Positions 1-64,000 of a stretch of DNA of 64,000 nucleotides are shown one piece after another; positions within the stretch are counted from its first letter, which is position 1; each line of letters opens with the position of its first letter. The translations under genes and the position numbers were made by a program. The stretch covers positions 97,306-161,305 of the forward strand of contig JBFMAF010000032.1 of the NCBI GenBank assembly GCA_040755995.1. Reading direction: 5' to 3'. The notes under the pieces were generated by a model that ran no database searches, had not been told where the DNA came from, and was given only the letters and a program-made list of their open reading frames with translations. Source of the DNA: Acidobacteriota bacterium. GTDB lineage: Bacteria > Acidobacteriota > CAIWXX01.

Positions 1-435
1 GAGGCGCTGGCGCGCGCCAGCGCGAAGCTGAGACAGGATGGCTACGGGCTTCTCGTCTACGACGGCTATCGCCCATGGTCGGTGACGAAGCTGTTCTGGG
101 GCGAGACTCCGCCGGAGAAGAGACGATTCGTAGCCGATCCGAAGAAGGGCTCTAGACACAACCGAGGATGCTCGGTCGACCTGACACTCTACGACATCAA
201 CACCGGTGAAGCGGTGACCATGCCGAGCGGCTACGACGAATTCTCCGAGCGGGCATACCCGGGCTACCAGGGCGGCTCCGGCGAATCACGCCGCCTCCGC
301 GATCTGCTCCGCAGTGTCATGGAATCGGAAGGCTTCAGCGTGTACGAGTACGAGTGGTGGCACTTCGACTACAAGGACTGGGCGCATTACCCAGTCCTGA
401 ATGCCCAGTTCTACGAGATCGCGGCGGCGCCATAG
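1..435 (+). CDS. ddpX: D-alanyl-D-alanine dipeptidase (M15D/VanX family), 5' end outside window
   Basis: SRHNRGCSVDLTL and EWWHFDY zinc-peptidase motifs; the frame is open from base 1 (includes DGYRP). Confidence 0.9.
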   Translation, partial: EALARASAKLRQDGYGLLVYDGYRPWSVTKLFWGETPPEKRRFVADPKKGSRHNRGCSVDLTLYDINTGEAVTMPSGYDEFSERAYPGYQGGSGESRRLRDLLRSVMESEGFSVYEYEWWHFDYKDWAHYPVLNAQFYEIAAAP

Positions 436-795
436 TAGGGACCACCGCCGCGGACCGGGTCCCTCGGAGTGCTCGGCGGACTCGGGCAAGGCAGGCTCGT
501 GTACTGGGACCACCAATGGTGGTGTCGCCGGTGCGCCTGGCCGCGACTTGCCGGGAGTCTGCGACACGCGTTAGACTACGAATATGGGAGTATCCGAGCG
601 TCGCCAGCAGAAGCCCTTCAGCCAGCATGTTCTTGGACGGGCCGGAGAACACTGCAGGAGGGCGCCGGGGCCGGCGGGCGACGCCGCCGAACAGCTGGGC
701 GGCCGTCGGACTGGCCGAGGGCCCGGCCGCGTCCATAGCTCACTCGGAACCGACGTGGCAGGGGCTCCCGCGCAGAAGTTCGCTAGAGGATAGCA

Positions 796-2031
796 ATGAT
801 CACCAGGATCGAAGCTTCAAACTTCCGCTGCTTCCAGGCGTTGGCTGCGGACATGGGCGAGTTCGAGCTGTTCGTGGGGGCCAATGGGGCTGGCAAGTCC
901 ACGCTGGTCACGATCCCTGCGTTCATACATGACGTCATGCTGTCAGGCCCGGAACATGCCGTATTCGGCAAGGGCGCGGCGGGTCTTGTGCGTGCCCTTC
1001 GGGCCGGGGACTTGGTATTCGGCAGGCAAGGGCAATACGCGGAGCTGGCCATCGAGGTGCGCCTCCCTTATCACGTGCAGAAAGCGTTGCGCGGCAGGTA
1101 CTCCTCCGCCCGGATCGAGATGACGATCGAGCTATGTGATACATCCCGGCCGGGCCTCGTGTACGAAGCACTCTGGCTTCGGCCGGAACGGACGGCTGTG
1201 GAGGCACATTCTGGAGTTTCGGGCGACACTCACAACTCGCCTGATTGGCGACAGGTCGCGCTGAGAGACACCATCAACGGCGTTCAGTGGGTTTCTCCGG
1301 AGGTGGGCAGCCACGACCCTGTCTCGAAGAAGCTGCTCATGCGTGTCAGCCTGTTGGGCTCGATCGACCAGGATGACTCGCGCTTCCCCGCGTATGTCTG
1401 GATTCGCAGTCTGTTGGAGATGGCATCTGCCTGCTACTGGCTCAACCCCGAGAAGATGCGCGCAGCATGTGCACCGTCCAACACGATCTCGCTGGAAGGC
1501 GACGGCGCCAACCTCGCGTGGGTTGTGCGGAATCTCGCATATCAGGATGCCGAGCGGTTCCAGAGATGGATTGATCACGTTCGCACCGCGCTGCCAGAAA
1601 TACAGCGAATCGAAGGCATAGAGCGCGAAGCCGATCATCACGCGTTCATTCGGATTCACTTTGCGGGCGGATTCACGATCGACGGCCCGGGGTTGTCCGA
1701 CGGAACACTTCGCATCCTGGGGCTCACCATTCTCGCATATGCACCGCCCCCTCCGGGAACCATCGTGGTGGAGGAGCCGGAAGTCGGCGTGCACCCCAGG
1801 GGCATAGAAGCGATCATGCAATCTCTCAACGGCCTCTACGGCGCCCAGGTCCTGGTCACGACCCACTCACCCGTCGTGGTGGCCTCGTGCCCTGCAGAGC
1901 GCATCCTAGTCTTTCAGAAGGAGCAGAACGGAGCCGTCACCGTGATTCGTGGCGCGGAACACCCGCGCTTGAGGGACTGGTACGGCTCCCGTGACCTTGG
2001 GACGCTGTTCGCCGCTGGGGTCTTTGGTTGA
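796..2031 (+). CDS. AAA/ABC-type ATPase (AAA_21, MAD3-like)
   Basis: Walker A GANGAGKST, signature LSDGTLR, Walker B VVEEPEVGVHP, TTHSP H-loop; coupled to the next gene by a TTGA overlap. Confidence 0.85.
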   Translation: MITRIEASNFRCFQALAADMGEFELFVGANGAGKSTLVTIPAFIHDVMLSGPEHAVFGKGAAGLVRALRAGDLVFGRQGQYAELAIEVRLPYHVQKALRGRYSSARIEMTIELCDTSRPGLVYEALWLRPERTAVEAHSGVSGDTHNSPDWRQVALRDTINGVQWVSPEVGSHDPVSKKLLMRVSLLGSIDQDDSRFPAYVWIRSLLEMASACYWLNPEKMRAACAPSNTISLEGDGANLAWVVRNLAYQDAERFQRWIDHVRTALPEIQRIEGIEREADHHAFIRIHFAGGFTIDGPGLSDGTLRILGLTILAYAPPPPGTIVVEEPEVGVHPRGIEAIMQSLNGLYGAQVLVTTHSPVVVASCPAERILVFQKEQNGAVTVIRGAEHPRLRDWYGSRDLGTLFAAGVFG

Positions 2032-2678
2032 GAGACCTTTGTGTTGTGGTTCCTTGCAAGGATCTTGCCGAGGCGGTATCAGGGCTCCTGACACGAAGGG
2101 ACTGCGTCGAGCGTTGCCGCTTCGGTCCGGTTGACTTCGATCCTCTCCCATCAGGCGGCGACTTGCTCGTCGACACAATAGGCAAGGATCCTGGCGTGTA
2201 CAGACGGGCGCATGAGCTGCTGCGCGGGCATCTCACCACGCATCAACATACGCGCGTCCTCTGTGACTCGGCCTGGCAAGGCTCGCCCGGTGCCGGGGCG
2301 ATCAGAGCGCATATCGAAGCTAACCTCGACGCCTCGGGTTGGAAAGATCGCCGCGCGGTCATTGTCATTGAGCCCGAGCTGGAGGTATGGGTCTGGGCTC
2401 GCTCGCGCAAGGTAGAGGAGGTCCTGGGATGGAAGGTCGAATCTGAGGGCCCTGTCAAGGCGTGGCTGGAGAGACAGGGGCTGTGGGAGCCTTCCGCCCC
2501 CAAGCCCGCCCAGCCGAAGGAGGCCCTCCGCGCGGCGCTGCGGCGAGCACAGCGACCCCCCTCTTCGGCGATCTTCCGCCGCCTCGGCGACACTCTGCCG
2601 CCCGAGCGCTGCTCGGACAAGGGCCTGAAGCGGCTCATCGGCTGGCTGCGTGCGAAATTCCCACCCAAGCACCAATAG
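2028..2678 (+). CDS. MAD4-like / DUF4276-like partner of the ATPase
   Basis: MRDL N-terminus, DPGVY, VIEPELEVWVW, KPxxPKEA and SSAIF motifs recalled from MAD4-type proteins; overlaps the ATPase stop. Confidence 0.65.
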   Translation: MRDLCVVVPCKDLAEAVSGLLTRRDCVERCRFGPVDFDPLPSGGDLLVDTIGKDPGVYRRAHELLRGHLTTHQHTRVLCDSAWQGSPGAGAIRAHIEANLDASGWKDRRAVIVIEPELEVWVWARSRKVEEVLGWKVESEGPVKAWLERQGLWEPSAPKPAQPKEALRAALRRAQRPPSSAIFRRLGDTLPPERCSDKGLKRLIGWLRAKFPPKHQ

Positions 2679-2708
2679 GCCCCGACAGAAGCCCGGCCGC
2701 CGGGCCAT

Positions 2709-2733
2709 TCGACTTCGTACTTTGACTTCGTAC
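2709..2733 (+). repeat. short TTCGAC/TTCGTAC-type simple repeat
   Basis: ttcgacttcgtactttgacttcgtac. Confidence 0.4.
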
Positions 2734-2763
2734 ATCTTCACACAGCACCCACTCGGTCAGCCT

Positions 2764-3204
2764 TCAGCGTCCCGTGATGCGACTAGGGCCGCTCGTAGCC
2801 CAGAAGGCATTGTCTGCGCGTCTTACGAGGGCCAGTCTCAATGTCGCTGTCCTGCTCCGGCAGTCTTCCGTTGATCCGCGAGGATCGTACCCGTCCATCA
2901 TCCTTGTCTCCTTGGGGTAGACGAGCCGGAGTGCATCCCACCCGTAGACCCGCGTCAGCTGGACGTCAACCAGGTCGTAGCCGACCATCGCGAAGTCCCC
3001 GAAAACCGCTGGAGGGACCGGTTCCAATGTTTGGTTTCTGAAGACGCAGAGGAGGTTCTTTCTGCAAGTGAGACCAGCCACCTCCTGAAGCAAGAAGTCA
3101 AGATAGGTAAAGTAGTCCAACATGAAGTCTTCGTTGAGTATGTGAGGCCAGTAGCTGTCCTTGATCTGTGGCAGAAGCGTCGGACGATGAACTTGCCGAA
3201 ACAC
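2764..3204 (-). pseudogene. chimeric gene fragment (hypothetical protein piece fused to the 117-bp repeat)
   Basis: Protein-like, lower-GC segment ending GYDLVDVQ joins directly to the repeated LTRVYGWD segment. Confidence 0.45.
2843..2959. repeat. 117-bp direct repeat, copy 1 (copy 2 at 5417-5533)
   Basis: 113/117 identical by eye; both copies encode the same peptide on the minus strand. Confidence 0.9.
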
Positions 3205-3339
3205 TCCTGTCGGAAGACGCGATCGACTCTGGCGGGCCTGACGTCGTGGATCTCAGGCAGGTCCTCGGTCATCAACCACATCCTGTAACCTCGATCATCT
3301 GTGGTCGATGTCTTGCACCGAACGCGGTCCTGAGGATTG

Positions 3340-3785
3340 CCGAGAAGCAGGGTATTCAGGTTGTCCTTCGTGAGGCCCCTGACATAGAGGGTCAGGCCAA
3401 CCCGTCCGCGATCCGGCTCCGCCAGAAACCACACATCATCAGCGCCCAGGCTGCAGCCGCCGTAGTCGACCACCAAGTCAAGGCTCTTCGGCGGTCGAAA
3501 CGGAATCACAATCCACTGTGGCATATGCGGGGCCGCTGCGACAAGCTGTCGAACCGCTGGAAAGCGGTCCTTGACCCCATCGGCGCTGACGACGAATTCC
3601 CTTCTGCCCGACTCGATGGGGCCGAACTCAAACGTCAGACCCTTCTCCACCCGGCTGAGCGCACCTGCGAGCTCCTCGAAGACCCGCTCCTGATCTGCCT
3701 CGAACCCGAAAAGTCGGTCGGAGTTCTCGAGAAACCAGTGCCAGAAGCGCTCTTCGCGAGACGTGTTGCTGCGGATTCCCATCAC
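3340..3785 (-). pseudogene. truncated DUF695-associated hypothetical protein (N-terminal ~150 aa)
   Basis: FWHWF...LTFEFG...REFVVSADG...AAP...W...FRP pattern and a good RBS (GGAGGAG); the ORF then runs into unrelated sequence. Confidence 0.5.
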
Positions 3786-3988
3786 TCCTCCATGTGTCTC
3801 TCACGCATGCTGGAATCGGGCGACAGCGCCGGAGGAAAATCGATCACTTGCTCGCCCCAGCTGAGTAACCAACGACATATCCCACCCCCGCGCTGAAGGC
3901 TACGAGCTGGAGTGGAGAAGTGGAGAGGCAGATGTCTCTAGAAGGCACGAGGCAAGAGAAGTGGATCTTGGGGTGCCACCGGCCGTGC

Positions 3989-5245
3989 TTACAGGCAGAA
4001 CCATGGGATCGCGGTCACCTTCTCGTGTATCCGCGTGGGCCGCGTGCACCGGCATACGACGAACCCGCGGGCGGCCCGCTTTGGATGCTCGGCGAGGAAG
4101 GCGAGCAGGTGCCGCGCATCCGTTGGTGACGGATGCTCCGTCCATTTCACTTCCACTGGCGTAAGCTGCCCGCGGCGTTCGACGACGAAGTCGACCTCCG
4201 CGCCTCCCTTGGTGCGCATGTAGTGTAGGCTGCCGGTGCCGAGGTACTGGAGACGCTTCCAGAGTTCCGTGCCGACCCATTGCTCGAAGACCGGCCCGGG
4301 GTTTGCCAGCACAGTGGCCGGCTCAACCGGCAGCTCCGCGGCTGCGTGTCTGACACCGACGTCAAAGAAGAAGAATCGCTCCGTTGACAGTATGCTCTTT
4401 CTCGGGCTGCCCGAGAAGGCCGTCACGCGGAAGCCGATGAACATGTCCTCGAGGAGCTGATAGTAGTTCTTGACGGTGGGGACACTCACGCCGGCATCCT
4501 TGGCGACCTTCGTGTAGTTGATCATCACGCCGGACTCGGTCGCGGCCAGACGCAGGAACCGCACAAATGCCGACCAGTCCTTGATCAGCGCCTCCCGGCG
4601 GAGCTCCTCTTCGAGATACACGAGACTGTAGCTCCGCAGGACATCGGCGCGTGCCTCGGCCTCAGTGACCGCTACGACCGGGAGCTCGCCGAATGTCAGG
4701 CGCTCCATGAGATCCGTCGGCGCGAAGCTCGATGTGGACATGGGCTCCCGAGGAGCAAAGGGGATGGGGGAATCCACAGCGTGGGGCAGCGCAGCGCTCT
4801 CCGGGAATGGCCGCTCGGGTACGGTCAGCGGGTACAAGCGGTGCACAACAGCCCGGCCGGGCAGGAGATTGGCTCCAGTCGTGGGCAGCTTTCGGGCGGA
4901 GCTCCCGCAGAGCACGAAGCGCCACCGCTTCTGATCAGAATCGTAGAGATGCTGCACTGCGTCGAAGATCCGAGGCACGTTCTGAGCTTCGTCCACAACC
5001 ACGACGTGCGCCTGCCGGGACGATGGCAGCGCCCGGCACTGACCGACGAGCTGATCAGGATCGCGCAGGTACGCGGCCCGTTCAGCGGGGCGCGAGAAAT
5101 CAAGCCAGATGGAAGTGTCTGGAAGCAGCCGCTTCAGCAGCGTAGACTTCCCTGTCTGCCGTGCCCCGAACAGGATGTGCACGTGGGGCCAGCGGAGTTT
5201 CCTATGCAGAACCGGTTCCAGCCAACGACTAAACATACAGTGCAC
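3989..5245 (-). CDS. ATP-binding protein, AAA_14 plus DUF4143 domain (likely start ATG at 5236)
   Basis: GARQTGKST, VVDEAQ, LCGSS, FFDVG, and C-terminal EVDFV...PVEVK. Confidence 0.9.
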   Translation of the reverse strand: MHCMFSRWLEPVLHRKLRWPHVHILFGARQTGKSTLLKRLLPDTSIWLDFSRPAERAAYLRDPDQLVGQCRALPSSRQAHVVVVDEAQNVPRIFDAVQHLYDSDQKRWRFVLCGSSARKLPTTGANLLPGRAVVHRLYPLTVPERPFPESAALPHAVDSPIPFAPREPMSTSSFAPTDLMERLTFGELPVVAVTEAEARADVLRSYSLVYLEEELRREALIKDWSAFVRFLRLAATESGVMINYTKVAKDAGVSVPTVKNYYQLLEDMFIGFRVTAFSGSPRKSILSTERFFFFDVGVRHAAAELPVEPATVLANPGPVFEQWVGTELWKRLQYLGTGSLHYMRTKGGAEVDFVVERRGQLTPVEVKWTEHPSPTDARHLLAFLAEHPKRAARGFVVCRCTRPTRIHEKVTAIPWFCL

Positions 5246-5274
5246 TTTATAATAGTTCGACTATTCTAAAGTCA
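5244..5274 (-). promoter_or_regulatory. sigma70-like promoter overlapped by an inverted repeat with 13-bp arms (operator)
   Basis: Minus-strand TTGACT...TATAAA; ACTTTATAATAGT-TCG-ACTATTCTAAAGT (12/13 symmetric). Confidence 0.6.
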
Positions 5275-5416
5275 AGTGTTCTTTTGGTCGACCTCGGCGG
5301 CGTGGACGTGCCTGGTCCGGCTGCCACGTCGCTGCACGCCGCCCGTCTCAGGGCTCGCCAGGGCCACTGGTAGACCGGAATGCACTGGCGGTGCCTTTTC
5401 CAGGGCCGCTTTCAGC

Positions 5417-5533
5417 GTCGCCGTCCTGCTCCGACAGTCTTCCGTTGATCCGCGAGGATCGTACCCGTCCATCATCCTTGTCTCTTTGGGGTAGACGAGC
5501 CGGAGTGCGTCCCACCCGTAGACCCGCGTCAGC
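5417..5533. repeat. 117-bp direct repeat, copy 2
   Basis: Matches 2843-2959. Confidence 0.9.
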
Positions 5534-5633
5534 ACGAGCTCGGACTCGATCATTCCGACGATGCAGGAAGCACTGCGCTGTCGCTCCCCGCTTCGCGATC
5601 ATGAGCAGGGGCTGCTCGGAACTCAGCATCGGT

Positions 5634-6428
5634 TCAGTACTTCAACCTGTAGACCTTCTCGGCAGGATCTACGATGGAGGCAGCGTGGCAGACCAGCACC
5701 TTCTGCTCTTCCGACAGGCCGAACGTGTCGCCGTCGGCCAGAACAGGCCCTCGGTCCAATAGGTAGTGGGCGATGTTGAACGCGAACTCGACTATGTCGG
5801 GCGGATCACGGTCGGACTCGACGATCTCCAACTCCATGAAGCCCAGCGACGCCATCCCTTGTGTACGCAGCGTCACTTTGCCTACGGCGCCAGACAGACC
5901 GAACAGAATCCACAGGTAGAGCGGGAGGAATTCCTCGGTCATCTCCCTGGCCTGCCCGAAGAACGCAGCAGGCGAGTGAACCAGGTTGGCAGCTCCCCAG
6001 TACACACCCAGGGCAGAGGTGCTTTGAGTGACAGCGGCCACAAGCTTGGTTAGATTGATCGCGGCTACCTTCTTCTCCACAGTGCCCCCGACAGTGCAGA
6101 TGAGGTGCGCCGTATGCTTCACGAGCACGTGCGCGGCCTCCGGCCAGAGCAGCGAAGCCTCGCATGCGGCCTGGATATCAACGGCGGGGATCGGCGCCGG
6201 AATGAGGCCGACGGCACCAGCTGCAGGACCGATCTCACACGCGAGCACCTCGTCGTGGCACTCGAAGGCAGTGAACCCGGGCTGGTCTGGCCAGTGTTCC
6301 CGCAGGCAGGCGGTCAGCCTCTTCGGGTCGGGGGGCCTGGGCTCGGCGAGTGCCACCATGGCCACGAACAACGCCGGTTCACGATTCGGCCGCCCGTCCT
6401 TTCCTCGAAGGGCGCGGAGGATCTTCAT
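5634..6428 (-). CDS. DUF4261 domain protein
   Basis: H-x-AHL, GVYWG, PLYLW, TQGMASLGFMELE, YLLDRGPVLADGDTFG pattern. Confidence 0.75.
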   Translation of the reverse strand: MKILRALRGKDGRPNREPALFVAMVALAEPRPPDPKRLTACLREHWPDQPGFTAFECHDEVLACEIGPAAGAVGLIPAPIPAVDIQAACEASLLWPEAAHVLVKHTAHLICTVGGTVEKKVAAINLTKLVAAVTQSTSALGVYWGAANLVHSPAAFFGQAREMTEEFLPLYLWILFGLSGAVGKVTLRTQGMASLGFMELEIVESDRDPPDIVEFAFNIAHYLLDRGPVLADGDTFGLSEEQKVLVCHAASIVDPAEKVYRLKY

Positions 6429-6492
6429 ACGCAGCTACACTCCACGACGGCGCTCCGGTACGGCGCGCTCATCGAGGTAGGTCTATAGCAGC

Positions 6493-6879
6493 TCACCGAA
6501 GCACGATTTCGCATTTCGGACAGGTCCGTGCGTTGTAGCGACCGACGGCATGGTCGCAGGCGGGGCACCGGAGAAGTCGCCGCGCCCGGCGCGTCGCCAT
6601 CACTCCTATCGCTGTGCCGAAAGCAGCTCCTATACTCATCGTGTACGCGATACCGCCATCACCTATGATGCCAGCCAGCATTCCGCTCAAGACGGTCGAG
6701 AGGATCACCAGGCATATGGAACCCACGCCCTCCTTTACGACACGACGGCTCCATTCATCGCGGTAGCAGCGCATCTCGTCGTCGGTGGATGCAACGATAT
6801 CGGCTCGCCGAAACCGGGCTCGCTCGCCCACGGCATCCGGCATCCTTGGAAGGACATCGAGCGGTTCCTGCTCCTCCAT
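6493..6879 (-). CDS. small two-TM membrane protein with C-terminal zinc ribbon
   Basis: Two hydrophobic helices, then CPAC...CPKC. Confidence 0.55.
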   Translation of the reverse strand: MEEQEPLDVLPRMPDAVGERARFRRADIVASTDDEMRCYRDEWSRRVVKEGVGSICLVILSTVLSGMLAGIIGDGGIAYTMSIGAAFGTAIGVMATRRARRLLRCPACDHAVGRYNARTCPKCEIVLR

Positions 6880-7030
6880 GCGAGCTCCTCAGCTCTTACG
6901 AGATCGTGCCCTATGCATAGAGCGGTTGTCAACGCCTTGGGCAGCTGTGGGTGCATGAATTAGAGGTGTTTGGAGTCTCTCGTGCGATCGCATACGGCGA
7001 GCACACGCACTCTCACAGCCAAACGCGCAG

Positions 7031-7059
7031 TTGACGAGCCGCTCCGATCCGAGTAGTCT
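7031..7059 (+). promoter_or_regulatory. sigma70-like promoter for the uORF-secA2 transcript (probably leaderless)
   Basis: TTGACG-17 bp-TAGTCT, ending 6 nt before ATG 7066. Confidence 0.55.
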
Positions 7060-7065
7060 CACTCC

Positions 7066-7314
7066 ATGAGGCGTCGGAGCAGCATGAGCGCCGGGGTCGT
7101 TCGATGGTTTGGATTGCTGCTCTTGCTGGCCCTCGTCGTCTCGACCGCGGGTCCGGACGCTGCGAAAGACCCCGCCTGCTTGCTGCCGCTGCCTTTCTTC
7201 TTGGCGGTCGTGGCCGCTTGTCTGGGCAACCGGGAGCCGACCCCGGACCTGGTCCTTCCGCTGCGCGCGCAGTGGACGATATCGCCTGCCTCACCCCGCG
7301 CCCCTCCTCGCTAG
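7066..7314 (+). CDS. putative secretion-monitoring ribosome arrest peptide (RAPP-type uORF)
   Basis: 82 aa with basic N-terminus and hydrophobic segments, C-terminus ISPASPRAPPR; lies directly upstream of secA; a second copy of the tail conserves the peptide through synonymous changes. Confidence 0.75.
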   Translation: MRRRSSMSAGVVRWFGLLLLLALVVSTAGPDAAKDPACLLPLPFFLAVVAACLGNREPTPDLVLPLRAQWTISPASPRAPPR

Positions 7315-7378
7315 AACTGCCTGCCGTTCGTCCCGGCGGAGTCCATCCGCCGTTTCCAGGCAATCTTCATCGAGGAGG
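7303..7378 (+). promoter_or_regulatory. anti-SD/SD stem-loop sequestering the secA2 ribosome binding site
   Basis: CCTCCTCG (7303-7310) is the exact reverse complement of CGAGGAGG (7371-7378); inner stems TGCCTG/CAGGCA and CGGCGGA/TCCGCCG. Confidence 0.7.
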
Positions 7379-7383
7379 TCACC

Positions 7384-9831
7384 TTGTCACGAATGTCCCT
7401 CATGGCTTCCAACGCTGCCGACCGCATCACAGAGCGCTGCCGACGGCTGCGTCGAAGCCCTGTCGAATACGATCTTGGCCCCTATCGCGCCGCCCTGGCC
7501 CGCGTGAATGCGGTCAGGGTCGAAGCGTTTTCAGACGCCGCCCTGCAGGATCTGGCCGGCAGTTTGAGATCGAGTGCGGCCGGTGGTGCGCCGCTCGATA
7601 CTCTCCTGCCCGAGATGTTCGCGCTGGTTTGCGAGACATCCAGGCGGGTTCTGGGCATGCGCCCTTTCGAGGTTCAGATGATGGCGGGGATCGCGCTGCA
7701 TCAGGGACGGCTGGTTCAAATGCAGACGGGTGAGGGGAAGACTCTGGCCGCTGTTCCACCCGCCAGTCTCAACGCACTCACTGGCTCCGGGGTCCACATC
7801 TTCACTGCGAACGACTACCTGGCCGAGCGCGATGCCCGGTGGATGGGGCCGCTTTACCGGTTCATCGGCCTCAGCGTGGGCTTCATCCGCCAGGGGATGA
7901 GCAGCGAGGAACGACGCCGGGCGTACGCGTCTGATGTCACCTACGTCACCGCCAAAGAGGCCGGCTTCGACTTCTTGCGCGATCACATCGCCGGCGACCG
8001 GCGCGATCAGGTGCACCGGCCTCTTCAGCACGTGATAGTGGACGAGGCCGACTTCATTCTGATCGACGAGGCACGAGTCCCCCTGGTCATCGCGGGCAGC
8101 TCGCCCGGCTCCGGGGTCGACCACGCGCGGCTGGCCGGCATCGTCCGTCCGCTTCGCAACGGCCGCGACTACCTGGTGCAGGACGAGGCCCGCAACGTGA
8201 CATTGACCGACGCGGGGTTCGCGCGTCTGGAGGGGACACTTGGCGTGCCGTCGCTGCATCTGCCCGAACAGCACCTGCTGCTCTCAGCAGTGAGCGTCGC
8301 GCTTCACGCAGAAGTGCTGCTGCATCGCAACAGGGACTACATCGTGCGAGACGGCAGAATCGAGCTCGTCGACGAGTTCACCGGGCGTGTGGCGGACAAT
8401 CGACGTTGGCCGCACGGCATACAGGCGGCCGTGGAGGCCAAGGAGGGGCTGGAAGTGCACCAGGAGGGCCGCATCCTCGCATCGATTCCCATCCAGCACT
8501 TTGTCCGGCTCTATCCCCGGATCGCCGGAATGACGGCCACGGCCGAGCCCGCGGCCGAGGAGATTCATGAGCTGTACGGGATGCCGACCGTCGTCTTTCC
8601 GCCACACCGTCCCTGCATCCGGCGCGATGAGGATGATGTCGTGTTCACCCACCGAGATGCCAAAATGCGATCGCTGGTAGAAGAGATCCGCCTGGTTCAT
8701 GCGTCGGGCAGGCCGATCCTGGTAGGCACCGCGAGCGTGCGCGAATCCGAGGAGCTCGCGCAGATGCTGCGCGAACACGGCCTCAAGTGCTGCGTGCTGA
8801 ACGCGAGGAATGACGCGCGCGAAGCGCAGATCATCGCGCAGGCAGGACGGCTTCATGCCCTGACGATCTCGACCAATATGGCGGGCCGCGGCACCGATAT
8901 CGCGCTGGGTGGAGGCGATCACGTCGAGCGTGACCGCGTCCTCGCACTCGGCGGCCTCTACGTCATCGGCACGAACCGTCACGAGAGCCTGAGAATCGAC
9001 CTCCAGCTCCGCGGGCGGGCCGGCAGGCAAGGGGACCCTGGCAGCTCCCGGTTCTTCATCAGCCTCGAAGACGACCTCGTGAGCCGGTATGGCGTCAAGG
9101 ACCTCGTCCCGCCTTCCCACTGGCCGGAGAGGCGGGAGACACCGGTTGATGACGGAGTGCTGCGGCGGGAGATCGCCCGGGCCCAACGGATCATCGAGGG
9201 GCAGAACTCGGAGATCCGCAAGACGCTTTGGCAGTATTCGGCGCTGGTCGAGAAGCAGCGACAGGAGGTGCATCGGTTGCGGCAGGATCTCCTTGCTGGT
9301 TTGGTGCAACCCGGCATCTGCGCGGGAATCTGTGCCGATCGCTACAAGAAGCTCCGCGGTCAGATTGGAGAAGAGGAGTTGGAGAAGGCGGAAAGGGTGC
9401 TGGCCATACGCCTTCTGGACCGATCCTGGTCGGACCACCTGGCCACCATCGAAGACATTCGAGAGGGCATCCATTTGCAACGGTACGGCGGTGGGGAGCC
9501 GTTGGACGAATTCGTGCGGCTTGCCGGAGCCGCGTTCTCCGACAGGATGCGGGAGGTCGAAGACAGCCTGCCGGCGGCATTCGAGCGACTCAGTGTGACG
9601 GCGGGGGTTATTGACTTGGAGGCCGTGGGCCTTACGGCGCCTTCGGCGACCTGGACGTACATGATCAATGACAATCCGTTCTCGAGCCTGGGCGTCTCGT
9701 TGATCGCCTGCAGGAACATCGGCTTCGCCGCCTGGGCGGGCATAGTCGCGATGCTCCACGCGCCCCTGGCACTGCCCGGTCTGGTGCTCATGTGCCTCAA
9801 CCGGCTTCTCCGGAGGCGACGCCGGAAATGA
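7384..9831 (+). CDS. secA2: accessory protein translocase ATPase SecA2
   Basis: MQTGEGKT, DEADFILIDEARVPL, STNMAGRGTDI, QLRGRAGRQGDPG; C-terminal ATWTYMINDNP as in actinobacterial SecA2; no Zn-binding tail. Confidence 0.9.
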   Translation: MSRMSLMASNAADRITERCRRLRRSPVEYDLGPYRAALARVNAVRVEAFSDAALQDLAGSLRSSAAGGAPLDTLLPEMFALVCETSRRVLGMRPFEVQMMAGIALHQGRLVQMQTGEGKTLAAVPPASLNALTGSGVHIFTANDYLAERDARWMGPLYRFIGLSVGFIRQGMSSEERRRAYASDVTYVTAKEAGFDFLRDHIAGDRRDQVHRPLQHVIVDEADFILIDEARVPLVIAGSSPGSGVDHARLAGIVRPLRNGRDYLVQDEARNVTLTDAGFARLEGTLGVPSLHLPEQHLLLSAVSVALHAEVLLHRNRDYIVRDGRIELVDEFTGRVADNRRWPHGIQAAVEAKEGLEVHQEGRILASIPIQHFVRLYPRIAGMTATAEPAAEEIHELYGMPTVVFPPHRPCIRRDEDDVVFTHRDAKMRSLVEEIRLVHASGRPILVGTASVRESEELAQMLREHGLKCCVLNARNDAREAQIIAQAGRLHALTISTNMAGRGTDIALGGGDHVERDRVLALGGLYVIGTNRHESLRIDLQLRGRAGRQGDPGSSRFFISLEDDLVSRYGVKDLVPPSHWPERRETPVDDGVLRREIARAQRIIEGQNSEIRKTLWQYSALVEKQRQEVHRLRQDLLAGLVQPGICAGICADRYKKLRGQIGEEELEKAERVLAIRLLDRSWSDHLATIEDIREGIHLQRYGGGEPLDEFVRLAGAAFSDRMREVEDSLPAAFERLSVTAGVIDLEAVGLTAPSATWTYMINDNPFSSLGVSLIACRNIGFAAWAGIVAMLHAPLALPGLVLMCLNRLLRRRRRK

Positions 9832-10084
9832 GGGCGCCGCGGCCCACTGACGATGTTCGTTCCAGGGCCATTGACATCGCGGCCCTGATGGATGTCCCCG
9901 ACACGGTCGTAGTCTGAACTCACACAGCACGTCCCAGACGGCGTCGACTCGTTGAATCCCTCGTGAACTTCCGACGCGCTGTGTGGCCGCTGCCGGCCGT
10001 CGGTGTGGGACGTGATATGATGCGCTCCATGTACACCGAGGGGCATTCCTTCGTGACGTGAAAGAGACGAGAGGAGAGAACACC

Positions 10085-10795
10085 GTGAATGCAAATCCCG
10101 CCAAGCTGGCCCTCCTGGGCCTGATCGCCGCTTGCATCGCTTCACCCGCACCGGCACTTGCACAAACCGACCCGTTCGCGGAAAAGGTGGAAGCACTCAA
10201 GGCCTCGCTCGCCGCCAGTCAGGCCGCTCTCCGCCAGTACGAGTGGATCGAGACGACCGTGATCAGCGTCAAGGGCGACGAGAAGTCGAGAGAACAGAAT
10301 CGCTGCTACTACGGCGCCGAGGGCGGCGTGCAGAAGGTCCCGCTGACCGAACCGGAGCCGGAGAAGAAGGCGCATGGACTGCGCGGCAGGATCGTCGAGA
10401 GAAAGAAGGAGGAGCTGAGCGACTACATGCTGGAGGCCGTCGCCATGGTGAAGAGCTATGTGCCTCCGTCTGAGGCGCAGGTGCAGGCGGCCATGGACGC
10501 CGGGAGAGTGTCGATGGACATTCTGGAGCCTGGCAAGCGGGTCCGGCTGAACATCCGCGGCTACGCGAAGCCCGGGGACACGCTCGGCGTCGAGATGGAC
10601 ATGGCCAACAACCGCCTGCTCGGCCTCTCCGTCAAGACCTATCTCGAGAAGCCGGATGACACCGTCAGCCTTGAAGCGAACCTTGGGTCGCTGGCCGATG
10701 GCACTACTTACACCGCGGCGACGACATTGGTTGCTCCGGCCAAGAACCTCAAGGTCACCGTGGAGAATTCGGGGTACAGGAAGACGGGTAGCTGA
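10085..10795 (+). CDS. secreted hypothetical protein
   Basis: GTG start after GAGGAG; signal peptide ending ALA-Q; coherent ~236-aa ORF. Confidence 0.75.
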   Translation: MNANPAKLALLGLIAACIASPAPALAQTDPFAEKVEALKASLAASQAALRQYEWIETTVISVKGDEKSREQNRCYYGAEGGVQKVPLTEPEPEKKAHGLRGRIVERKKEELSDYMLEAVAMVKSYVPPSEAQVQAAMDAGRVSMDILEPGKRVRLNIRGYAKPGDTLGVEMDMANNRLLGLSVKTYLEKPDDTVSLEANLGSLADGTTYTAATTLVAPAKNLKVTVENSGYRKTGS

Positions 10796-11025
10796 CGTCC
10801 GGGTCCAGCCGCGAGGGGCGTACGCGGACAATCGCCGTCGCGTGGGGGCTCGTCAAACGGCGCAGTACTCAGTTCAACAGCAGGTCGACACGCAGCGCGA
10901 ATGTCAGATTTCCGGTCTTCGCGAGGCAGCCTGTATCAAGATCGTCCAGGCCGCTGGCGGCGATCGCCTCCAATGGGAGCTGTGGACTTGGGCGTCTGAA
11001 GAGACGGCGACGTGAGGAACCGAAA

Positions 11026-12030
11026 ATGGAAGCAAGACAGGAAACCGGACCGAACAGCGTTCGACGACAGGAGTATCTCTCGCGCATCAATCGCGTTGTC
11101 GATCACATTGAGGCCCACCTCGACAAGCGACTCTCGCTGCAGAGCCTCGCGAGCGTCGCCAATTTCTCCGTTTTCCATTTTCATCGCATCTTCCGGGCGA
11201 TTGTGGGTGAGACTCTCAATCAGTTCGTACAGAGGGTACGGGTCGAGAAGGCTGCCTCCCGGCTCATTCACAATCCCCGCATCTCGATCACCCAGATCGC
11301 GTTGGGATGTGGCTTCTCGGGATCGGCAGCCTTTGCGCGAGCCTTCCGAGAGGCGTTCGGCATGAGCCCCAGCCAATGGCGTAACAAGGGGCGAGCCGAA
11401 CAGAGCAAGATTCGCGAAACGAAAAGCAACGGTGATCAAACGAATCGCAAGGATTGGAAAGATGCCGCCCGTCTCGCTTTCTATATTGACGGCGTAACAA
11501 ACGCCCCAATATGGAGGATTGAGATGAAAGGTCCAAACCAGGTTCAGGCCGATGTCGCGGTCAAGGATGTCCCGGAAATGCACGTCGCCTACGTTCGCCA
11601 CATCGGGCCTTACAAGGGCAATGCCGCCCTCTTCGAAGGGTTGTTCCAAGAACTCATGAAGTGGGCCGGACCGCGCGGGCTGCTGCGATTCCCACAGACT
11701 CAACTGCTCTCGGTCTATCATGACGACCCCACAGTGACCGAGGAAGACAAACTGAGAGTCAGCGTCTGCATCACCATCCCGAAGGAGACGCCTGCCGAAG
11801 GCGAGGTCGGGCGGATGACGATTCCGGGCGGCAGGTACGCGATGGCCAGGTTCGAGATCGGCGCCGATGAATATCAGCAGGCCTGGGACGCAGTCTTCGG
11901 TGGATGGCTGCCGGAGAGCGGCTACCAGCCTGATGACAGGCCTTGCTACGAGCTCTATCACAACGATCCCAAGACCCACCCGCAGGGGAAGCACATCGTC
12001 GACATCTGCGTGCCCGTGAGACCGCTGTAG
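11026..12030 (+). CDS. AraC family transcriptional regulator with GyrI-like effector domain
   Basis: FSVFHFHRIF, IALGCGF, FARAFREAFGMSPSQWR; C-terminal WLPESGYQPDDRPCYELY. Confidence 0.92.
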   Translation: MEARQETGPNSVRRQEYLSRINRVVDHIEAHLDKRLSLQSLASVANFSVFHFHRIFRAIVGETLNQFVQRVRVEKAASRLIHNPRISITQIALGCGFSGSAAFARAFREAFGMSPSQWRNKGRAEQSKIRETKSNGDQTNRKDWKDAARLAFYIDGVTNAPIWRIEMKGPNQVQADVAVKDVPEMHVAYVRHIGPYKGNAALFEGLFQELMKWAGPRGLLRFPQTQLLSVYHDDPTVTEEDKLRVSVCITIPKETPAEGEVGRMTIPGGRYAMARFEIGADEYQQAWDAVFGGWLPESGYQPDDRPCYELYHNDPKTHPQGKHIVDICVPVRPL

Positions 12031-12083
12031 TCCTCGATCGGCGTGCCTCAGAGTCCGGGCCGGATCCGTCACGACGCGAGGGT

Positions 12084-12178
12084 GACGGAGGCTCCGCCGC
12101 CGAGGTGTGACCACCATACGAACGTATCCGGGATCGCGCCGACTCCGGGCCCTTCGCAAAGCGGGCGCCGCGAGCTAC
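12084..12178. repeat. 95-bp direct repeat, copy 1 (copy 2 at 15359-15453)
   Basis: 92/95 identical by eye. Confidence 0.85.
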
Positions 12179-13872
12179 TAGTGCTGCCGCCGGGAATACT
12201 GCGAGTCCAGCAGGGGCGGCTGCGGATCGAGAGGCTTCAGGGTGCGGCCCAGCAGGGCCGGATGTTGCGGCGGAATCTGGGTGGCTCGAAATACGGAGCG
12301 GGGAGGGTCGCCGGAGGGGTTCGGGGCGTCTCCCGAAAACGGGTTGTGATACGTCCACACGATATCGCCCTTTGGAGTCACTTCGAAGAAATACCCGGTG
12401 GGACCGGAGCAGATGAACGTGTTGCCATTCGGTAGGCGGTGGGCCCCGGAAATGAAGTCTGCGGAAAAGGACCGCTTGTCCGGCGCTGTGTAGGTCCAGG
12501 TCGGTCGAGCGGGCCCGAAGGCCGCTCCGGGCGGTAGCTCATAGCTACCATCGCCCGCGAGCGGCGGCGCGATCTCGATTACCGCCGAGTAGTCTCCGGA
12601 CGGACGGTCGCTGCCGTTGTCGAAGATCGTGAGACTTCCGGCACCAGGCAGGCCCGGCGGGATCCACCGCACGTCGTGCTGCCCGAAGAGCTGCTGGTCG
12701 TCGGAGGAACCTCGACCGTACATTCGAGGGTTTCCCCATCGATACAGCAGGTCGCCCCCCCGGCCGGCGCGGCCGCCCGAGTGGCCTGAGGCCTGCGCCT
12801 TCGTGGTGCTGTGATCGATTATCCACAGCTCGTTGAACCGGGACACGCTGAGGGCGATCTGGTCCAAGGCTGGATTGTAGGCGATCGAATTCATGTGGAG
12901 GAAGTCCGCGCGGAGGGCGGCAGCGGGCGTGCCACGAAGGATGTAACCGAGCGCCTGCAGTCTCTCGATCGCCTCCTCAGTCAACCCTCGCACCCCGTGA
13001 TCTCCGTTGATGTCGACGAGCTCGGGATGATCCGAGACCTTGCCATAGTTCGGGCCGGTGGGATCGTGGTCCTGGATCACATGGTCCCAGACGTGCCACT
13101 CCCACACGATCTTCCCTCCGTCGGGCAACACGGGCGAGATTTCGAGAATGGAGTCGGGCCACAGCCCTCCGTCCCCCACCAGCTGCGGTCTCCGACCGCT
13201 CCGGATCGCCCCCTCGCCGCTCTTCCGCTCCCAAACGATCGCCAGTACGTTTCCGTTGGGCAGGGGCGCAACGTCGTGATGCGGCATCCGCTCGCGATTC
13301 CCGAGGACGAAGTCCCAGACCAGCCTACCGTCCCACGTGAATTCCTGGATCCGTCCCCCCTGGCCGCCGCCGCTGAAAAACGGCAGCTCCGGGTCCCGCG
13401 CCGGCCGAAGCAGATGGCCGTTGTCGAGCAGATAGACCGAAGCTCCAGGCGCGAAGCCGCTATCCCAAGTGTGAACTACCTGACCCGTCGGGTCTATCAG
13501 GTATGTCATCGTCGAGAGGAGAGGGGAGAACAGGATGTGGCCGCGGGGCGCGCCAGCGATGTCTCGACCCGCGCCCGCTGTGTCACCGGCCGGTCTCGAT
13601 ATCGGCTGGTGGCCGGCCGGCTCTTCCCGAGTCGAGCAATGACTCGCGCTCACGAAGGTCGCCGCGGCGATAGCGCACAGCAAGCTCCTGCCGCCTCGGG
13701 CGCGGGGAAGGGGCCGCGATGGACAGTCGATGATGTACTGGGACGAAGAGTCCGTCCATCTGCGTTCACCGGGCTGGGTGGAGGCTCCATGCATCGCAGG
13801 TGGATTATCGGGGCGGCGGAAGCGGTTGTCAAAGCCGTGAGCAGTGCCCCGCGCCGTGACCCCGTGACCCAT
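12178..13872 (-). CDS. aryl-sulfate sulfotransferase (ASST) family protein (true start probably downstream, e.g. 13794)
   Basis: HHD, FLHMNSI, LYRWGNP, GQHD, FDNG, SGAHRLPNGNT motifs. Confidence 0.85.
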   Translation of the reverse strand: MGHGVTARGTAHGFDNRFRRPDNPPAMHGASTQPGERRWTDSSSQYIIDCPSRPLPRARGGRSLLCAIAAATFVSASHCSTREEPAGHQPISRPAGDTAGAGRDIAGAPRGHILFSPLLSTMTYLIDPTGQVVHTWDSGFAPGASVYLLDNGHLLRPARDPELPFFSGGGQGGRIQEFTWDGRLVWDFVLGNRERMPHHDVAPLPNGNVLAIVWERKSGEGAIRSGRRPQLVGDGGLWPDSILEISPVLPDGGKIVWEWHVWDHVIQDHDPTGPNYGKVSDHPELVDINGDHGVRGLTEEAIERLQALGYILRGTPAAALRADFLHMNSIAYNPALDQIALSVSRFNELWIIDHSTTKAQASGHSGGRAGRGGDLLYRWGNPRMYGRGSSDDQQLFGQHDVRWIPPGLPGAGSLTIFDNGSDRPSGDYSAVIEIAPPLAGDGSYELPPGAAFGPARPTWTYTAPDKRSFSADFISGAHRLPNGNTFICSGPTGYFFEVTPKGDIVWTYHNPFSGDAPNPSGDPPRSVFRATQIPPQHPALLGRTLKPLDPQPPLLDSQYSRRQH

Positions 13873-13929
13873 CCCCGCTTGACAGTGTGACTACAGGAAG
13901 CTGTAGACTTCGAGACAAGGAGAAGACTC

Positions 13930-15162
13930 ATGTCTGGAAACTCGCCGCGCCCCACCGACAGAAGATCATTCATCGCGACAGGTCTGTCCTGTGTTGCCGG
14001 GGCAACACTGCTGCACTCCGCGACCCAGTCTGAACAGATGACCGGTTCAGAGGGCACGAAAGGCCGGAAGATGATCAGCCGGACTCTCGGGAGGACGGGG
14101 ATCAGCCTGCCCATCGTCAGCATCGGGGCGGTGAGCTTCGATCCGGGGATCTACCGGCGAGCGCTCGACCTGGGCATACGTCACTTCGACACGGCCCCCG
14201 CCTATCGCAATGGCAACCATGAAACGATGTTGGGCGAGGTCCTTCGAGGCCGCCCGCGAGACTCGTTCGTCATCGCCACGAGCTTCGGGTCAGAGGTCTA
14301 CCAGGACCGTCGGACCCGCACGTTCAAAGAGGACGCGCCAGTCAAAGCCCTGATCGAGTCATTCGAAGGGAGTCTCAGGCGGCTGAAGCTGGACTACATC
14401 GACATCTACTACCTGGCCTGGGCCTGCAGCAAGGAGACGACGCTCTACAGGCCGTACATCGACGCGATCATGAAACTGAAGGATCAGGGCAAGACGCGGT
14501 TTATTGGTGTCACCACCCACGAGAACGAGCCGGAGGTCTTGCGCGCCGCGGCCGGGACTACGCTCATCGACGTCGTGCTCACAGTCTACAACTTCCGGCA
14601 GACGTACCGGGAAGAAATGAAGAAGGCGATCGCGAACGCGGCGAAGGCGGACGTGGGCATCGTAGCGATGAAGACGCAAGCTGGTGCATCGTGGGACGAG
14701 GAGTCCGCGCGCATCGTCAATATGAGAGCGGCTCTGAAATGGGTGCTGTCGGACGAGAACGTTCATACCGCAGTCCCCGGCATAGCGACGTACGATCAGC
14801 TGGAGGCGGATTTCAGGGTCATGGAGAATCTGGCCCTGACCGCCGCGGAAGAGGAAGACCTGGAACGAGCGCTCCGCGTTCCCTACCGCACGTTCAGTCT
14901 TTTCTGCCAGAACTGCCGGGAGTGCGTCGCCCAGTGCCCACATCGGTTGGACATTCCGGCGCTCATGCGCGGTTATATGTACGCACGGGGATACAAGGAT
15001 CCGGGCAAGGCCAAGGAGGCGCTGCGCCGCGCGAGAATCACCCGCGTACCATGCGGCGAGTGCGGACAGTGCCACGTCACCTGCGCCATGGGTTTCGATG
15101 TTCGTTCCAGGGCCCGAGACATCGCCGCCCTGATCGATGTGCCGGATACCGTCGTTGCCTGA
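13930..15162 (+). CDS. aldo/keto reductase with Tat-like signal and C-terminal 4Fe-4S dicluster
   Basis: DRRSFI; RTLGRTG, FDTAPAY; CQNCRECVAQCP and CGECGQCHVTC. Confidence 0.88.
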   Translation: MSGNSPRPTDRRSFIATGLSCVAGATLLHSATQSEQMTGSEGTKGRKMISRTLGRTGISLPIVSIGAVSFDPGIYRRALDLGIRHFDTAPAYRNGNHETMLGEVLRGRPRDSFVIATSFGSEVYQDRRTRTFKEDAPVKALIESFEGSLRRLKLDYIDIYYLAWACSKETTLYRPYIDAIMKLKDQGKTRFIGVTTHENEPEVLRAAAGTTLIDVVLTVYNFRQTYREEMKKAIANAAKADVGIVAMKTQAGASWDEESARIVNMRAALKWVLSDENVHTAVPGIATYDQLEADFRVMENLALTAAEEEDLERALRVPYRTFSLFCQNCRECVAQCPHRLDIPALMRGYMYARGYKDPGKAKEALRRARITRVPCGECGQCHVTCAMGFDVRSRARDIAALIDVPDTVVA

Positions 15163-15254
15163 ATTCAGCGCCAGCCGACCCCCTGCCATAAGTACGTGAT
15201 ATTAGCGGGCTCGCATGGGTTTGAAACAGGGCCTACCTTGATCTGTGACATGGA

Positions 15255-15523
15255 ATCGACGTGAGGAAGGAGAACAGCGCGAATACCAATCCCGCCAAGA
15301 CGGTGGCCCTCCTGGGCCTGATCGCCGCTTGCATCGCTTCACCCGCACCGGCACTTGCGACGGAGACTCCGCCGCCGAGGTGTGACCACCATACGAACGC
15401 ATCCGGGATCGCGCCGACTCCGGGCCCTTCACAAAGCGGGCGCCGCGAGCTACGGGCGAGAATACCGGAATCGCAGGGCGGGCATACCGTGTGGTAGGAT
15501 GCCGGGCATTGTAGGCGCGGAGG
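15255..15523 (+). repeat. mosaic intergenic region built from three segments duplicated elsewhere in the window
   Basis: 15304-15358 identical to 10107-10161; 15359-15453 matches 12084-12178; 15466-15523 matches 18681-18737. Confidence 0.85.
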
Positions 15524-15571
15524 GGCAGTGAACAATCGTCGCTCGAAGTCAATGACCACTGTGGAGCAGCC

Positions 15572-17041
15572 ATGATGAATGACAGCACGCACCATCGTCT
15601 AATTCTGCAGCGGATCGCGCACCGGGCCATGATCGAGCGCGGGCTGGAGCCGGATTTCTCACGCGAGGTCCTGGCGGAGCTCGATGGCATCGCTGCGGCT
15701 GCAACCGACGGCCGGCTGCCGCGCCACGACTTGCGGGACATGCTGTGGGCGTCGATCGACAACGACGACTCGCGCGACCTGGACCAGCTGACCGTTGCCG
15801 TGCCGCTTGCGGGCGGCGCGGTGAAGCTCCTTGTCGCGATCGCCGATGTCGACGCCCTCGTCGAGAAAGGTTCCGCTATCGACCGGCATGCCGGGCAAAA
15901 CACGACGTCGGTATACACGCCCTGCCAGATCTTCCCGATGCTCCCTGAGAAACTCTCCACCGATCTGACCTCGCTTTCGGAACACGGGGACCGTTGTGCA
16001 ATCGTGATCGAGATGGAGATCTCGAGCGACGGCACCCTGAGTGGGAGCGATGTCTACGCGGGGCTCGTGAGGAACCGCGCGAAGCTCACGTACAACGGCG
16101 TCGGAGCGTGGCTTGCCGGCGACGGACCGATGCCTGACCGAGTGGCCGCGCTGGACGGGCTCGCGGAGAACCTCCGCCTGCAGAACTCGGTCGCGCAGAA
16201 GCTGAGGCGCCTCCGGTTCGAACACGGGGCGCTCGATCTGCAGACCATCGAGACGCGGCCGGTCTTCGACGCCGGCGAGATCCGCGACTTGCGCGCGTCT
16301 GAGAAGAATCGCGCGACGGAGCTGATTGAGGACTTCATGGTCGCGGCCAACGGCGTGACGGCCCGGTATCTCACGGCGCATCGGTTCCCGTCGCTGCGTC
16401 GCATCGTGCGCACTCCGAAGCGGTGGGATCGCATCGTGGACCTGGCGGCGCAACGCGGCAGCCGCCTGCCGGCCGATCCGGATTCGCACGCCCTGCAGGA
16501 ATTCCTGGCCTTGCAGAAGGCCGCCGATCGCGTGCGCTTCCCCGATCTCTCGCTCAGCGTCGTGAAGCTGATGGGCCCGGGCGAGTACGCGGTGGAGGAG
16601 CCGGGTGAGGGCAGCATCGGGCACTTCGGACTGGCGGTAAGGGACTACAACCATTCGACGGCACCCAACCGCCGCTACCCGGACCTCGTCACGCAGCGCC
16701 TCCTGAAGGCGTCACTCGCCGGCCAGGAGGTTCCATATGAGATAGCCGAGCTCCAGCAGCTGGCGAAGCACTGCACCGAGCAGGCCGACGATGCTGCCAA
16801 GGTGGAGCGGCAAGTCGAGAAGTCGGCCGCCGCCATACTGCTCGAGCATCGTCTCGGCGATCGGTTCGACGCCATCGTCACGGGCGCCTCGCCGAAAGGC
16901 ACCTGGGTGCGCATCCTGCAGCCGCCCGTCGAAGGGATGTTGGCAGAGGGATTCGAAGGCGCGGACGTCGGCGAGCGGCTCCGGGTCAAGCTCGTCCGCA
17001 CGGACGTCGATCGCGGCTTTATCGACTTCGTGCGAGCGTGA
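15572..17041 (+). CDS. RNB domain exoribonuclease (RNase II/R family, short form)
   Basis: SIDNDDSRDLDQ catalytic motif, AIADVD, LIEDFMVAAN, HSTAPNRRYPDL. Confidence 0.92.
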   Translation: MMNDSTHHRLILQRIAHRAMIERGLEPDFSREVLAELDGIAAAATDGRLPRHDLRDMLWASIDNDDSRDLDQLTVAVPLAGGAVKLLVAIADVDALVEKGSAIDRHAGQNTTSVYTPCQIFPMLPEKLSTDLTSLSEHGDRCAIVIEMEISSDGTLSGSDVYAGLVRNRAKLTYNGVGAWLAGDGPMPDRVAALDGLAENLRLQNSVAQKLRRLRFEHGALDLQTIETRPVFDAGEIRDLRASEKNRATELIEDFMVAANGVTARYLTAHRFPSLRRIVRTPKRWDRIVDLAAQRGSRLPADPDSHALQEFLALQKAADRVRFPDLSLSVVKLMGPGEYAVEEPGEGSIGHFGLAVRDYNHSTAPNRRYPDLVTQRLLKASLAGQEVPYEIAELQQLAKHCTEQADDAAKVERQVEKSAAAILLEHRLGDRFDAIVTGASPKGTWVRILQPPVEGMLAEGFEGADVGERLRVKLVRTDVDRGFIDFVRA

Positions 17042-17203
17042 GGCCAAGGGACACGATGGCAGCCTGCTCCGACATGGGAGCAGCGTCGAGCCGCGGCCCG
17101 GGCGAGGACCGTGTACATACCGATCTGTACGATCTGCCTGCTGCTGGAAATGGTGGATCACCCGGTGCCAGCGCGGAATGGGCTGCGTCGAGCAGGGAGG
17201 CCG

Positions 17204-18409
17204 TCAGCGCCTCCCGCGCGCCGGCAGCTCGATCTCTGAGGGTGTGATCGTAGAGGACTGACCCAGCAACACGGCACGCTCAATGACCGCCTGCAACTCG
17301 CGGACGTTGCCGGGCCAATGATATCCGCGGAGTCTCTCGATCGCCCCCGGTGAGAGCGACTTGGGCGGAAGCGAGTGCTGACACGATACCTTCTCGGTGA
17401 ACTGCGCCGCGAGGAGCTCGATGTCCTCACTCCGTTCCGCCAGCGGGGGGAGATCGATCTGTACGGCCGTGATGCGGTAGGAGAGATCCTGACGAAACAG
17501 GCGCGCGCGAACAGACTGCTGGATGTCTCGAGCCGTGGCCGCGATGATCCGGCAGTCGGCGGGCTCTGGACGGTTGCTGCCAAGGCGGCAGAAAGTCCGG
17601 TCCTCGATGACACGCAGGAGCTTGGCCTGGCAACCGAGCGGCATGTCGCAGATCTCATCGAGGAAGATTGTGCCGCCCCGAGCGTAGTGAAACAGCCCAT
17701 CCCGCGCCGCTCCTGCGCCCGCGAAGGCGCAAGCTTCGTGACCGAAGAGCTCGCTTTCGAGCAGCACGTCCGACAGAGTCATACACGGCACAGAAACGAA
17801 GCGATGATCCTTGCGCGGGCTGCAGATATGAAGGGCGTATGCAATCAGCTCCTTGCCGCTTCCGCTGGGGCCGGTGATGAGAACTGTGGCCGAGGTTCTC
17901 GACAAGCGCGCCACCTTGTCGAGCACATCCATGATCGCCGAACTCTGTCCCACGATACCGTGGCCCAAGAGCTGGACTTCGAAGTCGCGGAGCTTCCACG
18001 GTTGGGGCGCTGACTGAGCGATCGTCTTCTGAAGCGCGTCATCGTCGTCGGTTTCAGTCTGTGCCAGGACCATCTCCGTGGCGCCGACCGCGATGTGATC
18101 GTCGACATAGAGCCGGCGACGCTCGACCGGGTCCCCGTTCACGTAGGTTGCGTTGAGGCTGCCCAGGTCCTCGATCCAGATCTCCTCGCCGACATCGAGC
18201 GCGCAGTGGACACGCGAAGCCATCCCGTCCTCAAGACGCACGTCGGTTCCGACCGCTCGTCCGATGGTGTTGCGGCCCGTCTGCAGAGGCCACCGCCGAC
18301 CGCGGTCGTCCCCCGACAGCGCCTCCAACAAGTACCTCACAACCCGAGCCTCATTCTCTCTTGCAGTGTGATGGCACGACCATTGTGCATCGCTCGTGGG
18401 ATGTGCCAA
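17204..18409 (-). CDS. FHA domain plus sigma54-activator AAA+ domain protein, no C-terminal HTH
   Basis: FHA motifs IGR, SRVH, DLGSLN; GPSGSGKE, ESELFGH, FLDEI, WPGNVREL; GAFTGA is replaced by CAFAGA. Confidence 0.85.
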   Translation of the reverse strand: MAHPTSDAQWSCHHTARENEARVVRYLLEALSGDDRGRRWPLQTGRNTIGRAVGTDVRLEDGMASRVHCALDVGEEIWIEDLGSLNATYVNGDPVERRRLYVDDHIAVGATEMVLAQTETDDDDALQKTIAQSAPQPWKLRDFEVQLLGHGIVGQSSAIMDVLDKVARLSRTSATVLITGPSGSGKELIAYALHICSPRKDHRFVSVPCMTLSDVLLESELFGHEACAFAGAGAARDGLFHYARGGTIFLDEICDMPLGCQAKLLRVIEDRTFCRLGSNRPEPADCRIIAATARDIQQSVRARLFRQDLSYRITAVQIDLPPLAERSEDIELLAAQFTEKVSCQHSLPPKSLSPGAIERLRGYHWPGNVRELQAVIERAVLLGQSSTITPSEIELPARGRR

Positions 18410-18749
18410 GAGATACGAGACGCGGAAATCTCCGGCCTTGAGATGATGCCACCGGGTTGAAAAACTCCAGTATGAACTTGCGGCGATTGGCCGTAGATCA
18501 CGGTTAGAGGGTAAGGCTGAGGTCTCATGATGTCAAGTGCTCCTGCGGCCTTGCCGCCCCCCACTCTTGCGAACCGCTAGGCCGCAACTGTCTCTGGAGC
18601 GTGACATGCAGACTGATCCTGCGCAGAAAGGCGGCGCGTGCTGCAGAGTCGTGAGTGGTTTGGGAGCGAGAGCGAAGGATCGGAATCGCAGGGCGGGCAT
18701 ACGTGTGGTAGGATGCCGGGCATAGTAAGCGCGGAGGCGTAGTGGGGCG

Positions 18750-21700
18750 TTGAATACCAGCGTGTGGACCGGCGGCCGATCCTCCCTGAAGGCCGCCTCG
18801 GTTCCGTTGTTGGTCCTCGTTTCACTGGCGGGCGTGGTTCGCGCGGAGCGCCTTCCGATCAGGACCTACGGCATCGTCGACGGGTTATCGCGTAACCAGA
18901 TCAACGACATCATGCAGGACTCACGGGGCTACATCTGGTTCTGCACCAGCGACGGGGTGTCGAGGTTCGACGGCTACCAGTTCAGGAATTACGGCGGGAG
19001 CGACGGGCTGCCGAGCGGTCCCGCATTCGAGATGGTCGAGACCCACAACGGAGACTACTTTATTGCGGCATCGGACGAGCTCTACATCTTCGATCCACTG
19101 GCCTCGCGCCGGGTGCCACCGGGACGGCCATTCACCGAGTTCAAGATCACCGGCGTCGCTTCGCCGCAGAGCGTCAATGTGCTCTGCGCGGCGCCATCGG
19201 GTGTCGTCTGGTGCGGAGTCGACAGCGACCTGTATCGTCTGGATCGCGCCGGAGGGCTCTGGCGGGCGGAGAAGGTGGCAAGGGACGGCGCTCACGCCCC
19301 TCCGATCACCGCCCTGTTGGAAGGCAGCGATGGTACTCTCTGGATCGGCACCACCGAAGGCCTCTTCCGGAGGCAGCGCGACGGGGTGTGGGCGAACTGC
19401 GACCCGGGCGGTGCAGTTGGTGGAAGCCGGGTTCGCGCGCTGGCAGCCGATTCCTGGGGATTCGTGTGGGTTGGCACACAGACGCAGATTGCGCGCCTCC
19501 CCGCGAAGAACTCAACAGGCACGGCACGGCCGGCATCTTCGTTCGTGCTCGGCAAGGATCTTCCCGGCGTGTCCACTCGCTCGATCCTCGTGACCGACGG
19601 AATCGTCTGGGTGGGTACCATCGGCGGGCTCACGCGTTTCTCACTCGATGCGGCGGGGAACGTGAGCAGCATCCGGTCGTTCACCAGGGCCAACGGTCTA
19701 TCGCAGGAGGATCTCCAGGCACTCGCCGAGGACCGCGACGGCAACATCTGGGCCGGGACCGAGAACGGCGGCGCGATGAAGATCACTCCGCGCGGGCTCG
19801 TGTCGTATGACGAGCGGGATGGACTGAAGCAGACCCGGATCGCTGCGCTGTTCGAGGACCGGTCAGGGGAGTTGATCGCCTTCACCAGCTACTGGGGTCA
19901 CATCTTCTTCCATCGATGGGATGGGAGTCGCTTCGACGCGATCAGCCCCCTCGTACCCGGCGGCATTCGACACTCGGGCTGGGGCACTCACCAGGTGGCC
20001 CTGCAGGACTCCGCAGGGGAATGGTGGATGGGCACAGGCCAGGGACTCTATCGCTACCCGCGTCTCGACGACGTTGCTGCCCTCGCGCGAACCCCTCCGC
20101 GTGACGTCTACCGGTTCGCATTCATCGAATCGGGCATAGACGACGTCTTCAGGGTGTACGAGGATCGCCGGGGGGACATCTGGCTTAACGCCATGTCCAG
20201 CCAATCCCGTGAGTACACGTGGCGGTGGAGCCGGAAGGATTCCTCTCTGCGCCCGAACCGAGACGGGCTTCCCATCCATCACCCGACCGCCTTCGCCGAA
20301 GACGCTGCGGGTTCACTCTGGATCGGTTTCTATAACGGTGCGTGGCTGGCTCGGGTCCGCGGGGACCGGGTGGATCTCTTCACCGAGGCGGACGGTCTTC
20401 GAGACTCCTTTGCCTTTGACATCCACATCGACAGGTCGGGAGAGCTCTGGTTGGCGACCAGCGCCGGAGTGGCGCATTGCCGGAATCCGGGGGCCGACCA
20501 TCCACGGTTCGAGACGTGGTCGAAGATGGAGGGCCTGGCGAGCCACGACGTCAGGTGTATCGCCGAAGATCAGTACGGCCGGCTCTACTTCGGAAGCGGG
20601 CGCGGGATCACCCGGTTCGACCCGAGGACCGAGTCGATGCGTCACTACACGACCGATGACGGGCTGGCCAACCCCGAGGTGCTGGTGGCATATCGCGACC
20701 GCCACGACGACATCTGGTTCGGCACCGAGCAGGGCCTCTCGCGCCTCGTTCCCTCCGAGGACCCGCCGGCTCGGCCTCCGGCCGTCTACATCACGGCCGC
20801 CAGGTTCGGCGGCCAGCCCTATGGAATCTCTGAAACCGGCGATCTCGCCATCGGCCCCATGACACTCCAGCCCGGGCAGAACCGCGTCCAGATCGAGTTC
20901 GTGGGCATCGGCTTCGCTCCAGGCGAGTCCATGCGCTACCAGTACAGGCTCGACGGGCTCGACAGGGACTGGGGCGAGGCCACTGGGCGCCGCGCCGTTG
21001 ACTATGCCGGGCTTCGCCCAGGCGCGTACCGATTCGTCGTGCGCTCGGTTTCGAGCAGCGGACTGGTCAGCGATCGTCCCGCCAGTGCAAACTTCTCGAT
21101 CCTGCGGCCGCTCTGGCTTCGCTGGTGGTTTCTCGGGATCGCCGCGCTGGCGCTGGCGGCGGCCGTGTACGCCTACCACCATCTCCGAGTCCAGCGCCTG
21201 CGTATGATCGAACAGGTGCGCACACGGATAGCGACCGACCTGCACGACGACATAGGCTCGTCGCTCACGCAGATGTCGATCATGAGCGAAGTGGCGCGGC
21301 AGCAGCTTTCGGGAAGGGACGAGTCGGCATCGCAGATCGTCTCGAAAGTCGCCGAGACCAGTCGCGAGCTCGTTGACTCCATGAGCGACATCGTTTGGGC
21401 CATCAACCCGAAACGGGACTCGCTCCAGGACCTGGTCTACCGCATGCACCGGCTTGCGAGCGATGTGCTAACTGCGAGGGACGTGTCGTTCGACTTCGCT
21501 GCCGAGGGGCGAATCGACACGACCACACTGAGCCCGGGCTCCCGGCGCGACATCTTCCTGATCTACAAGGAGGCGCTCAACAACGTCGCGCGGCACTCGC
21601 AATGCACGGAGGTGCAGATCTCCATCGCGGCCGATGGGTCGTGGCTCGACATCAGGCTCCGGGACAACGGGCGCGGGTTCGACCCCTCCGCAACCTACGA

Positions 21701-21830
21701 CGGGAACGGCATGGGAAGCATGCGGAGCCGCGCAGCGTCGCTCGGCGGCAACATCCAGATCACGTCGGCAACGGGCAAGGGCTCCGACGTACACGCCAGG
21801 ATTCCGCTGAAACAACGCGGGACCGCGTGA
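18750..21830 (+). CDS. sensor histidine kinase with periplasmic beta-propeller (Reg_prop) and Y_Y_Y domains, HisKA_3 type
   Basis: Repeated D-x-x-G-x-IW-x-GT and DGL motifs, YQYRLDG, TM helix, RIATDLHDDIGS, EALNNVARH, DNGRGF. Confidence 0.93.
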   Translation: MNTSVWTGGRSSLKAASVPLLVLVSLAGVVRAERLPIRTYGIVDGLSRNQINDIMQDSRGYIWFCTSDGVSRFDGYQFRNYGGSDGLPSGPAFEMVETHNGDYFIAASDELYIFDPLASRRVPPGRPFTEFKITGVASPQSVNVLCAAPSGVVWCGVDSDLYRLDRAGGLWRAEKVARDGAHAPPITALLEGSDGTLWIGTTEGLFRRQRDGVWANCDPGGAVGGSRVRALAADSWGFVWVGTQTQIARLPAKNSTGTARPASSFVLGKDLPGVSTRSILVTDGIVWVGTIGGLTRFSLDAAGNVSSIRSFTRANGLSQEDLQALAEDRDGNIWAGTENGGAMKITPRGLVSYDERDGLKQTRIAALFEDRSGELIAFTSYWGHIFFHRWDGSRFDAISPLVPGGIRHSGWGTHQVALQDSAGEWWMGTGQGLYRYPRLDDVAALARTPPRDVYRFAFIESGIDDVFRVYEDRRGDIWLNAMSSQSREYTWRWSRKDSSLRPNRDGLPIHHPTAFAEDAAGSLWIGFYNGAWLARVRGDRVDLFTEADGLRDSFAFDIHIDRSGELWLATSAGVAHCRNPGADHPRFETWSKMEGLASHDVRCIAEDQYGRLYFGSGRGITRFDPRTESMRHYTTDDGLANPEVLVAYRDRHDDIWFGTEQGLSRLVPSEDPPARPPAVYITAARFGGQPYGISETGDLAIGPMTLQPGQNRVQIEFVGIGFAPGESMRYQYRLDGLDRDWGEATGRRAVDYAGLRPGAYRFVVRSVSSSGLVSDRPASANFSILRPLWLRWWFLGIAALALAAAVYAYHHLRVQRLRMIEQVRTRIATDLHDDIGSSLTQMSIMSEVARQQLSGRDESASQIVSKVAETSRELVDSMSDIVWAINPKRDSLQDLVYRMHRLASDVLTARDVSFDFAAEGRIDTTTLSPGSRRDIFLIYKEALNNVARHSQCTEVQISIAADGSWLDIRLRDNGRGFDPSATYDGNGMGSMRSRAASLGGNIQITSATGKGSDVHARIPLKQRGTA

Positions 21831-21846
21831 CAGGATGGCTGTGATA

Positions 21847-21891
21847 CCTACACAAGTGTGTAGTGACGAAAGACGCCTGACCGCCTAAGAT
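21847..21891 (+). promoter_or_regulatory. palindromic operator overlapping the -35 of the response regulator promoter
   Basis: CTACAC-AAGT-GTGTAG, then GTGACG-17 bp-TAAGAT. Confidence 0.65.
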
Positions 21892-21910
21892 ATGCGGTGG
21901 AGGCACGGTT

Positions 21911-22603
21911 GTGAACGCAGAAGAGACCCACGCGGCGTTGACTGAGCGGGAAGCTGCGAGCGCCGGTCTGACGAAGATCGTCATCATCGAGGACCGGCGG
22001 GAGATCCGCGAGGGGCTCCGCATACTTCTCGACGGCACCCCAGGCTACCGCTGCGTGGCGGCATTCCGATCGATGGAGGATGCAATACCTGCTATCGACG
22101 GGCTCAGGCCGGACGTGGCGCTGGTCGACATTGGGCTGCCCGGAATGTCCGGGATCGAAGGAATCCGGCATCTGAAGGAGTCTTATGCCGCGCTGCTTCT
22201 GATCATGCTCACGGTCTACGAGGACGACGACCGGATCTTCGACGCCATATGCGCGGGCGCGCATGGCTATCTCCTGAAGAAGACCCCGCCGGCGAGGCTG
22301 CTGGAGAGCATACAGGAGGTCCGGGCGGGCGGGTCGCCGATGTCGCCCGAGGTCGCGAGGCGCGTGCTGACGATGTTCCGCGACGGGCCGCTGCGGTCCT
22401 CCAACGAATACGGGCTGACGCCGCACGAGATCCGGGTCCTGCAGATGCTCGCGAGCGGCCACAACCGCAAGACGGCCGCACGGGCGCTGGACGTGAGCGT
22501 GCACGCGGTTTCTTTCCATCTGAGAAGCATCTACGACAAGCTTCACGTGAGCTCGAAATCGGCCGCGATCGCGAAGGCGATCCGGGAGAAGATCGTCAGG
22601 TAG
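21911..22603 (+). CDS. NarL/LuxR family response regulator
   Basis: Receiver motifs IIED, VDIGLPG, GYLLK; C-terminal LuxR HTH (LTPHE...IYDKLHV). Confidence 0.93.
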   Translation: MNAEETHAALTEREAASAGLTKIVIIEDRREIREGLRILLDGTPGYRCVAAFRSMEDAIPAIDGLRPDVALVDIGLPGMSGIEGIRHLKESYAALLLIMLTVYEDDDRIFDAICAGAHGYLLKKTPPARLLESIQEVRAGGSPMSPEVARRVLTMFRDGPLRSSNEYGLTPHEIRVLQMLASGHNRKTAARALDVSVHAVSFHLRSIYDKLHVSSKSAAIAKAIREKIVR

Positions 22604-22703
22604 CAGACCGGCGTCGCCACCGGAGCGATGCAGCGCGGCAGCGCCTTCGCCTTCGCCTTCGCACGCTCGCGCCATCAGCCCCAATCTATCGCGCGGTGAG
22701 AAT

Positions 22704-22748
22704 CCTGCACGAGTGTGCAGTGACGACGCGCGGGAGGCGCTCTATCTT
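22704..22748 (+). promoter_or_regulatory. second copy of the operator/promoter, upstream of the Cys-repeat genes
   Basis: CTGCAC-GAGT-GTGCAG, then GTGACG-17 bp-TATCTT; 19/22 identical to 21847-21868. Confidence 0.65.
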
Positions 22749-22855
22749 TGACGCATGACAGGATGCTTGGACGGGAGCAGCAGGAGGGACAGGAAGTCCA
22801 GCCCCGGCGTGATCGAGGAGATGAATCGGCGATTATTCATAGAGGAGGTCAAGCA

Positions 22856-23638
22856 ATGAACAAGCGTACGATCCTGGCACTCCTGGCGGCCTCGGGCCTG
22901 ATGGTGTGCCTCTCGTTCGCCCAGGAGGTTGTCCAATTGGATGGGGCCACGCTGGGCAACACTCAGACCGGTTGGAGATGGTGCAGCAAGTGCGACGGCT
23001 TGCACTTCATCTTAAACGGCCTCGGCCCCTGTCCCGCGGGGGGCACGCACAGCACGAGCGGGAGCGGCACGTACGTGCTCATCAACAACAATCCCATCGC
23101 CGGCTACTCAGACGACTGGCGCTACTGCTACCGGTGCAAGGGGCTGTGCAATCTCTCCTCTGGCTCGGGTGCCTGTCCTGCCGGTGGCACACACGATGCC
23201 ACCGGGAGCGGTCACTACAGCCTCATATCAGAATTCCAGGCACCGCTGGGGCAAAGCAGTTGGGAATGGTGCGCCAGGTGCCGCGGTCTCTACTATGCCG
23301 GTAGTATTCCTCACGGAGTCTGCCCCGCGGGTGGCCAGCATGGCGCCCCGTTCGGTCCGGGCGACTACGTCCTGTCGACCGAATCCAAGCTCCCCACCCT
23401 CTTCGGTCATGTGTACACCTCCACCTACGCGAGGGTAGCCAATGCACAGGTTCAGGCAACCAAGGGCGGCACCACTCTCAAGACCAAGACAGCGGCCGAC
23501 GGGAGCTACTGCTTCACCGGGATCACTTTGGGCAAGAACACGATCAAGGCCAGCAAGAGGAAAGTCGGTGATGCGACCGGAACGGTCAGGATCAAGAGCG
23601 GCGACGCGAAATACATCCGCCTCGTCCTGGAGAAATGA
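22856..23638 (+). CDS. secreted protein with three WxxCxxCxGL...CPAGGxH repeats and a carboxypeptidase-regulatory-like beta-sandwich
   Basis: RBS GGAGGT, signal peptide ending SFA-Q, three repeats, C-terminal T-x-A-D-G-S-Y-x-F. Confidence 0.8.
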   Translation: MNKRTILALLAASGLMVCLSFAQEVVQLDGATLGNTQTGWRWCSKCDGLHFILNGLGPCPAGGTHSTSGSGTYVLINNNPIAGYSDDWRYCYRCKGLCNLSSGSGACPAGGTHDATGSGHYSLISEFQAPLGQSSWEWCARCRGLYYAGSIPHGVCPAGGQHGAPFGPGDYVLSTESKLPTLFGHVYTSTYARVANAQVQATKGGTTLKTKTAADGSYCFTGITLGKNTIKASKRKVGDATGTVRIKSGDAKYIRLVLEK

Positions 23639-23820
23639 CGCTGTTTCCTCCGAGAGGCGTCGCCCCGCGGGCCTCCGGGCATCACCGGAGCGCTCCTGCG
23701 GCGACGCCTCGCCTCCACACATCACGGCGAACTGCTCGGCGTGTCTCGCCCGATGATGCAGGCGCGCCGCCCATCATGATTGACGAACAACAGATATGTT
23801 CAGGAACAGAAAGGAGAACG

Positions 23821-24600
23821 ATGATGACGGTCAGGTACATTCTCGTGGCACTATTTGCGACCTTCTGCCTTGTGACAGGCATCTCAGTCGCTCAGGAGCT
23901 CGCGTTGAACCATGACATCGCCATGGGCGGCCAGACCAATTGGAAGTGGTGCAGCAAGTGTGAGGGGCTGCACTACGTCGCGAACGCCTTGGGGGTATGT
24001 CCGGCAGGAGGGACACACGACGACGCCGGAACGAACCTCATGCTCATCAAGGATGTGCCGAGTGCTGACGGCCAGCACGGGTGGAGGCTCTGCAGCAAGT
24101 GCACCGGGCTCTTCCACGAGCACGAAGACTCCAAGGGTGTCTGCCCTGCCGGGGACGCTCACGACAGCACGGGCAGCGGTGACTATTGCCTGGCTTTCAA
24201 CAGCTCCAAGTCAGCGGGCCAGCACAATTGGTGGTGGTGCTACAAGTGCCGCGGCCTCTTCTACGAGAAGCTGGCCGGGGATGCGTCAGGCTCCGCCAAT
24301 CTGAAGGTGGGTGATGTCAAGAGCGTCGGCCTGGTTCTGAGCGGCGATCCGAACCTGGGCGTGTGCCCAGCCGGCGAACAGCACGATCGAGGGAGCACCA
24401 ACTACACAGTGTTCTACGTACCGCAAAGTGCAGTTCTGTGCGGCAAGGTAACCGACTCAGCAGGGAAGAGCGTAGCCGACGCGATCGTGGAGATCAAGGG
24501 CGGCACGGGGACCAAGAAGACCAAGACTGCTCCCGACGGGAGCTTCGGATTCACGGGACTGGGAAACGGCAAGTACACGATCGAAGTCACAAAGAAGTAG
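23821..24600 (+). CDS. paralogous secreted Cys/His-repeat protein
   Basis: RBS AAGGAG, signal peptide ending SVA-Q, three repeats, C-terminal GKVTD...DGSFGFTGL. Confidence 0.8.
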   Translation: MMTVRYILVALFATFCLVTGISVAQELALNHDIAMGGQTNWKWCSKCEGLHYVANALGVCPAGGTHDDAGTNLMLIKDVPSADGQHGWRLCSKCTGLFHEHEDSKGVCPAGDAHDSTGSGDYCLAFNSSKSAGQHNWWWCYKCRGLFYEKLAGDASGSANLKVGDVKSVGLVLSGDPNLGVCPAGEQHDRGSTNYTVFYVPQSAVLCGKVTDSAGKSVADAIVEIKGGTGTKKTKTAPDGSFGFTGLGNGKYTIEVTKK

Positions 24601-24710
24601 GTTGTGGCAGACGAGTGCAATCACTTGAGCAGGCCGATTATGCCGCTGGGCAAGCGTAATGGCGCTTGCCAGCGTCGCGTTCGGTATTCAACCTGAAAGG
24701 GAGGTCCAGA

Positions 24711-25703
24711 ATGAACAAGAGCCTGAGCGGTCTGTGCTGTATGCTGCTCGTTGCGTGCGCTTTCGCCGCGCACGCCGCCGAGAACTACTATGTGCCGCTC
24801 ATTCGTGGACAGGCGGACGACACGTGCGATCTGTATTGGATGAAGTTGAACCAGGATGGCAAGCTCGTCAGGGCGATTCGGCTCATCCGGGATAGTGCGG
24901 GCAAGATCGAGTCCGCTGCGATCGTGCCGCAAGGGAACAAGATGCTCTACACCGAGCGCCAGCTGGGAAATGACTTCAGCCAGATCTACTCTCTGGGCCT
25001 GAATCCCAAGAACGGAAAGGTGACCAGCGGGCCGGTGGCGCTGACGTCGGGATCGACTTACTGGCATTACGGAGTAAGCACGTCACAAGATGGGCGCAAG
25101 TTCGTGTACCAACGCTATCCTGTTTCTCCGTGGGGCGATGCTGAAATGCTGCTGCGGAAATTCAAGAAGAACGGTGTACTCGCGCCCAGGGCCGTTCCGA
25201 TCCCGTCAGCCTCGGAATCCGGGTGGCCGCCGGTCATCACAGAGGACGGGAAATACGTCTATTACGGCGTCAGGGGCGGCGACGACAATATCTACGTCCA
25301 AGCGCTAAATGCGAATGGAACGCCGACAGGTGCACCACAGATCGCTCTGAGCGGCCCACCCTGCGGATATCCTTGGCTAGCAAGGATTGATGCCGGGCGG
25401 GCATGGATGTCCTACGTTTGTTTTGGTCCGCCAAATCCCGATACCGTTTATCTGACGCGGCTCTCCCCGTCGGGTCAAGCAACTGGTACGCCCGTCAAGC
25501 TCGTCGATCCCGCTCCAGGAACGTTCGTCTACGGAGGGATCACGCGGAATCCACGGATCCTCATCTACACCTTGGACCAAACGACGACCTGGACGGTGTA
25601 CTCACAGAAGCTCGATGCCAACGGCAATCCAGTGGGTGCGCCCATCGTGCTGTCGCCGGCCACGGATCGCACGCAGGCGGCGTGGATTGTTCCAATAGGC
25701 TAG
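24711..25703 (+). CDS. secreted beta-propeller-like (TolB/WD40-like) hypothetical protein
   Basis: RBS GGAGGT, signal peptide ending AHA-A, repeated DG-K-x-V-Y and L-x-A-N-G-x-P-x-G-A-P motifs. Confidence 0.65.
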   Translation: MNKSLSGLCCMLLVACAFAAHAAENYYVPLIRGQADDTCDLYWMKLNQDGKLVRAIRLIRDSAGKIESAAIVPQGNKMLYTERQLGNDFSQIYSLGLNPKNGKVTSGPVALTSGSTYWHYGVSTSQDGRKFVYQRYPVSPWGDAEMLLRKFKKNGVLAPRAVPIPSASESGWPPVITEDGKYVYYGVRGGDDNIYVQALNANGTPTGAPQIALSGPPCGYPWLARIDAGRAWMSYVCFGPPNPDTVYLTRLSPSGQATGTPVKLVDPAPGTFVYGGITRNPRILIYTLDQTTTWTVYSQKLDANGNPVGAPIVLSPATDRTQAAWIVPIG

Positions 25704-25751
25704 CAGCATCCGGCTCGTACTTGCGGGCAGGGGGCGGGTGGCCAACCGCCC

Positions 25752-26029
25752 CTGCGCGCGCAGGCGACGATATCGCCTGCCTCGCCGCGGGCCCCTCCTC
25801 GCTAGGACTGCCTGCCGTTCGCCCCAGCGGAGTCTCTCCGCAATTTCCAGGCAATCTTCATCGAGGAGGTCGCTTTGTCCCGCATGGCCCTAATGGCTTC
25901 CAACGCTGCCGAGCAGTCGCGTCGGGGAGGAGCAATTGGAGAAGGCTGAAAGGATACTGGCCATACGGCTTCTGGATCGATCCTGGTCGGACCACCTGGC
26001 GGCGATCGAAGACATACGAGAAGGCATCC
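25752..26029 (+). pseudogene. internally deleted relic of a second uORF-secA2 locus
   Basis: 25752-25911 resembles 7261-7421; 25925-26029 resembles ~9368-9471 (EEQLEKAERILAIRLLDRSWSDHLAAIEDIREGI). Confidence 0.85.
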
Positions 26030-26143
26030 GGGCACCCTCCACTCTGGACCTGTGGCCGTGGTCGGTGGTTCATGGATAGAACCTAGGCCTGCGGTGTGTC
26101 CATGTCAAGAACCGCTGGACCGCTGAAACGCTTTCAGCCGTAC

Positions 26144-26172
26144 TTGACACCAACGCACCTCGGCCCTATCCT
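26144..26172 (+). promoter_or_regulatory. sigma70-like promoter
   Basis: TTGACA-17 bp-TATCCT; inverted repeat GCTGAAA-CGC-TTTCAGC just upstream. Confidence 0.6.
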
Positions 26173-26357
26173 CCAGCCGTGATGGATTGTCATCACGGCA
26201 GGTTCACCCTCATACGCGCCCGTCCTCCGCTCCGGGGGCGGAGGGCGGCTGCCGGTGCTTGCGTCTCCGTGCTGGAGTTAGAACTCCAGTAGTAATCCTT
26301 CCCACTGGTTGGAGGAGCGAGTTCCTATGAAGCGACCCCGTAACTGAGGAGAAGCAG

Positions 26358-26576
26358 ATGCGTCGTGCCATGCGGCTCGCAGGCTATGGTGTTCTGGCGC
26401 TGGCGCTCGCCGTCGCCGCTCTCCTCTTTCTTCACTACGTGCCGTTTGCCGCGGCGAGCTTCGCCGTATGCCTTCTGAAGTACGTCCACATCCTTGCTGG
26501 TTCGGCCGATTCTCAGCTGCGCCGGAGGAAATATCTGATGCCCTACCCCCACCTCAGAGGGCCCAGAAGACTCTGA
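26358..26576 (+). CDS. small hydrophobic hypothetical protein
   Basis: RBS GAGGAG, 72 aa, long hydrophobic stretch. Confidence 0.45.
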   Translation: MRRAMRLAGYGVLALALAVAALLFLHYVPFAAASFAVCLLKYVHILAGSADSQLRRRKYLMPYPHLRGPRRL

Positions 26577-27381
26577 CGAATACCAGGAGCATTGGATAGA
26601 TCAGCCCGAACCCCAGCGCCCAGAGGACATTGGACCGGGTCCAAACACTGCGGATGGATTCGTCCGGTTTCTTCCGGAATAGGAGGTTCGGCACGAAACA
26701 TAGCACCTGGAAGATGAGCAGCAGCACCCACTCAATGATCGCGGATTGACGGTTAACGAAATGGATCCGCCAGAATGTGGGCTGCAACCACGAGTTGTAG
26801 ACGTTGGACGCCGTCAGGTACGCGAACGATATCGCCAGCGTCTCCATGGCCAGGTACGGAAGAAGCCTCTTGATCCCCGGGCCGCGACCCTCCTTGGCAG
26901 TCACCTTGACGAGCGCCTGCCTGATCACGCACGAGACCACAGCCCCGCAGAACATCACAATCAGCCAGAAGCCCAGGACCAACAGGGCGAACCCCCAGCC
27001 AGATCCGTGCGCGAGTGCAGCGTCCGGGACGTTCACCACGGCGCCGCCGGCGGCTTCGAGGAAGACATCCGTCTTCGAGACCTCCTCGATGGCGGCCAGT
27101 GCCCGTATCTCGCCGGTCCGGACACGAAGCTGCGACATGCCAACGGCGTCGAAGGTCCCGTAGTCCGACGTGATCGTGAACTGGTGGAAGTACCCCTCTG
27201 TCATGACCTTCTCCGCGACCTGGTAGTGCGCTCCCATGAGGACGGAGGCAGGTAGGAGGGCCGAGGCCATGAAGCTTGGTGCAGACTCGTCTGCTCCGTG
27301 CGCACCGACTGTTGCGGCGAGCGCAATTGCGACGCCCAGAGTCCCGAATCGACCGGCACAGAAGGTTCTACCCTCCATCAT
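26554..27381 (-). CDS. hypothetical protein, apparently a chimera of a secreted-protein N-terminus and a multi-TM C-terminus
   Basis: RBS GGAGGG, signal-peptide-like start, abrupt switch to TM helices near 27027. Confidence 0.5.
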   Translation of the reverse strand: MMEGRTFCAGRFGTLGVAIALAATVGAHGADESAPSFMASALLPASVLMGAHYQVAEKVMTEGYFHQFTITSDYGTFDAVGMSQLRVRTGEIRALAAIEEVSKTDVFLEAAGGAVVNVPDAALAHGSGWGFALLVLGFWLIVMFCGAVVSCVIRQALVKVTAKEGRGPGIKRLLPYLAMETLAISFAYLTASNVYNSWLQPTFWRIHFVNRQSAIIEWVLLLIFQVLCFVPNLLFRKKPDESIRSVWTRSNVLWALGFGLIYPMLLVFVRVFWAL

Positions 27382-27517
27382 ATCGACCCTCCAATATCCT
27401 CTTGCTTCCGGGCCCCTTCTCCACGGATGGCGGGGCCTGTACACGCAGGCAGCACGCCTGGAACGCACCTCCGCCTCGGCGAGGTGCCATGCGGGATGGC
27501 TGGCTGCATCATCTCGT

Positions 27518-27967
27518 CTACGATGGCCTCTGCTTCTCGGCCAGGCAGAGGTTTTCGAAAATGCGGCCGAGAAAAGACTCGAACCGATCGATTTCCTCAT
27601 CGCGGAAACCGCGATAGTACAGTTCCGTCATCTCCTTGGAAACTGCCTCGTACTTGCGCTCGAGGGCCCGGTCCTTCTCCGTTCGCTCGATCAGGATTTG
27701 TCTCCGATCGCGGTTCGAGGGCCGGCGGCGTATGAAGCCCGCCTCCTCGAGCCGGTCGAGCATGCTGGTCAGGGTGGATTTCTCCAAAGACGTCCGCTCT
27801 TTCAGCGTCTGGATGGGGATCCTGTCCTGCTGCCAGAGGGCGAAAAGAATCCGGCCCTGAGCCGGGTTGATCTCGATGCCGGCGTCGCGCAGCATGCCGG
27901 CGAAGATACGACCGGAGACCTGATGGATCTTGGCGATCAGGAATCCGCCTTGACGCAGCTTCCTCAC
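27518..27967 (-). CDS. MarR family transcriptional regulator
   Basis: KSTLTSMLDRLEEAGFI...DRR winged-helix motif. Confidence 0.92.
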   Translation of the reverse strand: MRKLRQGGFLIAKIHQVSGRIFAGMLRDAGIEINPAQGRILFALWQQDRIPIQTLKERTSLEKSTLTSMLDRLEEAGFIRRRPSNRDRRQILIERTEKDRALERKYEAVSKEMTELYYRGFRDEEIDRFESFLGRIFENLCLAEKQRPS

Positions 27968-28443
27968 GATTGCTCCTGCAAGGCGAGGAAGTAGTTCGCG
28001 CTCCCGTTCCAGCCCCGGCCGTAGCGCGGCTCGAAGCGAAGGATCGTGTAGTCGGGGTCCGTGTATCCCGCGGGGTAGTAGATCTCCCAGCCGGGGCGCC
28101 AGAGCGTCCGGCGGAGTGCCGGGTCTTCCTCGATCGTCAGATCGCCGGCCAGCATCAGGCTGAAGTACGTTTCCGGCCGGCAGAAGAACAGGGAAGCCCG
28201 AGAGCAGGCCCTGACGTCCCTGACTTTGGACGAGGAAGTATTCGTGCCCAGGAAGATGCGGAACTCCCCGTCAAGTGTCTGCAGGTACTCCTGAAGCTCC
28301 GGATAGCGCGGCCCGTGCAGGTTGAACATGACGCGCGTCTGGGGATAGGAGTCGGCGCCGATTGTCGTCACGACCACGTCGGGGCAGGAAGCGATCAACT
28401 CCAGGCACGCCCTCTTCATTCCTTCCATGCTTCGTCCTGTCAT
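27964..28443 (-). CDS. pyridoxamine 5'-phosphate oxidase-like / general stress protein 26 family
   Basis: TNTSSSKV, LW...YYPAGYTDPDYTILRFEP; translationally coupled on both sides. Confidence 0.8.
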   Translation of the reverse strand: MTGRSMEGMKRACLELIASCPDVVVTTIGADSYPQTRVMFNLHGPRYPELQEYLQTLDGEFRIFLGTNTSSSKVRDVRACSRASLFFCRPETYFSLMLAGDLTIEEDPALRRTLWRPGWEIYYPAGYTDPDYTILRFEPRYGRGWNGSANYFLALQEQS

Positions 28444-28907
28444 CACTTGACTCCGCACTTGGTCAGCGAGTAGTGGGAATGGATCAGTTTCCATTTGCCG
28501 TCCAGCCGGCAGTAGACCTCCGTCGTGTTCCAACGCTCGGTCTCCTTGCCCGATTCCTCGTAGTCGATCAGGTTGTAGGTGAGGACGGCCACGTCGCCGT
28601 GAGCCTGCACCTTCGGGCCGATCATCTCGTAGCGGAAGACACGGAAGGTGTCCTTGAACGGTGCTAGCAACTTCTCCAAAGCCTCGGCTCCGTCCAGGCG
28701 TTTGTCCAACTCGGGCTCGAAATAGGTGACTTCCGGGGCGGCGGCTTCGATGAAGCTGTAGGTGTCGCCGGTGCCCCAGCGGTCGAGCATGGCCTTTTCC
28801 AGGGCCACGATCTCTTCCGTCGGATCGTCCGCCGGTTCGGCGTCCGGAGCCGCGCCGAGCAGTAGAAAGGTCGAGGTCATCGTCAACAAGAGCGGTGCGA
28901 TCGTCAT
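28443..28907 (-). CDS. NTF2/SnoaL-like (DUF4440) secreted protein
   Basis: GDVAVLTYN...WNTTEVY...WKLIHSHYS. Confidence 0.85.
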   Translation of the reverse strand: MTIAPLLLTMTSTFLLLGAAPDAEPADDPTEEIVALEKAMLDRWGTGDTYSFIEAAAPEVTYFEPELDKRLDGAEALEKLLAPFKDTFRVFRYEMIGPKVQAHGDVAVLTYNLIDYEESGKETERWNTTEVYCRLDGKWKLIHSHYSLTKCGVK

Positions 28908-29123
28908 GGTGTCCTCCTCATCAGTTCCATGTCGTACAGTACTACATGGTACTATCGGACATCGGCTTTGTCAAGACCGGTTGACCGGCTGAATCGGAAG
29001 GGAAGGGGCCGCCTGGCCCGGTCGAACTGGTACATTTGCCTCCCGGCTCGGTCTAAAGCGGTTGCAGCCGGCAGAGCTTGGTCGGATTCCGCCGGCGGCT
29101 CAATCTGAAGCAGGAGCAAAGGA

Positions 29124-31034
29124 ATGAAGGCAGTGATTGGAGCCATCCTTCTCGTTGGGATGTGCGCTGCGGATGCCTGGGCGGCCGCGACCTGGAACAG
29201 CATCGGCCCAGAGGGTGGCGTGATCGGGAACATGGCGATTGACCCGTCGGACCCTGCTCGGGTCTACGCCGTCAACGGCGCCGGCGGGATTTTCCGGAGC
29301 ACCGACGCGGGAGCGACGTGGCGGGCGATGAATATGGGACTGGCCTCGCAGTATGTCTACGCAGTCGCAATTGACCCGACCGCACCGGAGACCCTCTATG
29401 CCGGTGCCTACCCGGGGGGCCTCCACAAGAGCGTGAACGGTGGTGCGAGCTGGAAGCCGATGAAGAACGGTCTGACGAGCAGTGACGTCAGTTGCGTGGC
29501 CGTGGATCCGGTCGCGCCCGACATCGTCTACGCTGGTACTTACGGAGATGGAGCGTTCAAGAGCACCAACGGCGGTGCGACTTGGTCGGCCATCAACAAC
29601 GGCCTGACCGACCTGGACCTCGTCGCCATTCTGGTCGATCCCACAACGCCGAGCACGATCCACGCCGCCGGGTGGAGCACCGGCGTCTTCAAGAGCACCA
29701 ATGGCGGGGCGAGCTGGAGCGCTTCGGCGGTCGGAGGCAGCGGGGGCCTGGAGTTCCTCGCCATCGCACCGAGCTCACCCGCGACGCTCTACGCTGTCGC
29801 CCGATCGGGCGTCTACAAGAGCACGAACTCGGGGACGAGCTGGACCGCAAGCGGGCTGACCACCCAGGACCCGCGGACGCTCGCGGTCGATCCCACGACC
29901 CCGAACATTGTCTACGCGGGGACATACGGCAACGGCGTCTACAAGAGCACGGATGGCGGTAAGAGCTGGAAGTCGGCGAATCAGAGCCTGGGCAACAAGT
30001 TGATCGGAGCGATCGTCGTGGATCCCGGCAATCCAGCGACGCTCTATCTAGGCTCGCACGGAGGCGTGTTCAAGAGTGTCAGCGCCGGAGGTAAGTGGGC
30101 CGCCAGCAACACAGGCCTGGATGGCACACACGCTCTGTCATTGGTTCGTGACCCGGCATCGCCAGAGACTATCTACGTGGGGACTGATGGAGGCGGCCTG
30201 CTGAAGAGCACCACCGGAGGCACGAGCTGGGATCTCCTCCGGAAGGGGTTGATCGATTTCTTCGCCGGATTCGTTGCGTCGTTGGCGATCGACCCCTCGA
30301 ATCCGGACACAGCCTTCGCGGGCACATACACGGGGATCTACAAGACCACCAACGGTGGTGGGACCTGGAAGGCCGCGAACCGTGGTCTGAAGAGCGGTGG
30401 GCCGCTCGTGTTCGCCTTAGCCATCGATCCAACAGCCCCGGACATTGTCTTCGCCGGCATCGCCGGCGACGGCGTCTACAAGACCACGAACGGAGGGGTC
30501 AACTGGGTCGCCGTGAACAACGGCCTGAACGATCCGGACACCAGCAGGAATGTGCGGGCGCTGGCGATCGATCCTCACGACCCGACGACGCTCTACGTTG
30601 CAACATACGGGGGACTCTTCCGAAGCACCAACGGCGGCGATAGCTGGGCCATCGTGAAGGCCGGGATCAGCACGGGCTACGTCTGGACTGTCGCGATCGA
30701 TCCTGTGAATCCGAAGAACGTCTTCGCCGGCAAGGGTGACGGCGTATTCAGGAGCAGCAACGGAGGGGTGAGCTGGAAGGCGATGAACTCGGGCCTGAGC
30801 GGGAAGGCTCGCAGCATCGCCGGCCTGGCGATCGACGTATCGAACCCCGCCGTTGTCTACGCGGGCACGGTGGATTCGGGCGTGTACAGGACCACCAATG
30901 GCGGCGGGAACTGGAAGGCCATGAACCAGGGACTCACGAACAAGCTGGTTCGAGCGATCGTAGCATCGGCGACGGGCGAGGTCTTCGTCGCGACCGACGG
31001 CGGCGGCGTCTTCGCCGCCACACCGGAGGACTGA
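29124..31034 (+). CDS. secreted BNR/Asp-box repeat beta-propeller protein (VPS10/glycosyl hydrolase-like)
   Basis: Many S/T-T-N-G-G-x-x-W and AIDP...YAGT repeats; signal peptide. Confidence 0.9.
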   Translation: MKAVIGAILLVGMCAADAWAAATWNSIGPEGGVIGNMAIDPSDPARVYAVNGAGGIFRSTDAGATWRAMNMGLASQYVYAVAIDPTAPETLYAGAYPGGLHKSVNGGASWKPMKNGLTSSDVSCVAVDPVAPDIVYAGTYGDGAFKSTNGGATWSAINNGLTDLDLVAILVDPTTPSTIHAAGWSTGVFKSTNGGASWSASAVGGSGGLEFLAIAPSSPATLYAVARSGVYKSTNSGTSWTASGLTTQDPRTLAVDPTTPNIVYAGTYGNGVYKSTDGGKSWKSANQSLGNKLIGAIVVDPGNPATLYLGSHGGVFKSVSAGGKWAASNTGLDGTHALSLVRDPASPETIYVGTDGGGLLKSTTGGTSWDLLRKGLIDFFAGFVASLAIDPSNPDTAFAGTYTGIYKTTNGGGTWKAANRGLKSGGPLVFALAIDPTAPDIVFAGIAGDGVYKTTNGGVNWVAVNNGLNDPDTSRNVRALAIDPHDPTTLYVATYGGLFRSTNGGDSWAIVKAGISTGYVWTVAIDPVNPKNVFAGKGDGVFRSSNGGVSWKAMNSGLSGKARSIAGLAIDVSNPAVVYAGTVDSGVYRTTNGGGNWKAMNQGLTNKLVRAIVASATGEVFVATDGGGVFAATPED

Positions 31035-31157
31035 GCGTGGCCGACAGCGCCTTCGCCAAGGGTGGCATGTGCTTGCCTTTCTGTAGTAGCCTTGCACCTT
31101 GAGACCTGTTCGCCACAGCGGACGTTCTGCGGCACCTCCTTGCGGACCATTCACTCG

Positions 31158-31424
31158 ATGGTGAGACAGATGAAGAGACTGAGAAGTGATCTGTGCGAGT
31201 TCTGCGAAGGGGAGATCGAGAAGCGCGTTGTGCGCACCAGGTTTCACTACGAGAAGCAGACGATCTATGTCGACGGGGTGCCTGTCTGGATGTGCCCAAG
31301 GTGTGGTGAGCATTACTACGATGCCGCGGTCTACAAGAGGCTCGAGGAAATAGCGAGGAATCGAAGGCAGATAAGGCGGACCGTGCGCTTCCCTCTCGCT
31401 GACTACGGCAAGGCAATCGCGTGA
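31158..31424 (+). CDS. YgiT-type zinc finger protein (MqsA-like antitoxin domain)
   Basis: CEFC...VPVWMCPRCGEHYY. Confidence 0.8.
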   Translation: MVRQMKRLRSDLCEFCEGEIEKRVVRTRFHYEKQTIYVDGVPVWMCPRCGEHYYDAAVYKRLEEIARNRRQIRRTVRFPLADYGKAIA

Positions 31425-31466
31425 GCGCCGTCCGCTTGAAATACAATACACGCGAGGGACGAAACG

Positions 31467-31739
31467 ATGCCGCATACGGTAACGATCTCCGATTCGGTGT
31501 ACGCCCTCCTCGGACGTGAGGCCCGGCGGACCAAGCGCTCGCTCAACGACCGGGCAGACCATCTCTTGGCGGAGCAATTGGGCCTGAAACAACCAGATTG
31601 GCGAAGGGAGTTTGAGAACCTGCTGACCCGTGTCCACGACCGGATGACCGCCTTCCGCCCTTCCGTGATCGAGGCCGAGATCTCCGCGGCGGCAGACGAG
31701 GTCAAAGCCGAGCACCGTGCCCGCCGTCGTTCTCGTTGA
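31467..31739 (+). CDS. putative ribbon-helix-helix antitoxin
   Basis: TVTISDSVYALL...ARR..RSLN; overlaps a PIN-like remnant. Confidence 0.6.
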   Translation: MPHTVTISDSVYALLGREARRTKRSLNDRADHLLAEQLGLKQPDWRREFENLLTRVHDRMTAFRPSVIEAEISAAADEVKAEHRARRRSR

Positions 31740-31785
31740 TACGGACGTCCGGGTATCGCCCTCTATCAACCCGCCCGCGCCATGA
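31717..31785 (+). pseudogene. remnant of a PIN-domain toxin N-terminus
   Basis: GTG start, MPAVVLVDTDVRVSPSINP then stop; resembles the V-x-D-T-N-V-x-V-S start of PIN toxins. Confidence 0.45.
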
Positions 31786-31867
31786 GAGGGGAGATGCACC
31801 TGCACCTGCCGGCATCGCTTGCCGCTGGAGCGCCCTTCGTGCTACAGGTTTGTAGGCCGGAGAACGC

Positions 31868-32596
31868 ATGTTGTCCAAGAGAGCGCGTCTTTCAATCCTC
31901 GCCGCCGGCGTTCTGAGCGGCCTGCTCGCCATTACGCTCTGGTTCGGCAACACAGCTCTCATCGCTCTGGAGAGTTCGGCGCCCAGCCGGAGCACGGGCA
32001 CGCCCGCCCATGGAGCACTCGAGCACGGCAGACACCTCCCGTCCGCCGGCCCCAATTTCCGGGCCTATTCGCGGCTCGGCGCCTTGCTCGGCCGCAATAG
32101 TGTTCACGCGGTTGTGCGGATTGTCGTGCTGGATGCATACGCGGGCCTGGCCGCCCAACGCCCCGACCTCACCTTCGTCTATGGCGAGACCGGATGGCCC
32201 CATGGGGGCCCTTTTCCACCTCACAAGACGCACCAGAATGGGCTGTCCGTGGATTTCATGGTGCCAGTGCGCGACGGAAACGACCGGCCCGTTCCTCTCC
32301 CTACCTTTCCCTGGACGCGGTTCGGGTATGACCTCAACTTCGACGAGAAAGGGCGCCTCGGGGACCTGCGTATCGACTTCGAGGCGATGGGCGAGCACCT
32401 GGCCGCCTTGGACGCCGCCGCCCGAGCCCATGGCACTCGCATCGAGCTCTTCATCCTGGCGCCCGAGCTGCAACCGTTCCTTTGGCAGACGCCGGCCGGC
32501 CGGGCGCTCCAAGGCCGCTTCCCCGTCATGATGACGCCCGCCTGGGTCCGCCACGACGAGCACTATCACGTCGACTTCGCCAACCCGGACGGTTGA
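31868..32596 (+). CDS. penicillin-insensitive murein endopeptidase (MepA-like)
   Basis: HKTHQNGLSVDF and RHDEHYHV LAS-type motifs; N-terminal TM. Confidence 0.8.
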   Translation: MLSKRARLSILAAGVLSGLLAITLWFGNTALIALESSAPSRSTGTPAHGALEHGRHLPSAGPNFRAYSRLGALLGRNSVHAVVRIVVLDAYAGLAAQRPDLTFVYGETGWPHGGPFPPHKTHQNGLSVDFMVPVRDGNDRPVPLPTFPWTRFGYDLNFDEKGRLGDLRIDFEAMGEHLAALDAAARAHGTRIELFILAPELQPFLWQTPAGRALQGRFPVMMTPAWVRHDEHYHVDFANPDG

Positions 32597-32682
32597 GCAG
32601 CCGTCTCGGCATCGATCGCCGGGACCGATGCCGAGTGACTTCGGGTAGCCGAGCAACGACCTCCTTGCACCGTTACTACGGG

Positions 32683-33204
32683 CTACGCTCTTCGACGATG
32701 CGTCGCATCTGCGATGATCCGCAACATCAGCTCTCGAAAAGACCTGGCGAGCTCGGCGACCTCTCGAAGCCGATGGTGACAAAGGATCTGCTCATGATCG
32801 AGCTGGACGACACGACAGTCTCCACCTTTGCGACGACTCCGTAGATCAAAACAGACCGGATCGTAGTTTGTGCCTGATCCCTTGCTGAACTGGATGAAGC
32901 CGCCGGGAACCAAGCACTCTACCAGGGCTTTGTCGCGGAACATCTCCTCGGCCAGCCCTGCGAAATCGGAACCACCAGGATTGGCGAGCAGCCTGAAGTG
33001 TCCAAGCTCGACTTCTTCTTCCCACCGGTATGACAAGATCAGCTGCTCATACAGCGGCGGGAAACGCCCGGGCAAGCGGGCGTACAAAGGCGACAGCCAC
33101 GACCGCTCGGAGGCAACGTGTGGCGCATGAACTTGCCCAAGAAGAGGGAACATGTTGACGAAATCCGTGACCAACTGCACCTCTCGAATCTTTCGCCTAG
33201 TCAC
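32683..33204 (-). CDS. SMI1/KNR4-like hypothetical protein, possibly 5'-truncated
   Basis: YDPVCFD...VVQLDHEQI...LARSFRELM pattern. Confidence 0.55.
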   Translation of the reverse strand: MTRRKIREVQLVTDFVNMFPLLGQVHAPHVASERSWLSPLYARLPGRFPPLYEQLILSYRWEEEVELGHFRLLANPGGSDFAGLAEEMFRDKALVECLVPGGFIQFSKGSGTNYDPVCFDLRSRRKGGDCRVVQLDHEQILCHHRLREVAELARSFRELMLRIIADATHRRRA

Positions 33205-33257
33205 GATCGAGGGATACCCCCACCAGCTTTCCGACTTTAGCGCCGAATCCCGTGTCC

Positions 33258-33656
33258 TCAGTCATCGTAGACTGGCTGTTCGAACTCCTGTCCGTCCATC
33301 TCGTAGAGGAGTGCGGTTCCCCGCGGGGCCTGAAGGCGGGCCAGCTCGCGCCGCAGCAATGCGAGACCTTCAACTGGCTCGTAGATGTCTATGTCTATGC
33401 CGCAGAACACGATCCGGCGTCGGCCCTCCTCGTCAGGATCGGATAGCTGCGACCCGCCCCCGGTGATCTCACCCAGACCTGCTCTCTCCAGCGATTCCTG
33501 AAGCGGGTCTTCGAACCTCGCGCCTCGATCAAGGGGCTCTATGTGCGCCGGCAATCTCACGTAGACGAAGAGTGGGTTTGTGCGTCCCATCGGAGGGCTG
33601 ACTCCGCAGGGCCTGGGGATCCCCAACCAGCCCTTGAGATCCTTTAAGAAGCCCAT
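33258..33656 (-). CDS. conserved hypothetical protein (immunity-like)
   Basis: IEPLDRGARFEDPL...LGEITGGGSQL...CGIDI; RBS GGAG. Confidence 0.65.
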   Translation of the reverse strand: MGFLKDLKGWLGIPRPCGVSPPMGRTNPLFVYVRLPAHIEPLDRGARFEDPLQESLERAGLGEITGGGSQLSDPDEEGRRRIVFCGIDIDIYEPVEGLALLRRELARLQAPRGTALLYEMDGQEFEQPVYDD

Positions 33657-33929
33657 TCTTCACTCCGAGCCACGGTACGTCGAACAGTGCCCGCGCCCCA
33701 ATACCAGACCACGCAATAGCCCTCCCAGAGAGCCTAGAACATCGTCTTGGGAGGTGCAACTGCGAAATCGTCGCACCGTCGAGTCAGGGCGCGGCCTGAC
33801 AGCCTGAAAGCCCGATGGCGATCCTGCCCCTTGAGGCGTCGTTCGAATCCAGGCTAGACTCCGGGATGATGCCTCGTTACCCGTCCCGCTCGCCGACGGA
33901 GCGATGGCCTGCCGATTCTTCCATCGAGA

Positions 33930-34895
33930 ATGGCGGGAGCACGCTGGAGCGCCATCGCTGTATGGATGGCGGTGGCGCTCGTCTGCAGTTCCAGCCGGCC
34001 CGCAGCGACGGCCGAGCCTGGCACGGACTGGACGGGACGCTACCGGGCCGGGGAGTCGGCGCCGCCGGCGATGTTCATGGATTACACGATCGACGTCTTC
34101 CGGGACCGAGAGGGTGTGTGCCGCGCGCTCGTCGCTGCCGACGGCTACATGACCTACCGCAGGCTCGTCGCGCGTGGCGAGGCGGACGGCAGCGTCCTGC
34201 GCCTCCGCTTCGTGCGCTTTCGCTCCGATGACATGCTCCACGCCTCCACCGGGTATCAGACCGACGACGAGCTCCTGGTGATCGAGCGGCGCGACGACGG
34301 AGCGTTCCGGCTCCGGTTCGGACCGGGAGGCTCCTCTCTGAACAACGGGAGGACCTTCGATGCCACACGGCTTCCCATACCTTCGTGGGGTGGGCGATAC
34401 TCGTTCCGGCATTGTGAGGGCGAGGGCTCTGGCGCAACCGCCCGATGCTGGAGCTACGCCATCGAAGTATCCCTCGGCGAAGAGGGTTGGTCGGGGAGCA
34501 TCCGTACCGAGTGCCCCGACCGAAGCGAGACGCTCACGGCGCGCGGAGAGGAGGGCGAGGAGGCGTCGCTCGGAAAGTACCTCGCGCTCTATCGCACGAG
34601 CGCCGATGGCGGCTCCTCGACGATCGACGTCGAGCTGTTGAGGCTGGTCAAGAGTCGCGACGGCTCAGTCCAGCTCGTGTTCCGCGGACTGGCAGGACCT
34701 CCGGGCTTCTCAGAGGCCGAGGCAACCATCGAGCGGCCCGAGGGAGAGCAGAGCCGCGAACGCGGTCGACCAGGCTTCACGTCGCCTCCTGAAGTGGCGG
34801 AATGTTCTTCGCCCCTTGGGCCTCGATGGCCGGCAAGCACCCGCAGGGATGTCCCAACCATGCCGCTCGGATGTCGGGCTTCCGAGCTACTCTGA
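33930..34895 (+). CDS. exported hypothetical protein with two WxGRY-starting domains
   Basis: Signal-like N-terminus; WTGRY and WGGRY repeats; C-terminal tail may be spurious. Confidence 0.55.
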   Translation: MAGARWSAIAVWMAVALVCSSSRPAATAEPGTDWTGRYRAGESAPPAMFMDYTIDVFRDREGVCRALVAADGYMTYRRLVARGEADGSVLRLRFVRFRSDDMLHASTGYQTDDELLVIERRDDGAFRLRFGPGGSSLNNGRTFDATRLPIPSWGGRYSFRHCEGEGSGATARCWSYAIEVSLGEEGWSGSIRTECPDRSETLTARGEEGEEASLGKYLALYRTSADGGSSTIDVELLRLVKSRDGSVQLVFRGLAGPPGFSEAEATIERPEGEQSRERGRPGFTSPPEVAECSSPLGPRWPASTRRDVPTMPLGCRASELL

Positions 34896-35055
34896 AGACT
34901 TTTCGGTCTCAGAGCTTCCGAGTAGAATGCAGAGCTGGACGCATCGAGGAAATCCTCCGGTAACCGAAGGGAGAACACTGGAATTCAGGCGCGAATTGCC
35001 CTTCGAGCTCCTGAGTCGAGAAGTGTGCACGTTGGAGAATCGTCCGCAAGTCGCC

Positions 35056-35084
35056 TTGACAACCACGATCGACGCTCCTAGACT
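35056..35084 (+). promoter_or_regulatory. sigma70-like promoter of the PIN TA pair
   Basis: TTGACA-17 bp-TAGACT. Confidence 0.6.
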
Positions 35085-35115
35085 CGACATGTGATTTCCT
35101 CGCGGGAGGCAGAAG

Positions 35116-35607
35116 GTGATGAACGCGCGTCAGCGGCTGTACTTGGACACATCTGTCCCAAGTGCGTACTTCGACTACTCGAAGCCCGTGAGGCAGTTGA
35201 TCACGCAGAAGTGGTTTGAGAACGAGGCGGGGCTCTTTCAGCTGTACATGTCGGTGATCACGGTAGAGGAAATCGAGAGATTGCAGAATCCGCTGAGGAG
35301 GGAGAACATCCGGGGGCTCCTGCTGGACCATCATGTGGATGTGCTCCAGGTGGATATGGAGGCGAGGGATCTGGCAGAGGAGTATGTCCGGCTGGGAGCC
35401 ATTCCACAGTCAGAACCAGAAGACGCTCTACATGTCGCGATCGCGTCGGTGAGCGGGATGGAAGGCTTCGCCTCGTGGAACTTCAAGCACATTGTGAGCG
35501 CCAATCCGATCCGAAAAGTCCACGAGATCAACAAGAAACGCAACCTTCCGCTGATCGAGATAGGCAGTATCGAGATTTTCGGGGGTTCGAAGTATGGCAA
35601 TCTGTGA
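35116..35607 (+). CDS. PIN domain toxin (VapC-like)
   Basis: LYLDTSV, EEI, EDALHVAIA, SWNFKHIV. Confidence 0.88.
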   Translation: MMNARQRLYLDTSVPSAYFDYSKPVRQLITQKWFENEAGLFQLYMSVITVEEIERLQNPLRRENIRGLLLDHHVDVLQVDMEARDLAEEYVRLGAIPQSEPEDALHVAIASVSGMEGFASWNFKHIVSANPIRKVHEINKKRNLPLIEIGSIEIFGGSKYGNL

Positions 35608-35779
35608 GAACGACTATCGCAGAAACGAGGACGAATCACAGTGGGAGATCCACGAGATCCGACGTGCCCTTTCAGAGGACTTTGAGGGCAAGACCGTGGA
35701 TCAGATCAACAGGGAGGCGATGCAGAAGTACCTGGCCTGGAAAGAACGCTCGGTCATCGCCAAGCCCGAAGGGGGATAG
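35594..35779 (+). CDS. putative antitoxin downstream of the PIN toxin
   Basis: 61 aa, overlaps the toxin stop, WEIHEIRR motif. Confidence 0.55.
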   Translation: MAICENDYRRNEDESQWEIHEIRRALSEDFEGKTVDQINREAMQKYLAWKERSVIAKPEGG

Positions 35780-36204
35780 CGGTCGAATAGTGTCGCCCGC
35801 CGCGGTTCCGCCACCCGAGCACCTCTCGCCTGTACGTGCTTGACTTCGTCGGGGGACCACCCGGTTTCTGGATTGCCTTCCAGGAAACCGGCGTCATGAA
35901 TGCTCCGTTCGCGGCCGCACTCGCGCTGCTCGCGTTGGCAGGCTGGTATGCGGCTGACGTCATATCACGAGGTCTGGGCCCGAAGGGTGGGGTTTCAACG
36001 GGCGCGCTGCAACGGTAGGAAGTCAGCAGCGTCCGCTCCCGCGAAGACGCGGGCGACCCCCGCATGCTATGCCGAACGTTGGGCGGATCTCCTGCGGCAT
36101 AGGGACTGGCGTTCCTTATCGATATCAGTCAAGCACTGAGCCTCGACGCCAATCCTCATTCCGCCTCGCACATCAGGGACCGTGACACCGTCATGAGCGT
36201 CGGC

Positions 36205-39200
36205 TCATCGCTGCTTGATCTCGATCCTGTCTCCCGCCGAGTACGCCGTGAACTCCGGGGCGTACATGGACTGGAGGGTGGCGGGGGAGACTTTAAAGTG
36301 GCCGGTCATGCTCGCGCGGAGGCGGTACTTGAAGGTGTACTCGCCTTGCGGGAGATTCTCGAAGAAGAAGTTCTCGCCGCTGTCACGCACCTCTTCGTAG
36401 GTCACGATCCCGAGGTCCCACCGGTAGCCTGACTTCAGCGTCACTGGCTCGAAGCCGGCCGGACGCGGGTCGCGCAGGTGGACATATTCGCTGGGATGCT
36501 TTGTCCGGATCGATAGCTGCACCTCCACTTCGTCGCCGACGTGAATCGCGGTCCCTTCCTCCAGTGGGCGGAGCTCGAAGCCCTTGCCCGTGTTCTCACG
36601 CCTGAAATAGCGCCTCGTCACCGAGAAGAAGTCGCCGCGGGCCTCCGCCGGGAGCTCCTCGGTCGAGAAGTGCCATGTTGAAGATGCGAAGGCGAAGCCA
36701 GGAGTGTCCTTCGACACGGTGACGGTCGCGCACTCCTGCGCGTCGATTTTCTCGCCGGGCACTATGAGCTGGTTCTTCTTGCCGGTATAGACGTCGGGCT
36801 CGAACACCCACGTCGTGCTCTGCCCGCAGACGTCCACCGCCACGCGCTCGCGCACTCCCAGCGCGCCGGCGGCGTCGAGGTACCCAGCGAGCGAGTAGAT
36901 TACCTCGGCCGTGGCCCGAGTCGACTTCCAGTGGTTGAGCTTCTTGTTGAGGAAGAGCCACTGGACGAGCCCGTCGGAGCGGGAGTCGTCCGGGCGGAGC
37001 TCGCGGAGCGTCCGCAGCGCAAAGGCGTGCGTCTCGATCGTGTCGTTGTACCAGAGCCAGGCGCGGTCCTCGGGTGCCCAGAATGTGCCTTCGTCCCGCG
37101 TTGTCTTGGACGAGTCCATGACCGAATCGAAGACGAGCTTCGCGTCAGCAGCACGGTTCATCCGATGCAGAGTGAGCGCCAGCTGGCATTTCGAATACGG
37201 CGAGTGCTGCTTCCAGTGCTTGAAGCTGAAGTCGAGCATCTGCTTCCGCTCGGCATCGGTGAAAACGCCTCCGGTCCACGACGTGTCCGGATAGCATGAG
37301 AGAACATAGTTGAGGAAGGTCACGAACTCCCAGCAGCAGTCGTGCGCCATCATCATCTGCACGAGCTCGTCGATGTAGTGCCTGTGCATGTAGCTCCACG
37401 CGCGCACCACCATCTCCTTCGGAACCTCGACGTGGAACTCCAGCCCCTTCGAGAATCCATAGAGCAGGTAGAGCGTCATGTACGGAGACGGCGGGCCGCC
37501 CGGCCACCATGGGAAGGCTCCGATCGAAGTCTGCGCTTTCGCGAGCTTCGCCAGCGCCTCGTCGCGCTGCGCGCGAGCGATGCGCGGGTCGAGCACCTTG
37601 AGAAGGTCCGTCTCGGCCTCCCTGCCGCCCTTCGCCTCCTGCAGCCACGGCGTCTCCTCGAGCCCCATCTTGCGGTTGGGATCGAGTGAATCCCACGTCT
37701 CGAAGCGGGTCTCACGCTTGGACATCTCCAGCGCCATGCGCGCCACCGCGGGGTACTTGGAGAAGAGGCTGGATAGAATCCCGGTCGAGAGGAACCGGTT
37801 CAGCGTCTGCTCGGTGCATTCGTACGGGTAGTTCACTAGATAGGGCAGCGCCGAGAGGACGCCGTAGAAGAGCTGCGCGTCGACGGTGACCACGAGCTGC
37901 TCGTTTATTCGCGTCGGGTCGCCGCCCTTCAGCATGTCCTCGAAGACCATCTCGCGCCGGTCGTTCCCCTTGAGGGTCACGAAGCGCGATTGGGCGAGGT
38001 GCAGGCGCCCGGGCAGCACCGGCAGCGATCGGAGCTCGCCATCGCTGAAATCGCCGGAGACCGCCGTGACCTTGAAGGCCACAGGGCCCACCCGCGTCGG
38101 CGCGACGATCGGGAACGCGACGTTCGATCCGCCGCCCGCCGCCACCGTGAACGCTCTGGTCGAAGACGCGGCGCCCAGCCCAAACAGGACATTCAGGTTC
38201 TGATTGGTCTCGGGGTCGGTGATGTCCAGAGTCACCGCACCCTTCAGGGCCCCCTTCGACGCGTTGTTCACGACAACCTTCAGCTCGGCCCTGTCTCCCT
38301 CGCGCAGGAAGCGCGGCAGGTACGGTCGGACCATCAGGTCCTTCACCGTGCGTGCCTCGCAGTGAATCGACCCGGCCTTGAGATCGTTCGTCACAGCGTG
38401 CACCCAGACGTTCCAGGATGTGATCGAGTCGGGCACGGTGAATTCGAAGGCGGCTGAGCCGTCGGGGTTGGTGATCAGGTGCGGTTGCCAGAAGGCTGTC
38501 TCGGAGAAATCGCTCCTCAGCTCCGGCTGCTGGCCTGCAGGCTCGGCCGGCGTCGGGGCGCTGGTCTTCTTCTCGTCTTTCGCCTGATCCATCTCCAACC
38601 CGTTGGCCGCCACCTTTCCAGACTTCTCCTTGCTGCCAACGGACTGGCGCGCGACTGTAGGTTCTTCGACGGGTGCCGCGCCTGCTACGGCAAACCCCAT
38701 GCCGCGTCTGCCTGGGCCGCCGATCGCGTAGGAGTCGTAGAACCTGAGCGCGTCCGGAATCAGCGGCGGGCAGCTTGAAACGCATGCGAAGCACGAATCT
38801 TGGGCATACACTGGGTTGCCGAACCCAAGACTGGCGCGGCCTGAGACAGCGCCTGCCCGGTTCGGGTAAAGACTCAGCGGATTCGGAGGCGAGTGGGGGG
38901 CGAAAAGGTCGAGGCTCCGGTCGTACATATACGCCAGTAGCTCTGCGGCGGCCGCGCCCGAATTCCCCGGACCCTTCACAACAACCCGCCAGGTCTCCCT
39001 GGCGCGCGGACGCAGCAGGTCTCGGAACGAGGCGAACTGCACAGAGAGCTGCTTGTCGTCCCACGGCACGAACAACGGCTGCGACATCTGAATGAACTGG
39101 TGATCGCGCAGAAGCGTCAGGCGGACGGAGAATCCGCCGCGGTCGTTGCCGTTGACCGGGATCTCGATCAGGGAAGCGTCGCGCCCCGATTGCAGGAAGC

Positions 39201-42200
39201 GCCGTTCCTTCAACTCCCCGCCGCGGTATATCTCGAAGCAATACGCCTGCCCACGAAGTCCGGTATGCGCCAGGAACCGCGCGACGCCGCCCGCGGGTAC
39301 AGTGGATTTCTCCGCGATGAGCACCGCTGGCAGCGCGAGAGGCAGGCTCGACCCGGCCACGATGAACTCCTTCGAGGCCGTGCAGACGACTCCATCGTCA
39401 TCGGTCGTCTGGTACGAGATCCGGTAGGCGCCCGGATCGAGAACCGGCATTCGCACGACGGCGCGGCCGTTCTCGTCATGAGTCACATCGCCCTTCGACT
39501 TCTCATCGCCGTCGGCCCAGGTCCTGAGAACCGCCTCTGGGTTGTACTGGCTATCCCATCTCGGACGCACCAGATCGCCGGGTGTCGTGACCGCCTCGCT
39601 CTCTCCAGGGGCTCGCGTGATGGGCTGGTCGGCCGGCAGGAGCGCGCTCTCGGGCTGGCGTAGAGCGACGATTCTCCAGCGCCCCGATCCGGCGCGAGGG
39701 ACTCCATCCAGGTTCGATCGTGTCACTGTGAGCTCGCCGGGCTCGCCCTCTCGCACAAAGGCCGTCGCCAGATCGATGCGCGCCTGCACTGTAACGAAGC
39801 CCAGCATGAAAGAGCGGCTGGCGGAGCGCGTTTCGCCGCCCTCGTCGGTGACATCGGCTGTGATCGTGTAGCGGTACGTGATCTCTTTCGATACCGCAGC
39901 TTTTCGTTCATCCACCTCGGGCGTGAACGTCATCGTGAATGTTCCGTCCGGCTCCAGCTTTGCGACGCCTGCTGCAACCGTCCGCGCCGCTCTTGCAGAG
40001 CTCCACCACATCCACCACCACGGGTAGACCTCTTCGCGCATGACCCTGTACTTGACGCCGCCGTTGACGACGGGAAGGCCGAAGTAGTACCTGGCTTCGC
40101 CGGTGATCGTGGCGGGCTTGTTGAGACGCACCGCCACCCGGGCTTCCTTCACAGAGACCTCGAAGGTCGGCCGTTTGTATTCCTCGACTCTGATCGCGGC
40201 CAGCCCGGAAGGAGATGCGACGAGCCTCCACTGGCCGAGCAGCCGCCCGGGTGGAACCGGGAACTCGCCCGAGGCGCTCCCGGCCGCCCCCGTCGCCGCC
40301 GTCTTCGAATCGACCTCCTGGTTGTTCGCATCCAGCAGCCTGATGCTGACGGTTCGATTCGGCAGAGTTTCGAAGCGGTCTCCCGTCGCACTTCGGCGAT
40401 ATGCGACGACTTTCCACAAGATCTTCTGGAGCGGCCTGTAGACGGACCGATCTGTGTAGACGAGCGCGGCCTCGGACGCGGAACTCGCCGGGCGCTCGTA
40501 GAGGTACAGGTAGGATGAGTCGAGCGCGATATCGGAGCCGCTCCGGCCGAGCAAGAACAGCGGGCTCCCGTCAGTTCTCCGCACGGCTCGGAAAGAGGCA
40601 ACACCGTCCTTCCCTGTGCGACGCGTCTCCACCGCCAAATGGCCCTTCTGCCAGTCGTAGCGGTAGAGCGTCACGCTGGCCGATTCGACCGGCTGCCCGT
40701 CGGAGCCCCTCAGGGCCATGACTTCAACACCGCCATCAGCGTCGTTTCGCGTGACGAGAACCAGGTCGGTAAGGATGATATTCACGGCCTCGATCTTGTT
40801 TCGCTCTTGACCGAATCCGGGCCGCGCCGATGCGACAATCACGTAGAGGCCGGGATCGGTCATCGGCGGCGTCACGTACGTCTTGTGCTCGCGGTAGTCG
40901 GGAGTCGGGGGAAGCTGCACAGCCCATTCCGCGGCCGTACGACCGGTCTTCAGCAGCTCATCGATTTCCCGCCATTGCGGAAGCAGATTGTAGTCCTTCG
41001 CCGATTCGATGAGCTCTTCGAGATTCATCTTGTAGGCCCGGAAGAACAGGTTCTCGAAGTTCTTGTGGAGCACCAGAACGGACCGCTTTCCGGCCGCGTC
41101 GCTCGACATGCACTGCAGCTGGTACTCGGGCGCAACGATCGATTCGTGAATGCAGAGGCACTGCCGGCCGCCGACGTCGTCCGGATAGGCTTCCATGCCC
41201 TTTCGGGCCTCCGCGTCGGCCCGCACGAGAGCGTCCGGCGCGGTCTCCTCGCGGATGAACTGCGCGAGCACTGCCTGTCCCATGGCCCACCATGGGTACT
41301 TGCGGAAGTCGGGCAGGCGCCCGCGCAGATCGGCCTTGAGGAGCGCGCGATCTTCTTCCTCTGCGAATACCGCGTGCAGGACGCGCAGCCTTTCGAGGCG
41401 CGACTCGAGCGAAGCTTCGCGCCGCCCGGCCAGCGCGTGCCATGATTCGAGATCCGAGAGCACCCAGACGATTTTCACAACCGGGTGCGACGCGCGATCA
41501 GTCAGCAGCGAGTCCGGCTCCGCCGTCGACTCGATCAGCGCCCTCAGATTGAGGCGGTAGACGTCTTGTTTCTGTTCGACAGTCCAGAGGTCTTGCTGGG
41601 AGAGGAGCTGGCTGTAGAGGTAGCCGATCGCATCACGGAACGTGCTCCGAATGCCCTCCGGATAGTTGTTCTGCTGGATGAACTCTGAAAGCGCTCCGAC
41701 CGGCTCCGTCCCGAACTTCGCGCGTTCCTTCCAGACCTCGACGTACGCCTTCTGCGCTTCGTCGAAGATCTGTTCCACCGTCCAGGATTTCAGGTCGACG
41801 ATGCCCTGCGAGACGACCTTCTCGCGCTGGTTGATCTCCCAACCATAGGACTGGTAGTAGCTCACGAGGAGGTGGGCGTAGAAGAGGTTGAGCACGGCGC
41901 GCGACTTGGGTCCCTTCGGCCACGCCTGCTCTTTCAGGAACCGTACGGAAGTCTCGTACTCGTGGAGGCCCGAGCGGAGCTGCACTTCGCGGATGAGGGC
42001 ACGAGTCCAGTTGTCCTCGTCGCCCGATTTCTCCGCGGCGGCCCGGATCTTCTGCACCACCTCGAGCGCCTGCTGGAACTTCTGCTCCGAGATCAGCTTG
42101 TCGGCCTCCTTCCAGTCCACCTTGGCGGGAGTTTCACCAGGAACCGCCCCGCCCGTTGGCTTCGCCTCATCGGGCCTGTCGGCGCGAAGGTACTTGTACC

Positions 42201-42267
42201 CGACCGACAGGCTGCCGGCCACCACCAGCGCAACTGCCATTATCAATCCGGTTCTGGTAACTCTCAT
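36205..42267 (-). CDS. bacterial alpha-2-macroglobulin family protein
   Basis: 2020 aa; YTDRSVYRP, VEEYKRPTFEV, RSDFSETAFW, thioester motif YPYECTEQ, QSMYAPEF. Confidence 0.95.
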   Translation of the reverse strand: MRVTRTGLIMAVALVVAGSLSVGYKYLRADRPDEAKPTGGAVPGETPAKVDWKEADKLISEQKFQQALEVVQKIRAAAEKSGDEDNWTRALIREVQLRSGLHEYETSVRFLKEQAWPKGPKSRAVLNLFYAHLLVSYYQSYGWEINQREKVVSQGIVDLKSWTVEQIFDEAQKAYVEVWKERAKFGTEPVGALSEFIQQNNYPEGIRSTFRDAIGYLYSQLLSQQDLWTVEQKQDVYRLNLRALIESTAEPDSLLTDRASHPVVKIVWVLSDLESWHALAGRREASLESRLERLRVLHAVFAEEEDRALLKADLRGRLPDFRKYPWWAMGQAVLAQFIREETAPDALVRADAEARKGMEAYPDDVGGRQCLCIHESIVAPEYQLQCMSSDAAGKRSVLVLHKNFENLFFRAYKMNLEELIESAKDYNLLPQWREIDELLKTGRTAAEWAVQLPPTPDYREHKTYVTPPMTDPGLYVIVASARPGFGQERNKIEAVNIILTDLVLVTRNDADGGVEVMALRGSDGQPVESASVTLYRYDWQKGHLAVETRRTGKDGVASFRAVRRTDGSPLFLLGRSGSDIALDSSYLYLYERPASSASEAALVYTDRSVYRPLQKILWKVVAYRRSATGDRFETLPNRTVSIRLLDANNQEVDSKTAATGAAGSASGEFPVPPGRLLGQWRLVASPSGLAAIRVEEYKRPTFEVSVKEARVAVRLNKPATITGEARYYFGLPVVNGGVKYRVMREEVYPWWWMWWSSARAARTVAAGVAKLEPDGTFTMTFTPEVDERKAAVSKEITYRYTITADVTDEGGETRSASRSFMLGFVTVQARIDLATAFVREGEPGELTVTRSNLDGVPRAGSGRWRIVALRQPESALLPADQPITRAPGESEAVTTPGDLVRPRWDSQYNPEAVLRTWADGDEKSKGDVTHDENGRAVVRMPVLDPGAYRISYQTTDDDGVVCTASKEFIVAGSSLPLALPAVLIAEKSTVPAGGVARFLAHTGLRGQAYCFEIYRGGELKERRFLQSGRDASLIEIPVNGNDRGGFSVRLTLLRDHQFIQMSQPLFVPWDDKQLSVQFASFRDLLRPRARETWRVVVKGPGNSGAAAAELLAYMYDRSLDLFAPHSPPNPLSLYPNRAGAVSGRASLGFGNPVYAQDSCFACVSSCPPLIPDALRFYDSYAIGGPGRRGMGFAVAGAAPVEEPTVARQSVGSKEKSGKVAANGLEMDQAKDEKKTSAPTPAEPAGQQPELRSDFSETAFWQPHLITNPDGSAAFEFTVPDSITSWNVWVHAVTNDLKAGSIHCEARTVKDLMVRPYLPRFLREGDRAELKVVVNNASKGALKGAVTLDITDPETNQNLNVLFGLGAASSTRAFTVAAGGGSNVAFPIVAPTRVGPVAFKVTAVSGDFSDGELRSLPVLPGRLHLAQSRFVTLKGNDRREMVFEDMLKGGDPTRINEQLVVTVDAQLFYGVLSALPYLVNYPYECTEQTLNRFLSTGILSSLFSKYPAVARMALEMSKRETRFETWDSLDPNRKMGLEETPWLQEAKGGREAETDLLKVLDPRIARAQRDEALAKLAKAQTSIGAFPWWPGGPPSPYMTLYLLYGFSKGLEFHVEVPKEMVVRAWSYMHRHYIDELVQMMMAHDCCWEFVTFLNYVLSCYPDTSWTGGVFTDAERKQMLDFSFKHWKQHSPYSKCQLALTLHRMNRAADAKLVFDSVMDSSKTTRDEGTFWAPEDRAWLWYNDTIETHAFALRTLRELRPDDSRSDGLVQWLFLNKKLNHWKSTRATAEVIYSLAGYLDAAGALGVRERVAVDVCGQSTTWVFEPDVYTGKKNQLIVPGEKIDAQECATVTVSKDTPGFAFASSTWHFSTEELPAEARGDFFSVTRRYFRRENTGKGFELRPLEEGTAIHVGDEVEVQLSIRTKHPSEYVHLRDPRPAGFEPVTLKSGYRWDLGIVTYEEVRDSGENFFFENLPQGEYTFKYRLRASMTGHFKVSPATLQSMYAPEFTAYSAGDRIEIKQR

Positions 42268-42507
42268 GATCGCCTCCTCAAGACTCGTCCAGTCAGCTCA
42301 TCTCGCGTGGTGACCCGGTGCCAGTCCCGCTCCCGCCGGCTCCAGCCGCTCACGTACATCATCCCATCATAACGGAACAACGATCGAAATGGATTCGACG
42401 CTGCTCCTCCTGCGCCGGCATGCGGGCGATGCGGGCGCGCGAGTTTCATCGGTTTGAGGCCACGTTTCCCCGGGCTATAATAAGAGCGTGCAACGCCGGG
42501 ACTGCTC

Positions 42508-43626
42508 ATGAAGCTGAAGAACACCATACTGGGCCTCATCGGCTCCCGGCTCGCGGGCGACCCCTTCTACGCGAGACTCCATGTCACTCACCGTTGCGAC
42601 TACCGTTGTCGCATGTGTGGGCAGCGAGACCGCGTGAAGGACCGCCCGGCGGAGCTTTCTCTCCGTCAACTCGGCCGCGTGGCCGAGCGCCTGGCGGAGC
42701 TTGGGGCGCGACATGTTGTGATCACAGGTGGTGAGCCGTTCATTCGTCCGGACCTCCACAAGCTGGTCGACGTTCTGAATCGGCTGGGCTTCTCGATCCG
42801 CGTCCAGACTAACGGCGGCCCGCTGGTGACGGAGGAGAAGCTGAAGCGCTGCGCGCAGGCCGGGTTGCGGGACTTGAGCGTTTCGATCGACACGCTGGAT
42901 GAAGCGTTGCAGAATTCGATCTGCCAGAGCCGTGACGTGGTGCCGAATGCGCTGAAGACGCTCGGGATGGCCCGCCGCATTCTCTCTCGCGGCATCACTC
43001 AAGCCAATGTTGTAGCATCGCCGCACAACTTCGAGCAGCTCCCTTCGCTCGTTCGCTACTTCCATGAACGAGGGATCTACACGTACATTACACCGGCTAT
43101 GATATCGCCGCCTTCGGCCGATGGAGATGGCTATCTATTCCGAGGCCGTGCCGATGATTTCCGGGGAGAACTGATAGGCTCGGAGCTGCGCGAGCGCGTC
43201 ATCGGCGAGCTGGTGATGATGCGCCGGCGCGGCTATGCGTTGACCAATTCAGCAAGATTCCTCGAAGACTATCGCCGTCATCTGGCGGGGCAGAGCAATG
43301 GTTGGCGCTGTGAAGCCGGGCTCTTGTCACTGGACGTGCTGCCGGATGGGACCGTCGCCATCTGCAAGGAGAAGCATCCATTCGGCCATATCTTGGATGA
43401 CGACTTCATGGTTGCATTTCGCGGCGAGGAGTACCGGAGGCACGCACGCCGGACTGCCGAGTCCTGCGCAGGATGCTTCTACGGCGAATACCGCGAGCCG
43501 CAGTATGTCGTGCACAGTCCTGCCGTGCTGTGGGAGTGGGCCCGCCAGTGGATTCGCAACTACCGGCGCGGGATGCGGTTCAATGAGCGGAAGGAGGCTC
43601 GCAAGCAGCCTGTGGATTCCCGGTGA
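42508..43626 (+). CDS. radical SAM protein with C-terminal twitch/SPASM-like Cys motif
   Basis: CDYRCRMC, ITGGEPF, TNG, SIDT; CEAG...PDG...C...CAGC. Confidence 0.9.
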   Translation: MKLKNTILGLIGSRLAGDPFYARLHVTHRCDYRCRMCGQRDRVKDRPAELSLRQLGRVAERLAELGARHVVITGGEPFIRPDLHKLVDVLNRLGFSIRVQTNGGPLVTEEKLKRCAQAGLRDLSVSIDTLDEALQNSICQSRDVVPNALKTLGMARRILSRGITQANVVASPHNFEQLPSLVRYFHERGIYTYITPAMISPPSADGDGYLFRGRADDFRGELIGSELRERVIGELVMMRRRGYALTNSARFLEDYRRHLAGQSNGWRCEAGLLSLDVLPDGTVAICKEKHPFGHILDDDFMVAFRGEEYRRHARRTAESCAGCFYGEYREPQYVVHSPAVLWEWARQWIRNYRRGMRFNERKEARKQPVDSR

Positions 43627-43748
43627 CTACCCCTCCACCTGGCGCGACGCCTGCAGCCTGTGGATTCCCGGTGACTACCCCTCCACCTGGCGCGACGCCT
43701 GCAGCCTGTGGATTCACGGTGACTACCCCTCCACCTGGCGCGACGCCT
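43605..43748 (+). repeat. 48-bp tandem repeat, three copies
   Basis: GCAGCCTGTGGATTCCCGGTGACTACCCCTCCACCTGGCGCGACGCCT three times, one mismatch in copy 3. Confidence 0.95.
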
Positions 43749-45323
43749 GCAAGCTCAAGTCCCCGCAGCATTCTTCTCATTTCAGTGCTTCTGGCCGCCG
43801 GTTGGTTCGCACTCACGAGAGACGTCGGACTCAATCTGGCCGACGAAGGCTACCTGTGGCACGACATACAGCAGACATTCGAAGGCGGAGTCCCGATTCG
43901 CGACTTCAGAGCATATGACCCTGGGCGCTACTACATGGGGGCCCTGTGGTTCAGCCTCGCAGGACCTGGGATCATGTCGCTTCGGGGATACCTGGCGGCG
44001 ATACAGGCGGTCGGCCTCGCTTTCGGCCTGCTCGCCCTCAAGCGCGTCATCCGTGGACCTCTGCATCTCGCAGCCGTCGGATTCCTCTGCCTCCTATGGA
44101 CGGTCCCGTTGGAGAAGAGATTCGATCACAGCCTGATCATGATGGGTGTGTTCGGAGTCGTATGGCTGATCGAGGCCCCGACGACGGCTCGCCACTTCGC
44201 GATCGGCTTGATGGTCGGGGTCAGCGGGGTGATCGGTCGAAACTACGGTGTCTACATGGCGATCGGGTTTGGATCTCTGATCGCGTTCAGAGCCTTTGCC
44301 GAGGCGCCCCGCAGCGCGGGGAAAGCCGGCCTGGCCTGGGCCGCCGGCATTGTGTCCGGGTACCTGCCGGTCATTCTGATGCTTCTCTACGTGACAGGGT
44401 TCCGGACGAGCTTCGTCGATTCGATTTCCCGGCTAGCCGGCCCTTATTCGCCCGTGAAGTCTCTCCCTGTCCCATGGCCGTGGTCGAGACCACTGCCGTG
44501 GTGGCACGGAGTCTCGGCGAGCGCCTGGCTGCTAGGATGGATGTTCCTTCTTCTTGTCATCCTCCACGTCGCCAACACATACTACGTTCTTCGCTCAGGT
44601 ACGGGAGGGCTACGAAATCGCCCTCTGTGCGCGGCGGCCTGCTTCATCGGGGTTCCAACTCTTTACCAGCTCTTCAGCCGCGCCGATTTCGCCCATCTTA
44701 CGCAGGGGTTCTTTCCGGCGCTGGTCTGCCTGGTCGAGATCCTCGCGCACTCGCGCAACCTCCGAGCCGGTATGGCGCGGTCTGCTCTGCTGGTGACAGC
44801 CGTTCCTTCACTCGCTCTGCTGACTCTCACTCCACTCCTCAACTCCACCGATCTGTCCCTCGCGATCAAGAAGGTAGGCACAGCGCTCGGCCTGCAGGTC
44901 AAGATCAGCAGCTGCCAGATCGATGGCCACAAGCTGTGGCTCAGGCGCAGCCAGGCGGCCTACATTGAGGCCGTAAGGCGATTTTGTGAGCAGAACATAG
45001 CAGAGGGCGAAGGAGTCCTGATCGCGCCCTATCAGCCGGGGCTCTACCAGATCCTCGGCCGAGCTTCGCCCATCTGGGATCCGTACCCGATCCATCTGGC
45101 ATCGGAGCAGGAGCAGAAGGAGATCATTCGCGCACTGGCCGACAAGAGCATCAATTGGGCACTCATCGACGACTCACCGATGGACAGCCTGGATGAGCGG
45201 CGGTTCAGTCGCACTCATGCCCTGGTGTACGAGTACCTGGTGAGTGAGTTCGAGGAGGTTCCATCCGATATCCCGGGGCCGCCGAAGGTGTTCCACAGGC
45301 GCAGGGATCGGAATGCGAGCTAG
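43623..45323 (+). CDS. polytopic membrane protein, GT-C glycosyltransferase-like
   Basis: DEG motif after TM1, GGVPIRDF..YDPGRYY, many TM helices, periplasmic C-terminal domain. Confidence 0.7.
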   Translation: MTTPPPGATPAACGFPVTTPPPGATPAACGFTVTTPPPGATPASSSPRSILLISVLLAAGWFALTRDVGLNLADEGYLWHDIQQTFEGGVPIRDFRAYDPGRYYMGALWFSLAGPGIMSLRGYLAAIQAVGLAFGLLALKRVIRGPLHLAAVGFLCLLWTVPLEKRFDHSLIMMGVFGVVWLIEAPTTARHFAIGLMVGVSGVIGRNYGVYMAIGFGSLIAFRAFAEAPRSAGKAGLAWAAGIVSGYLPVILMLLYVTGFRTSFVDSISRLAGPYSPVKSLPVPWPWSRPLPWWHGVSASAWLLGWMFLLLVILHVANTYYVLRSGTGGLRNRPLCAAACFIGVPTLYQLFSRADFAHLTQGFFPALVCLVEILAHSRNLRAGMARSALLVTAVPSLALLTLTPLLNSTDLSLAIKKVGTALGLQVKISSCQIDGHKLWLRRSQAAYIEAVRRFCEQNIAEGEGVLIAPYQPGLYQILGRASPIWDPYPIHLASEQEQKEIIRALADKSINWALIDDSPMDSLDERRFSRTHALVYEYLVSEFEEVPSDIPGPPKVFHRRRDRNAS

Positions 45324-46507
45324 TTGCCCTGTTCCGAGCCGACGCAGCGCCTCAGGATCTCGCTGACGGCAGATGCAATCGCTATCGCCACAGTCCGATC
45401 CCCCTCCTCCGAGATGTGCACGGGATCTATGAAAACCGTGCGGGCTTCATCGTGGAAGATCGCAGACAGATCGAGGCACTGGCCGGACGGACCCAGTGCG
45501 GCCTGGCGCTCGCGGAGGCCGAGCAGCACTCGGTTCGTGAGCGTCGCCAGGGATCGATTGACAATCAGCGTTTTCTCCCAATCGGAAAGGACGAGCTTCT
45601 GGGAAAAATCCGGCTGCCAGACGATCAGCACGGAGACTCCGTGTGCCCGCGCGACTGACTGCGCCGCGCGCATGTTCGCACAATAGTCCCGGACGACGTC
45701 GGCTGCCAGCGGTTCCACGCGGGAATCCGGCAGCCACTGCTGCGAACTACCCGGGCTGCTGTACAGCCTGTCTCGAATGCCTCGCGCCAGATGGAACAGG
45801 GCGGTCTTCTCGATAAACCCCCGGCGCCAATTCAACTGGTCGTACAGCTGAAACTCGGCAATGCGATGGCTCTCATTCTGAGGGATGCCCGCGACTCTGC
45901 TCTGGTAGGCGGAGAAGACGTCGTTGTACGCTCCGTAGAAGACCGCGAGATCAGGAGGCGCCTGGCCGCGCAGCTCGAGCTCGAACGTCAGCAGATCCTG
46001 AGTGGAGACGTAGCCGGTCTCTCCATAGTTGACGACGCGAACCGGCATGCCGCGCGCGTGCATCTCTCTGGACAGTTCTGAAGGGATCGTGAAATCGTCC
46101 CTCGCGCCGGTGCCCCAGAGTGTCGAGCCGCCGAACATCCAGATCAGAGCCCGCGGATGCGACTCAGCAGGCGCCCACGTCCTGCGAATGCCACGGTCGT
46201 CTATGTTGATAAATGCGCCAGCCTGCGGCGTTCGCCTGTAATAGACATAGGATTTCCATGAAACGGTCTCCGTCCGCTTGAACTCATCCCAATACTGATA
46301 GGCCCACGATTCCCCCTTGTAGACGTCGGATTCTGCGCGGGGGTCGAGCTCTTGGCCGGGCTTGTGGTGTTTCCAGGCGTATCTGACCCGCAGTCCTCCT
46401 TCCAACAACAGAACGGCGCAGAGCGTGAGCCCAATGACTCGCCATCCGGTGTCGAGTGCCCGAGCCGCCACCGAGAGCGTGCGCCGAGCTGTCCCGCCGA
46501 TCCCCAT
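45320..46507 (-). CDS. SGNH/GDSL hydrolase family protein
   Basis: MFGGSTLWG, G-x-Y-N-D, WQP, DPVHISEEG; N-terminal TM. Confidence 0.85.
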   Translation of the reverse strand: MGIGGTARRTLSVAARALDTGWRVIGLTLCAVLLLEGGLRVRYAWKHHKPGQELDPRAESDVYKGESWAYQYWDEFKRTETVSWKSYVYYRRTPQAGAFINIDDRGIRRTWAPAESHPRALIWMFGGSTLWGTGARDDFTIPSELSREMHARGMPVRVVNYGETGYVSTQDLLTFELELRGQAPPDLAVFYGAYNDVFSAYQSRVAGIPQNESHRIAEFQLYDQLNWRRGFIEKTALFHLARGIRDRLYSSPGSSQQWLPDSRVEPLAADVVRDYCANMRAAQSVARAHGVSVLIVWQPDFSQKLVLSDWEKTLIVNRSLATLTNRVLLGLRERQAALGPSGQCLDLSAIFHDEARTVFIDPVHISEEGDRTVAIAIASAVSEILRRCVGSEQGN

Positions 46508-46672
46508 GCGATTTGCTCCTGACAGTCCCACTTCGAAGCGACCGTGCGATTCTACGCCATTGAGCGGCCGCCCTGCGAGTCGTGATCGCCGCAGGCACGC
46601 GGGGACCATTCAACGCGACTCATGTCTTGCTGTCCGGCGGCAGGTGCCACTCGTCTCCCGTCGGTCCGGGCG

Positions 46673-47236
46673 TCACTTCATCCCGAGTGGTTTGCCCTGC
46701 CGGAGGATCGAGAGTGCCTCGGAGAGCCTCCGTGACCTGGTCTCCGCTCTCTTGGCGGCATCGACCCAACGGATGTACAGACTTCGCTGAGATGGCGAGA
46801 GCTTCTTGAAGTTTTCCAGGGCCTTCGCGTCGCCCCTCAGCGCGTCCCGAATGTATCGTGGCATTGCGACTTCGCCCGCGCGAGGTCTGGGCGCCGGTTG
46901 GACGGCCTCGCGAAACCGAACGAGCCCGGCCTCCCGCATCCTTCCTTCGGCGACAAGCCTCTCCGCCTTCTTGATGTTCACGGCGCTCCAGCTGCTGCCC
47001 TGCCTCCGTGGCGTGAACCTCTGGATGTAGCGATCGTCGTCGAGGCGTCTGAGGATTCCGTCGATCCAACCAAAGCACAGCGCCTCGTCCAGCGCCTCGG
47101 CGTATCTGAACGTGTTCTTACCGGTATGCTTCTTGTAGAACACGAGCCAGACCTCGCGCTCATTCTCGTGGTTTCGTTCGAGCCACCGCCTCCAATCGGA
47201 GGCCCGGGTGAATTCAAGTGTGTTCTTCGTGATCAC
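46673..47236 (-). CDS. YdeI/OmpD-associated family protein
   Basis: WRRWL..NH, EALCFGWIDG, FTPRR..S.WS..N, AKRAETR.RRL. Confidence 0.9.
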   Translation of the reverse strand: MITKNTLEFTRASDWRRWLERNHENEREVWLVFYKKHTGKNTFRYAEALDEALCFGWIDGILRRLDDDRYIQRFTPRRQGSSWSAVNIKKAERLVAEGRMREAGLVRFREAVQPAPRPRAGEVAMPRYIRDALRGDAKALENFKKLSPSQRSLYIRWVDAAKRAETRSRRLSEALSILRQGKPLGMK

Positions 47237-47395
47237 TTCAGCTCCGTCGTAGAACGATGGGAGAACGAGCCGGCCAGAACCGGCTCAGCCCGGCGTGAAG
47301 GCCCGCGTCTCCCTGCGCAAGCATTGTATACGAGTCCGAGGCGCGCCGGAACCGTGGGCACCGCGACGCAATTGCCCTGCGATCCTGAGCACGGC

Positions 47396-47424
47396 TTGAC
47401 ACGGACACACCTCGCCTCTATGCT
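47396..47424 (+). promoter_or_regulatory. sigma70-like promoter
   Basis: TTGACA-17 bp-TATGCT upstream of the aldo/keto reductase. Confidence 0.6.
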
Positions 47425-47477
47425 CGGCCCGTGCCCGGATGGGCGCATTCGCCACGACAAAGAGAGGAGCCATTGTG

Positions 47478-48800
47478 ATGAGCAAACGGGATTTGAGGAG
47501 ACGCGAGTTCCTGAGGACGTCCACTTTGGGGCTCGCCGGGGCGGCGGGGGTCGCCGTCGGCGGCAAGGGACTGGAAGCGCAGCAGACCGCTCCCGCTTCA
47601 GCCCCCGAACCTCCCAAGGTCAAGGGATTCCGGACGCTCGGTCGAACGGGATTCAGTGTGTCCGACATCGGCTCTGGCTCGATCTACGAGCCGGGCGTGT
47701 TCAAGGCCATGCTGGACGCCGGCGTGAACTACATCGACACGGCCGAGAGCTACCCGGGCCACCACCGCATCGTCGGCGACGCGATCAAGGGCCGCGACCG
47801 CAAGTCGTTGTTCATTTCCTCCAAGATGCTCATGGACGAGGGGGACATAACCCGAGCCGGACTCCTGCAGAGGGCGCGCAAGTGCCTGGAGGAGCTTGGC
47901 ACCGAGTACGTGGACTGCATGATGATGCACATGCCGGAGAAGGTGGAGCTCCTGAAGCTCGAGAGCTTCCACCAGGCCATGCAGGAATTGAAGACCGAAG
48001 GACGAGTGCGCTTCCTCGGCGTTTCACACCACGGTTCGTTCTGGTTCCGCGACCCGGAAACATCGATGGACCGCGTGCTGCTGGCCGCGGCCGAGGACGG
48101 TCGCTACGACGTCTTCCTGCTCGCCTACAACTTCCTCCAGATGGACAGCGGCCAGCGCGTGTTCGACGCCTGTCGCGAGAAGAAGATCGGCACGGCGGTG
48201 ATGAAGAGCAAGCCGATAGTTACCTTCGACAGAATAAAAACGCGCATCGAAGGACTGGAGAAAGAGGGCAAGGAAGTCGATCCGCTTTTCCGGGAGGGGC
48301 TGGCCCGGTATCAGAAATTGGCGGATCAGATGGACGCCTTCGTCAAGAAGTACCGCCTCGAGAATCAGGACGAGATACGCGAGGCATCCGTGCGCTTCGT
48401 CCTGGACAACCCCGGCGTCAGCACCATCTGCTGTTCAGCGCGGACCTTCGACGAAGCGACGAGGTACGTCAGCCTGTCCGGCATGCGCTTCACCGACTGG
48501 GACCGTGCCAGGCTGGCGGCGTACAGCGAAGGCTGCGGGCGATTCTACTGCCGCCACGCCTGCGGCGTGTGCGAGCCGAGCTGCCCGCGCGGGGTCCCGG
48601 TCAACACCATCATGCGCTACAGTCACTACTTCGAGGCGCAGGGGCGCGAGAAGGAGGCGATGTCGCTGTATGCGGGCATCCCTGGAGCACGCGCCGATGT
48701 GTGCAGTTCCTGCGCGGGACACTGTGAGAGGGCCTGCGCGCACGGAGTGCCCATCCAGGGCATGTTGCTCGTCGCCCACCGCACGCTGAGCCTTGCCTGA
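47478..48800 (+). CDS. aldo/keto reductase with Tat signal and C-terminal 4Fe-4S dicluster
   Basis: RRREFL; RTLGRTG, IDTAESY; CRHACGVCEPSCP and CSSCAGHCERAC. Confidence 0.88.
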   Translation: MSKRDLRRREFLRTSTLGLAGAAGVAVGGKGLEAQQTAPASAPEPPKVKGFRTLGRTGFSVSDIGSGSIYEPGVFKAMLDAGVNYIDTAESYPGHHRIVGDAIKGRDRKSLFISSKMLMDEGDITRAGLLQRARKCLEELGTEYVDCMMMHMPEKVELLKLESFHQAMQELKTEGRVRFLGVSHHGSFWFRDPETSMDRVLLAAAEDGRYDVFLLAYNFLQMDSGQRVFDACREKKIGTAVMKSKPIVTFDRIKTRIEGLEKEGKEVDPLFREGLARYQKLADQMDAFVKKYRLENQDEIREASVRFVLDNPGVSTICCSARTFDEATRYVSLSGMRFTDWDRARLAAYSEGCGRFYCRHACGVCEPSCPRGVPVNTIMRYSHYFEAQGREKEAMSLYAGIPGARADVCSSCAGHCERACAHGVPIQGMLLVAHRTLSLA

Positions 48801-48853
48801 GAGCAAGCAGGCGTTGCTGTTGATGGTCGAGATCATGTGCTATCATCGCCATC

Positions 48854-50962
48854 ATGAGAAAGAAAATAGCAGTATTCACGAGCATAGCGATCCTTCTGGC
48901 GGCGGCTACGACGCTCACGATGAGATGCCGCGGCAAGGGGTCGAAGCCGGTCACTTCCGTTCTGCTGATCACCGTCGGCACACTGCGAGCCGATCACGTC
49001 GGGTGCTATGGCGGGGCGTCGGTGTCGACTCCTGCCATGGACGAATTGGCTGCGTCCGGCGTTCGTTTTGCGCGCGCATACGCCCACAACGTCTCTGCTC
49101 TTCCTTCCCACGCGAACATCCTCAGCGGGATGCTGTCCGTCGCGCACGGTGTCCGCGCCGATTCGGGGTTCAGATTCCCTGGGAATATCGAGACCGCTGC
49201 GACCCTGTTGAAGGCGCGCGGCTTCACGTGCGGCGCCTTTGTCGGCGCCTCCCCTCTGGATTCCCGCTATGGGCTAGGCATCGGCTTCGACGTCTATGAC
49301 GATCACTACGGCGACGCGACGGAAGCGCAGGATTTTCGGCTGGTAGAACGACGGGCCGAGGCTGTTGCGACTCCGTTCCTGCACTGGCTGGATGGCAAGC
49401 AAGCCGGAGCCAAATGGTTCGCATGGGTCCACTTCAACGACCCACACGCGCCGTACGACCCGGTGGAACCGTATCGCTCGAAGTTCGCCTCGAAGCCGTA
49501 CGACGGCGAGATCGCTTACGTAGATTCACAGATCGCGCGGATACTGGAGCATCTCCAGCAAAAGGGATTGGATCAATCCACCTGCATCATCCTAACTTCG
49601 GATCACGGAGAAGGGCTCGGGGAGCACAACGAGCCCACGCACGGAGTTTTCGCATATGAGAGCACGCTCCGCGTCCCGTTGATCGTGAAAGCCCCCGATT
49701 GTGCGCCGGGGACGATCCAGCAGACTGTCCAACACATCGATATCCTGCCAACCATAGTAGAGCTCATCGGCGAGCCTGTGCCGGCGAACCTCAAAGGCAG
49801 GAGCCTCAAACCGCTGCTGTATGGAGCCAGCGAGGACGGCGCGGCGCGCGACATCTACTTCGAGTCGGTGGGCCCGGGCCTGGATCGGAACTGGGCACCC
49901 CTGACGGGGATCGTCTCCGGCAACTACAAGTACATCGACGTGCCGATCACGGAGCTCTACGATCTGGCCAAAGACACCGGCGAGAAGGAGAACGTCTTCG
50001 AGATGAGGTCGGAGGTCGCTGCCGACCTCAAGAAACGTCTCGCATCGATCAGCGAGATCGGCGCCTCGGCGGCATCGGGACATGACCAGGAGGAGCTCGA
50101 TCGACTCGCGAGCCTCGGCTACGTCTCGACCGGGAGCTCCGAGTCCGAGTCGGCGAAGACCTACACCAGCGAGGACGATCCAAAGAACCTGATCCCGCTG
50201 GACAGCATGCTCGAAGACGGCGTCGCCGCGGCACGGGCCGGCGATCTGGAACGGGCCAGGCGGACATTCTCGGAGATCATCTCCATGCGTCCCGGCATGA
50301 GCATCGCCTACTCAGAGGTCGCCTTCGTTCACAGGCACATGGGGCAGCCGCAGAAGGGGGTCGAGATCCTGGAGCGCGCGCTGAAGGAAGGCCATGCGGC
50401 CACGGGCATGCTCGCGAAGCTGGGTTTGTGCTTCAGCGATGCGGGCAAGAACGAGCGTGCGATAGAGGTTCTGCAGCAGGCCGTGCGAGAGAGCGACGAC
50501 AACATAGATGCGCAAACCTACCTGGGAATGGCTTACGCAAGGGCCGGCCAGAGCGACAAGGCTATCAGCACCTTCGAGAATATCCTCGTGGATGATCCGG
50601 GAAACGTCGCGGCCCACGTCCATATCGGGCAGGTCTACCTCGACAAGAAGGACTACGCCGCCGCCACGCAGGCCATCAACAAGGCGCTTCAGATCGACGC
50701 GCGATTCGCCCCGGCGCTCAGCCTCATGGGGGATGCGATGGCCGGCACAGGAAGCAACGACGCAGCGATTTCCAACTGGAAGCGTGCCATCGAAACCGAC
50801 CCTAGGCGGTACGAGGCGATCTACAAGCTCGCGAGCCTCTGCCAGAGTCTCGGCCGCTCAGCCGAGGCGGCCACCTACGCGGATCAGTTCGTGAAAACTG
50901 CGCCGCCCGCGCGCTACAAGCGCGAGATCGAACAGATGAGGAAGATGCTCGCCAGGGGGTAG
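48854..50962 (+). CDS. sulfatase-like hydrolase/transferase with C-terminal TPR repeats
   Basis: TLRADH, LPSH, WVHFNDPHAPY, SDHGE, RLASLGYVS linker, TPR repeats. Confidence 0.9.
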   Translation: MRKKIAVFTSIAILLAAATTLTMRCRGKGSKPVTSVLLITVGTLRADHVGCYGGASVSTPAMDELAASGVRFARAYAHNVSALPSHANILSGMLSVAHGVRADSGFRFPGNIETAATLLKARGFTCGAFVGASPLDSRYGLGIGFDVYDDHYGDATEAQDFRLVERRAEAVATPFLHWLDGKQAGAKWFAWVHFNDPHAPYDPVEPYRSKFASKPYDGEIAYVDSQIARILEHLQQKGLDQSTCIILTSDHGEGLGEHNEPTHGVFAYESTLRVPLIVKAPDCAPGTIQQTVQHIDILPTIVELIGEPVPANLKGRSLKPLLYGASEDGAARDIYFESVGPGLDRNWAPLTGIVSGNYKYIDVPITELYDLAKDTGEKENVFEMRSEVAADLKKRLASISEIGASAASGHDQEELDRLASLGYVSTGSSESESAKTYTSEDDPKNLIPLDSMLEDGVAAARAGDLERARRTFSEIISMRPGMSIAYSEVAFVHRHMGQPQKGVEILERALKEGHAATGMLAKLGLCFSDAGKNERAIEVLQQAVRESDDNIDAQTYLGMAYARAGQSDKAISTFENILVDDPGNVAAHVHIGQVYLDKKDYAAATQAINKALQIDARFAPALSLMGDAMAGTGSNDAAISNWKRAIETDPRRYEAIYKLASLCQSLGRSAEAATYADQFVKTAPPARYKREIEQMRKMLARG

Positions 50963-51004
50963 GCCTCCAGCCGGCGGCCCGGCACGCCGCTCTTCGGCGG
51001 AACG

Positions 51005-51040
51005 GACGCGGTGACGCGGAGACACGGAGACGCGGTGAAG
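51005..51040 (+). repeat. GACGCGGW-like octamer array (inverted copy at 57686-57716)
   Basis: gacgcggt gacgcgga gacacgga gacgcggt gaag. Confidence 0.7.
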
Positions 51041-51113
51041 GGCCGCCGAGGGGTAGGCAACTCGGTCTTCAGCCTGACACGCCCGCCGGTCGATGGGACC
51101 GGGGACAGCCGCA

Positions 51114-51941
51114 CTATACCTCGACGCCGAAGAAGCCTTTCAGGCCGAAGCCGAAGACGATGGACAGAATGAAGAATGAGATAAGCCAGTGGATGGACCA
51201 GCCGAAGAGGTTCATCTCCTGGCCGGGGTAGACGAGCTCGACCCTGGTCACAGGGAGGCCGGCCGGAATCGGCGACTCGCCGGGGGCGAGCAGACGGTCG
51301 AATAGATGATTCTGGACTCTAGCACGGGACATCTTCGCAATGGGCTTGCGCGATACTACGAGCTGCTTGGTGAACGACTGATTGTCCACCGTGAACGTCA
51401 GCGTGTGGTCGCCGTATTGCGTTCCTCTCACCCGCCAGTCGATCTCCTTCCCTTCTTCGACACGGAGAGGGGGCGTCTCGATCTCGACGCCGGGAGAGGG
51501 CTGGAGAGTGAGATCGGTCTGCAGCGGGCTGCGGTCCAGCTTCACCTTCAGCAGCACAGATTCGCCCGGCTTCAGCGGCCGGTAGCCAAACCAGAGATCC
51601 AGCTGGATCAGGATGAGGACGATCGGGACCAGCATCACGAGCATCGGTTTCAGCGCATAGAACATATACCTGGCATTGTAGCCGAGGATCTTCTTCTGAG
51701 CCTGGATGGTAGCCTGGAAGTTGTCCTTGTACAGGCGGAGCTCGAGAAGGTGGGCCTTGATCTTGTCCTTCACGCTCTTGATCCCCTCCTGGTTCGACGT
51801 GTACTTGTAGACCCAGAGCATGAGAAGGCCAGTCAAGAGAGACACGAGAGTCATGCCCACCCAGGGATTCACGTTCTGGAAAGGGTAGAGAAGAAGGTCG
51901 AACGTCTTGCCGAACGCGAAATTCACAACCGATGCCATCAT
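51114..51941 (-). CDS. membrane protein resembling DUF106/EMC3/TMCO1 (Oxa1 superfamily) with an inserted soluble domain
   Basis: TM1, coiled coil, KPMLVMLVP TM2, beta-rich insert, W-x-x-W-L-x-x-F...S...LK C-terminal TM. Confidence 0.55.
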   Translation of the reverse strand: MMASVVNFAFGKTFDLLLYPFQNVNPWVGMTLVSLLTGLLMLWVYKYTSNQEGIKSVKDKIKAHLLELRLYKDNFQATIQAQKKILGYNARYMFYALKPMLVMLVPIVLILIQLDLWFGYRPLKPGESVLLKVKLDRSPLQTDLTLQPSPGVEIETPPLRVEEGKEIDWRVRGTQYGDHTLTFTVDNQSFTKQLVVSRKPIAKMSRARVQNHLFDRLLAPGESPIPAGLPVTRVELVYPGQEMNLFGWSIHWLISFFILSIVFGFGLKGFFGVEV

Positions 51942-51954
51942 TTACCTGCGCGGG

Positions 51955-52146
51955 CTAGGAAATGTAGCCGAGCCCCTTCAGCCTCTTCTTGATCTCCTCT
52001 TCGCTCTTCGCGTCATCGAGCTTCGCGATCTCCTTTTCCAGGCAGTGCGTGATGAACTCCTCGGGCGAGGAATACCCAGCCAGATCGGCGAACCTCTTCA
52101 CCTTCTCGACCAGCTCTTTGTCGAGCCTTACCTTCACGGTACTCAT
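51955..52146 (-). CDS. small ribbon-helix-helix (CopG-like) protein ending RLKGLGYIS
   Basis: VKVRLDKEL...AGYSSPEEFI; RBS AAGGAG. Confidence 0.75.
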   Translation of the reverse strand: MSTVKVRLDKELVEKVKRFADLAGYSSPEEFITHCLEKEIAKLDDAKSEEEIKKRLKGLGYIS

Positions 52147-52203
52147 TCATTGCTCCTTGATTCACCTAACGTTGGCATGATGCCTTTGGGTTCTTGACTC
52201 GCC

Positions 52204-52277
52204 GAACCGGGGAATCGGGGAAACGGAGAAACGGAGACTGGCAAACGCCACTCTCCGATTCCCCGGTTCTCCCATTC
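52204..52277. repeat. octamer-based inverted repeat / hairpin
   Basis: gaaccggggaatcgggga...tctccgattccccggttc. Confidence 0.6.
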
Positions 52278-52309
52278 CGCCACCGATCACCCACACCATC
52301 CTCCGGATG

Positions 52310-54304
52310 CTACACAGGAAACTGCAGCACGTTGTTGCCTACCATAGAGGCCGGTTTCTCGATTCCGAAGACGTGCAGGATGCTTGCGGTCAGATCGTAG
52401 AGGGCCGGGAAGTCGACGGTCACCTTTGCGTTGGTGAACAAAATCCCGGGGATCACGTCGGGATCCATGCAATGATCGCCGCTCCACTTCTCCTTGTTGT
52501 CCTCCAGGACCTCCGGCGGGACTTTCCCCAGGGGCGTGGCCCAGGAGCAGCGGTAGCCGCGGTTGTAGCCGACGAGTATGTCAGGGGCCTCATTCACGTA
52601 AGCACCCTGGTAGACGTCCTTGGCCACGTAAGCCCTGGTGATCACTCGCTCCCCTGTTTGCGGATCGGTCACCTCTTCGAGCTTCCGAGCGATTTCCCTG
52701 ATGAGAGACTCTGAATCGGCACCCGGCGCGACGATTCCCTTACCCTCTCTGTCGCGCTGGTTGACATAGAGGCCGTTGAGCCCGAGCGCGTACGCTCTGG
52801 TTCGCGACCAGTCCGTGTTTTCGAAAAACACGGCATCCCTACGCCGTTCGCTTATCAGCCTCATGTAGCCGCTCTCCTTCAGCCACGTATTGAGGTTGAA
52901 GGCTCGGCGGAACGGCGTGAACCCGTGGTCCGACATCGCGAGAATCATGGTGTCCTTGTCGACCTTGCTCATGACCTTGGACACGACGCGGTCCATGGCT
53001 ACGTAGATATCCTCTATCGCGCCGCCGTACTTCCCCGCCAGACTCGGATCGTAAGCAGGATGTTCCTTGTCAATGTAGCGCCAGAACATGTGCTGCCGCT
53101 GATCTGTGCTCGAGAAGTAGTAGAACAGAAGGCCGGAGTCGAAGCGTCCCAATTCGTAGTCGAAGATCGCCCCGTCTTCCGCAAGGACATCGCCGTCCTG
53201 CGCCAGGAACTCCGCGTCATCCAACACCCCGTGCTCCAGAGCCTTCGTGTCTGCCGGCAGCCCCTTGGTATAGAAAGGACCGAACTTCTCGTCGAGATCT
53301 TCCGAGTAGCTCTCGGGCGTCGAGATCGGCAGTGCCGGGTTGCCCGGGTCGAGGTTCACGGGTGAGACATAGAGCTTGAACTCGGGATGAGCCTGCTTCA
53401 GATGAAACTTGCAGATCCCGGGCACGCCCTGCGTGGGTATCAGCGGGAACTCGACCCGCTTCCAGTCGCTCCATTCTCCTTCCGCAAGAATGAACTCCTG
53501 ATCCTGGATTTCTATCTTCGCGACGGGATTCGCCGGATCGAGGAAGACAGTGAAATCGATGTAGGTGTCGGGATTGCCTTTCCTGAACGCGTTGGGTGGG
53601 CCCGGCAGCTTCGCCTGCACCTTGCCTGCAACGACGCTGACCTGATGGACCTCACCACCGTCCATGTGCGGCCGGAGCTCCGCGTGAGCCGTCGTGTAGT
53701 AGTTGAACACGCCGTAGCCACCCATGATGTCAGGCGTCCCCATTCCAGAGATCGTCCGCTGCTCGGTCGGAGCCGGAGGGAAATTGGACGGCATCTTGTA
53801 GACGGTGGCCGGAATGCCGTGCTTCTCCAGGATCTGCCAAAACGCGTCGCCCCGCCGGAGCAGCAAGACTTCTCCACTGGACAATGGAATGACGTAGCTT
53901 CCGATATTGAGCGTCCGCTCCCCCGGTGTCACGGTCGAGGTCGACAGAAAGGGGCTGTAGTCCTTCGGGTTCCTGTGGATGAAATCGAAGATGGCATGGC
54001 CGCCGGGATTCATCCCGGTAATGAAATTGGACCACGCCACGGGACTCTGGGGCGGCGTGCTCGTTCTCAGGGGTCTGAATCCTCCCATGCCGGCCAGCTT
54101 CTGAAGCGACGGGAGCTTCCCCTGCTTCATGAACTGTTCGGTGAGATGCGGGTCCATACCGTCAAAGCCGAGAACAATGACCTTGTACCTGGTATCCCGG
54201 CTCCCCGCGACCCTGGCGATCACGTTCCGGGCGCTTCCGAGCGCACAGAGCGAGCCGGCCGCGAGGCCCATTTTCACGAACTCTCTTCTATCGAACTTTC
54301 TCAT
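52310..54304 (-). CDS. alkaline phosphatase superfamily / type I phosphodiesterase-nucleotide pyrophosphatase, Tat signal
   Basis: DRREFVK; GFDGMD, PPQSPVAWS, DQRQH, SDHGF, WSGDH. Confidence 0.88.
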   Translation of the reverse strand: MRKFDRREFVKMGLAAGSLCALGSARNVIARVAGSRDTRYKVIVLGFDGMDPHLTEQFMKQGKLPSLQKLAGMGGFRPLRTSTPPQSPVAWSNFITGMNPGGHAIFDFIHRNPKDYSPFLSTSTVTPGERTLNIGSYVIPLSSGEVLLLRRGDAFWQILEKHGIPATVYKMPSNFPPAPTEQRTISGMGTPDIMGGYGVFNYYTTAHAELRPHMDGGEVHQVSVVAGKVQAKLPGPPNAFRKGNPDTYIDFTVFLDPANPVAKIEIQDQEFILAEGEWSDWKRVEFPLIPTQGVPGICKFHLKQAHPEFKLYVSPVNLDPGNPALPISTPESYSEDLDEKFGPFYTKGLPADTKALEHGVLDDAEFLAQDGDVLAEDGAIFDYELGRFDSGLLFYYFSSTDQRQHMFWRYIDKEHPAYDPSLAGKYGGAIEDIYVAMDRVVSKVMSKVDKDTMILAMSDHGFTPFRRAFNLNTWLKESGYMRLISERRRDAVFFENTDWSRTRAYALGLNGLYVNQRDREGKGIVAPGADSESLIREIARKLEEVTDPQTGERVITRAYVAKDVYQGAYVNEAPDILVGYNRGYRCSWATPLGKVPPEVLEDNKEKWSGDHCMDPDVIPGILFTNAKVTVDFPALYDLTASILHVFGIEKPASMVGNNVLQFPV

Positions 54305-54331
54305 ATCATCGCTCCTTCCGCTTCAGAATCA

Positions 54332-56422
54332 TCATTGCATCAATGGACGGCCGTCCATATGAGCTGGCGGCCGGAGCCCGAACAAATCTAGAACGGTCGG
54401 CGCGATGTCGATGATGTGCGGTGTGGACCCGTCGATCTTTCGATTGGAAAAGAAAACGCCCGGCACAAGCGCCGGATCGATGCAGTGATCGCCGCTCCAG
54501 GCCTTCGCATTATCGTCGATGACGACACGGTTGACCTTCCCCTTCACTCCGTCCCAGGAAGCCCTGTAGCCTTCGTTGTACCCGATGATGAAGTCCGGCA
54601 TGTTCTCCTTGTACGGGCCCGGTGGAAGCTCATCTCTGTCGTAGATCCTGCTCATGGCCGCGACACCATGCTCCTCGTCGCGCAGCAGGCTCAGCTTCTC
54701 CATGATCTCCTTCTTCAGCGCATTGGTCTCTTCGCCCGGCGCCACGATTCCTCTCGATTCGCGTCCCTTCTGGTTGATGTAGAGCCCGCCGAGACCGAGC
54801 GCATAGGCTTTCGTGCGGTCCCAGTCGACACCCTGGAACCACTCGCCGCCTTCCTCCTTGCCGTCCTTCATCGACAGATATCCGTTCACGTACAGCCAGG
54901 AATTCAGGTTGACTCCGCGGCGGAACGGGAGGAATCCATGATCGGACATGACGATTACGACGGTCCTGTCATCGGCCTTCTTCATCACCCTTCCTACCAT
55001 CTCATCCATCTTCTCATAGAGGTCCTCGATGATCTTTGCGCTCATGGCGCGCTGGCCGGCCTTCAACGCTGGATGATTCGGGTCGAGGTAGCGGAAGAAC
55101 ATGTGCTGAATGCTGTCCGTCGTCTCGAAAACGCAGGCGGCGACTCCTCTCTGCGTCTTCTCTATTGCGTTGAAGAACATCGCCTCCCACTCGCGGTGAT
55201 TCGAGTACGTCAGCTCCAGAAACGCCTCCTCGCTAAGCGCCCCCTCGTTCAGCGCCCACGTGTCGTTGGCCTCGCCAAGCGTTATGAAGCTGCCCAGCAG
55301 CTTGGAGAGATAGACAGAGTAGATGAGCGGGTGTGAAATCGGAAGAGCCGGATTCTCCGGATCGATATTCAGCGGCGTCAGGTACATCTCGAAATGCGGC
55401 TGAATCTGCGACACGTAGAAGCGGGCGACCGAGCTGATGCCGATGCCGAGGCCCGGACGGAACGTCAGCTTCTTCCACTCGGAAAAGACGCCCTTCTTCA
55501 ACGAAAACGTCTGGCCCGAGACCGTGACGTGCGCTTCCTGCTTCTCCCTGTCCAGGCGTATCTTCAACGGGAGCCGGATCTCCTCGACCTTCTTCAGCAT
55601 GGTGTTCTCGGGCCCGGAGATGTACGTGTCGACGTGACCATCGGTCACATCGACCGGGATGAATACACCACCTTCGTGCTCCTTCACCTTCTCCTTGTCC
55701 GACGTGTAGAAGAAGAAAGTGCCCTGGCTCCCCTTGAGATCCGGCGCACACATCCCCGAGAGGAGATGCCCCTTGAATTTCTCGGGAGGGAAGGTGATCG
55801 GAACCCTCAGGATCGTTGAGAAAATCCCATTGTCACCGAGGATCTTCCAGAACGGAACGCTCTTGCGCATTCCCCTGATCTCAGGCTTCGACAGCGGGAT
55901 GTTGTACTTCCCGAGAGAGAGAACCCTCTTCGGACTCCCGATATGGGCTGACGAGAGATCCGGCAGATATGTCCTCGTGTCCCGGCTCAGGAAGTCGAAG
56001 ATGTTGTGCTTCGCCGGATGCGAACCGGTCATGAAAGATGACCAGGCCACGGGGGAAATCGACGGAATCGACGTCTGAAGCCGCGCGTAGGTGCCCTGCT
56101 CTTTCATCCGCGAAAGATTCGGCAGCTTCCCCTCGGCCATGAACCTGTCCGCCAGTCGCGGGTCCATTCCGTCCAGCCCCACGATGAAGACCTTGTCGAC
56201 CTTGCTCTTCCCGTAAGCCCTCTTACCTCTCAGCATCCGGAACACGTACCGGAACGGCCACGCCAGCAGCGAGAAGACCGCAAGCACCATTACCAGGAAC
56301 AAGACGAAGAAAGAGGAGATGAACGCGAATCCGGCCCCGGGTCCGATGTAGGCCGTCAGGGGGCAGGGGAGGAGAGCCAGGAGAGCAGCAAGTGCAAGGA
56401 ACCTCAGAGTTCTATTCTTCAT
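54332..56422 (-). CDS. paralogous alkaline phosphatase superfamily protein with signal peptide and YIGPG-TM anchor
   Basis: AYIGPGAG followed by a TM; GLDGMD, SISPVAWS, DSIQH, SDHGF, WSGDH. Confidence 0.88.
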   Translation of the reverse strand: MKNRTLRFLALAALLALLPCPLTAYIGPGAGFAFISSFFVLFLVMVLAVFSLLAWPFRYVFRMLRGKRAYGKSKVDKVFIVGLDGMDPRLADRFMAEGKLPNLSRMKEQGTYARLQTSIPSISPVAWSSFMTGSHPAKHNIFDFLSRDTRTYLPDLSSAHIGSPKRVLSLGKYNIPLSKPEIRGMRKSVPFWKILGDNGIFSTILRVPITFPPEKFKGHLLSGMCAPDLKGSQGTFFFYTSDKEKVKEHEGGVFIPVDVTDGHVDTYISGPENTMLKKVEEIRLPLKIRLDREKQEAHVTVSGQTFSLKKGVFSEWKKLTFRPGLGIGISSVARFYVSQIQPHFEMYLTPLNIDPENPALPISHPLIYSVYLSKLLGSFITLGEANDTWALNEGALSEEAFLELTYSNHREWEAMFFNAIEKTQRGVAACVFETTDSIQHMFFRYLDPNHPALKAGQRAMSAKIIEDLYEKMDEMVGRVMKKADDRTVVIVMSDHGFLPFRRGVNLNSWLYVNGYLSMKDGKEEGGEWFQGVDWDRTKAYALGLGGLYINQKGRESRGIVAPGEETNALKKEIMEKLSLLRDEEHGVAAMSRIYDRDELPPGPYKENMPDFIIGYNEGYRASWDGVKGKVNRVVIDDNAKAWSGDHCIDPALVPGVFFSNRKIDGSTPHIIDIAPTVLDLFGLRPPAHMDGRPLMQ

Positions 56423-56592
56423 TGATCACTGTTCCGCGTGGTGTCGCGCTATATTCCGCCGGTGCAGATGCACGACTGCTGCACGTCACCGGCTGCCCCG
56501 TTCGCGTCCTTTCACCTCGATGTCACAAAGTACCCAGTCTCGACCTCGATCGAAGGGCGAAGGGTAACCCCCGTCGAGGAGAATGTCAATAG

Positions 56593-56808
56593 AAATGCGG
56601 AATACGGAGTGCGGAATGCGGAATCAGTCATGCCGATGGACGGTGGCCGGCCGGGGAGAATGCGGAATGCGGAGTGCGGAATCCGCCATTCGAGCGGCGA
56701 GTGGCCGGCCGCGGAGAATGCGGAGTGCGGAGCGCGGAATGTGCCATACGAACGGATGGAGCCGGGCAAACCGGAATGCGGAACCTGCCATACGAGCGGA
56801 TGGAGCCT
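56593..56808 (+). repeat. AATGCGG/AGTGCGG heptamer arrays within larger duplicated units
   Basis: Several runs such as aatgcggaatgcggagtgcggaat; duplicated gtggccggcc and tgccatacga..ggatggagcc. Confidence 0.8.
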
Positions 56809-56879
56809 CGCACTGCCGGACACCGGTGGACGCGAGGCCGCGCCTCGAGATCCGGACGCGACCTCGCCATGCGGTGTAC

Positions 56880-57503
56880 CTACGACTTGTGGTCGACGTA
56901 GCCGTTGTCTTGAAGGTACATGAGGATTTCGGCGGCGATCTCCTGCGGGGTCATCTCGGCTGTCTTCATGACGAGCTCGGGATGAAGCGGTTCCTCGTAT
57001 GGATCATCCACTCCCGTGAAGCCCTTGAGCTGCCCCATGCGGGCTTTCTTGTAGAGGCCCTTGGGATCGCGTTCTTCGCAGACCGTAGCCGGTGCGTCGA
57101 CGAAGATCTCGATGAATCCGAGGCCGGCATCCACGTGCAGCTGCCGGGCCCGGTCCCGGTCCCTGCGGTATGGAGAGATGAAGCTGGTCATCGCGATCAC
57201 GCCGGCGTCGGCGAACAGCTTGGCCACTTCACCGATCCGGCGGATGTTCTCTTCCCGATCCTCGGCCGAGAAACCGAGATTCTTGTTCAGTCCGTGGCGG
57301 ATGTTGTCCCCGTCCATGACATAGGCCAGGTAGCCGCGCCTCACGAGCTCGTGCTCCAGCGTGAAGGCAGCCGTGCTCTTGCCCGAGGACGGCAGGCCCG
57401 TGAACCAGAGCGTGCAGCCGCGCTGCTTGAGCAGAATCTCGCGCTGCGCGCGCTCGACGTGACTCTGGTGCCATGTGATGTTGGTTGCCTTGACGATAGT
57501 CAT
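56880..57503 (-). CDS. cysC: adenylyl-sulfate (APS) kinase
   Basis: [44 protein letters not shown]. Confidence 0.96.
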
Positions 57504-57755
57504 GAAATCCTCCGTTATTAGTGCATTGATGATGATTGATTATGCCGGCCGTCCCGCAGGCAGCCGTGACGACCGCGCGCCCGATTCTCCGTAATACAGG
57601 GCGGCACACACTGCGTTAAGTCGACGATTCTGTTGTGGACCCATGACGCGCTGTATTGCTTGTGGACCTCGCAGCGGCCGGCTCTCTTCACCGCGTCTCC
57701 GCGTCACCGTGTCTCCCTCCATTGGCACCCAGCTCGATGCCGCCCGAACCTCGAT

Positions 57756-57992
57756 TCACAGGTACCCGAGCCCCTTCAGTCGCTTGCGGACCTTCTCCAG
57801 GTCCTGGGCGGTGAATGTCTCGCTCTCCGGCCCCGGTGCGCCCACCTCATGTGCCGACACCAGGTCCCGAAGCACGTAGACCACGAAGTCGGTCACCGAG
57901 TCGAAGCCCGATCCTTCGATGATCTGCTGCAGTTTTCGATATAGAGGTCTCGGGATCTTGATTGTGACCTTGCTCTCACGATTCCATGGCAT
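57756..57992 (-). CDS. CopG/RHH family protein ending RLKGLGYL
   Basis: VTIKIPRPLY...GFDSVTDFVVYVLR. Confidence 0.8.
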   Translation of the reverse strand: MPWNRESKVTIKIPRPLYRKLQQIIEGSGFDSVTDFVVYVLRDLVSAHEVGAPGPESETFTAQDLEKVRKRLKGLGYL

Positions 57993-58004
57993 CTTACACC
58001 CCTA

Positions 58005-58054
58005 TTGCACTCCAATTGGATTCCTAATATACTCCAGCAGGAGTGTAGAGTCAA
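58005..58054. promoter_or_regulatory. overlapping promoters on opposite strands for the divergent genes
   Basis: Plus strand TTGCAC-17-TATACT; minus strand TTGACT-17-TATATT; palindrome TCCAATTGGA at 58011-58020. Confidence 0.6.
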
Positions 58055-58069
58055 ACTCAGATTTGTGAG

Positions 58070-58681
58070 GTGCCAATGTTAAAGAACCTGCTCCAGCGAA
58101 TGCGTTACGGCGATCCCGTGATTCTCGTCTCGGGACTCCCGCGGTCGGGCACGTCGATGACGATGAAGATGCTCGAGGCGGTGGGGCTAGCAACGGTCGT
58201 GGACGGAGTACGCGAAGCGGACGAGGACAATCCGAAGGGGTACTTCGAAGACGAGCGAGTCAAGGATCTGCACAAGATGGAGGACAAGGGTTGGGTTCGA
58301 GAAGCGAGAGGTAAGGCCATCAAAGTCATCTCGTATCTTCTCAAGGAGCTTCCCGACGACAACCTCTACAAGGTCATCTTCATGCGGAGAAACCTGAAGG
58401 AGGTGCTCGCCTCGCAGAAGAAGATGCTCGATCGCCGCGGAGAGAAATCTGAGACCAGCGATGAGCGGATGATCGAGATATACGAGGATCACCTGTGGAA
58501 GGTGAACTATCTTTTCAAGCACAAGTCGAACTTCGAAGCGATCGACGTCGAGTACACGGCGGTGATCAAGGATCCGCGCACGCAGGCGACACGAATCCGC
58601 GACTTCCTGGGGCTCAACCTCGACGTTGACAAGATGGTGGCCGCGGTCGATCCGAACCTGTATCGCAACAGGGCCTCATAG
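58070..58681 (+). CDS. PAPS-dependent sulfotransferase family protein
   Basis: SGLPRSGTS PAPS-binding loop, NPKGYFE, R...EVLASQ. Confidence 0.88.
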   Translation: MPMLKNLLQRMRYGDPVILVSGLPRSGTSMTMKMLEAVGLATVVDGVREADEDNPKGYFEDERVKDLHKMEDKGWVREARGKAIKVISYLLKELPDDNLYKVIFMRRNLKEVLASQKKMLDRRGEKSETSDERMIEIYEDHLWKVNYLFKHKSNFEAIDVEYTAVIKDPRTQATRIRDFLGLNLDVDKMVAAVDPNLYRNRAS

Positions 58682-59494
58682 ATGGGTAGCGGGATGACAC
58701 AGAACAAGACGAGGGATGATGATCTCAGGTTGATATCGCGGGCGCTCGACGAGGCGGTGAATGTGCTTGCCGCATATACGTCGGGGGCGATTCAGGAAGA
58801 GATCAAGGCGGGCGGCTCGCCGGTCACGGAGGCTGATCGACGTATCGATGCCGTGCTCAAGAAGATACTGCCCGCCGACGGCGACGGATGGCTCTCGGAG
58901 GAGACCGCGGACGAGAAGTCGCGGCTTCAGAGGAGCCGGGTGTGGGTGGTCGATCCGCTCGACGGCACGCGCGAATTCGTGGATGGGCTACCCGAGTGGT
59001 GCGTCTCGATCGGCCTGGTGGAAGACGGCCGTGCCGTTGCGGGCGGCATCCACAATCCCGCCACGGGACAGCGGGTGCTGGGATCGCTCGAGACGGGCGT
59101 CACGCTCAACGGCGAGCGCGCGCGAGTTCGGCCGCTCACCTCACTCAAGGGGATCCGCGTGCTGGCCAGCCGCACCGAGGTGAAGAAGGGCCAGTGGGAG
59201 CGATTCCGCGGGGCGCCGTTCGAGTTCGTTGCCATGGGATCGGTGGCGTACAAGATGAGCCTGGTGGCGGCCGGCCTTGCCGATGCCACCTGGACTCTTG
59301 TTCCCAAGAACGAGTGGGACGTGGCCGCCGGAGCCGCGCTGGTGAAGGCCGCGGGCGGTGTCGTCCACACGCTCGACGGCGGCGAGCCTCGCTTCAACCG
59401 CGCAAACACGCTCTACGACGGCTTCATCGCCGTGCCCCGCGGAATCGTAGCCGAGCTCGGCGAGTTCCTGAAGCTCCCGCTGCCACGGGGATAG
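58682..59494 (+). CDS. cysQ: 3'(2'),5'-bisphosphate nucleotidase CysQ / inositol monophosphatase family
   Basis: VTEAD, LSEE, WVVDPLDGTREF, EWDVAAG. Confidence 0.88.
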   Translation: MGSGMTQNKTRDDDLRLISRALDEAVNVLAAYTSGAIQEEIKAGGSPVTEADRRIDAVLKKILPADGDGWLSEETADEKSRLQRSRVWVVDPLDGTREFVDGLPEWCVSIGLVEDGRAVAGGIHNPATGQRVLGSLETGVTLNGERARVRPLTSLKGIRVLASRTEVKKGQWERFRGAPFEFVAMGSVAYKMSLVAAGLADATWTLVPKNEWDVAAGAALVKAAGGVVHTLDGGEPRFNRANTLYDGFIAVPRGIVAELGEFLKLPLPRG

Positions 59495-59617
59495 GCCAGG
59501 GCGAGACTCGGGCCGCCGCGACTCGACCCGGACGTGCGTCGCGCAGCACTGCCCCGTTCTGCGACCAGAGTGAGCACCGAGCGGAGAAGAGACCTGCGCG
59601 TAGCGAGGGCTGCCGCG

Positions 59618-60013
59618 TCAGACTGACCAGTTCTCCATCCTGAGTCCGGGCACACGCTTGAAACGACGCCTGTTGTTGGTCACGAGCACGTAGTTGAGCA
59701 CAAGAGCGGTCGAAGCCACGATGAGATCGAAATCCGCAAGCGGGCTACCGCGTTTCTCCAGGGTCGCCTTGATCGAGTCAAAAGTTTCCATGACCGCACG
59801 GCTGACATCGATGACAGGAAAGATCTCGGCGGTGCGCCGCACAGTCGCCAGGTTTGCCTCGGCCCGGGCCGACTCCATTGCGCCATAGTACAGCTCTCCA
59901 TATGTCACGACCGATATCGCTTTCGGGAGAGTGGCTTTAGCCGCCAACTGCGCATTGACCTTCGCATGGCCCTTCAGCGAGTAGATCATGGTGTCGGTAT
60001 CAAGCAAATACAT
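59618..60013 (-). CDS. vapC: VapC PIN toxin
   Basis: YLLDTD, ELYYG, DLIVAS.AL, LVTNN. Confidence 0.9.
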   Translation of the reverse strand: MYLLDTDTMIYSLKGHAKVNAQLAAKATLPKAISVVTYGELYYGAMESARAEANLATVRRTAEIFPVIDVSRAVMETFDSIKATLEKRGSPLADFDLIVASTALVLNYVLVTNNRRRFKRVPGLRMENWSV

Positions 60014-60272
60014 CGCTGCTGAACCTCTTTCCGCCGCGCCGAGCCTGCCGAATCTCGCCTGCGATTTCCCGCGCCGACCGCTCGTCTTGCCATGATCCGG
60101 CCAGGGCCAGAAACGCCTCTGTGGCCTCTCTGGCCGATGCGGCCGGCCGAGCCAGGGAGTCCTTTATGAAGGCCACGACCTCCTGGCTGATGGACCTGTT
60201 ATCCATGGCGGCGCGAGCACGGAGGGCCTCATAAAGATCATCCTCAATGCCTTTGACCTGCAGTGTAGCCAT
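60000..60272 (-). CDS. FitA/VapB-like RHH antitoxin
   Basis: MATLQVKGIEDDLYEALRARAAMDNRSISQE; overlaps the toxin start. Confidence 0.85.
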   Translation of the reverse strand: MATLQVKGIEDDLYEALRARAAMDNRSISQEVVAFIKDSLARPAASAREATEAFLALAGSWQDERSAREIAGEIRQARRGGKRFSSDVFA

Positions 60273-60402
60273 TCTTCGCCTCCCTGTTGATTATAGCAGA
60301 GTTATTCATGAATCTGCATTCAATATGGATGAACACTCCGGCAGCGTGTGATGGACGGCAGCCCAGCCGCAAATCCTCAGGGGCAGATCGCTGTGGGGCC
60401 TG

Positions 60403-61821
60403 CTACTTCCCCGGGGGCAGCGGCATCACGTTCCAGATGAAGTACTTCTCGGCCTGGAAGTCCATGATGTCCTCGCTCTGGTAGGTGGTCTGGCCCTTGG
60501 GCAGCCAGAAGTGGCGCAGCTTCTTCTGGTCGTCGGAAGCGACGAAGATATCGTCCCGCCCGTCGCCATCCCAGTCGAAAACCACCGTCGCGTGTTCGAA
60601 GCCGCTCGAGACGGAGCCCGGCACCACGTCGGCAACGCTCCAGCTGCCGCCCTTGCGCTGTATCACATAGATGCCGTTCTTTCTGGTGGACGCGATGATC
60701 TCTCGCGCGCCGTCACAGTCGGTGTCGCCGGTGTTCAAGAAGCGGCACATGTCGCCCTGAAGGGTAACGTCGCCGATCTCCTTCATGCCACCGTCCTTCC
60801 ATGCCCAGCCGCGGATGAACAGGCGCTGAGAAGGATCTTTCATCCCTGCGGTTTCGATCGCTGCATAGAGTTCGACCCGGCCATCCCCGTCGAGATCCAC
60901 GGCCAGGATCTCCTTCGGATGGCGCTCGGGCAAACGGCTCACCTCTGTGCGCACGTATGTCTTGGAGCCGCCATCCCAGCGATACATGTCGATGCGCCCT
61001 CCCTGCGGCGTCCCGTCGAGGCGATTGGGAGCGGACGGTGTCGTGAAGAATTCGAGTTTCTTGTCCCCGTCGACGTCTCCGATCTCGACCTCGTGCGTGA
61101 AGGTCCGCTGAGTGTCCCGGTATATCTCTTGCGGCTTCATGCCTTGCGGCGTCTGCTCGATCACAAACACGGCGCCGAGATCGTGAGTCACTACCACCAG
61201 CTCATCCTGACCGTCGCTGTCGACGTCACCTGCTTCGACGTCGCGGAACCGGTGTTCGCGCTGTCCCACCACCGCAGTCCACAGGGTTTCGGCCTTGAAG
61301 CCCGTTCCCGATCCGCCGGGCTCGCGCCAGATCTGGAGATACGGCATGTTCGCGCTGATCGTCAGAATCCCAGGCTCTCCGAATGCAGGCTTGAACCACA
61401 TGCACTTGTGAAAGACATTGCCGCCCTCGAGCTCGAAGACCTTCGACTCGGGTTTTCCGTTCACCTCGGCCCACGTGATGTCCTTCTCCGAGGCACCAGG
61501 GGCCTCTGCAACCGTCCAGCCCGCGCCCGATCGGACGAACGTGAGCGGCTTCGACGGAGGCTCGCCTTCCTTGCCCAGCCTTCGCACGTATGACTTGCCG
61601 TCAGCACCGATCCCCGGCTGAAGCACCACCTTTCCCGGCGGCACCGAAACCTCCTCCCGCGACCATCCTTCCGCTCCCGGGCGCAGGATGAGCATCGTCG
61701 CGGGTGAGGGGCCTTCCTTGAATACCGACCGGGCCACGATCAGGCCGCCTTTCGGCTTGGAGCTCCCGCACCACGGGAAGAGGCAGAGCATCAAGACCAG
61801 CAACAGGGCACGATTGCGCAT
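60403..61821 (-). CDS. exported FG-GAP/VCBS repeat protein
   Basis: GDVDSDGQDE, GDVDGDKKLE, DLDGDGRVE, DWDGDGRDD repeats; signal peptide. Confidence 0.8.
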   Translation of the reverse strand: MRNRALLLVLMLCLFPWCGSSKPKGGLIVARSVFKEGPSPATMLILRPGAEGWSREEVSVPPGKVVLQPGIGADGKSYVRRLGKEGEPPSKPLTFVRSGAGWTVAEAPGASEKDITWAEVNGKPESKVFELEGGNVFHKCMWFKPAFGEPGILTISANMPYLQIWREPGGSGTGFKAETLWTAVVGQREHRFRDVEAGDVDSDGQDELVVVTHDLGAVFVIEQTPQGMKPQEIYRDTQRTFTHEVEIGDVDGDKKLEFFTTPSAPNRLDGTPQGGRIDMYRWDGGSKTYVRTEVSRLPERHPKEILAVDLDGDGRVELYAAIETAGMKDPSQRLFIRGWAWKDGGMKEIGDVTLQGDMCRFLNTGDTDCDGAREIIASTRKNGIYVIQRKGGSWSVADVVPGSVSSGFEHATVVFDWDGDGRDDIFVASDDQKKLRHFWLPKGQTTYQSEDIMDFQAEKYFIWNVMPLPPGK

Positions 61822-61930
61822 GTGTTCTCCATCATCTCGACGAGCCCTGCTGGCTCGCCGCGTCGTTGTGCAAGGTACAGCCGGAACAACCAATCCCGGC
61901 AACGACCACTGCCTCGGCTATTCTGCCCGA

Positions 61931-62227
61931 TTACCACGCGCCGCCGCAAGCCGTACCGGGCTCCCGAGATCCGGCTGCACGTGCCTTGGCCCGCAGTGTC
62001 TCGAACTTGGCCAGATTGCCTCGAAGATACGCATCTACCTCGGCACGATGCGCAAGGTAGTAGGTGATGGCGCCGTAGACCTGTTCGAGGGCCAATGTGT
62101 CGTAGTTGTCAGCGATGCTCTCCGGGGGGAGACCACTCAGGAAATCGTGCACCACTGAGTCGAGCGAGACACGGCTGCCGACGATCCGATAGCCCTCCGG
62201 AGTTCGAGCAACGTAGCTCCCTTCCAT
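61931..62227 (-). CDS. DUF433 domain antitoxin-like protein
   Basis: RIVGSRVSLDSVV...PESIAD.Y..L.LEQVYGAITYY. Confidence 0.85.
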   Translation of the reverse strand: MEGSYVARTPEGYRIVGSRVSLDSVVHDFLSGLPPESIADNYDTLALEQVYGAITYYLAHRAEVDAYLRGNLAKFETLRAKARAAGSREPGTACGGAW

Positions 62228-62353
62228 TCTGCCGGCTCCTCTCTCCCTATGCTATTCTAACCCAATCTCGGCACTCCCGCGAACCATCGAGATGACCGTC
62301 GACCAGCCTGAGCCAAGTCCGACGGTGGTCCCGGTCACCCGGGCGCACCGGCT

Positions 62354-63448
62354 CTACGAGACGCCCCAGGCGACGAGCGTCTCAAAGACGCGTGGATGAG
62401 CGCCCATGAAGCGCACGACACGACAACGCAGGCGAGGGCGCCGCGCGAGCGCGAGCACAGCTCGGGCGACCAATGCATATCGCCGGAACTTGCGCGCAAA
62501 TGCGCGCTCATAGGGCCTGAGCGCTTCGACGGTAGCCCCACGCTTCAGGGCAGCCGGCAGGATCTCGCCGAGCGTCCGGGAACACGCGAATGCGAGCGAC
62601 GTGCCTTCGCCTGTGATCGGATCGACATAGCCCGCGGCGTCCCCGATGAGCACGAAGCGGTCCTTGACCCGAGCGGCCGCCAATCGTGGCATCGGGCCGG
62701 CTCCACGTGGCTCCGAGTCTCTCTCTGAGCATGCGACTCTAGACGCGAGTACTGGAAACCGCGCAAGGAATGCGTCGATCGACGCGCCTCCCTCGTTCGC
62801 ACCTCTCTCCCAGAGAAACGCGATTCCGACCCTGGCCGCTCCTGACGGCGTGACGTACGCCTCGATCCCCGCTCCGAAGTGCACTTCCACGAAGTTGTTC
62901 CAGGGGGCCACGCGGAAGTGTTGCCGCAACCCGAACCGCTTCGGACCCGAGGAGGGGCGTTCCAGGCCCTCAGCCGCCCGCAACGGCGAATTCAATCCGT
63001 CCGCCGCGACCAGGACCCCCGCCTCAACCTCGCCACCGTCTAGTTCAACCGAGACGCCCTGAGCAGTTCTGCGAAAACGCCTCGCGGTGCAATCCCAACG
63101 GAGCTCCACGCCGCACTCGGCCGCCCGCGCCGACAATGCTGCGCTGAGCGCCGTCCGCCTGACTCCGAGCCCGCCGCCGCGCGGCAGCCGTCCTTCGGCC
63201 GCTGAGCCATCCTCCTGCACGTACCTGATGCCAATGAACGGCGCGCTGTCCGCCTGTTTGATGTGCGGCAGAGCCCCCATCTCCTGCAGCGCGCGGACGC
63301 CGGCAGGCATGATCCCTTCGCCGCAGGCCTTGTCCGGAGGACAGCTGCGCCTCTCCAATACTATCGTCGATAGGCCTCGTAGCGATGCGCAGATGGCAGT
63401 GGCCAGTCCAGCCGGGCCGCCTCCCACGATCGCCACGTCAAAGCGCAA
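62354..63448 (-). CDS. FAD-dependent oxidoreductase/monooxygenase (geranylgeranyl reductase-like)
   Basis: GGGPAG, DKACGEG, AADG, GDAAGYVDPITGEG. Confidence 0.9.
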   Translation of the reverse strand: MRFDVAIVGGGPAGLATAICASLRGLSTIVLERRSCPPDKACGEGIMPAGVRALQEMGALPHIKQADSAPFIGIRYVQEDGSAAEGRLPRGGGLGVRRTALSAALSARAAECGVELRWDCTARRFRRTAQGVSVELDGGEVEAGVLVAADGLNSPLRAAEGLERPSSGPKRFGLRQHFRVAPWNNFVEVHFGAGIEAYVTPSGAARVGIAFLWERGANEGGASIDAFLARFPVLASRVACSERDSEPRGAGPMPRLAAARVKDRFVLIGDAAGYVDPITGEGTSLAFACSRTLGEILPAALKRGATVEALRPYERAFARKFRRYALVARAVLALARRPRLRCRVVRFMGAHPRVFETLVAWGVS

Positions 63449-64000
63449 CTCTGGTCCTCGCGAATGCGATCGCCGACCTGACCATCTCCACGGCGAGTCC
63501 CGCTACTCCGACTCGCCTGGGCGGATCGAGCTCCCCCGAAATGAATCTTCTCAGCGCCTCACCACGCTTCATCTTGCCGCTGGAAGTGCGCGGAAGCGTT
63601 CCCGGGTGGAGCACCACCACAGAATGCGGCCTTACGCCGGTTCTCTCGATCACAACTCGACGGATTCCATCCGCCAGCTCCGCATCACCGTCGTCGCCGG
63701 TCATGTTCTTCGCGCGCTCGACGAGCATCAGAAGCGACTCCTCGGACTCATCCTCAGGCACAAAGCCGACCGCCACGGCGCACCCGGCGCGGACTCCTTC
63801 CATCCCATCGAGGCACTCCTCGAATTCCTGCGGCTGGTGATTGGAGCCTCGTATGATGATCACCTCCTTGGCCCGACCGCACACGTAGAGCTCGCCGCCG
63901 GCCGTGAAGCCAAGGTCGCCGGTATCCAACCAGCCGTCCACGATCGATTGCGCAGTGGCTTCCGGCTGGCCGAAATACCCAGCCATGACCGACGCCCCGC
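63438..64000 (-). CDS. fatty acyl-AMP ligase, C-terminal part (5' end outside window)
   Basis: GWLDTGDLGF, GRAKEVIIIRG, LPRTSSGK. Confidence 0.85.
   Translation of the reverse strand, partial: GASVMAGYFGQPEATAQSIVDGWLDTGDLGFTAGGELYVCGRAKEVIIIRGSNHQPQEFEECLDGMEGVRAGCAVAVGFVPEDESEESLLMLVERAKNMTGDDGDAELADGIRRVVIERTGVRPHSVVVLHPGTLPRTSSGKMKRGEALRRFISGELDPPRRVGVAGLAVEMVRSAIAFARTRVAL

Follow-up and report, generated by a model that had tools for sequence, protein, structure and literature searches.

Arrest leaders described upstream of sec genes

In the secM-secA arrangement of E. coli, an upstream open reading frame (uORF) lies ahead of secA, and a ribosome stalled on it opens a stem that hides the secA Shine-Dalgarno (SD) sequence. 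The 82-aa uORF analysed here, from a window of 64,000 nucleotides of Acidobacteriota DNA, would share this arrangement, but its target is an accessory SecA2, it ends in RAPPR, and it lacks the FxxxxWIxxxxGIRAGP sequence and the long exported spacer. SecM spacers have about 71 or 131 residues, as opposed to 25 in the window's uORF when counted from its last helix and about 53 when counted from its first. With neither a SecM arrest sequence nor a long secreted spacer, the leader does not deserve the label "SecM-like" that the original prediction gave it.

The yidC monitors MifM and ApcA are likewise small membrane leaders with a narrow distance between helix and stall site, a property tied to insertion monitors by Fujiwara 2024 (PMC10987492). 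They differ in controlling yidC, and the MifM arrest sequence, with a median spacer of 54, is unrelated to RAPP. By comparison, the short and fixed spacing between membrane helix and stall site makes the window's uORF look more like a membrane-insertion monitor than like SecM. ApdA and ApdP, as described in PMC10987492 and PMC10951233, control secDF and have signal sequences with longer, variable spacers; no similarity between them and the window's uORF was detected outside the motif. In the copper leaders CruR (DUF2946) and CutF, too, a regulated gene is preceded by an exported or membrane uORF that carries RAPP or polyproline, but DUF2946 matched 0 of the 50 leaders that we collected by position, CxxC is missing and the downstream gene here is secA2.

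RAPP leaders before secA were described by Fujiwara 2024 (PMC10987492), and since RAPP leaders before sec genes form an established class, the device itself is unsurprising. Supplementary file 9 of that paper lists three Acidobacteriota RAPP uORFs before an "accessory Sec system translocase SecA2"; its uA_RQH orphans are uA_RQH_Vicinamibacterales (OFW23334.1, MYN65371.1), uA_RQH_Acidobacteriales (PYX92352.1) and uA_RQH_Treponematales (OHD16937.1). Like the window's uORF, these orphans (74-101 aa) have RAPP near the end and lie directly upstream of secA. The two from Vicinamibacterales have 78-82 aa and two predicted membrane segments, and by eye one of our leaders (L125) is close to MYN65371.1. 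The orphans appear as table rows only: the main text of PMC10987492 contains neither "accessory" nor "Acidobacteri" (0 occurrences each), and we saw no test of them in its Results. The orphan search there covered RAPP and RGPP only, and the 47-member, RSPP-dominated group reported below is missing from the table with its three Acidobacteriota rows. The original prediction had suggested an undescribed member of the class. This stands for the peptide, which is uncatalogued (SPRAPPR gave 0 matches in the 12 supplementary files), but not for the arrangement, which supplementary file 9 already contains. Our literature search turned up no paper that links SecA2 with an arrest peptide in the sense meant here, nor any description of the large leader group, the short fixed spacer or the predicted C-terminal anchor of this SecA2. 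The kind of sensor is known; the group is much larger than previously listed.

The accessory secA2 gene and its upstream reading frame

The gene and the leader comprise the following features, all on the + strand:

7031 to 7059, +: sigma-70-type promoter TTGACG-17-TAGTCT; transcription is predicted to begin on or beside the ATG at 7066 (from sequence; the layout recurs before related leaders)
7066 to 7314, +: 82-aa uORF, candidate RAPP arrest peptide (ORF; positional group of 50 leaders)
7090 to 7146, +: first hydrophobic helix, residues 9-27, predicted signal-like or transmembrane (AlphaFold2, hydropathy)
7177 to 7227, +: second hydrophobic segment, about residues 38-54, with a Pro kink (AlphaFold2 helices 36-39 and 41-54)
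7297 to 7308, +: RAPP motif, R78-A79-P80-P81, where a ribosome would be expected to stall holding P80 in its P site, with P81 at the A site (stall position from PMC10951233 and PMC10987492)
7384 to 9831, +: intact accessory secA2, 815 aa (TIGR04221, 819.8 bits, cut-off 725)
9718 to 9828, +: C-terminal membrane anchor predicted for SecA2, a hydrophobic stretch at about residues 779-805 followed by a basic tail (hydrophobic tail shared across the group)

The assignment to accessory SecA2, as originally predicted, was confirmed: the product scores above the TIGR04221 cut-off for the mycobacterial type, a separate canonical secA exists in the genome (contig C21), and there is only one secY copy. 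That canonical secA has no comparable RAPP leader. We looked for a secY2 or substrate cluster adjoining secA2 and saw none; downstream neighbours vary by locus (by eye). A hydrophobic C-terminal tail is present in 46 of the 47 complete leader-bearing SecA2 proteins and in none of the canonical, actinobacterial and planctomycete SecA proteins compared. SecA2-only systems are, to our knowledge, poorly understood beyond a few lineages.

The promoter, the 82-aa frame, its ISPASPRAPPR* end and the 69 nt between its stop and the secA2 TTG on the same strand all lie where the original prediction had placed them. The promoter boxes (TTGACG at 7031-7036 and TAGTCT at 7054-7059, 17 nt apart) match the consensus at only 8 of 12 positions and therefore stayed below the threshold of the promoter scanner. 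The layout TTGAC-N17-19-TANNNT was nevertheless found upstream of 38 of the 50 related leaders, compared with 9 of 1203 control windows. Since the ATG follows the -10 box by 6 nt and has no SD, the uORF is probably translated from a leaderless message.

The uORF belongs to no Pfam family, comes near the cut-off of no NCBIfam family and matches no SecM model, making it a small uORF of no known family directly upstream of a sec gene. Hydropathy and predicted AlphaFold2 helices indicate an N-terminal signal or transmembrane segment, with helix 9-27 modelled at a mean pLDDT of 75 and a pTM of 0.38. The motif lies about 53 residues from the first helix and 25 from the end of the second hydrophobic segment (group median to the P-site Pro, 23.5). 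The published criterion is >30 residues from localization signal to motif, which the distance from the first helix exceeds; the 25-residue spacer from the last segment is shorter and may count against reading the uORF as an arrest monitor. W70, which occupies the same place relative to the stall site as SecM W155, was given no weight because it is Ala in the second-copy remnant and unconserved in the group.

A predicted hairpin hiding the secA2 Shine-Dalgarno sequence

Between the motif and the secA2 start, three elements make up the putative switch:

7303 to 7310, +: anti-SD arm CCTCCTCG, on the predicted P- and A-site codons (folds)
7313 to 7366, +: inner hairpin stems (folds of both copies; the alignment shows consistent changes in the remnant)
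7371 to 7379, +: secA2 SD region GAGGAGGT (sequence; folds)

The arm CCTCCTCG spans Pro80, Pro81 and two bases of Arg82, and the claim that it is the exact reverse complement of CGAGGAGG (7371-7378) was borne out. With a folding energy of -36.4 kcal/mol (z -4.13), the 96-nt stretch is equalled by 0 of 200 shuffles. Opening the secA2 SD is predicted to cost 12.3 kcal/mol (1 of 400 sampled genes attains this), and 6.0-6.2 kcal/mol once a ribosome covers the Pro-Pro codons, so the predicted SD-hiding stem would overlap the stalled ribosome. Among the 16 synonymous Pro-Pro codon pairs only CCT-CCT yields 12.3 kcal/mol, the others giving 7.4-8.3, and CCTCCT makes up just 278 of the 6665 Pro-Pro pairs in the genome's long frames. 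Two observations count against an arrest monitor at this point: the residual 6.2 kcal/mol with the ribosome in place corresponds to the 84th percentile of the sample, and secA2 initiates at a TTG (7384) only 4-5 nt from its SD.

A large group of leaders before secA2

A motif-blind test in one class of Acidobacteriota found a hydrophobic upstream frame at 48 of 49 secA2 loci. At 47 of the 49, a hydrophobic uORF ends in R[S/A/G/P/D]PP, compared with 0 of 23 canonical secA loci. These counts bear on the possibility that the ORF is spurious and that its Pro-Pro codons merely happen to complement GGAGG in a GC-rich genome. Chance could draw on the 230 genome frames that close with R[AG]PP no more than 3 codons from a stop, on Pro codons that start with CC and pair easily with GG, and on the nearest SecA2 relatives, which are without the ORF. 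However, a hydrophobic stretch together with a terminal RxPP occurs in only 11 genome frames, CCTCCT is scarce, and the promoter layout is conserved. We regard this explanation as hardly credible; the 11-frame count, the contrast between secA2 and canonical secA loci, and the SD opening cost largely refuted it.

In all 50 leaders the Arg and the Pro-Pro are invariant despite a mean column identity of 21%, whereas the second residue varies (S 27, A 12, G 8, P 2, D 1), matching the permissive set S/A/G/P/D from mutagenesis of ApdA (PMC12992588). The hydrophobic block ends 20-25 residues (interquartile; median 23.5) before the P site, and the first kink Pro lies 41 residues ahead of it in 33 of 50. 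Pfam and NCBIfam scans of the 50 leaders gave single-member weak matches only, and a profile of the 50 sequences matched 18 of 8000 scored proteins, hypothetical where named.

The predicted SD occlusion extends to the group. The median opening cost is 7.55 kcal/mol and 3.45 with the ribosome footprint removed, and it drops by at least 2 kcal/mol in 39 of 50 leaders. The predicted partner of the SD lies on the Pro-Pro codons in 21 leaders, just beyond at the stop in 20, and elsewhere in 9, the last of which count against an arrest monitor. CCT is used at the two Pro sites in 28 and 29 of 50 leaders, compared with 7.3 expected from the secA2 genes; CCTCCT occurs in 17 of the 21 leaders with the anti-SD on Pro-Pro and in 1 of the 20 with it at the stop, although these leaders are kin and not independent.

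The leaders with the anti-SD at the stop would also suit translational coupling, in which ribosomes reaching the stop open the hairpin in passing and RxPP is a weak pause at most. In these 20 the anti-SD lies 12-20 nt beyond the P-site codon, on the margin of what a stalled ribosome would cover, and the commonest motif, RSPP, is only partly permissive in ApdA and ApdP (PMC12992588). Yet coupling would need neither the Arg nor the membrane hairpin, and with R and PP invariant throughout we consider it improbable. From conservation and folding, a putative RAPP arrest peptide with a predicted anti-SD switch before the accessory secA2 is well supported.

Proposed mechanism and significance

We propose that the message, probably leaderless, would be translated from 7066 until the ribosome stalls on CCTCCT; with this arm no longer free to hide the secA2 SD, SecA2 would be produced. 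At the stall, the second hydrophobic helix would begin about 42 residues from the peptidyl-transferase centre, near the onset of pulling by the translocon; helices begin pulling about 45 residues from the centre according to PMC7886326. Successful insertion would exert a pull that frees the ribosome, termination at TAG would let the hairpin re-form, and secA2 would go down; slow insertion would let the stall persist and raise secA2. Sequence and comparison supply the individual parts, how they are spaced and conserved, and the hairpin prediction. Stalling at RAPP we hold to be very likely, and with similar conviction we expect the switch to operate in vivo; given stalling, it appears quite probable that membrane insertion or export, and not some other signal, releases the ribosome. 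Taken as a whole, that the uORF is a ribosome-arrest monitor setting secA2 output via membrane insertion seems reasonably probable to us.

The stall might also open the SD constitutively or in response to another cue, such as lipid state, a ligand or redox; it could then serve to keep the message at the membrane, with anchored SecA2 made beside the translocon. Non-sec genes also stand under RAPP leaders (PMC12992588), three His/Cys-bearing RSPP leaders occur elsewhere in the same genome, SecA2 carries its own predicted membrane anchor, and the second helix would still be partly within the tunnel at the predicted stall. However, the peptide has two isolated Cys only, with no CxxC or His cluster, the alignment of 50 leaders has no Cys- or His-dominated column, and the distance from helix to stall is fixed at the length expected for insertion force, which makes such a cue rather unlikely.

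Within the insertion-monitor reading, a more specific form is possible but on the doubtful side: the leaders would be helical-hairpin insertion monitors of an undescribed group, released by membrane integration of the Pro-kinked hairpin at a fixed short distance and controlling a tail-anchored SecA2. If true, SecA2 would be inducible and tethered to the membrane, where it would assist the integration of membrane proteins or back up the single SecYEG rather than export special substrates, and the leader would be a ready reporter of its role. The value of the locus lies in its target, SecA2, and in the sample of 50 leaders, with fixed geometry, natural RSPP, RAPP, RGPP, RPPP and RDPP variants and an anti-SD moving between two sites. 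This set offers a direct route to the SecA2-inducing signal and to a possible role in membrane insertion.

Kinship and spread of the leader

A profile built from 47 group members gave the window's uORF 10.4 bits, a value reached by 1 of 200 shuffles, and 1.4 bits with the motif left out; the uORF ranked 4th of 108,821 frames in its own genome. Homology to the group is accordingly weak; the 10.4-bit score does not establish common descent and counts against the preferred reading. Searches with the uORF alone returned only itself (1 of 52 candidates) and, in a second search, itself and a low-complexity stretch of a 4967-aa protein.

In the tree, the window's SecA2 stands as sister (support 1.0) to a 23-member SecA2 clade; the leader is absent from 19 of 19 assessable loci there, which also counts against an arrest monitor. 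The window's own class comprises three genomes only, and its one relative with secA2, split across two frames, has no leader. The leader occurs at 2 of 16 other loci in the phylum, at 3 of 14 loci of a second class (all one genus), at 1 of 37 loci from named genomes (a further 3 were excluded, and a few of the 37 are matches to SecA proteins other than SecA2) and at 0 of 29 metagenome loci (a further 21, lacking upstream DNA or the N-terminus, were excluded). For five other SecA2 proteins the label comes from similarity and tree position. The search upstream of orthologous secA2 genes, which the original prediction had proposed and whose failure it would have taken as refutation, thus had a mixed outcome: it succeeded in one class, but the leader is missing in most other lineages.

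A remnant of a second copy

Two pieces of a second copy were found in the window, apparently left by deletion:

25749 to 25912, +: remnant piece 1, with the uORF tail, hairpin, SD and first secA2 codons (88% identity, 164 bp)
25924 to 26029, +: remnant piece 2, a secA2 wing/scaffold fragment (87% identity, 106 bp)

We rejected the remnant as a working second switch: promoter, start codon and hydrophobic part are all missing, and no intact gene lies behind it. Nearby, a 72-aa ORF (26358-26576) of similar geometry was also set aside; it ends in RGPRRL and has no same-strand gene behind it.

Folds and alignment agree that the remnant keeps the anti-SD, the SD and the inner hairpin, as had been claimed, with a predicted SD opening cost falling from 11.2 to 5.3 kcal/mol with the ribosome. 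The RAPP motif is preserved, and RxPP recurs at the C-terminus at 47 of the 49 class loci. The three synonymous changes reported within ISPASPRAPPR are correct; over the 19 codons shared with the uORF there are four, with one replacement (W70 to A). In favour of an arrest monitor, the divergence of the remnant lies mainly at synonymous sites: piece 2 has 8 synonymous and 3 replacement changes in 35 codons, and all 68 compared codons have 15 and 7.

The accessory secA2 gene and its leader

The most fitting reading of the 82-aa upstream reading frame (uORF) before the accessory secA2 gene is a RAPP ribosome-arrest leader gating this gene through an anti-Shine-Dalgarno (anti-SD) hairpin, and we regard the full mechanism, a candidate arrest leader combined with an anti-SD switch on secA2, as fairly probable. 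The elements of the locus described in the original prediction, from the promoter-like site to the TTG, were all present.

Features of the secA2 locus (window positions, plus strand)
7066-7314: uORF of 82 aa, with a promoter-like site before it
7303-7310: anti-SD arm CCTCCTCG, the codon pair in the P and A sites of a ribosome stalled at RAP/P
7384: TTG start codon of secA2, behind a 69-nt gap after the uORF
9718-9828: hydrophobic segment and basic tail of SecA2, conserved across the clade

The protein behind the uORF scored 819.8 bits on the TIGR04221 SecA2_Mycobac model (cut-off 725) and fell below the thresholds set for canonical SecA. Among named organisms, its nearest SecA2 matches belong to Acidobacteriota, which points to that phylum. 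At 7.7 Mb, 62.7% GC and 99.8% completeness, the genome carries a canonical secA on another contig, C21, together with a single secY, and the arrangement is therefore of the SecA2-only type. No leader of the RAPP type was found in the DNA before this canonical secA.

Distribution of the leader

SecA2 relatives, counted at E <= 1e-185, are present in 22 of the 401 phylum genomes, in 49 of the 201 from the class that includes genome G365 and in 15 of the 151 from the class that includes genome G109. The expectation that RAPP-type uORFs would stand upstream of secA2 orthologues was borne out in the class of G365, where 45 of 49 loci passed the initial motif filter and 47 did so with RPPP admitted; one of the remaining two has a leader split over two frames and the other has none. 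Outside this class the expectation failed in part, as the leader is patchy: it was found at 2 of 16 other phylum loci, the studied locus among the two, at 3 of 14 loci in the class of G109, all of one genus, at 1 of 37 loci from named genomes (L049, Spirochaetales, RGPP) and at 0 of 29 metagenome loci.

Because a motif filter risks circularity, the count was redone without the motif. A hydrophobic upstream frame preceded 48 of the 49 loci in the class of G365 (RxPP end in 47), 9 of 82 other loci (RxPP end in 3) and 0 of 23 canonical secA loci, one being set aside. At locus L145 (about 90-280), the hydrophobic stretch is in one frame and the RSPP ending in another, which is a frameshift or an assembly error. 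Genome G647 has two secA2 genes (L187 and L193), one with a RAPP leader and one without. The sole same-family relative with secA2 (L180, G002:C122) has the gene split over two frames and no upstream leader.

Architecture shared by the leaders

The 50 leaders of this positional group, 60-88 aa long from the chosen starts, place the motif 1-11 residues from the stop, as RSPP (27), RAPP (12), RGPP (8), RPPP (2) or RDPP (1); the variable residues are those that are permissive in ApdA, namely A, G, S, D and P (PMC12992588). The hydrophobic block ends a median of 23.5 residues before the P-site proline, and in 33 of 50 leaders the first kink proline stands 41 residues ahead of that proline. Membrane helices start pulling when they are about 45 residues away from the peptidyl-transferase centre (PMC7886326). 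In the AlphaFold2 model of the studied uORF, built on the 50-sequence alignment, helices span residues 9-27 and 41-54 and the last 28 residues are unstructured (mean pLDDT 75, pTM 0.38). Of the 50 leaders, 38 have a TTGAC-N17-19-TANNNT site ahead of them, versus 9 of 1203 control windows, and an ATG lies 4-9 nt behind a -10-like box in 16 of 50 leaders versus 127 of 2981 other ATGs.

A predicted RNA switch at the expected stall site

Stalling at RAP/P, the site taken from PMC10951233 and PMC10987492, would put CCTCCTCG under the ribosome. In folding predictions, this arm base-pairs with the secA2 SD, enclosing inner stems; the fold has -36.4 kcal/mol and z -4.13, and none of 200 shuffles was as good. 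The predicted cost of opening the secA2 GGAGG is 12.3 kcal/mol, a value reached by 1 of 400 genes (median 3.9) sampled from the 479 with GGAGG in the same genome; with a ribosome covering the codons it drops to 6.0-6.2 kcal/mol, still the 84th percentile. Among the 16 synonymous Pro-Pro pairs folded, CCT-CCT alone is predicted to reach 12.3 kcal/mol, the others giving 7.4-8.3, and CCTCCT accounts for 278 of the 6665 Pro-Pro pairs that occur in this genome's long frames. Across the 50 leaders, the predicted SD partner falls on the Pro-Pro codons in 21, on the stop in 20 and elsewhere in 9. CCTCCT occurs in 17 of the 21 with the partner on the Pro-Pro codons versus 1 of the 20 with it at the stop (Fisher 7e-7, which overstates the significance because the loci are kin).

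The second copy

The second copy survives as a 164-bp piece at 88% identity and a 106-bp piece at 87%; across 68 codons, it shows 15 synonymous changes and 7 replacements relative to the studied locus. The pattern is consistent with a separate allele that worked before it was truncated, rather than with slow decay of the studied copy. The second copy cannot itself function; for RAPPR and the hairpin it offers close, partly independent evidence. A 72-aa hydrophobic ORF with an SD (26358-26576), 330 nt behind the remnant, has a proline 38 residues before its RGPR ending; no same-strand gene follows it. Just behind secA2, a 48-bp repeat (9851-9898; 87.5% to 15096-15143) matches the 3' end of an aldo/keto reductase gene (13930-15162) and is a second gene remnant in the window.

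Relationship among the leaders

Against a profile built from the 47 leaders of the class of G365, the studied peptide scored 10.4 bits, a value reached by 1 of 200 shuffles, and 1.4 bits once the motif was removed; L125 scored 6.0 and L049 -6.2. With scores this weak, what ties the studied peptide to the group is position and architecture, not proven descent. It has a polar loop between the helices, as do L125, L140, L154 and L173. In a FastTree phylogeny of 122 SecA proteins over 782 columns, which kept 6 canonical SecA and excluded the other canonical ones, 6 loci that were near-duplicates or split, and any protein <650 aa or lacking its N-terminus, the studied SecA2 is sister to a clade of 23 proteins with support 1.0, deeper nodes being weak. 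All 19 assessable members of that clade are without the leader, for which loss would be the simpler reading. According to PMC10987492, published in 2024, most RAPP-like sequences from ordinary proteins fail to stall.

A predicted membrane anchor on SecA2

A hydrophobic segment, as a rule with a basic tail after it, follows the conserved WTY..ND.F stretch in 46 of the 47 complete SecA2 proteins from leader-bearing loci; 3 others were set aside as cut or short, and the lone exception contains an internal stop. This tail also occurs in many clade members that have no leader and is absent from the canonical, actinobacterial and planctomycete SecA proteins listed. The studied SecA2 is predicted to be membrane-anchored. 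Among the literature matches listed for a SecA2 C-terminal transmembrane segment, none dealt with such an anchor, judged by titles and the starts of abstracts.

Relation to described arrest peptides

The suggestion that the leader may be undescribed did not hold, since the RAPP leader class is published. In the part of PMC10987492 covered, the RQH family is defined with 8 groups before secA plus orphans, arrest-dependent SD exposure is demonstrated for one secDF leader, and the Acidobacteriota SecA2 pairing amounts to three table rows in file 9, all before genes annotated as accessory SecA2, beside one Spirochaetota row. SecA2 had 0 matches across the 10 supplementary files of PMC12992588 searched. 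Among the literature matches listed, none tied SecA2 to an arrest peptide of this sort: the match on SecA2 and arrest peptides dealt with SecM, and those on SecA2 in Acidobacteriota were unrelated. The large positional group, its fixed geometry and the predicted membrane anchor on the studied SecA2, none of them met in the literature covered, are the additions made here.

The same genome also encodes three related signal-bearing leaders of ~100 aa ending RSPP, on the minus strand of contig C8 (frames ending 89404, 83134 and 80101). They contain His and Cys residues, each is followed by GGAGG and a gene, two of these genes being seen to encode long exported proteins, and they resemble the CruR/CutF metal leaders.

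Follow-up and report, generated by a model that had tools for sequence, protein, structure and literature searches.

A conserved bacterial gene module that apparently joins PAPS metabolism to two NPP-fold enzymes predicted on opposite faces of the membrane

A 64,000-nucleotide stretch of DNA from an Acidobacteriota bacterium (hereafter the window) contains an eight-gene locus that represents a conserved and apparently undescribed bacterial system; a literature search, judged from its listings and drawn mostly from journals open without subscription, showed no account of it. The system very probably handles PAPS-derived sulfate, and we lean slightly towards the view that it forms an outward sulfuryl relay of some form across the inner membrane. 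That tyrosine residues serve as carriers in the way drawn below is a real possibility, but not one that we favor; these three estimates are nested.

Organization of the Locus

An earlier note on this DNA had described a sulfation locus, and all eight of its genes were recovered. On the reverse strand lie the genes encoding a DUF106/Ylp1-type membrane protein (51114-51941, 275 aa), RHH1 (51955-52146, 63 aa, with weak matches to RHH_1 and NikA), the exported NPP-fold enzyme apA (52310-54304, 664 aa), the membrane-anchored NPP-fold enzyme apB (54332-56422, 696 aa), the APS kinase CysC, which makes PAPS and passes the Pfam and NCBIfam cut-offs (56880-57503), and the RHH-like protein RHH2 (57756-57992). 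The forward strand encodes a PAPS-dependent sulfotransferase (58070-58681, passing PF13469 and PF00685) and an IMPase-family phosphatase (58682-59494). A convergent neighbor on the forward strand (48854-50962) encodes an exported sulfatase-like protein with an LGY tail and TPR repeats. This gene arrangement far exceeds chance. The divergent promoter claimed earlier stands as a 77-bp divergent gap, but the promoter-like match within it is no better than chance predicts (2 found against 2.0 expected), and a search of the locus for operators and promoters gave none above that level. Repeats at 56594-56812, 52201-52280, and 51005-51036 were rejected as parts of the system because their motifs recur 14-58 times genome-wide. 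As previously noted, the window has no ATP sulfurylase gene; outside it, the genome carries a fused Sat-CysC on contig C30 as well as more sat copies on contig C34, and it also encodes dissimilatory aprBA-qmoABC-sat genes.

Conservation of the Core Module

The core of the system comprises apB, exported apA, RHH1 with its LGY tail, and the DUF106/Ylp1 membrane protein, and a neighborhood survey bore out the expectation that the genes co-occur widely in other genomes, the four-gene order being near-invariant across phyla. Among loci with room downstream of apB, RHH1 was present in 63/63, the membrane gene in 61/61 and apA in 76/77, and all five split-locus genomes tested retain both apA and apB. 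The DUF106 gene occurs in 84 of 301 genomes of the phylum, nearly always as a single copy. In the phylum of locus L063, the module was found in 3/151 genomes, too few for a statistical replicate, and a sulfotransferase gene is adjacent in both loci fetched. No acceptor gene or glycan locus was linked to the module, which counts against a relay. Databases name apA and apB only "predicted AlkP superfamily phosphohydrolase," which would suit generic phosphodiesterases with chance neighbors; however, the four-gene order across phyla, the single copy, the linkage to PAPS, and the fusion proteins described below largely refute this explanation, which we regard as most improbable.

Paired NPP-Fold Enzymes

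The earlier identification of two AP/NPP-family paralogs of approximately 680 aa bearing SPVAWS was correct. ApA and apB share 39% identity over 657 aa, and the Ser of SPVAWS occupies the NPP nucleophile position in both (aligned with the Thr of 2gsn). The active site consists of Ser87 with the metal ligands D48, D401, H405, D459, H460, and H611 in apA, and of Ser123 with D84, D436, H440, D494, H495, and H646 in apB; the nucleophile and all six of these ligands are invariant in the alignments of both paralogs (A3, A4). Both proteins score above the Pfam cut-off for PF01663, the NPP branch of the AP superfamily, with which Foldseek agrees, and the C/S-x-P-x-R motif of formylglycine (S1) sulfatases is absent from both. 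The nearest folds to their domain are NPP and PhnA, and the fold matches of the two enzymes are phosphodiesterases and phosphatases only, among the matches listed. NPP-type two-metal sites normally attack phosphorus, and a full site of this type suits phosphoryl chemistry, which speaks against a relay. The Asn that binds the phosphoryl oxygen, located 21 residues after the nucleophile in 2gsn, is replaced by Phe in apB; this Phe is invariant in both paralogs, which therefore lack the NPP Asn.

One paralog had been credited with a Tat signal, and apA indeed carries the Tat-type sequence RREFVK, although its export signal varies by lineage (Tat here, lipoprotein or Sec elsewhere). ApB is composed, in order, of a signal peptide, YIGPGAG beginning at Y25 (56330-56350, reverse strand; the predicted mature N-terminus), a 23-residue TM segment, a basic amphipathic helix, and the NPP-fold domain. 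Y1, G3, P4, G5, A6, and G7 of YIGPGAG are invariant in 50 apB sequences, and the residue preceding Tyr1 is A, G, or S in 112/112, as in the signal-peptidase pattern. The uncharged segment measures 23 residues in all 107 sequences scored (five without a WP anchor were left out), and the stretch after it contains a median of 7 K/R and 0 D/E. Moreover, there are eight natural apB-helix-apA fusion proteins (43-82% identical), plus the locus L076, in which the linker from apB to apA comprises a basic patch followed by a hydrophobic helix (KD19 values of 1.9-2.4 at the 7 junctions that were scored). These sequence features support the opposite-compartment topology proposed in the earlier note, with the catalytic domains of apA and apB probably on opposite faces of the membrane, that of apB towards the cytoplasm. 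An 824-aa sulfotransferase fusion considered in L076 was rejected as merely an upstream open frame.

We propose the mature N-terminal Tyr1 of apB as a candidate membrane-crossing carrier. Tyr1 arises at the outer side of the membrane and would need to flip inward to reach the apB active site, which weighs against a relay, and we know of no Tyr-peptide cycling across a membrane of this kind. A search for free-standing YxGPG peptides gave 38 matches, 37 of which read as apB N-termini or fragments as judged by length, Pfam, or name (6 of the 38 were inspected directly). Standalone YxDPG peptides beside YidC-like genes constitute a further family.

The DUF106/Ylp1 Membrane Protein

Profile and structure comparisons place the membrane protein in the DUF106/Ylp1 family of the Oxa1 superfamily. 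Its Pfam match to EMC3_TMCO1 is below the cut-off (E 1.8e-4), and its profile match to MJ0480/5c8j has an E of 3e-10. Comparison of the AF2 model (pLDDT 95.5) by VIA gave 7tut_8 as the best match (Z 11.6, rmsd 3.6, 136 aligned) and a match to YidC 3wo7 (Z 7.7); Foldseek gave no match for the membrane domain at E up to 0.001. An Ig-like beta domain, identified from structure matches, is inserted between TM2 and TM3 and presumably lies on the outer face. In YidC and EMC3, a hydrophilic groove holds a conserved basic residue. Among 150 representatives of the DUF106 family, no groove Arg or Lys appears to be conserved (K98 in 18%), which counts against a relay, whereas the polar residues S34, T37, S260, and Q113 are conserved, and Y92 is family-specific (96%). 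The bacterial family comprises 1,329 clusters at 50% identity (E up to 1e-30), and canonical YidC is present besides this dedicated protein.

Linkage to PAPS

APS kinase was found in 81 of 84 module genomes vs. 103 of 217 others, and sulfotransferase in 57/84 vs. 12/217, although Fisher tests overstate such co-occurrence because kin share genes. When only genomes bearing the Thr/LGY enzymes described below are considered, APS kinase is present in 79/82 with the module vs. 57/104 without it. The sulfotransferase, which has the PAPS-binding loop PRSGTS and a family match (its best PDB sequence matches, TPST2 and TPST1, are weak, with E 3e-4 over residues 11-37 only), lies within 10 kb of the module in 36 genomes from 20 families. 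A cytoplasmic third NPP-fold paralog, apC, adjoins sat, cysC, and cysDN in other genomes, and the gene order cysD-cysN-apC-apB-apA-RHH1-DUF106 occurs in two of them (G029 and G229). Linked to the module in the 84 genomes are a sulfotransferase in 36, apC in 23 and both in 0; in 80 further loci the counts are 20, 52, and 0, respectively. This exchange at one locus position points to sulfuryl transfer. Either gene is present in 79/84 module genomes; the absence of both from 5/84, and of APS kinase from 3/84, is an observation that counts against a relay. PF01507 (PAPS reductase or CysD) was not found in 55/84 module genomes.

CysC, cysQ, and the sulfotransferase, which the earlier note counted as locus members, are present here but inconstant elsewhere (sulfotransferase in 20/80 loci, cysC-type genes in 6/80). 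The name cysQ itself did not hold: the enzyme belongs to the IMPase family, with 118 bits against the 228.8 of TIGR01331, and HisN scores similarly. Because its score falls below this cut-off, calling it CysQ-like rests on context, an IMPase-family gene being found beside cysC or the sulfotransferase gene in L055, L072, L171, L175, L177, and L180. It would remove PAP.

Of the sulfo- or phospho-transfer suggested earlier, the sulfo reading is strengthened by the prevalence of APS kinase and by the position of apC beside sat, cysC, and cysDN. The phosphoryl or nucleotidyl alternative holds that the NPP sites cleave PAPS, APS, or another nucleotide at phosphorus, either for PAPS turnover or for transfer of AMP, PAP, or a phospho-headgroup, with a regulatory or indirect link to sulfate. 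The complete NPP ligand set, the nearest folds, and weak matches to LtaS and EptA, Thr-nucleophile AP enzymes that move phospho groups, are consistent with it, as is the presence of Thr/LGY enzymes in 60 genomes that lack both the module and CysC. Nevertheless, it appears improbable: apC stands in for a genuine sulfotransferase at that locus position, and destruction of PAPS beside genes that make it would be futile. An inward route, in which apA strips external sulfate esters, the relay imports the group and the sulfotransferase runs in reverse with PAP to regenerate PAPS, might draw on the reversibility of aryl-sulfate exchange (PMC13426309) and on the dissimilatory genes of this genome, which could use activated sulfate. 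However, the linked genes sat, cysDN, and cysC serve PAPS synthesis, and a CysQ-like enzyme would deprive the reverse reaction of its PAP; this route is very improbable.

The LGY Tail

Each RHH protein terminates in an acidic linker followed by an L..LGY tail, a feature missing from the earlier note. In RHH1, which has no signal peptide, G58, L59, G60, and Y61 are invariant in 37 sequences, and we propose it as a cytoplasmic Tyr carrier or docking peptide. RHH2 matches the C-terminus of the CysC of L219 (27% identity over 70 aa, E 1e-4) and corresponds, as a protein on its own, to the C-terminal portion of the CysC-RHH-LGY fusions of other genomes. The tail is present on 11/11 CysC proteins adjoining apC and on 0/13 other CysC proteins, the copy here being untailed; a census of tails found none on 118 apB, 108 apA, and 75 apC sequences, and an LGY at the CysD C-terminus was left out of the counts.

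In this genome, 32 of 37 sulfatase-like matches carry the tail, with a nucleophile that is Thr in 23, Ala in 1, and unread in 8; tail and Thr are jointly invariant in 21 paralogs. The tail also occurs on 6/8 other apB-like paralogs and is lacking on the two Cys-type sulfatases seen. Because it has Ala at the nucleophile and Gly in place of the first metal Asp, the protein encoded at 48854-50962 is probably inactive. The approximately 30 tailed paralogs are candidate end-users of the system. The module as their sole supplier was rejected, since 133/217 module-less genomes encode Thr/LGY enzymes as well, and 60 of these genomes gave no APS kinase match; this distribution weighs against a relay, and many of the enzymes may not use sulfate.

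The tail on CysC beside apC fits docking and carrying equally. In a sulfation complex without Tyr carriers, the tail would be a docking or site-completing peptide that tethers CysC to apC and channels PAPS, the RHH dimer would complete apB, a small molecule or lipid would cross, and the DUF106 protein would only insert apB or thin the membrane. The choline sulfatase C-terminal tail forms the active site of its neighbor, an example of tails of AP-fold enzymes that can be purely structural (PMC5870055), and Ylp1 has been found to bind nascent membrane proteins in vitro (PMC5868721). However, docking leaves unexplained the invariant Tyr at exactly +1, the fixed 23-residue spacing and a dedicated insertase beside canonical YidC, and we consider it unlikely.

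A Possible Sulfotyrosine Relay

In the relay with Tyr carriers, Sat and CysC would make PAPS, from which a loader (the sulfotransferase here, apC in other genomes) would transfer the sulfuryl group onto an LGY-tail Tyr of RHH1, RHH2, or CysC, while the CysQ-like enzyme would clear PAP and so draw the flow outward. The Ser of apB would accept the group and hand it to the mature N-terminal Tyr, whose peptide would gain access to both faces through the DUF106/Oxa1 protein. Outside, apA would run the mirror reaction and charge the LGY tails on exported sulfatase-like enzymes with a Thr nucleophile, and these enzymes would then sulfate envelope glycans, glycoproteins, or lipids. Taken whole, this sulfotyrosine bucket brigade, with PAPS-charged LGY, apB Tyr cycling via an Oxa1-family channel, apA as a hub recharging dozens of Thr enzymes that act as periplasmic sulfotransferases, and apC as a PAPS-using sulfotransferase of a new fold, is doubtful. 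The trans-envelope relay for surface polymers imagined in the earlier note gains support in its opposite faces and its sulfate link; beyond these, we infer the relay itself and its direction, all the chemistry with its Tyr intermediates, the part played by DUF106, and the acceptor.

Were the relay real, a large "sulfatase-like" family (approximately 30 members in this genome) would be re-annotated as possible transferases, the bacterial DUF106 insertase family would acquire a function, and envelope sulfation would be widespread in Acidobacteriota. Should the Tyr chemistry prove wrong, the exchange of sulfotransferase and apC would still make an AP-fold PAPS-using enzyme directly testable.

Comparison with Known Systems

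ApA and apB resemble NPP/ENPP and PhnA (2gsn, 7n1s, 3szy) in fold, two-metal ligands, and nucleophile position, but differ in having Ser where those enzymes have Thr, Phe in place of the 2gsn Asn, a large inserted beta domain, only 12-13% identity, and a paired arrangement on opposite faces. The membrane protein shares a three-TM core and a cytosolic coiled coil with archaeal Ylp1/MJ0480, TMCO1, and EMC3 (PMC5868721). That paper describes DUF106 from archaea and eukaryotes, whereas the protein here is bacterial, has the Ig-like insert and Y92, and is dedicated to one operon, alongside an ordinary YidC.

In ping-pong transfer, aryl sulfates can donate sulfuryl groups, and EcAST (3ELQ) uses phenolic sulfates in this way outside the cytoplasm (PMC13426309), but this enzyme is an unrelated beta-propeller with a sulfo-His intermediate, whereas apB has the AP fold. 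Agl30 and Agl31 of Halobacterium salinarum, sulfatase-like members of the AP superfamily of which one is membrane-bound and one soluble, add sulfate to glycans by a mode of action that is open; their donor is given as unknown, and the available text of the paper does not contain the word PAPS (PMC11980604). They differ in being end-users, and by their description are closer to the Thr/LGY family than to apA and apB. Any sulfation that takes place outside the cytoplasm of bacteria requires a donor, and the present system offers a testable answer for AP-fold sulfotransferases of this kind.

The Tyr shuttles of Dlt and Pat carry acyl groups across membranes, and Dlt (DltABCDX) and PatA/PatB resemble the proposed relay in activating the group inside and in having an invariant Tyr on a membrane-bound near-terminal peptide, a Ser-nucleophile enzyme outside, and a small carrier (PMC12148441). 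The differences are that neither an MBOAT nor an SGNH enzyme is among the eight genes, that the group is proposed to be sulfuryl, and that the Tyr lies at an N-terminus created by cleavage, the membrane component belongs to the Oxa1 family, and paralogous AP-fold enzymes occupy both faces. By analogy, the system would thus work like the Dlt and Pat relays without being a member of them.

Gene content of the locus and its surroundings

All eight genes of the locus were confirmed at the positions given in the earlier note. Among them, CysC and the sulfotransferase score above the cut-offs of their families, and apA (664 aa) and apB (696 aa) are paralogues with 39% identity that both match PF01663. 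The gene named cysQ does belong to the IMPase family but scores under the CysQ cut-off. The inventory of genes stood, but it overlooked the DUF106-like nature of the membrane protein, and the two ribbon-helix-helix proteins (RHH1 and RHH2) both carry an acidic linker and an L..LGY end that had escaped attention. This motif also follows many sulfatase-like domains in the window's own genome, G000 (completeness 99.8%), which encodes a canonical YidC, a Sat-CysC fusion and more sat copies elsewhere, and contains only two PF13469 matches.

A VapC-like PIN toxin and a FitA-like RHH antitoxin (59618-60272, minus strand) lie immediately downstream of the locus. Short-unit intergenic repeats at 56594-56812, 52201-52280 and 51005-51036 include 58-bp spaced copies and a long hairpin; their motifs are REP-like and occur 14-58 times in G000. 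The region 36205-46609 encodes an ORF of 2020 aa, another that resembles radical-SAM enzymes (motif spotted by eye), a multi-TM protein that matches no family and a weak GDSL/SGNH protein, possibly for envelope modification.

Conservation of the core

A scan of genome contigs yielded 317 apB relatives; the record titles include Aminicenantes, other Acidobacteriota, Gemmatimonadota and Eiseniibacteriota. Among the best 80 of the 317, wherever the contig left room, apB was followed by apA in 76 of 77 loci, and RHH1 and the membrane gene were kept in 63/63 and 61/61 loci, respectively; five split-locus genomes retain both paralogues elsewhere. The membrane gene occurs, almost always in single copy, in 84 of 301 genomes sampled evenly from the window's phylum (tallies in which G024, which is flagged unpublished, only adds to the counts), and in 3 of 151 genomes in the phylum of locus L063. 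The reference subsets aligned were 48/60 (A1, the membrane protein), 35/62 (A2), 49/79 (A3), 46/63 (A4), 18/20 (A5) and 21/23 (A6). In one genome (G313, L236) DUF106 is split into two pieces, and another (G109, L164) has a truncated apB and is the sole module genome without a match to the LGY-tailed sulfatase-like enzymes whose nucleophile is Thr (Thr/LGY enzymes). The system is real and widespread. It is apparently undescribed, and no published description of the gene set turned up in literature judged at listing level; every single part falls in a known superfamily.

Predicted topology of apA and apB

Every apA N-terminus inspected carries an export signal, which is Tat in some lineages and lipoprotein or Sec in others. 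In apB, Y[IV]GPG is present in 78 of 80 proteins, the remaining two being cut by contig ends, and is preceded by A, G or S in 112/112; the stretch from this motif to the WP-R anchor comprises exactly 23 uncharged residues in all 107 proteins scored, and beyond it come 7 K/R (median) and no acidic residues. A search for longer relatives found nine proteins, eight of them apB-apA fusions (43-82% identical), five of which are backed by several full-length cluster members; L076 is a ninth case. All seven scored junctions contain a hydrophobic helix, mostly preceded by a basic patch. Since an internal N-in signal of this type can export apA only where apB finishes on the cytoplasmic side, the fusions fit opposite faces, which are predicted from sequence; neighbouring genes fuse easily, which weakens this argument. 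A 1351-aa protein (P0331) joins a lipoprotein apA-like domain to TPR repeats and one more AP domain, and is possibly an outer hub fused to an end-user enzyme.

The DUF106 membrane protein

Profile A1 matches MJ0480/Ylp1 (E 3e-10). In the AF2 model (pLDDT 95.5), helices 26-48, 51-70, 75-118 and 252-266 surround a beta domain that is Ig-like by structure comparison. The top structural match is chain 8 of 7tut, a multipass translocon (Z 11.6, rmsd 3.6, 136 aligned), which we take to be TMCO1; YidC scores Z 7.7. Across 150 representatives W252 (99%), P99, W169, Y92 (96%) and Y238 are conserved, and no groove Arg/Lys is. The DUF106 proteins described in PMC5868721 come from archaea and eukaryotes.

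Link to activated sulfate and the proposed loading enzyme

APS kinase was found in 81/84 module genomes vs 103/217 others, and the sulfotransferase family in 57/84 vs 12/217; kinship inflates such genome-level contrasts, and the family-level table (25 families with both, 12 with just the module, 5 with just the sulfotransferase and 46 with neither) points in the same direction. In 36 genomes, which belong to 20 families, the sulfotransferase and the module lie no more than 10 kb apart. PF01507 has no match in G000 or in 55 of the 84 module genomes, and CysD accounts for at least one of the matches in the other 29; thus, PAPS mostly serves purposes other than reductive assimilation. The system is likely tied to PAPS. 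Elsewhere in G000 (contig C34, 60043-69637; L233) are the dissimilatory sulfur metabolism genes aprB, aprA, qmoC, two HdrA-like (qmoA/qmoB) and sat, with two further sat copies and a sat fragment nearby (84167-91213).

A third paralogue, apC (~430 aa, no signal), lies upstream of apB in many loci, and within 10 kb of the module in 23 of 84 genomes. It occurs in 0/36 module genomes with a linked sulfotransferase, 14/21 in which the sulfotransferase is unlinked and 22/27 without one; 5 of 84 have neither. Likewise, the loci of the best 80 of the 317 apB relatives comprise 20 with a sulfotransferase, 52 with apC, none with both and 8 with neither. Within the 27 genomes, PF13469 was unmatched in 15 and PF00685 in 14 of 17 tested. 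In many loci, though not in L213-L216 or L221, apC adjoins sat, cysC or cysDN. The exclusion looks like non-orthologous replacement, which suggests that an enzyme of the AP fold is able to stand in for the sulfotransferase. An extra cytoplasmic AP paralogue (~460 aa) adjoining sat, cysC or an RHH-LGY gene in L223, L230, L231 and L061 is a possible second loader type.

Distribution of the LGY tail

The tail is invariant in aligned RHH1 proteins, and an extra C-terminal piece bearing it is present on 11/11 APS kinases adjoining apC vs 0/13 others, joined in four of the 11 via an RHH-like segment similar to RHH2. It is found on 32 of 37 sulfatase-like matches in G000, none of which was read as a Cys-type sulfatase, and on 6/8 other apB-like paralogues; an alignment of 21 paralogues, with 38% mean column identity, shows both tail and Thr nucleophile to be invariant. 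Two Cys-type sulfatases lack it, as do all 108 apA, 118 apB and 75 apC. This census describes tail-less core enzymes surrounded by tail-bearing partners on both membrane sides. However, Thr/LGY enzymes occur in 133/217 module-less genomes as well as in 83/84 module genomes, and APS kinase is missing from 60 of those 133, which cautions against over-reading the pattern. The tail may only serve for docking or for completing an active site, as described for choline sulfatase (PMC5870055), which is a weak point of the relay proposed below.

G000 encodes about 30 sulfatase-like proteins, mostly exported, with Thr nucleophile and LGY tail. The sulfatase-like, LGY- and TPR-containing protein at 48854-50962 (plus strand), in which Ala takes the nucleophile position and Gly replaces the first metal Asp, is by its sequence probably a pseudoenzyme among these paralogues.

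A proposed relay and its precedents

In the proposed model, PAPS would supply, via the sulfotransferase or apC, the Tyr of the LGY tail, from which the group would pass to the Ser of apB and then to apB Tyr1. Tyr1 would cross the membrane with the assistance of DUF106 and donate to the Ser of apA, which would load the LGY-Tyr of exported Thr enzymes for transfer to an envelope acceptor. An outward relay is somewhat favoured; the full Tyr model is less likely than not, one of its weak points being that Tyr1 would have to visit both membrane faces. Another weak point is the NPP-like active site of apA/apB, although Phe stands there in place of the Asn of 2gsn.

Each idea of the mechanism has a precedent, but only separately: Tyr shuttles are part of Dlt/Pat systems (PMC12148441), glycan sulfotransferases of the AP fold are on record (PMC11980604) and aryl sulfates act as donors (PMC13426309). 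By the membership test the present system falls outside Dlt/Pat, but it would work alike.
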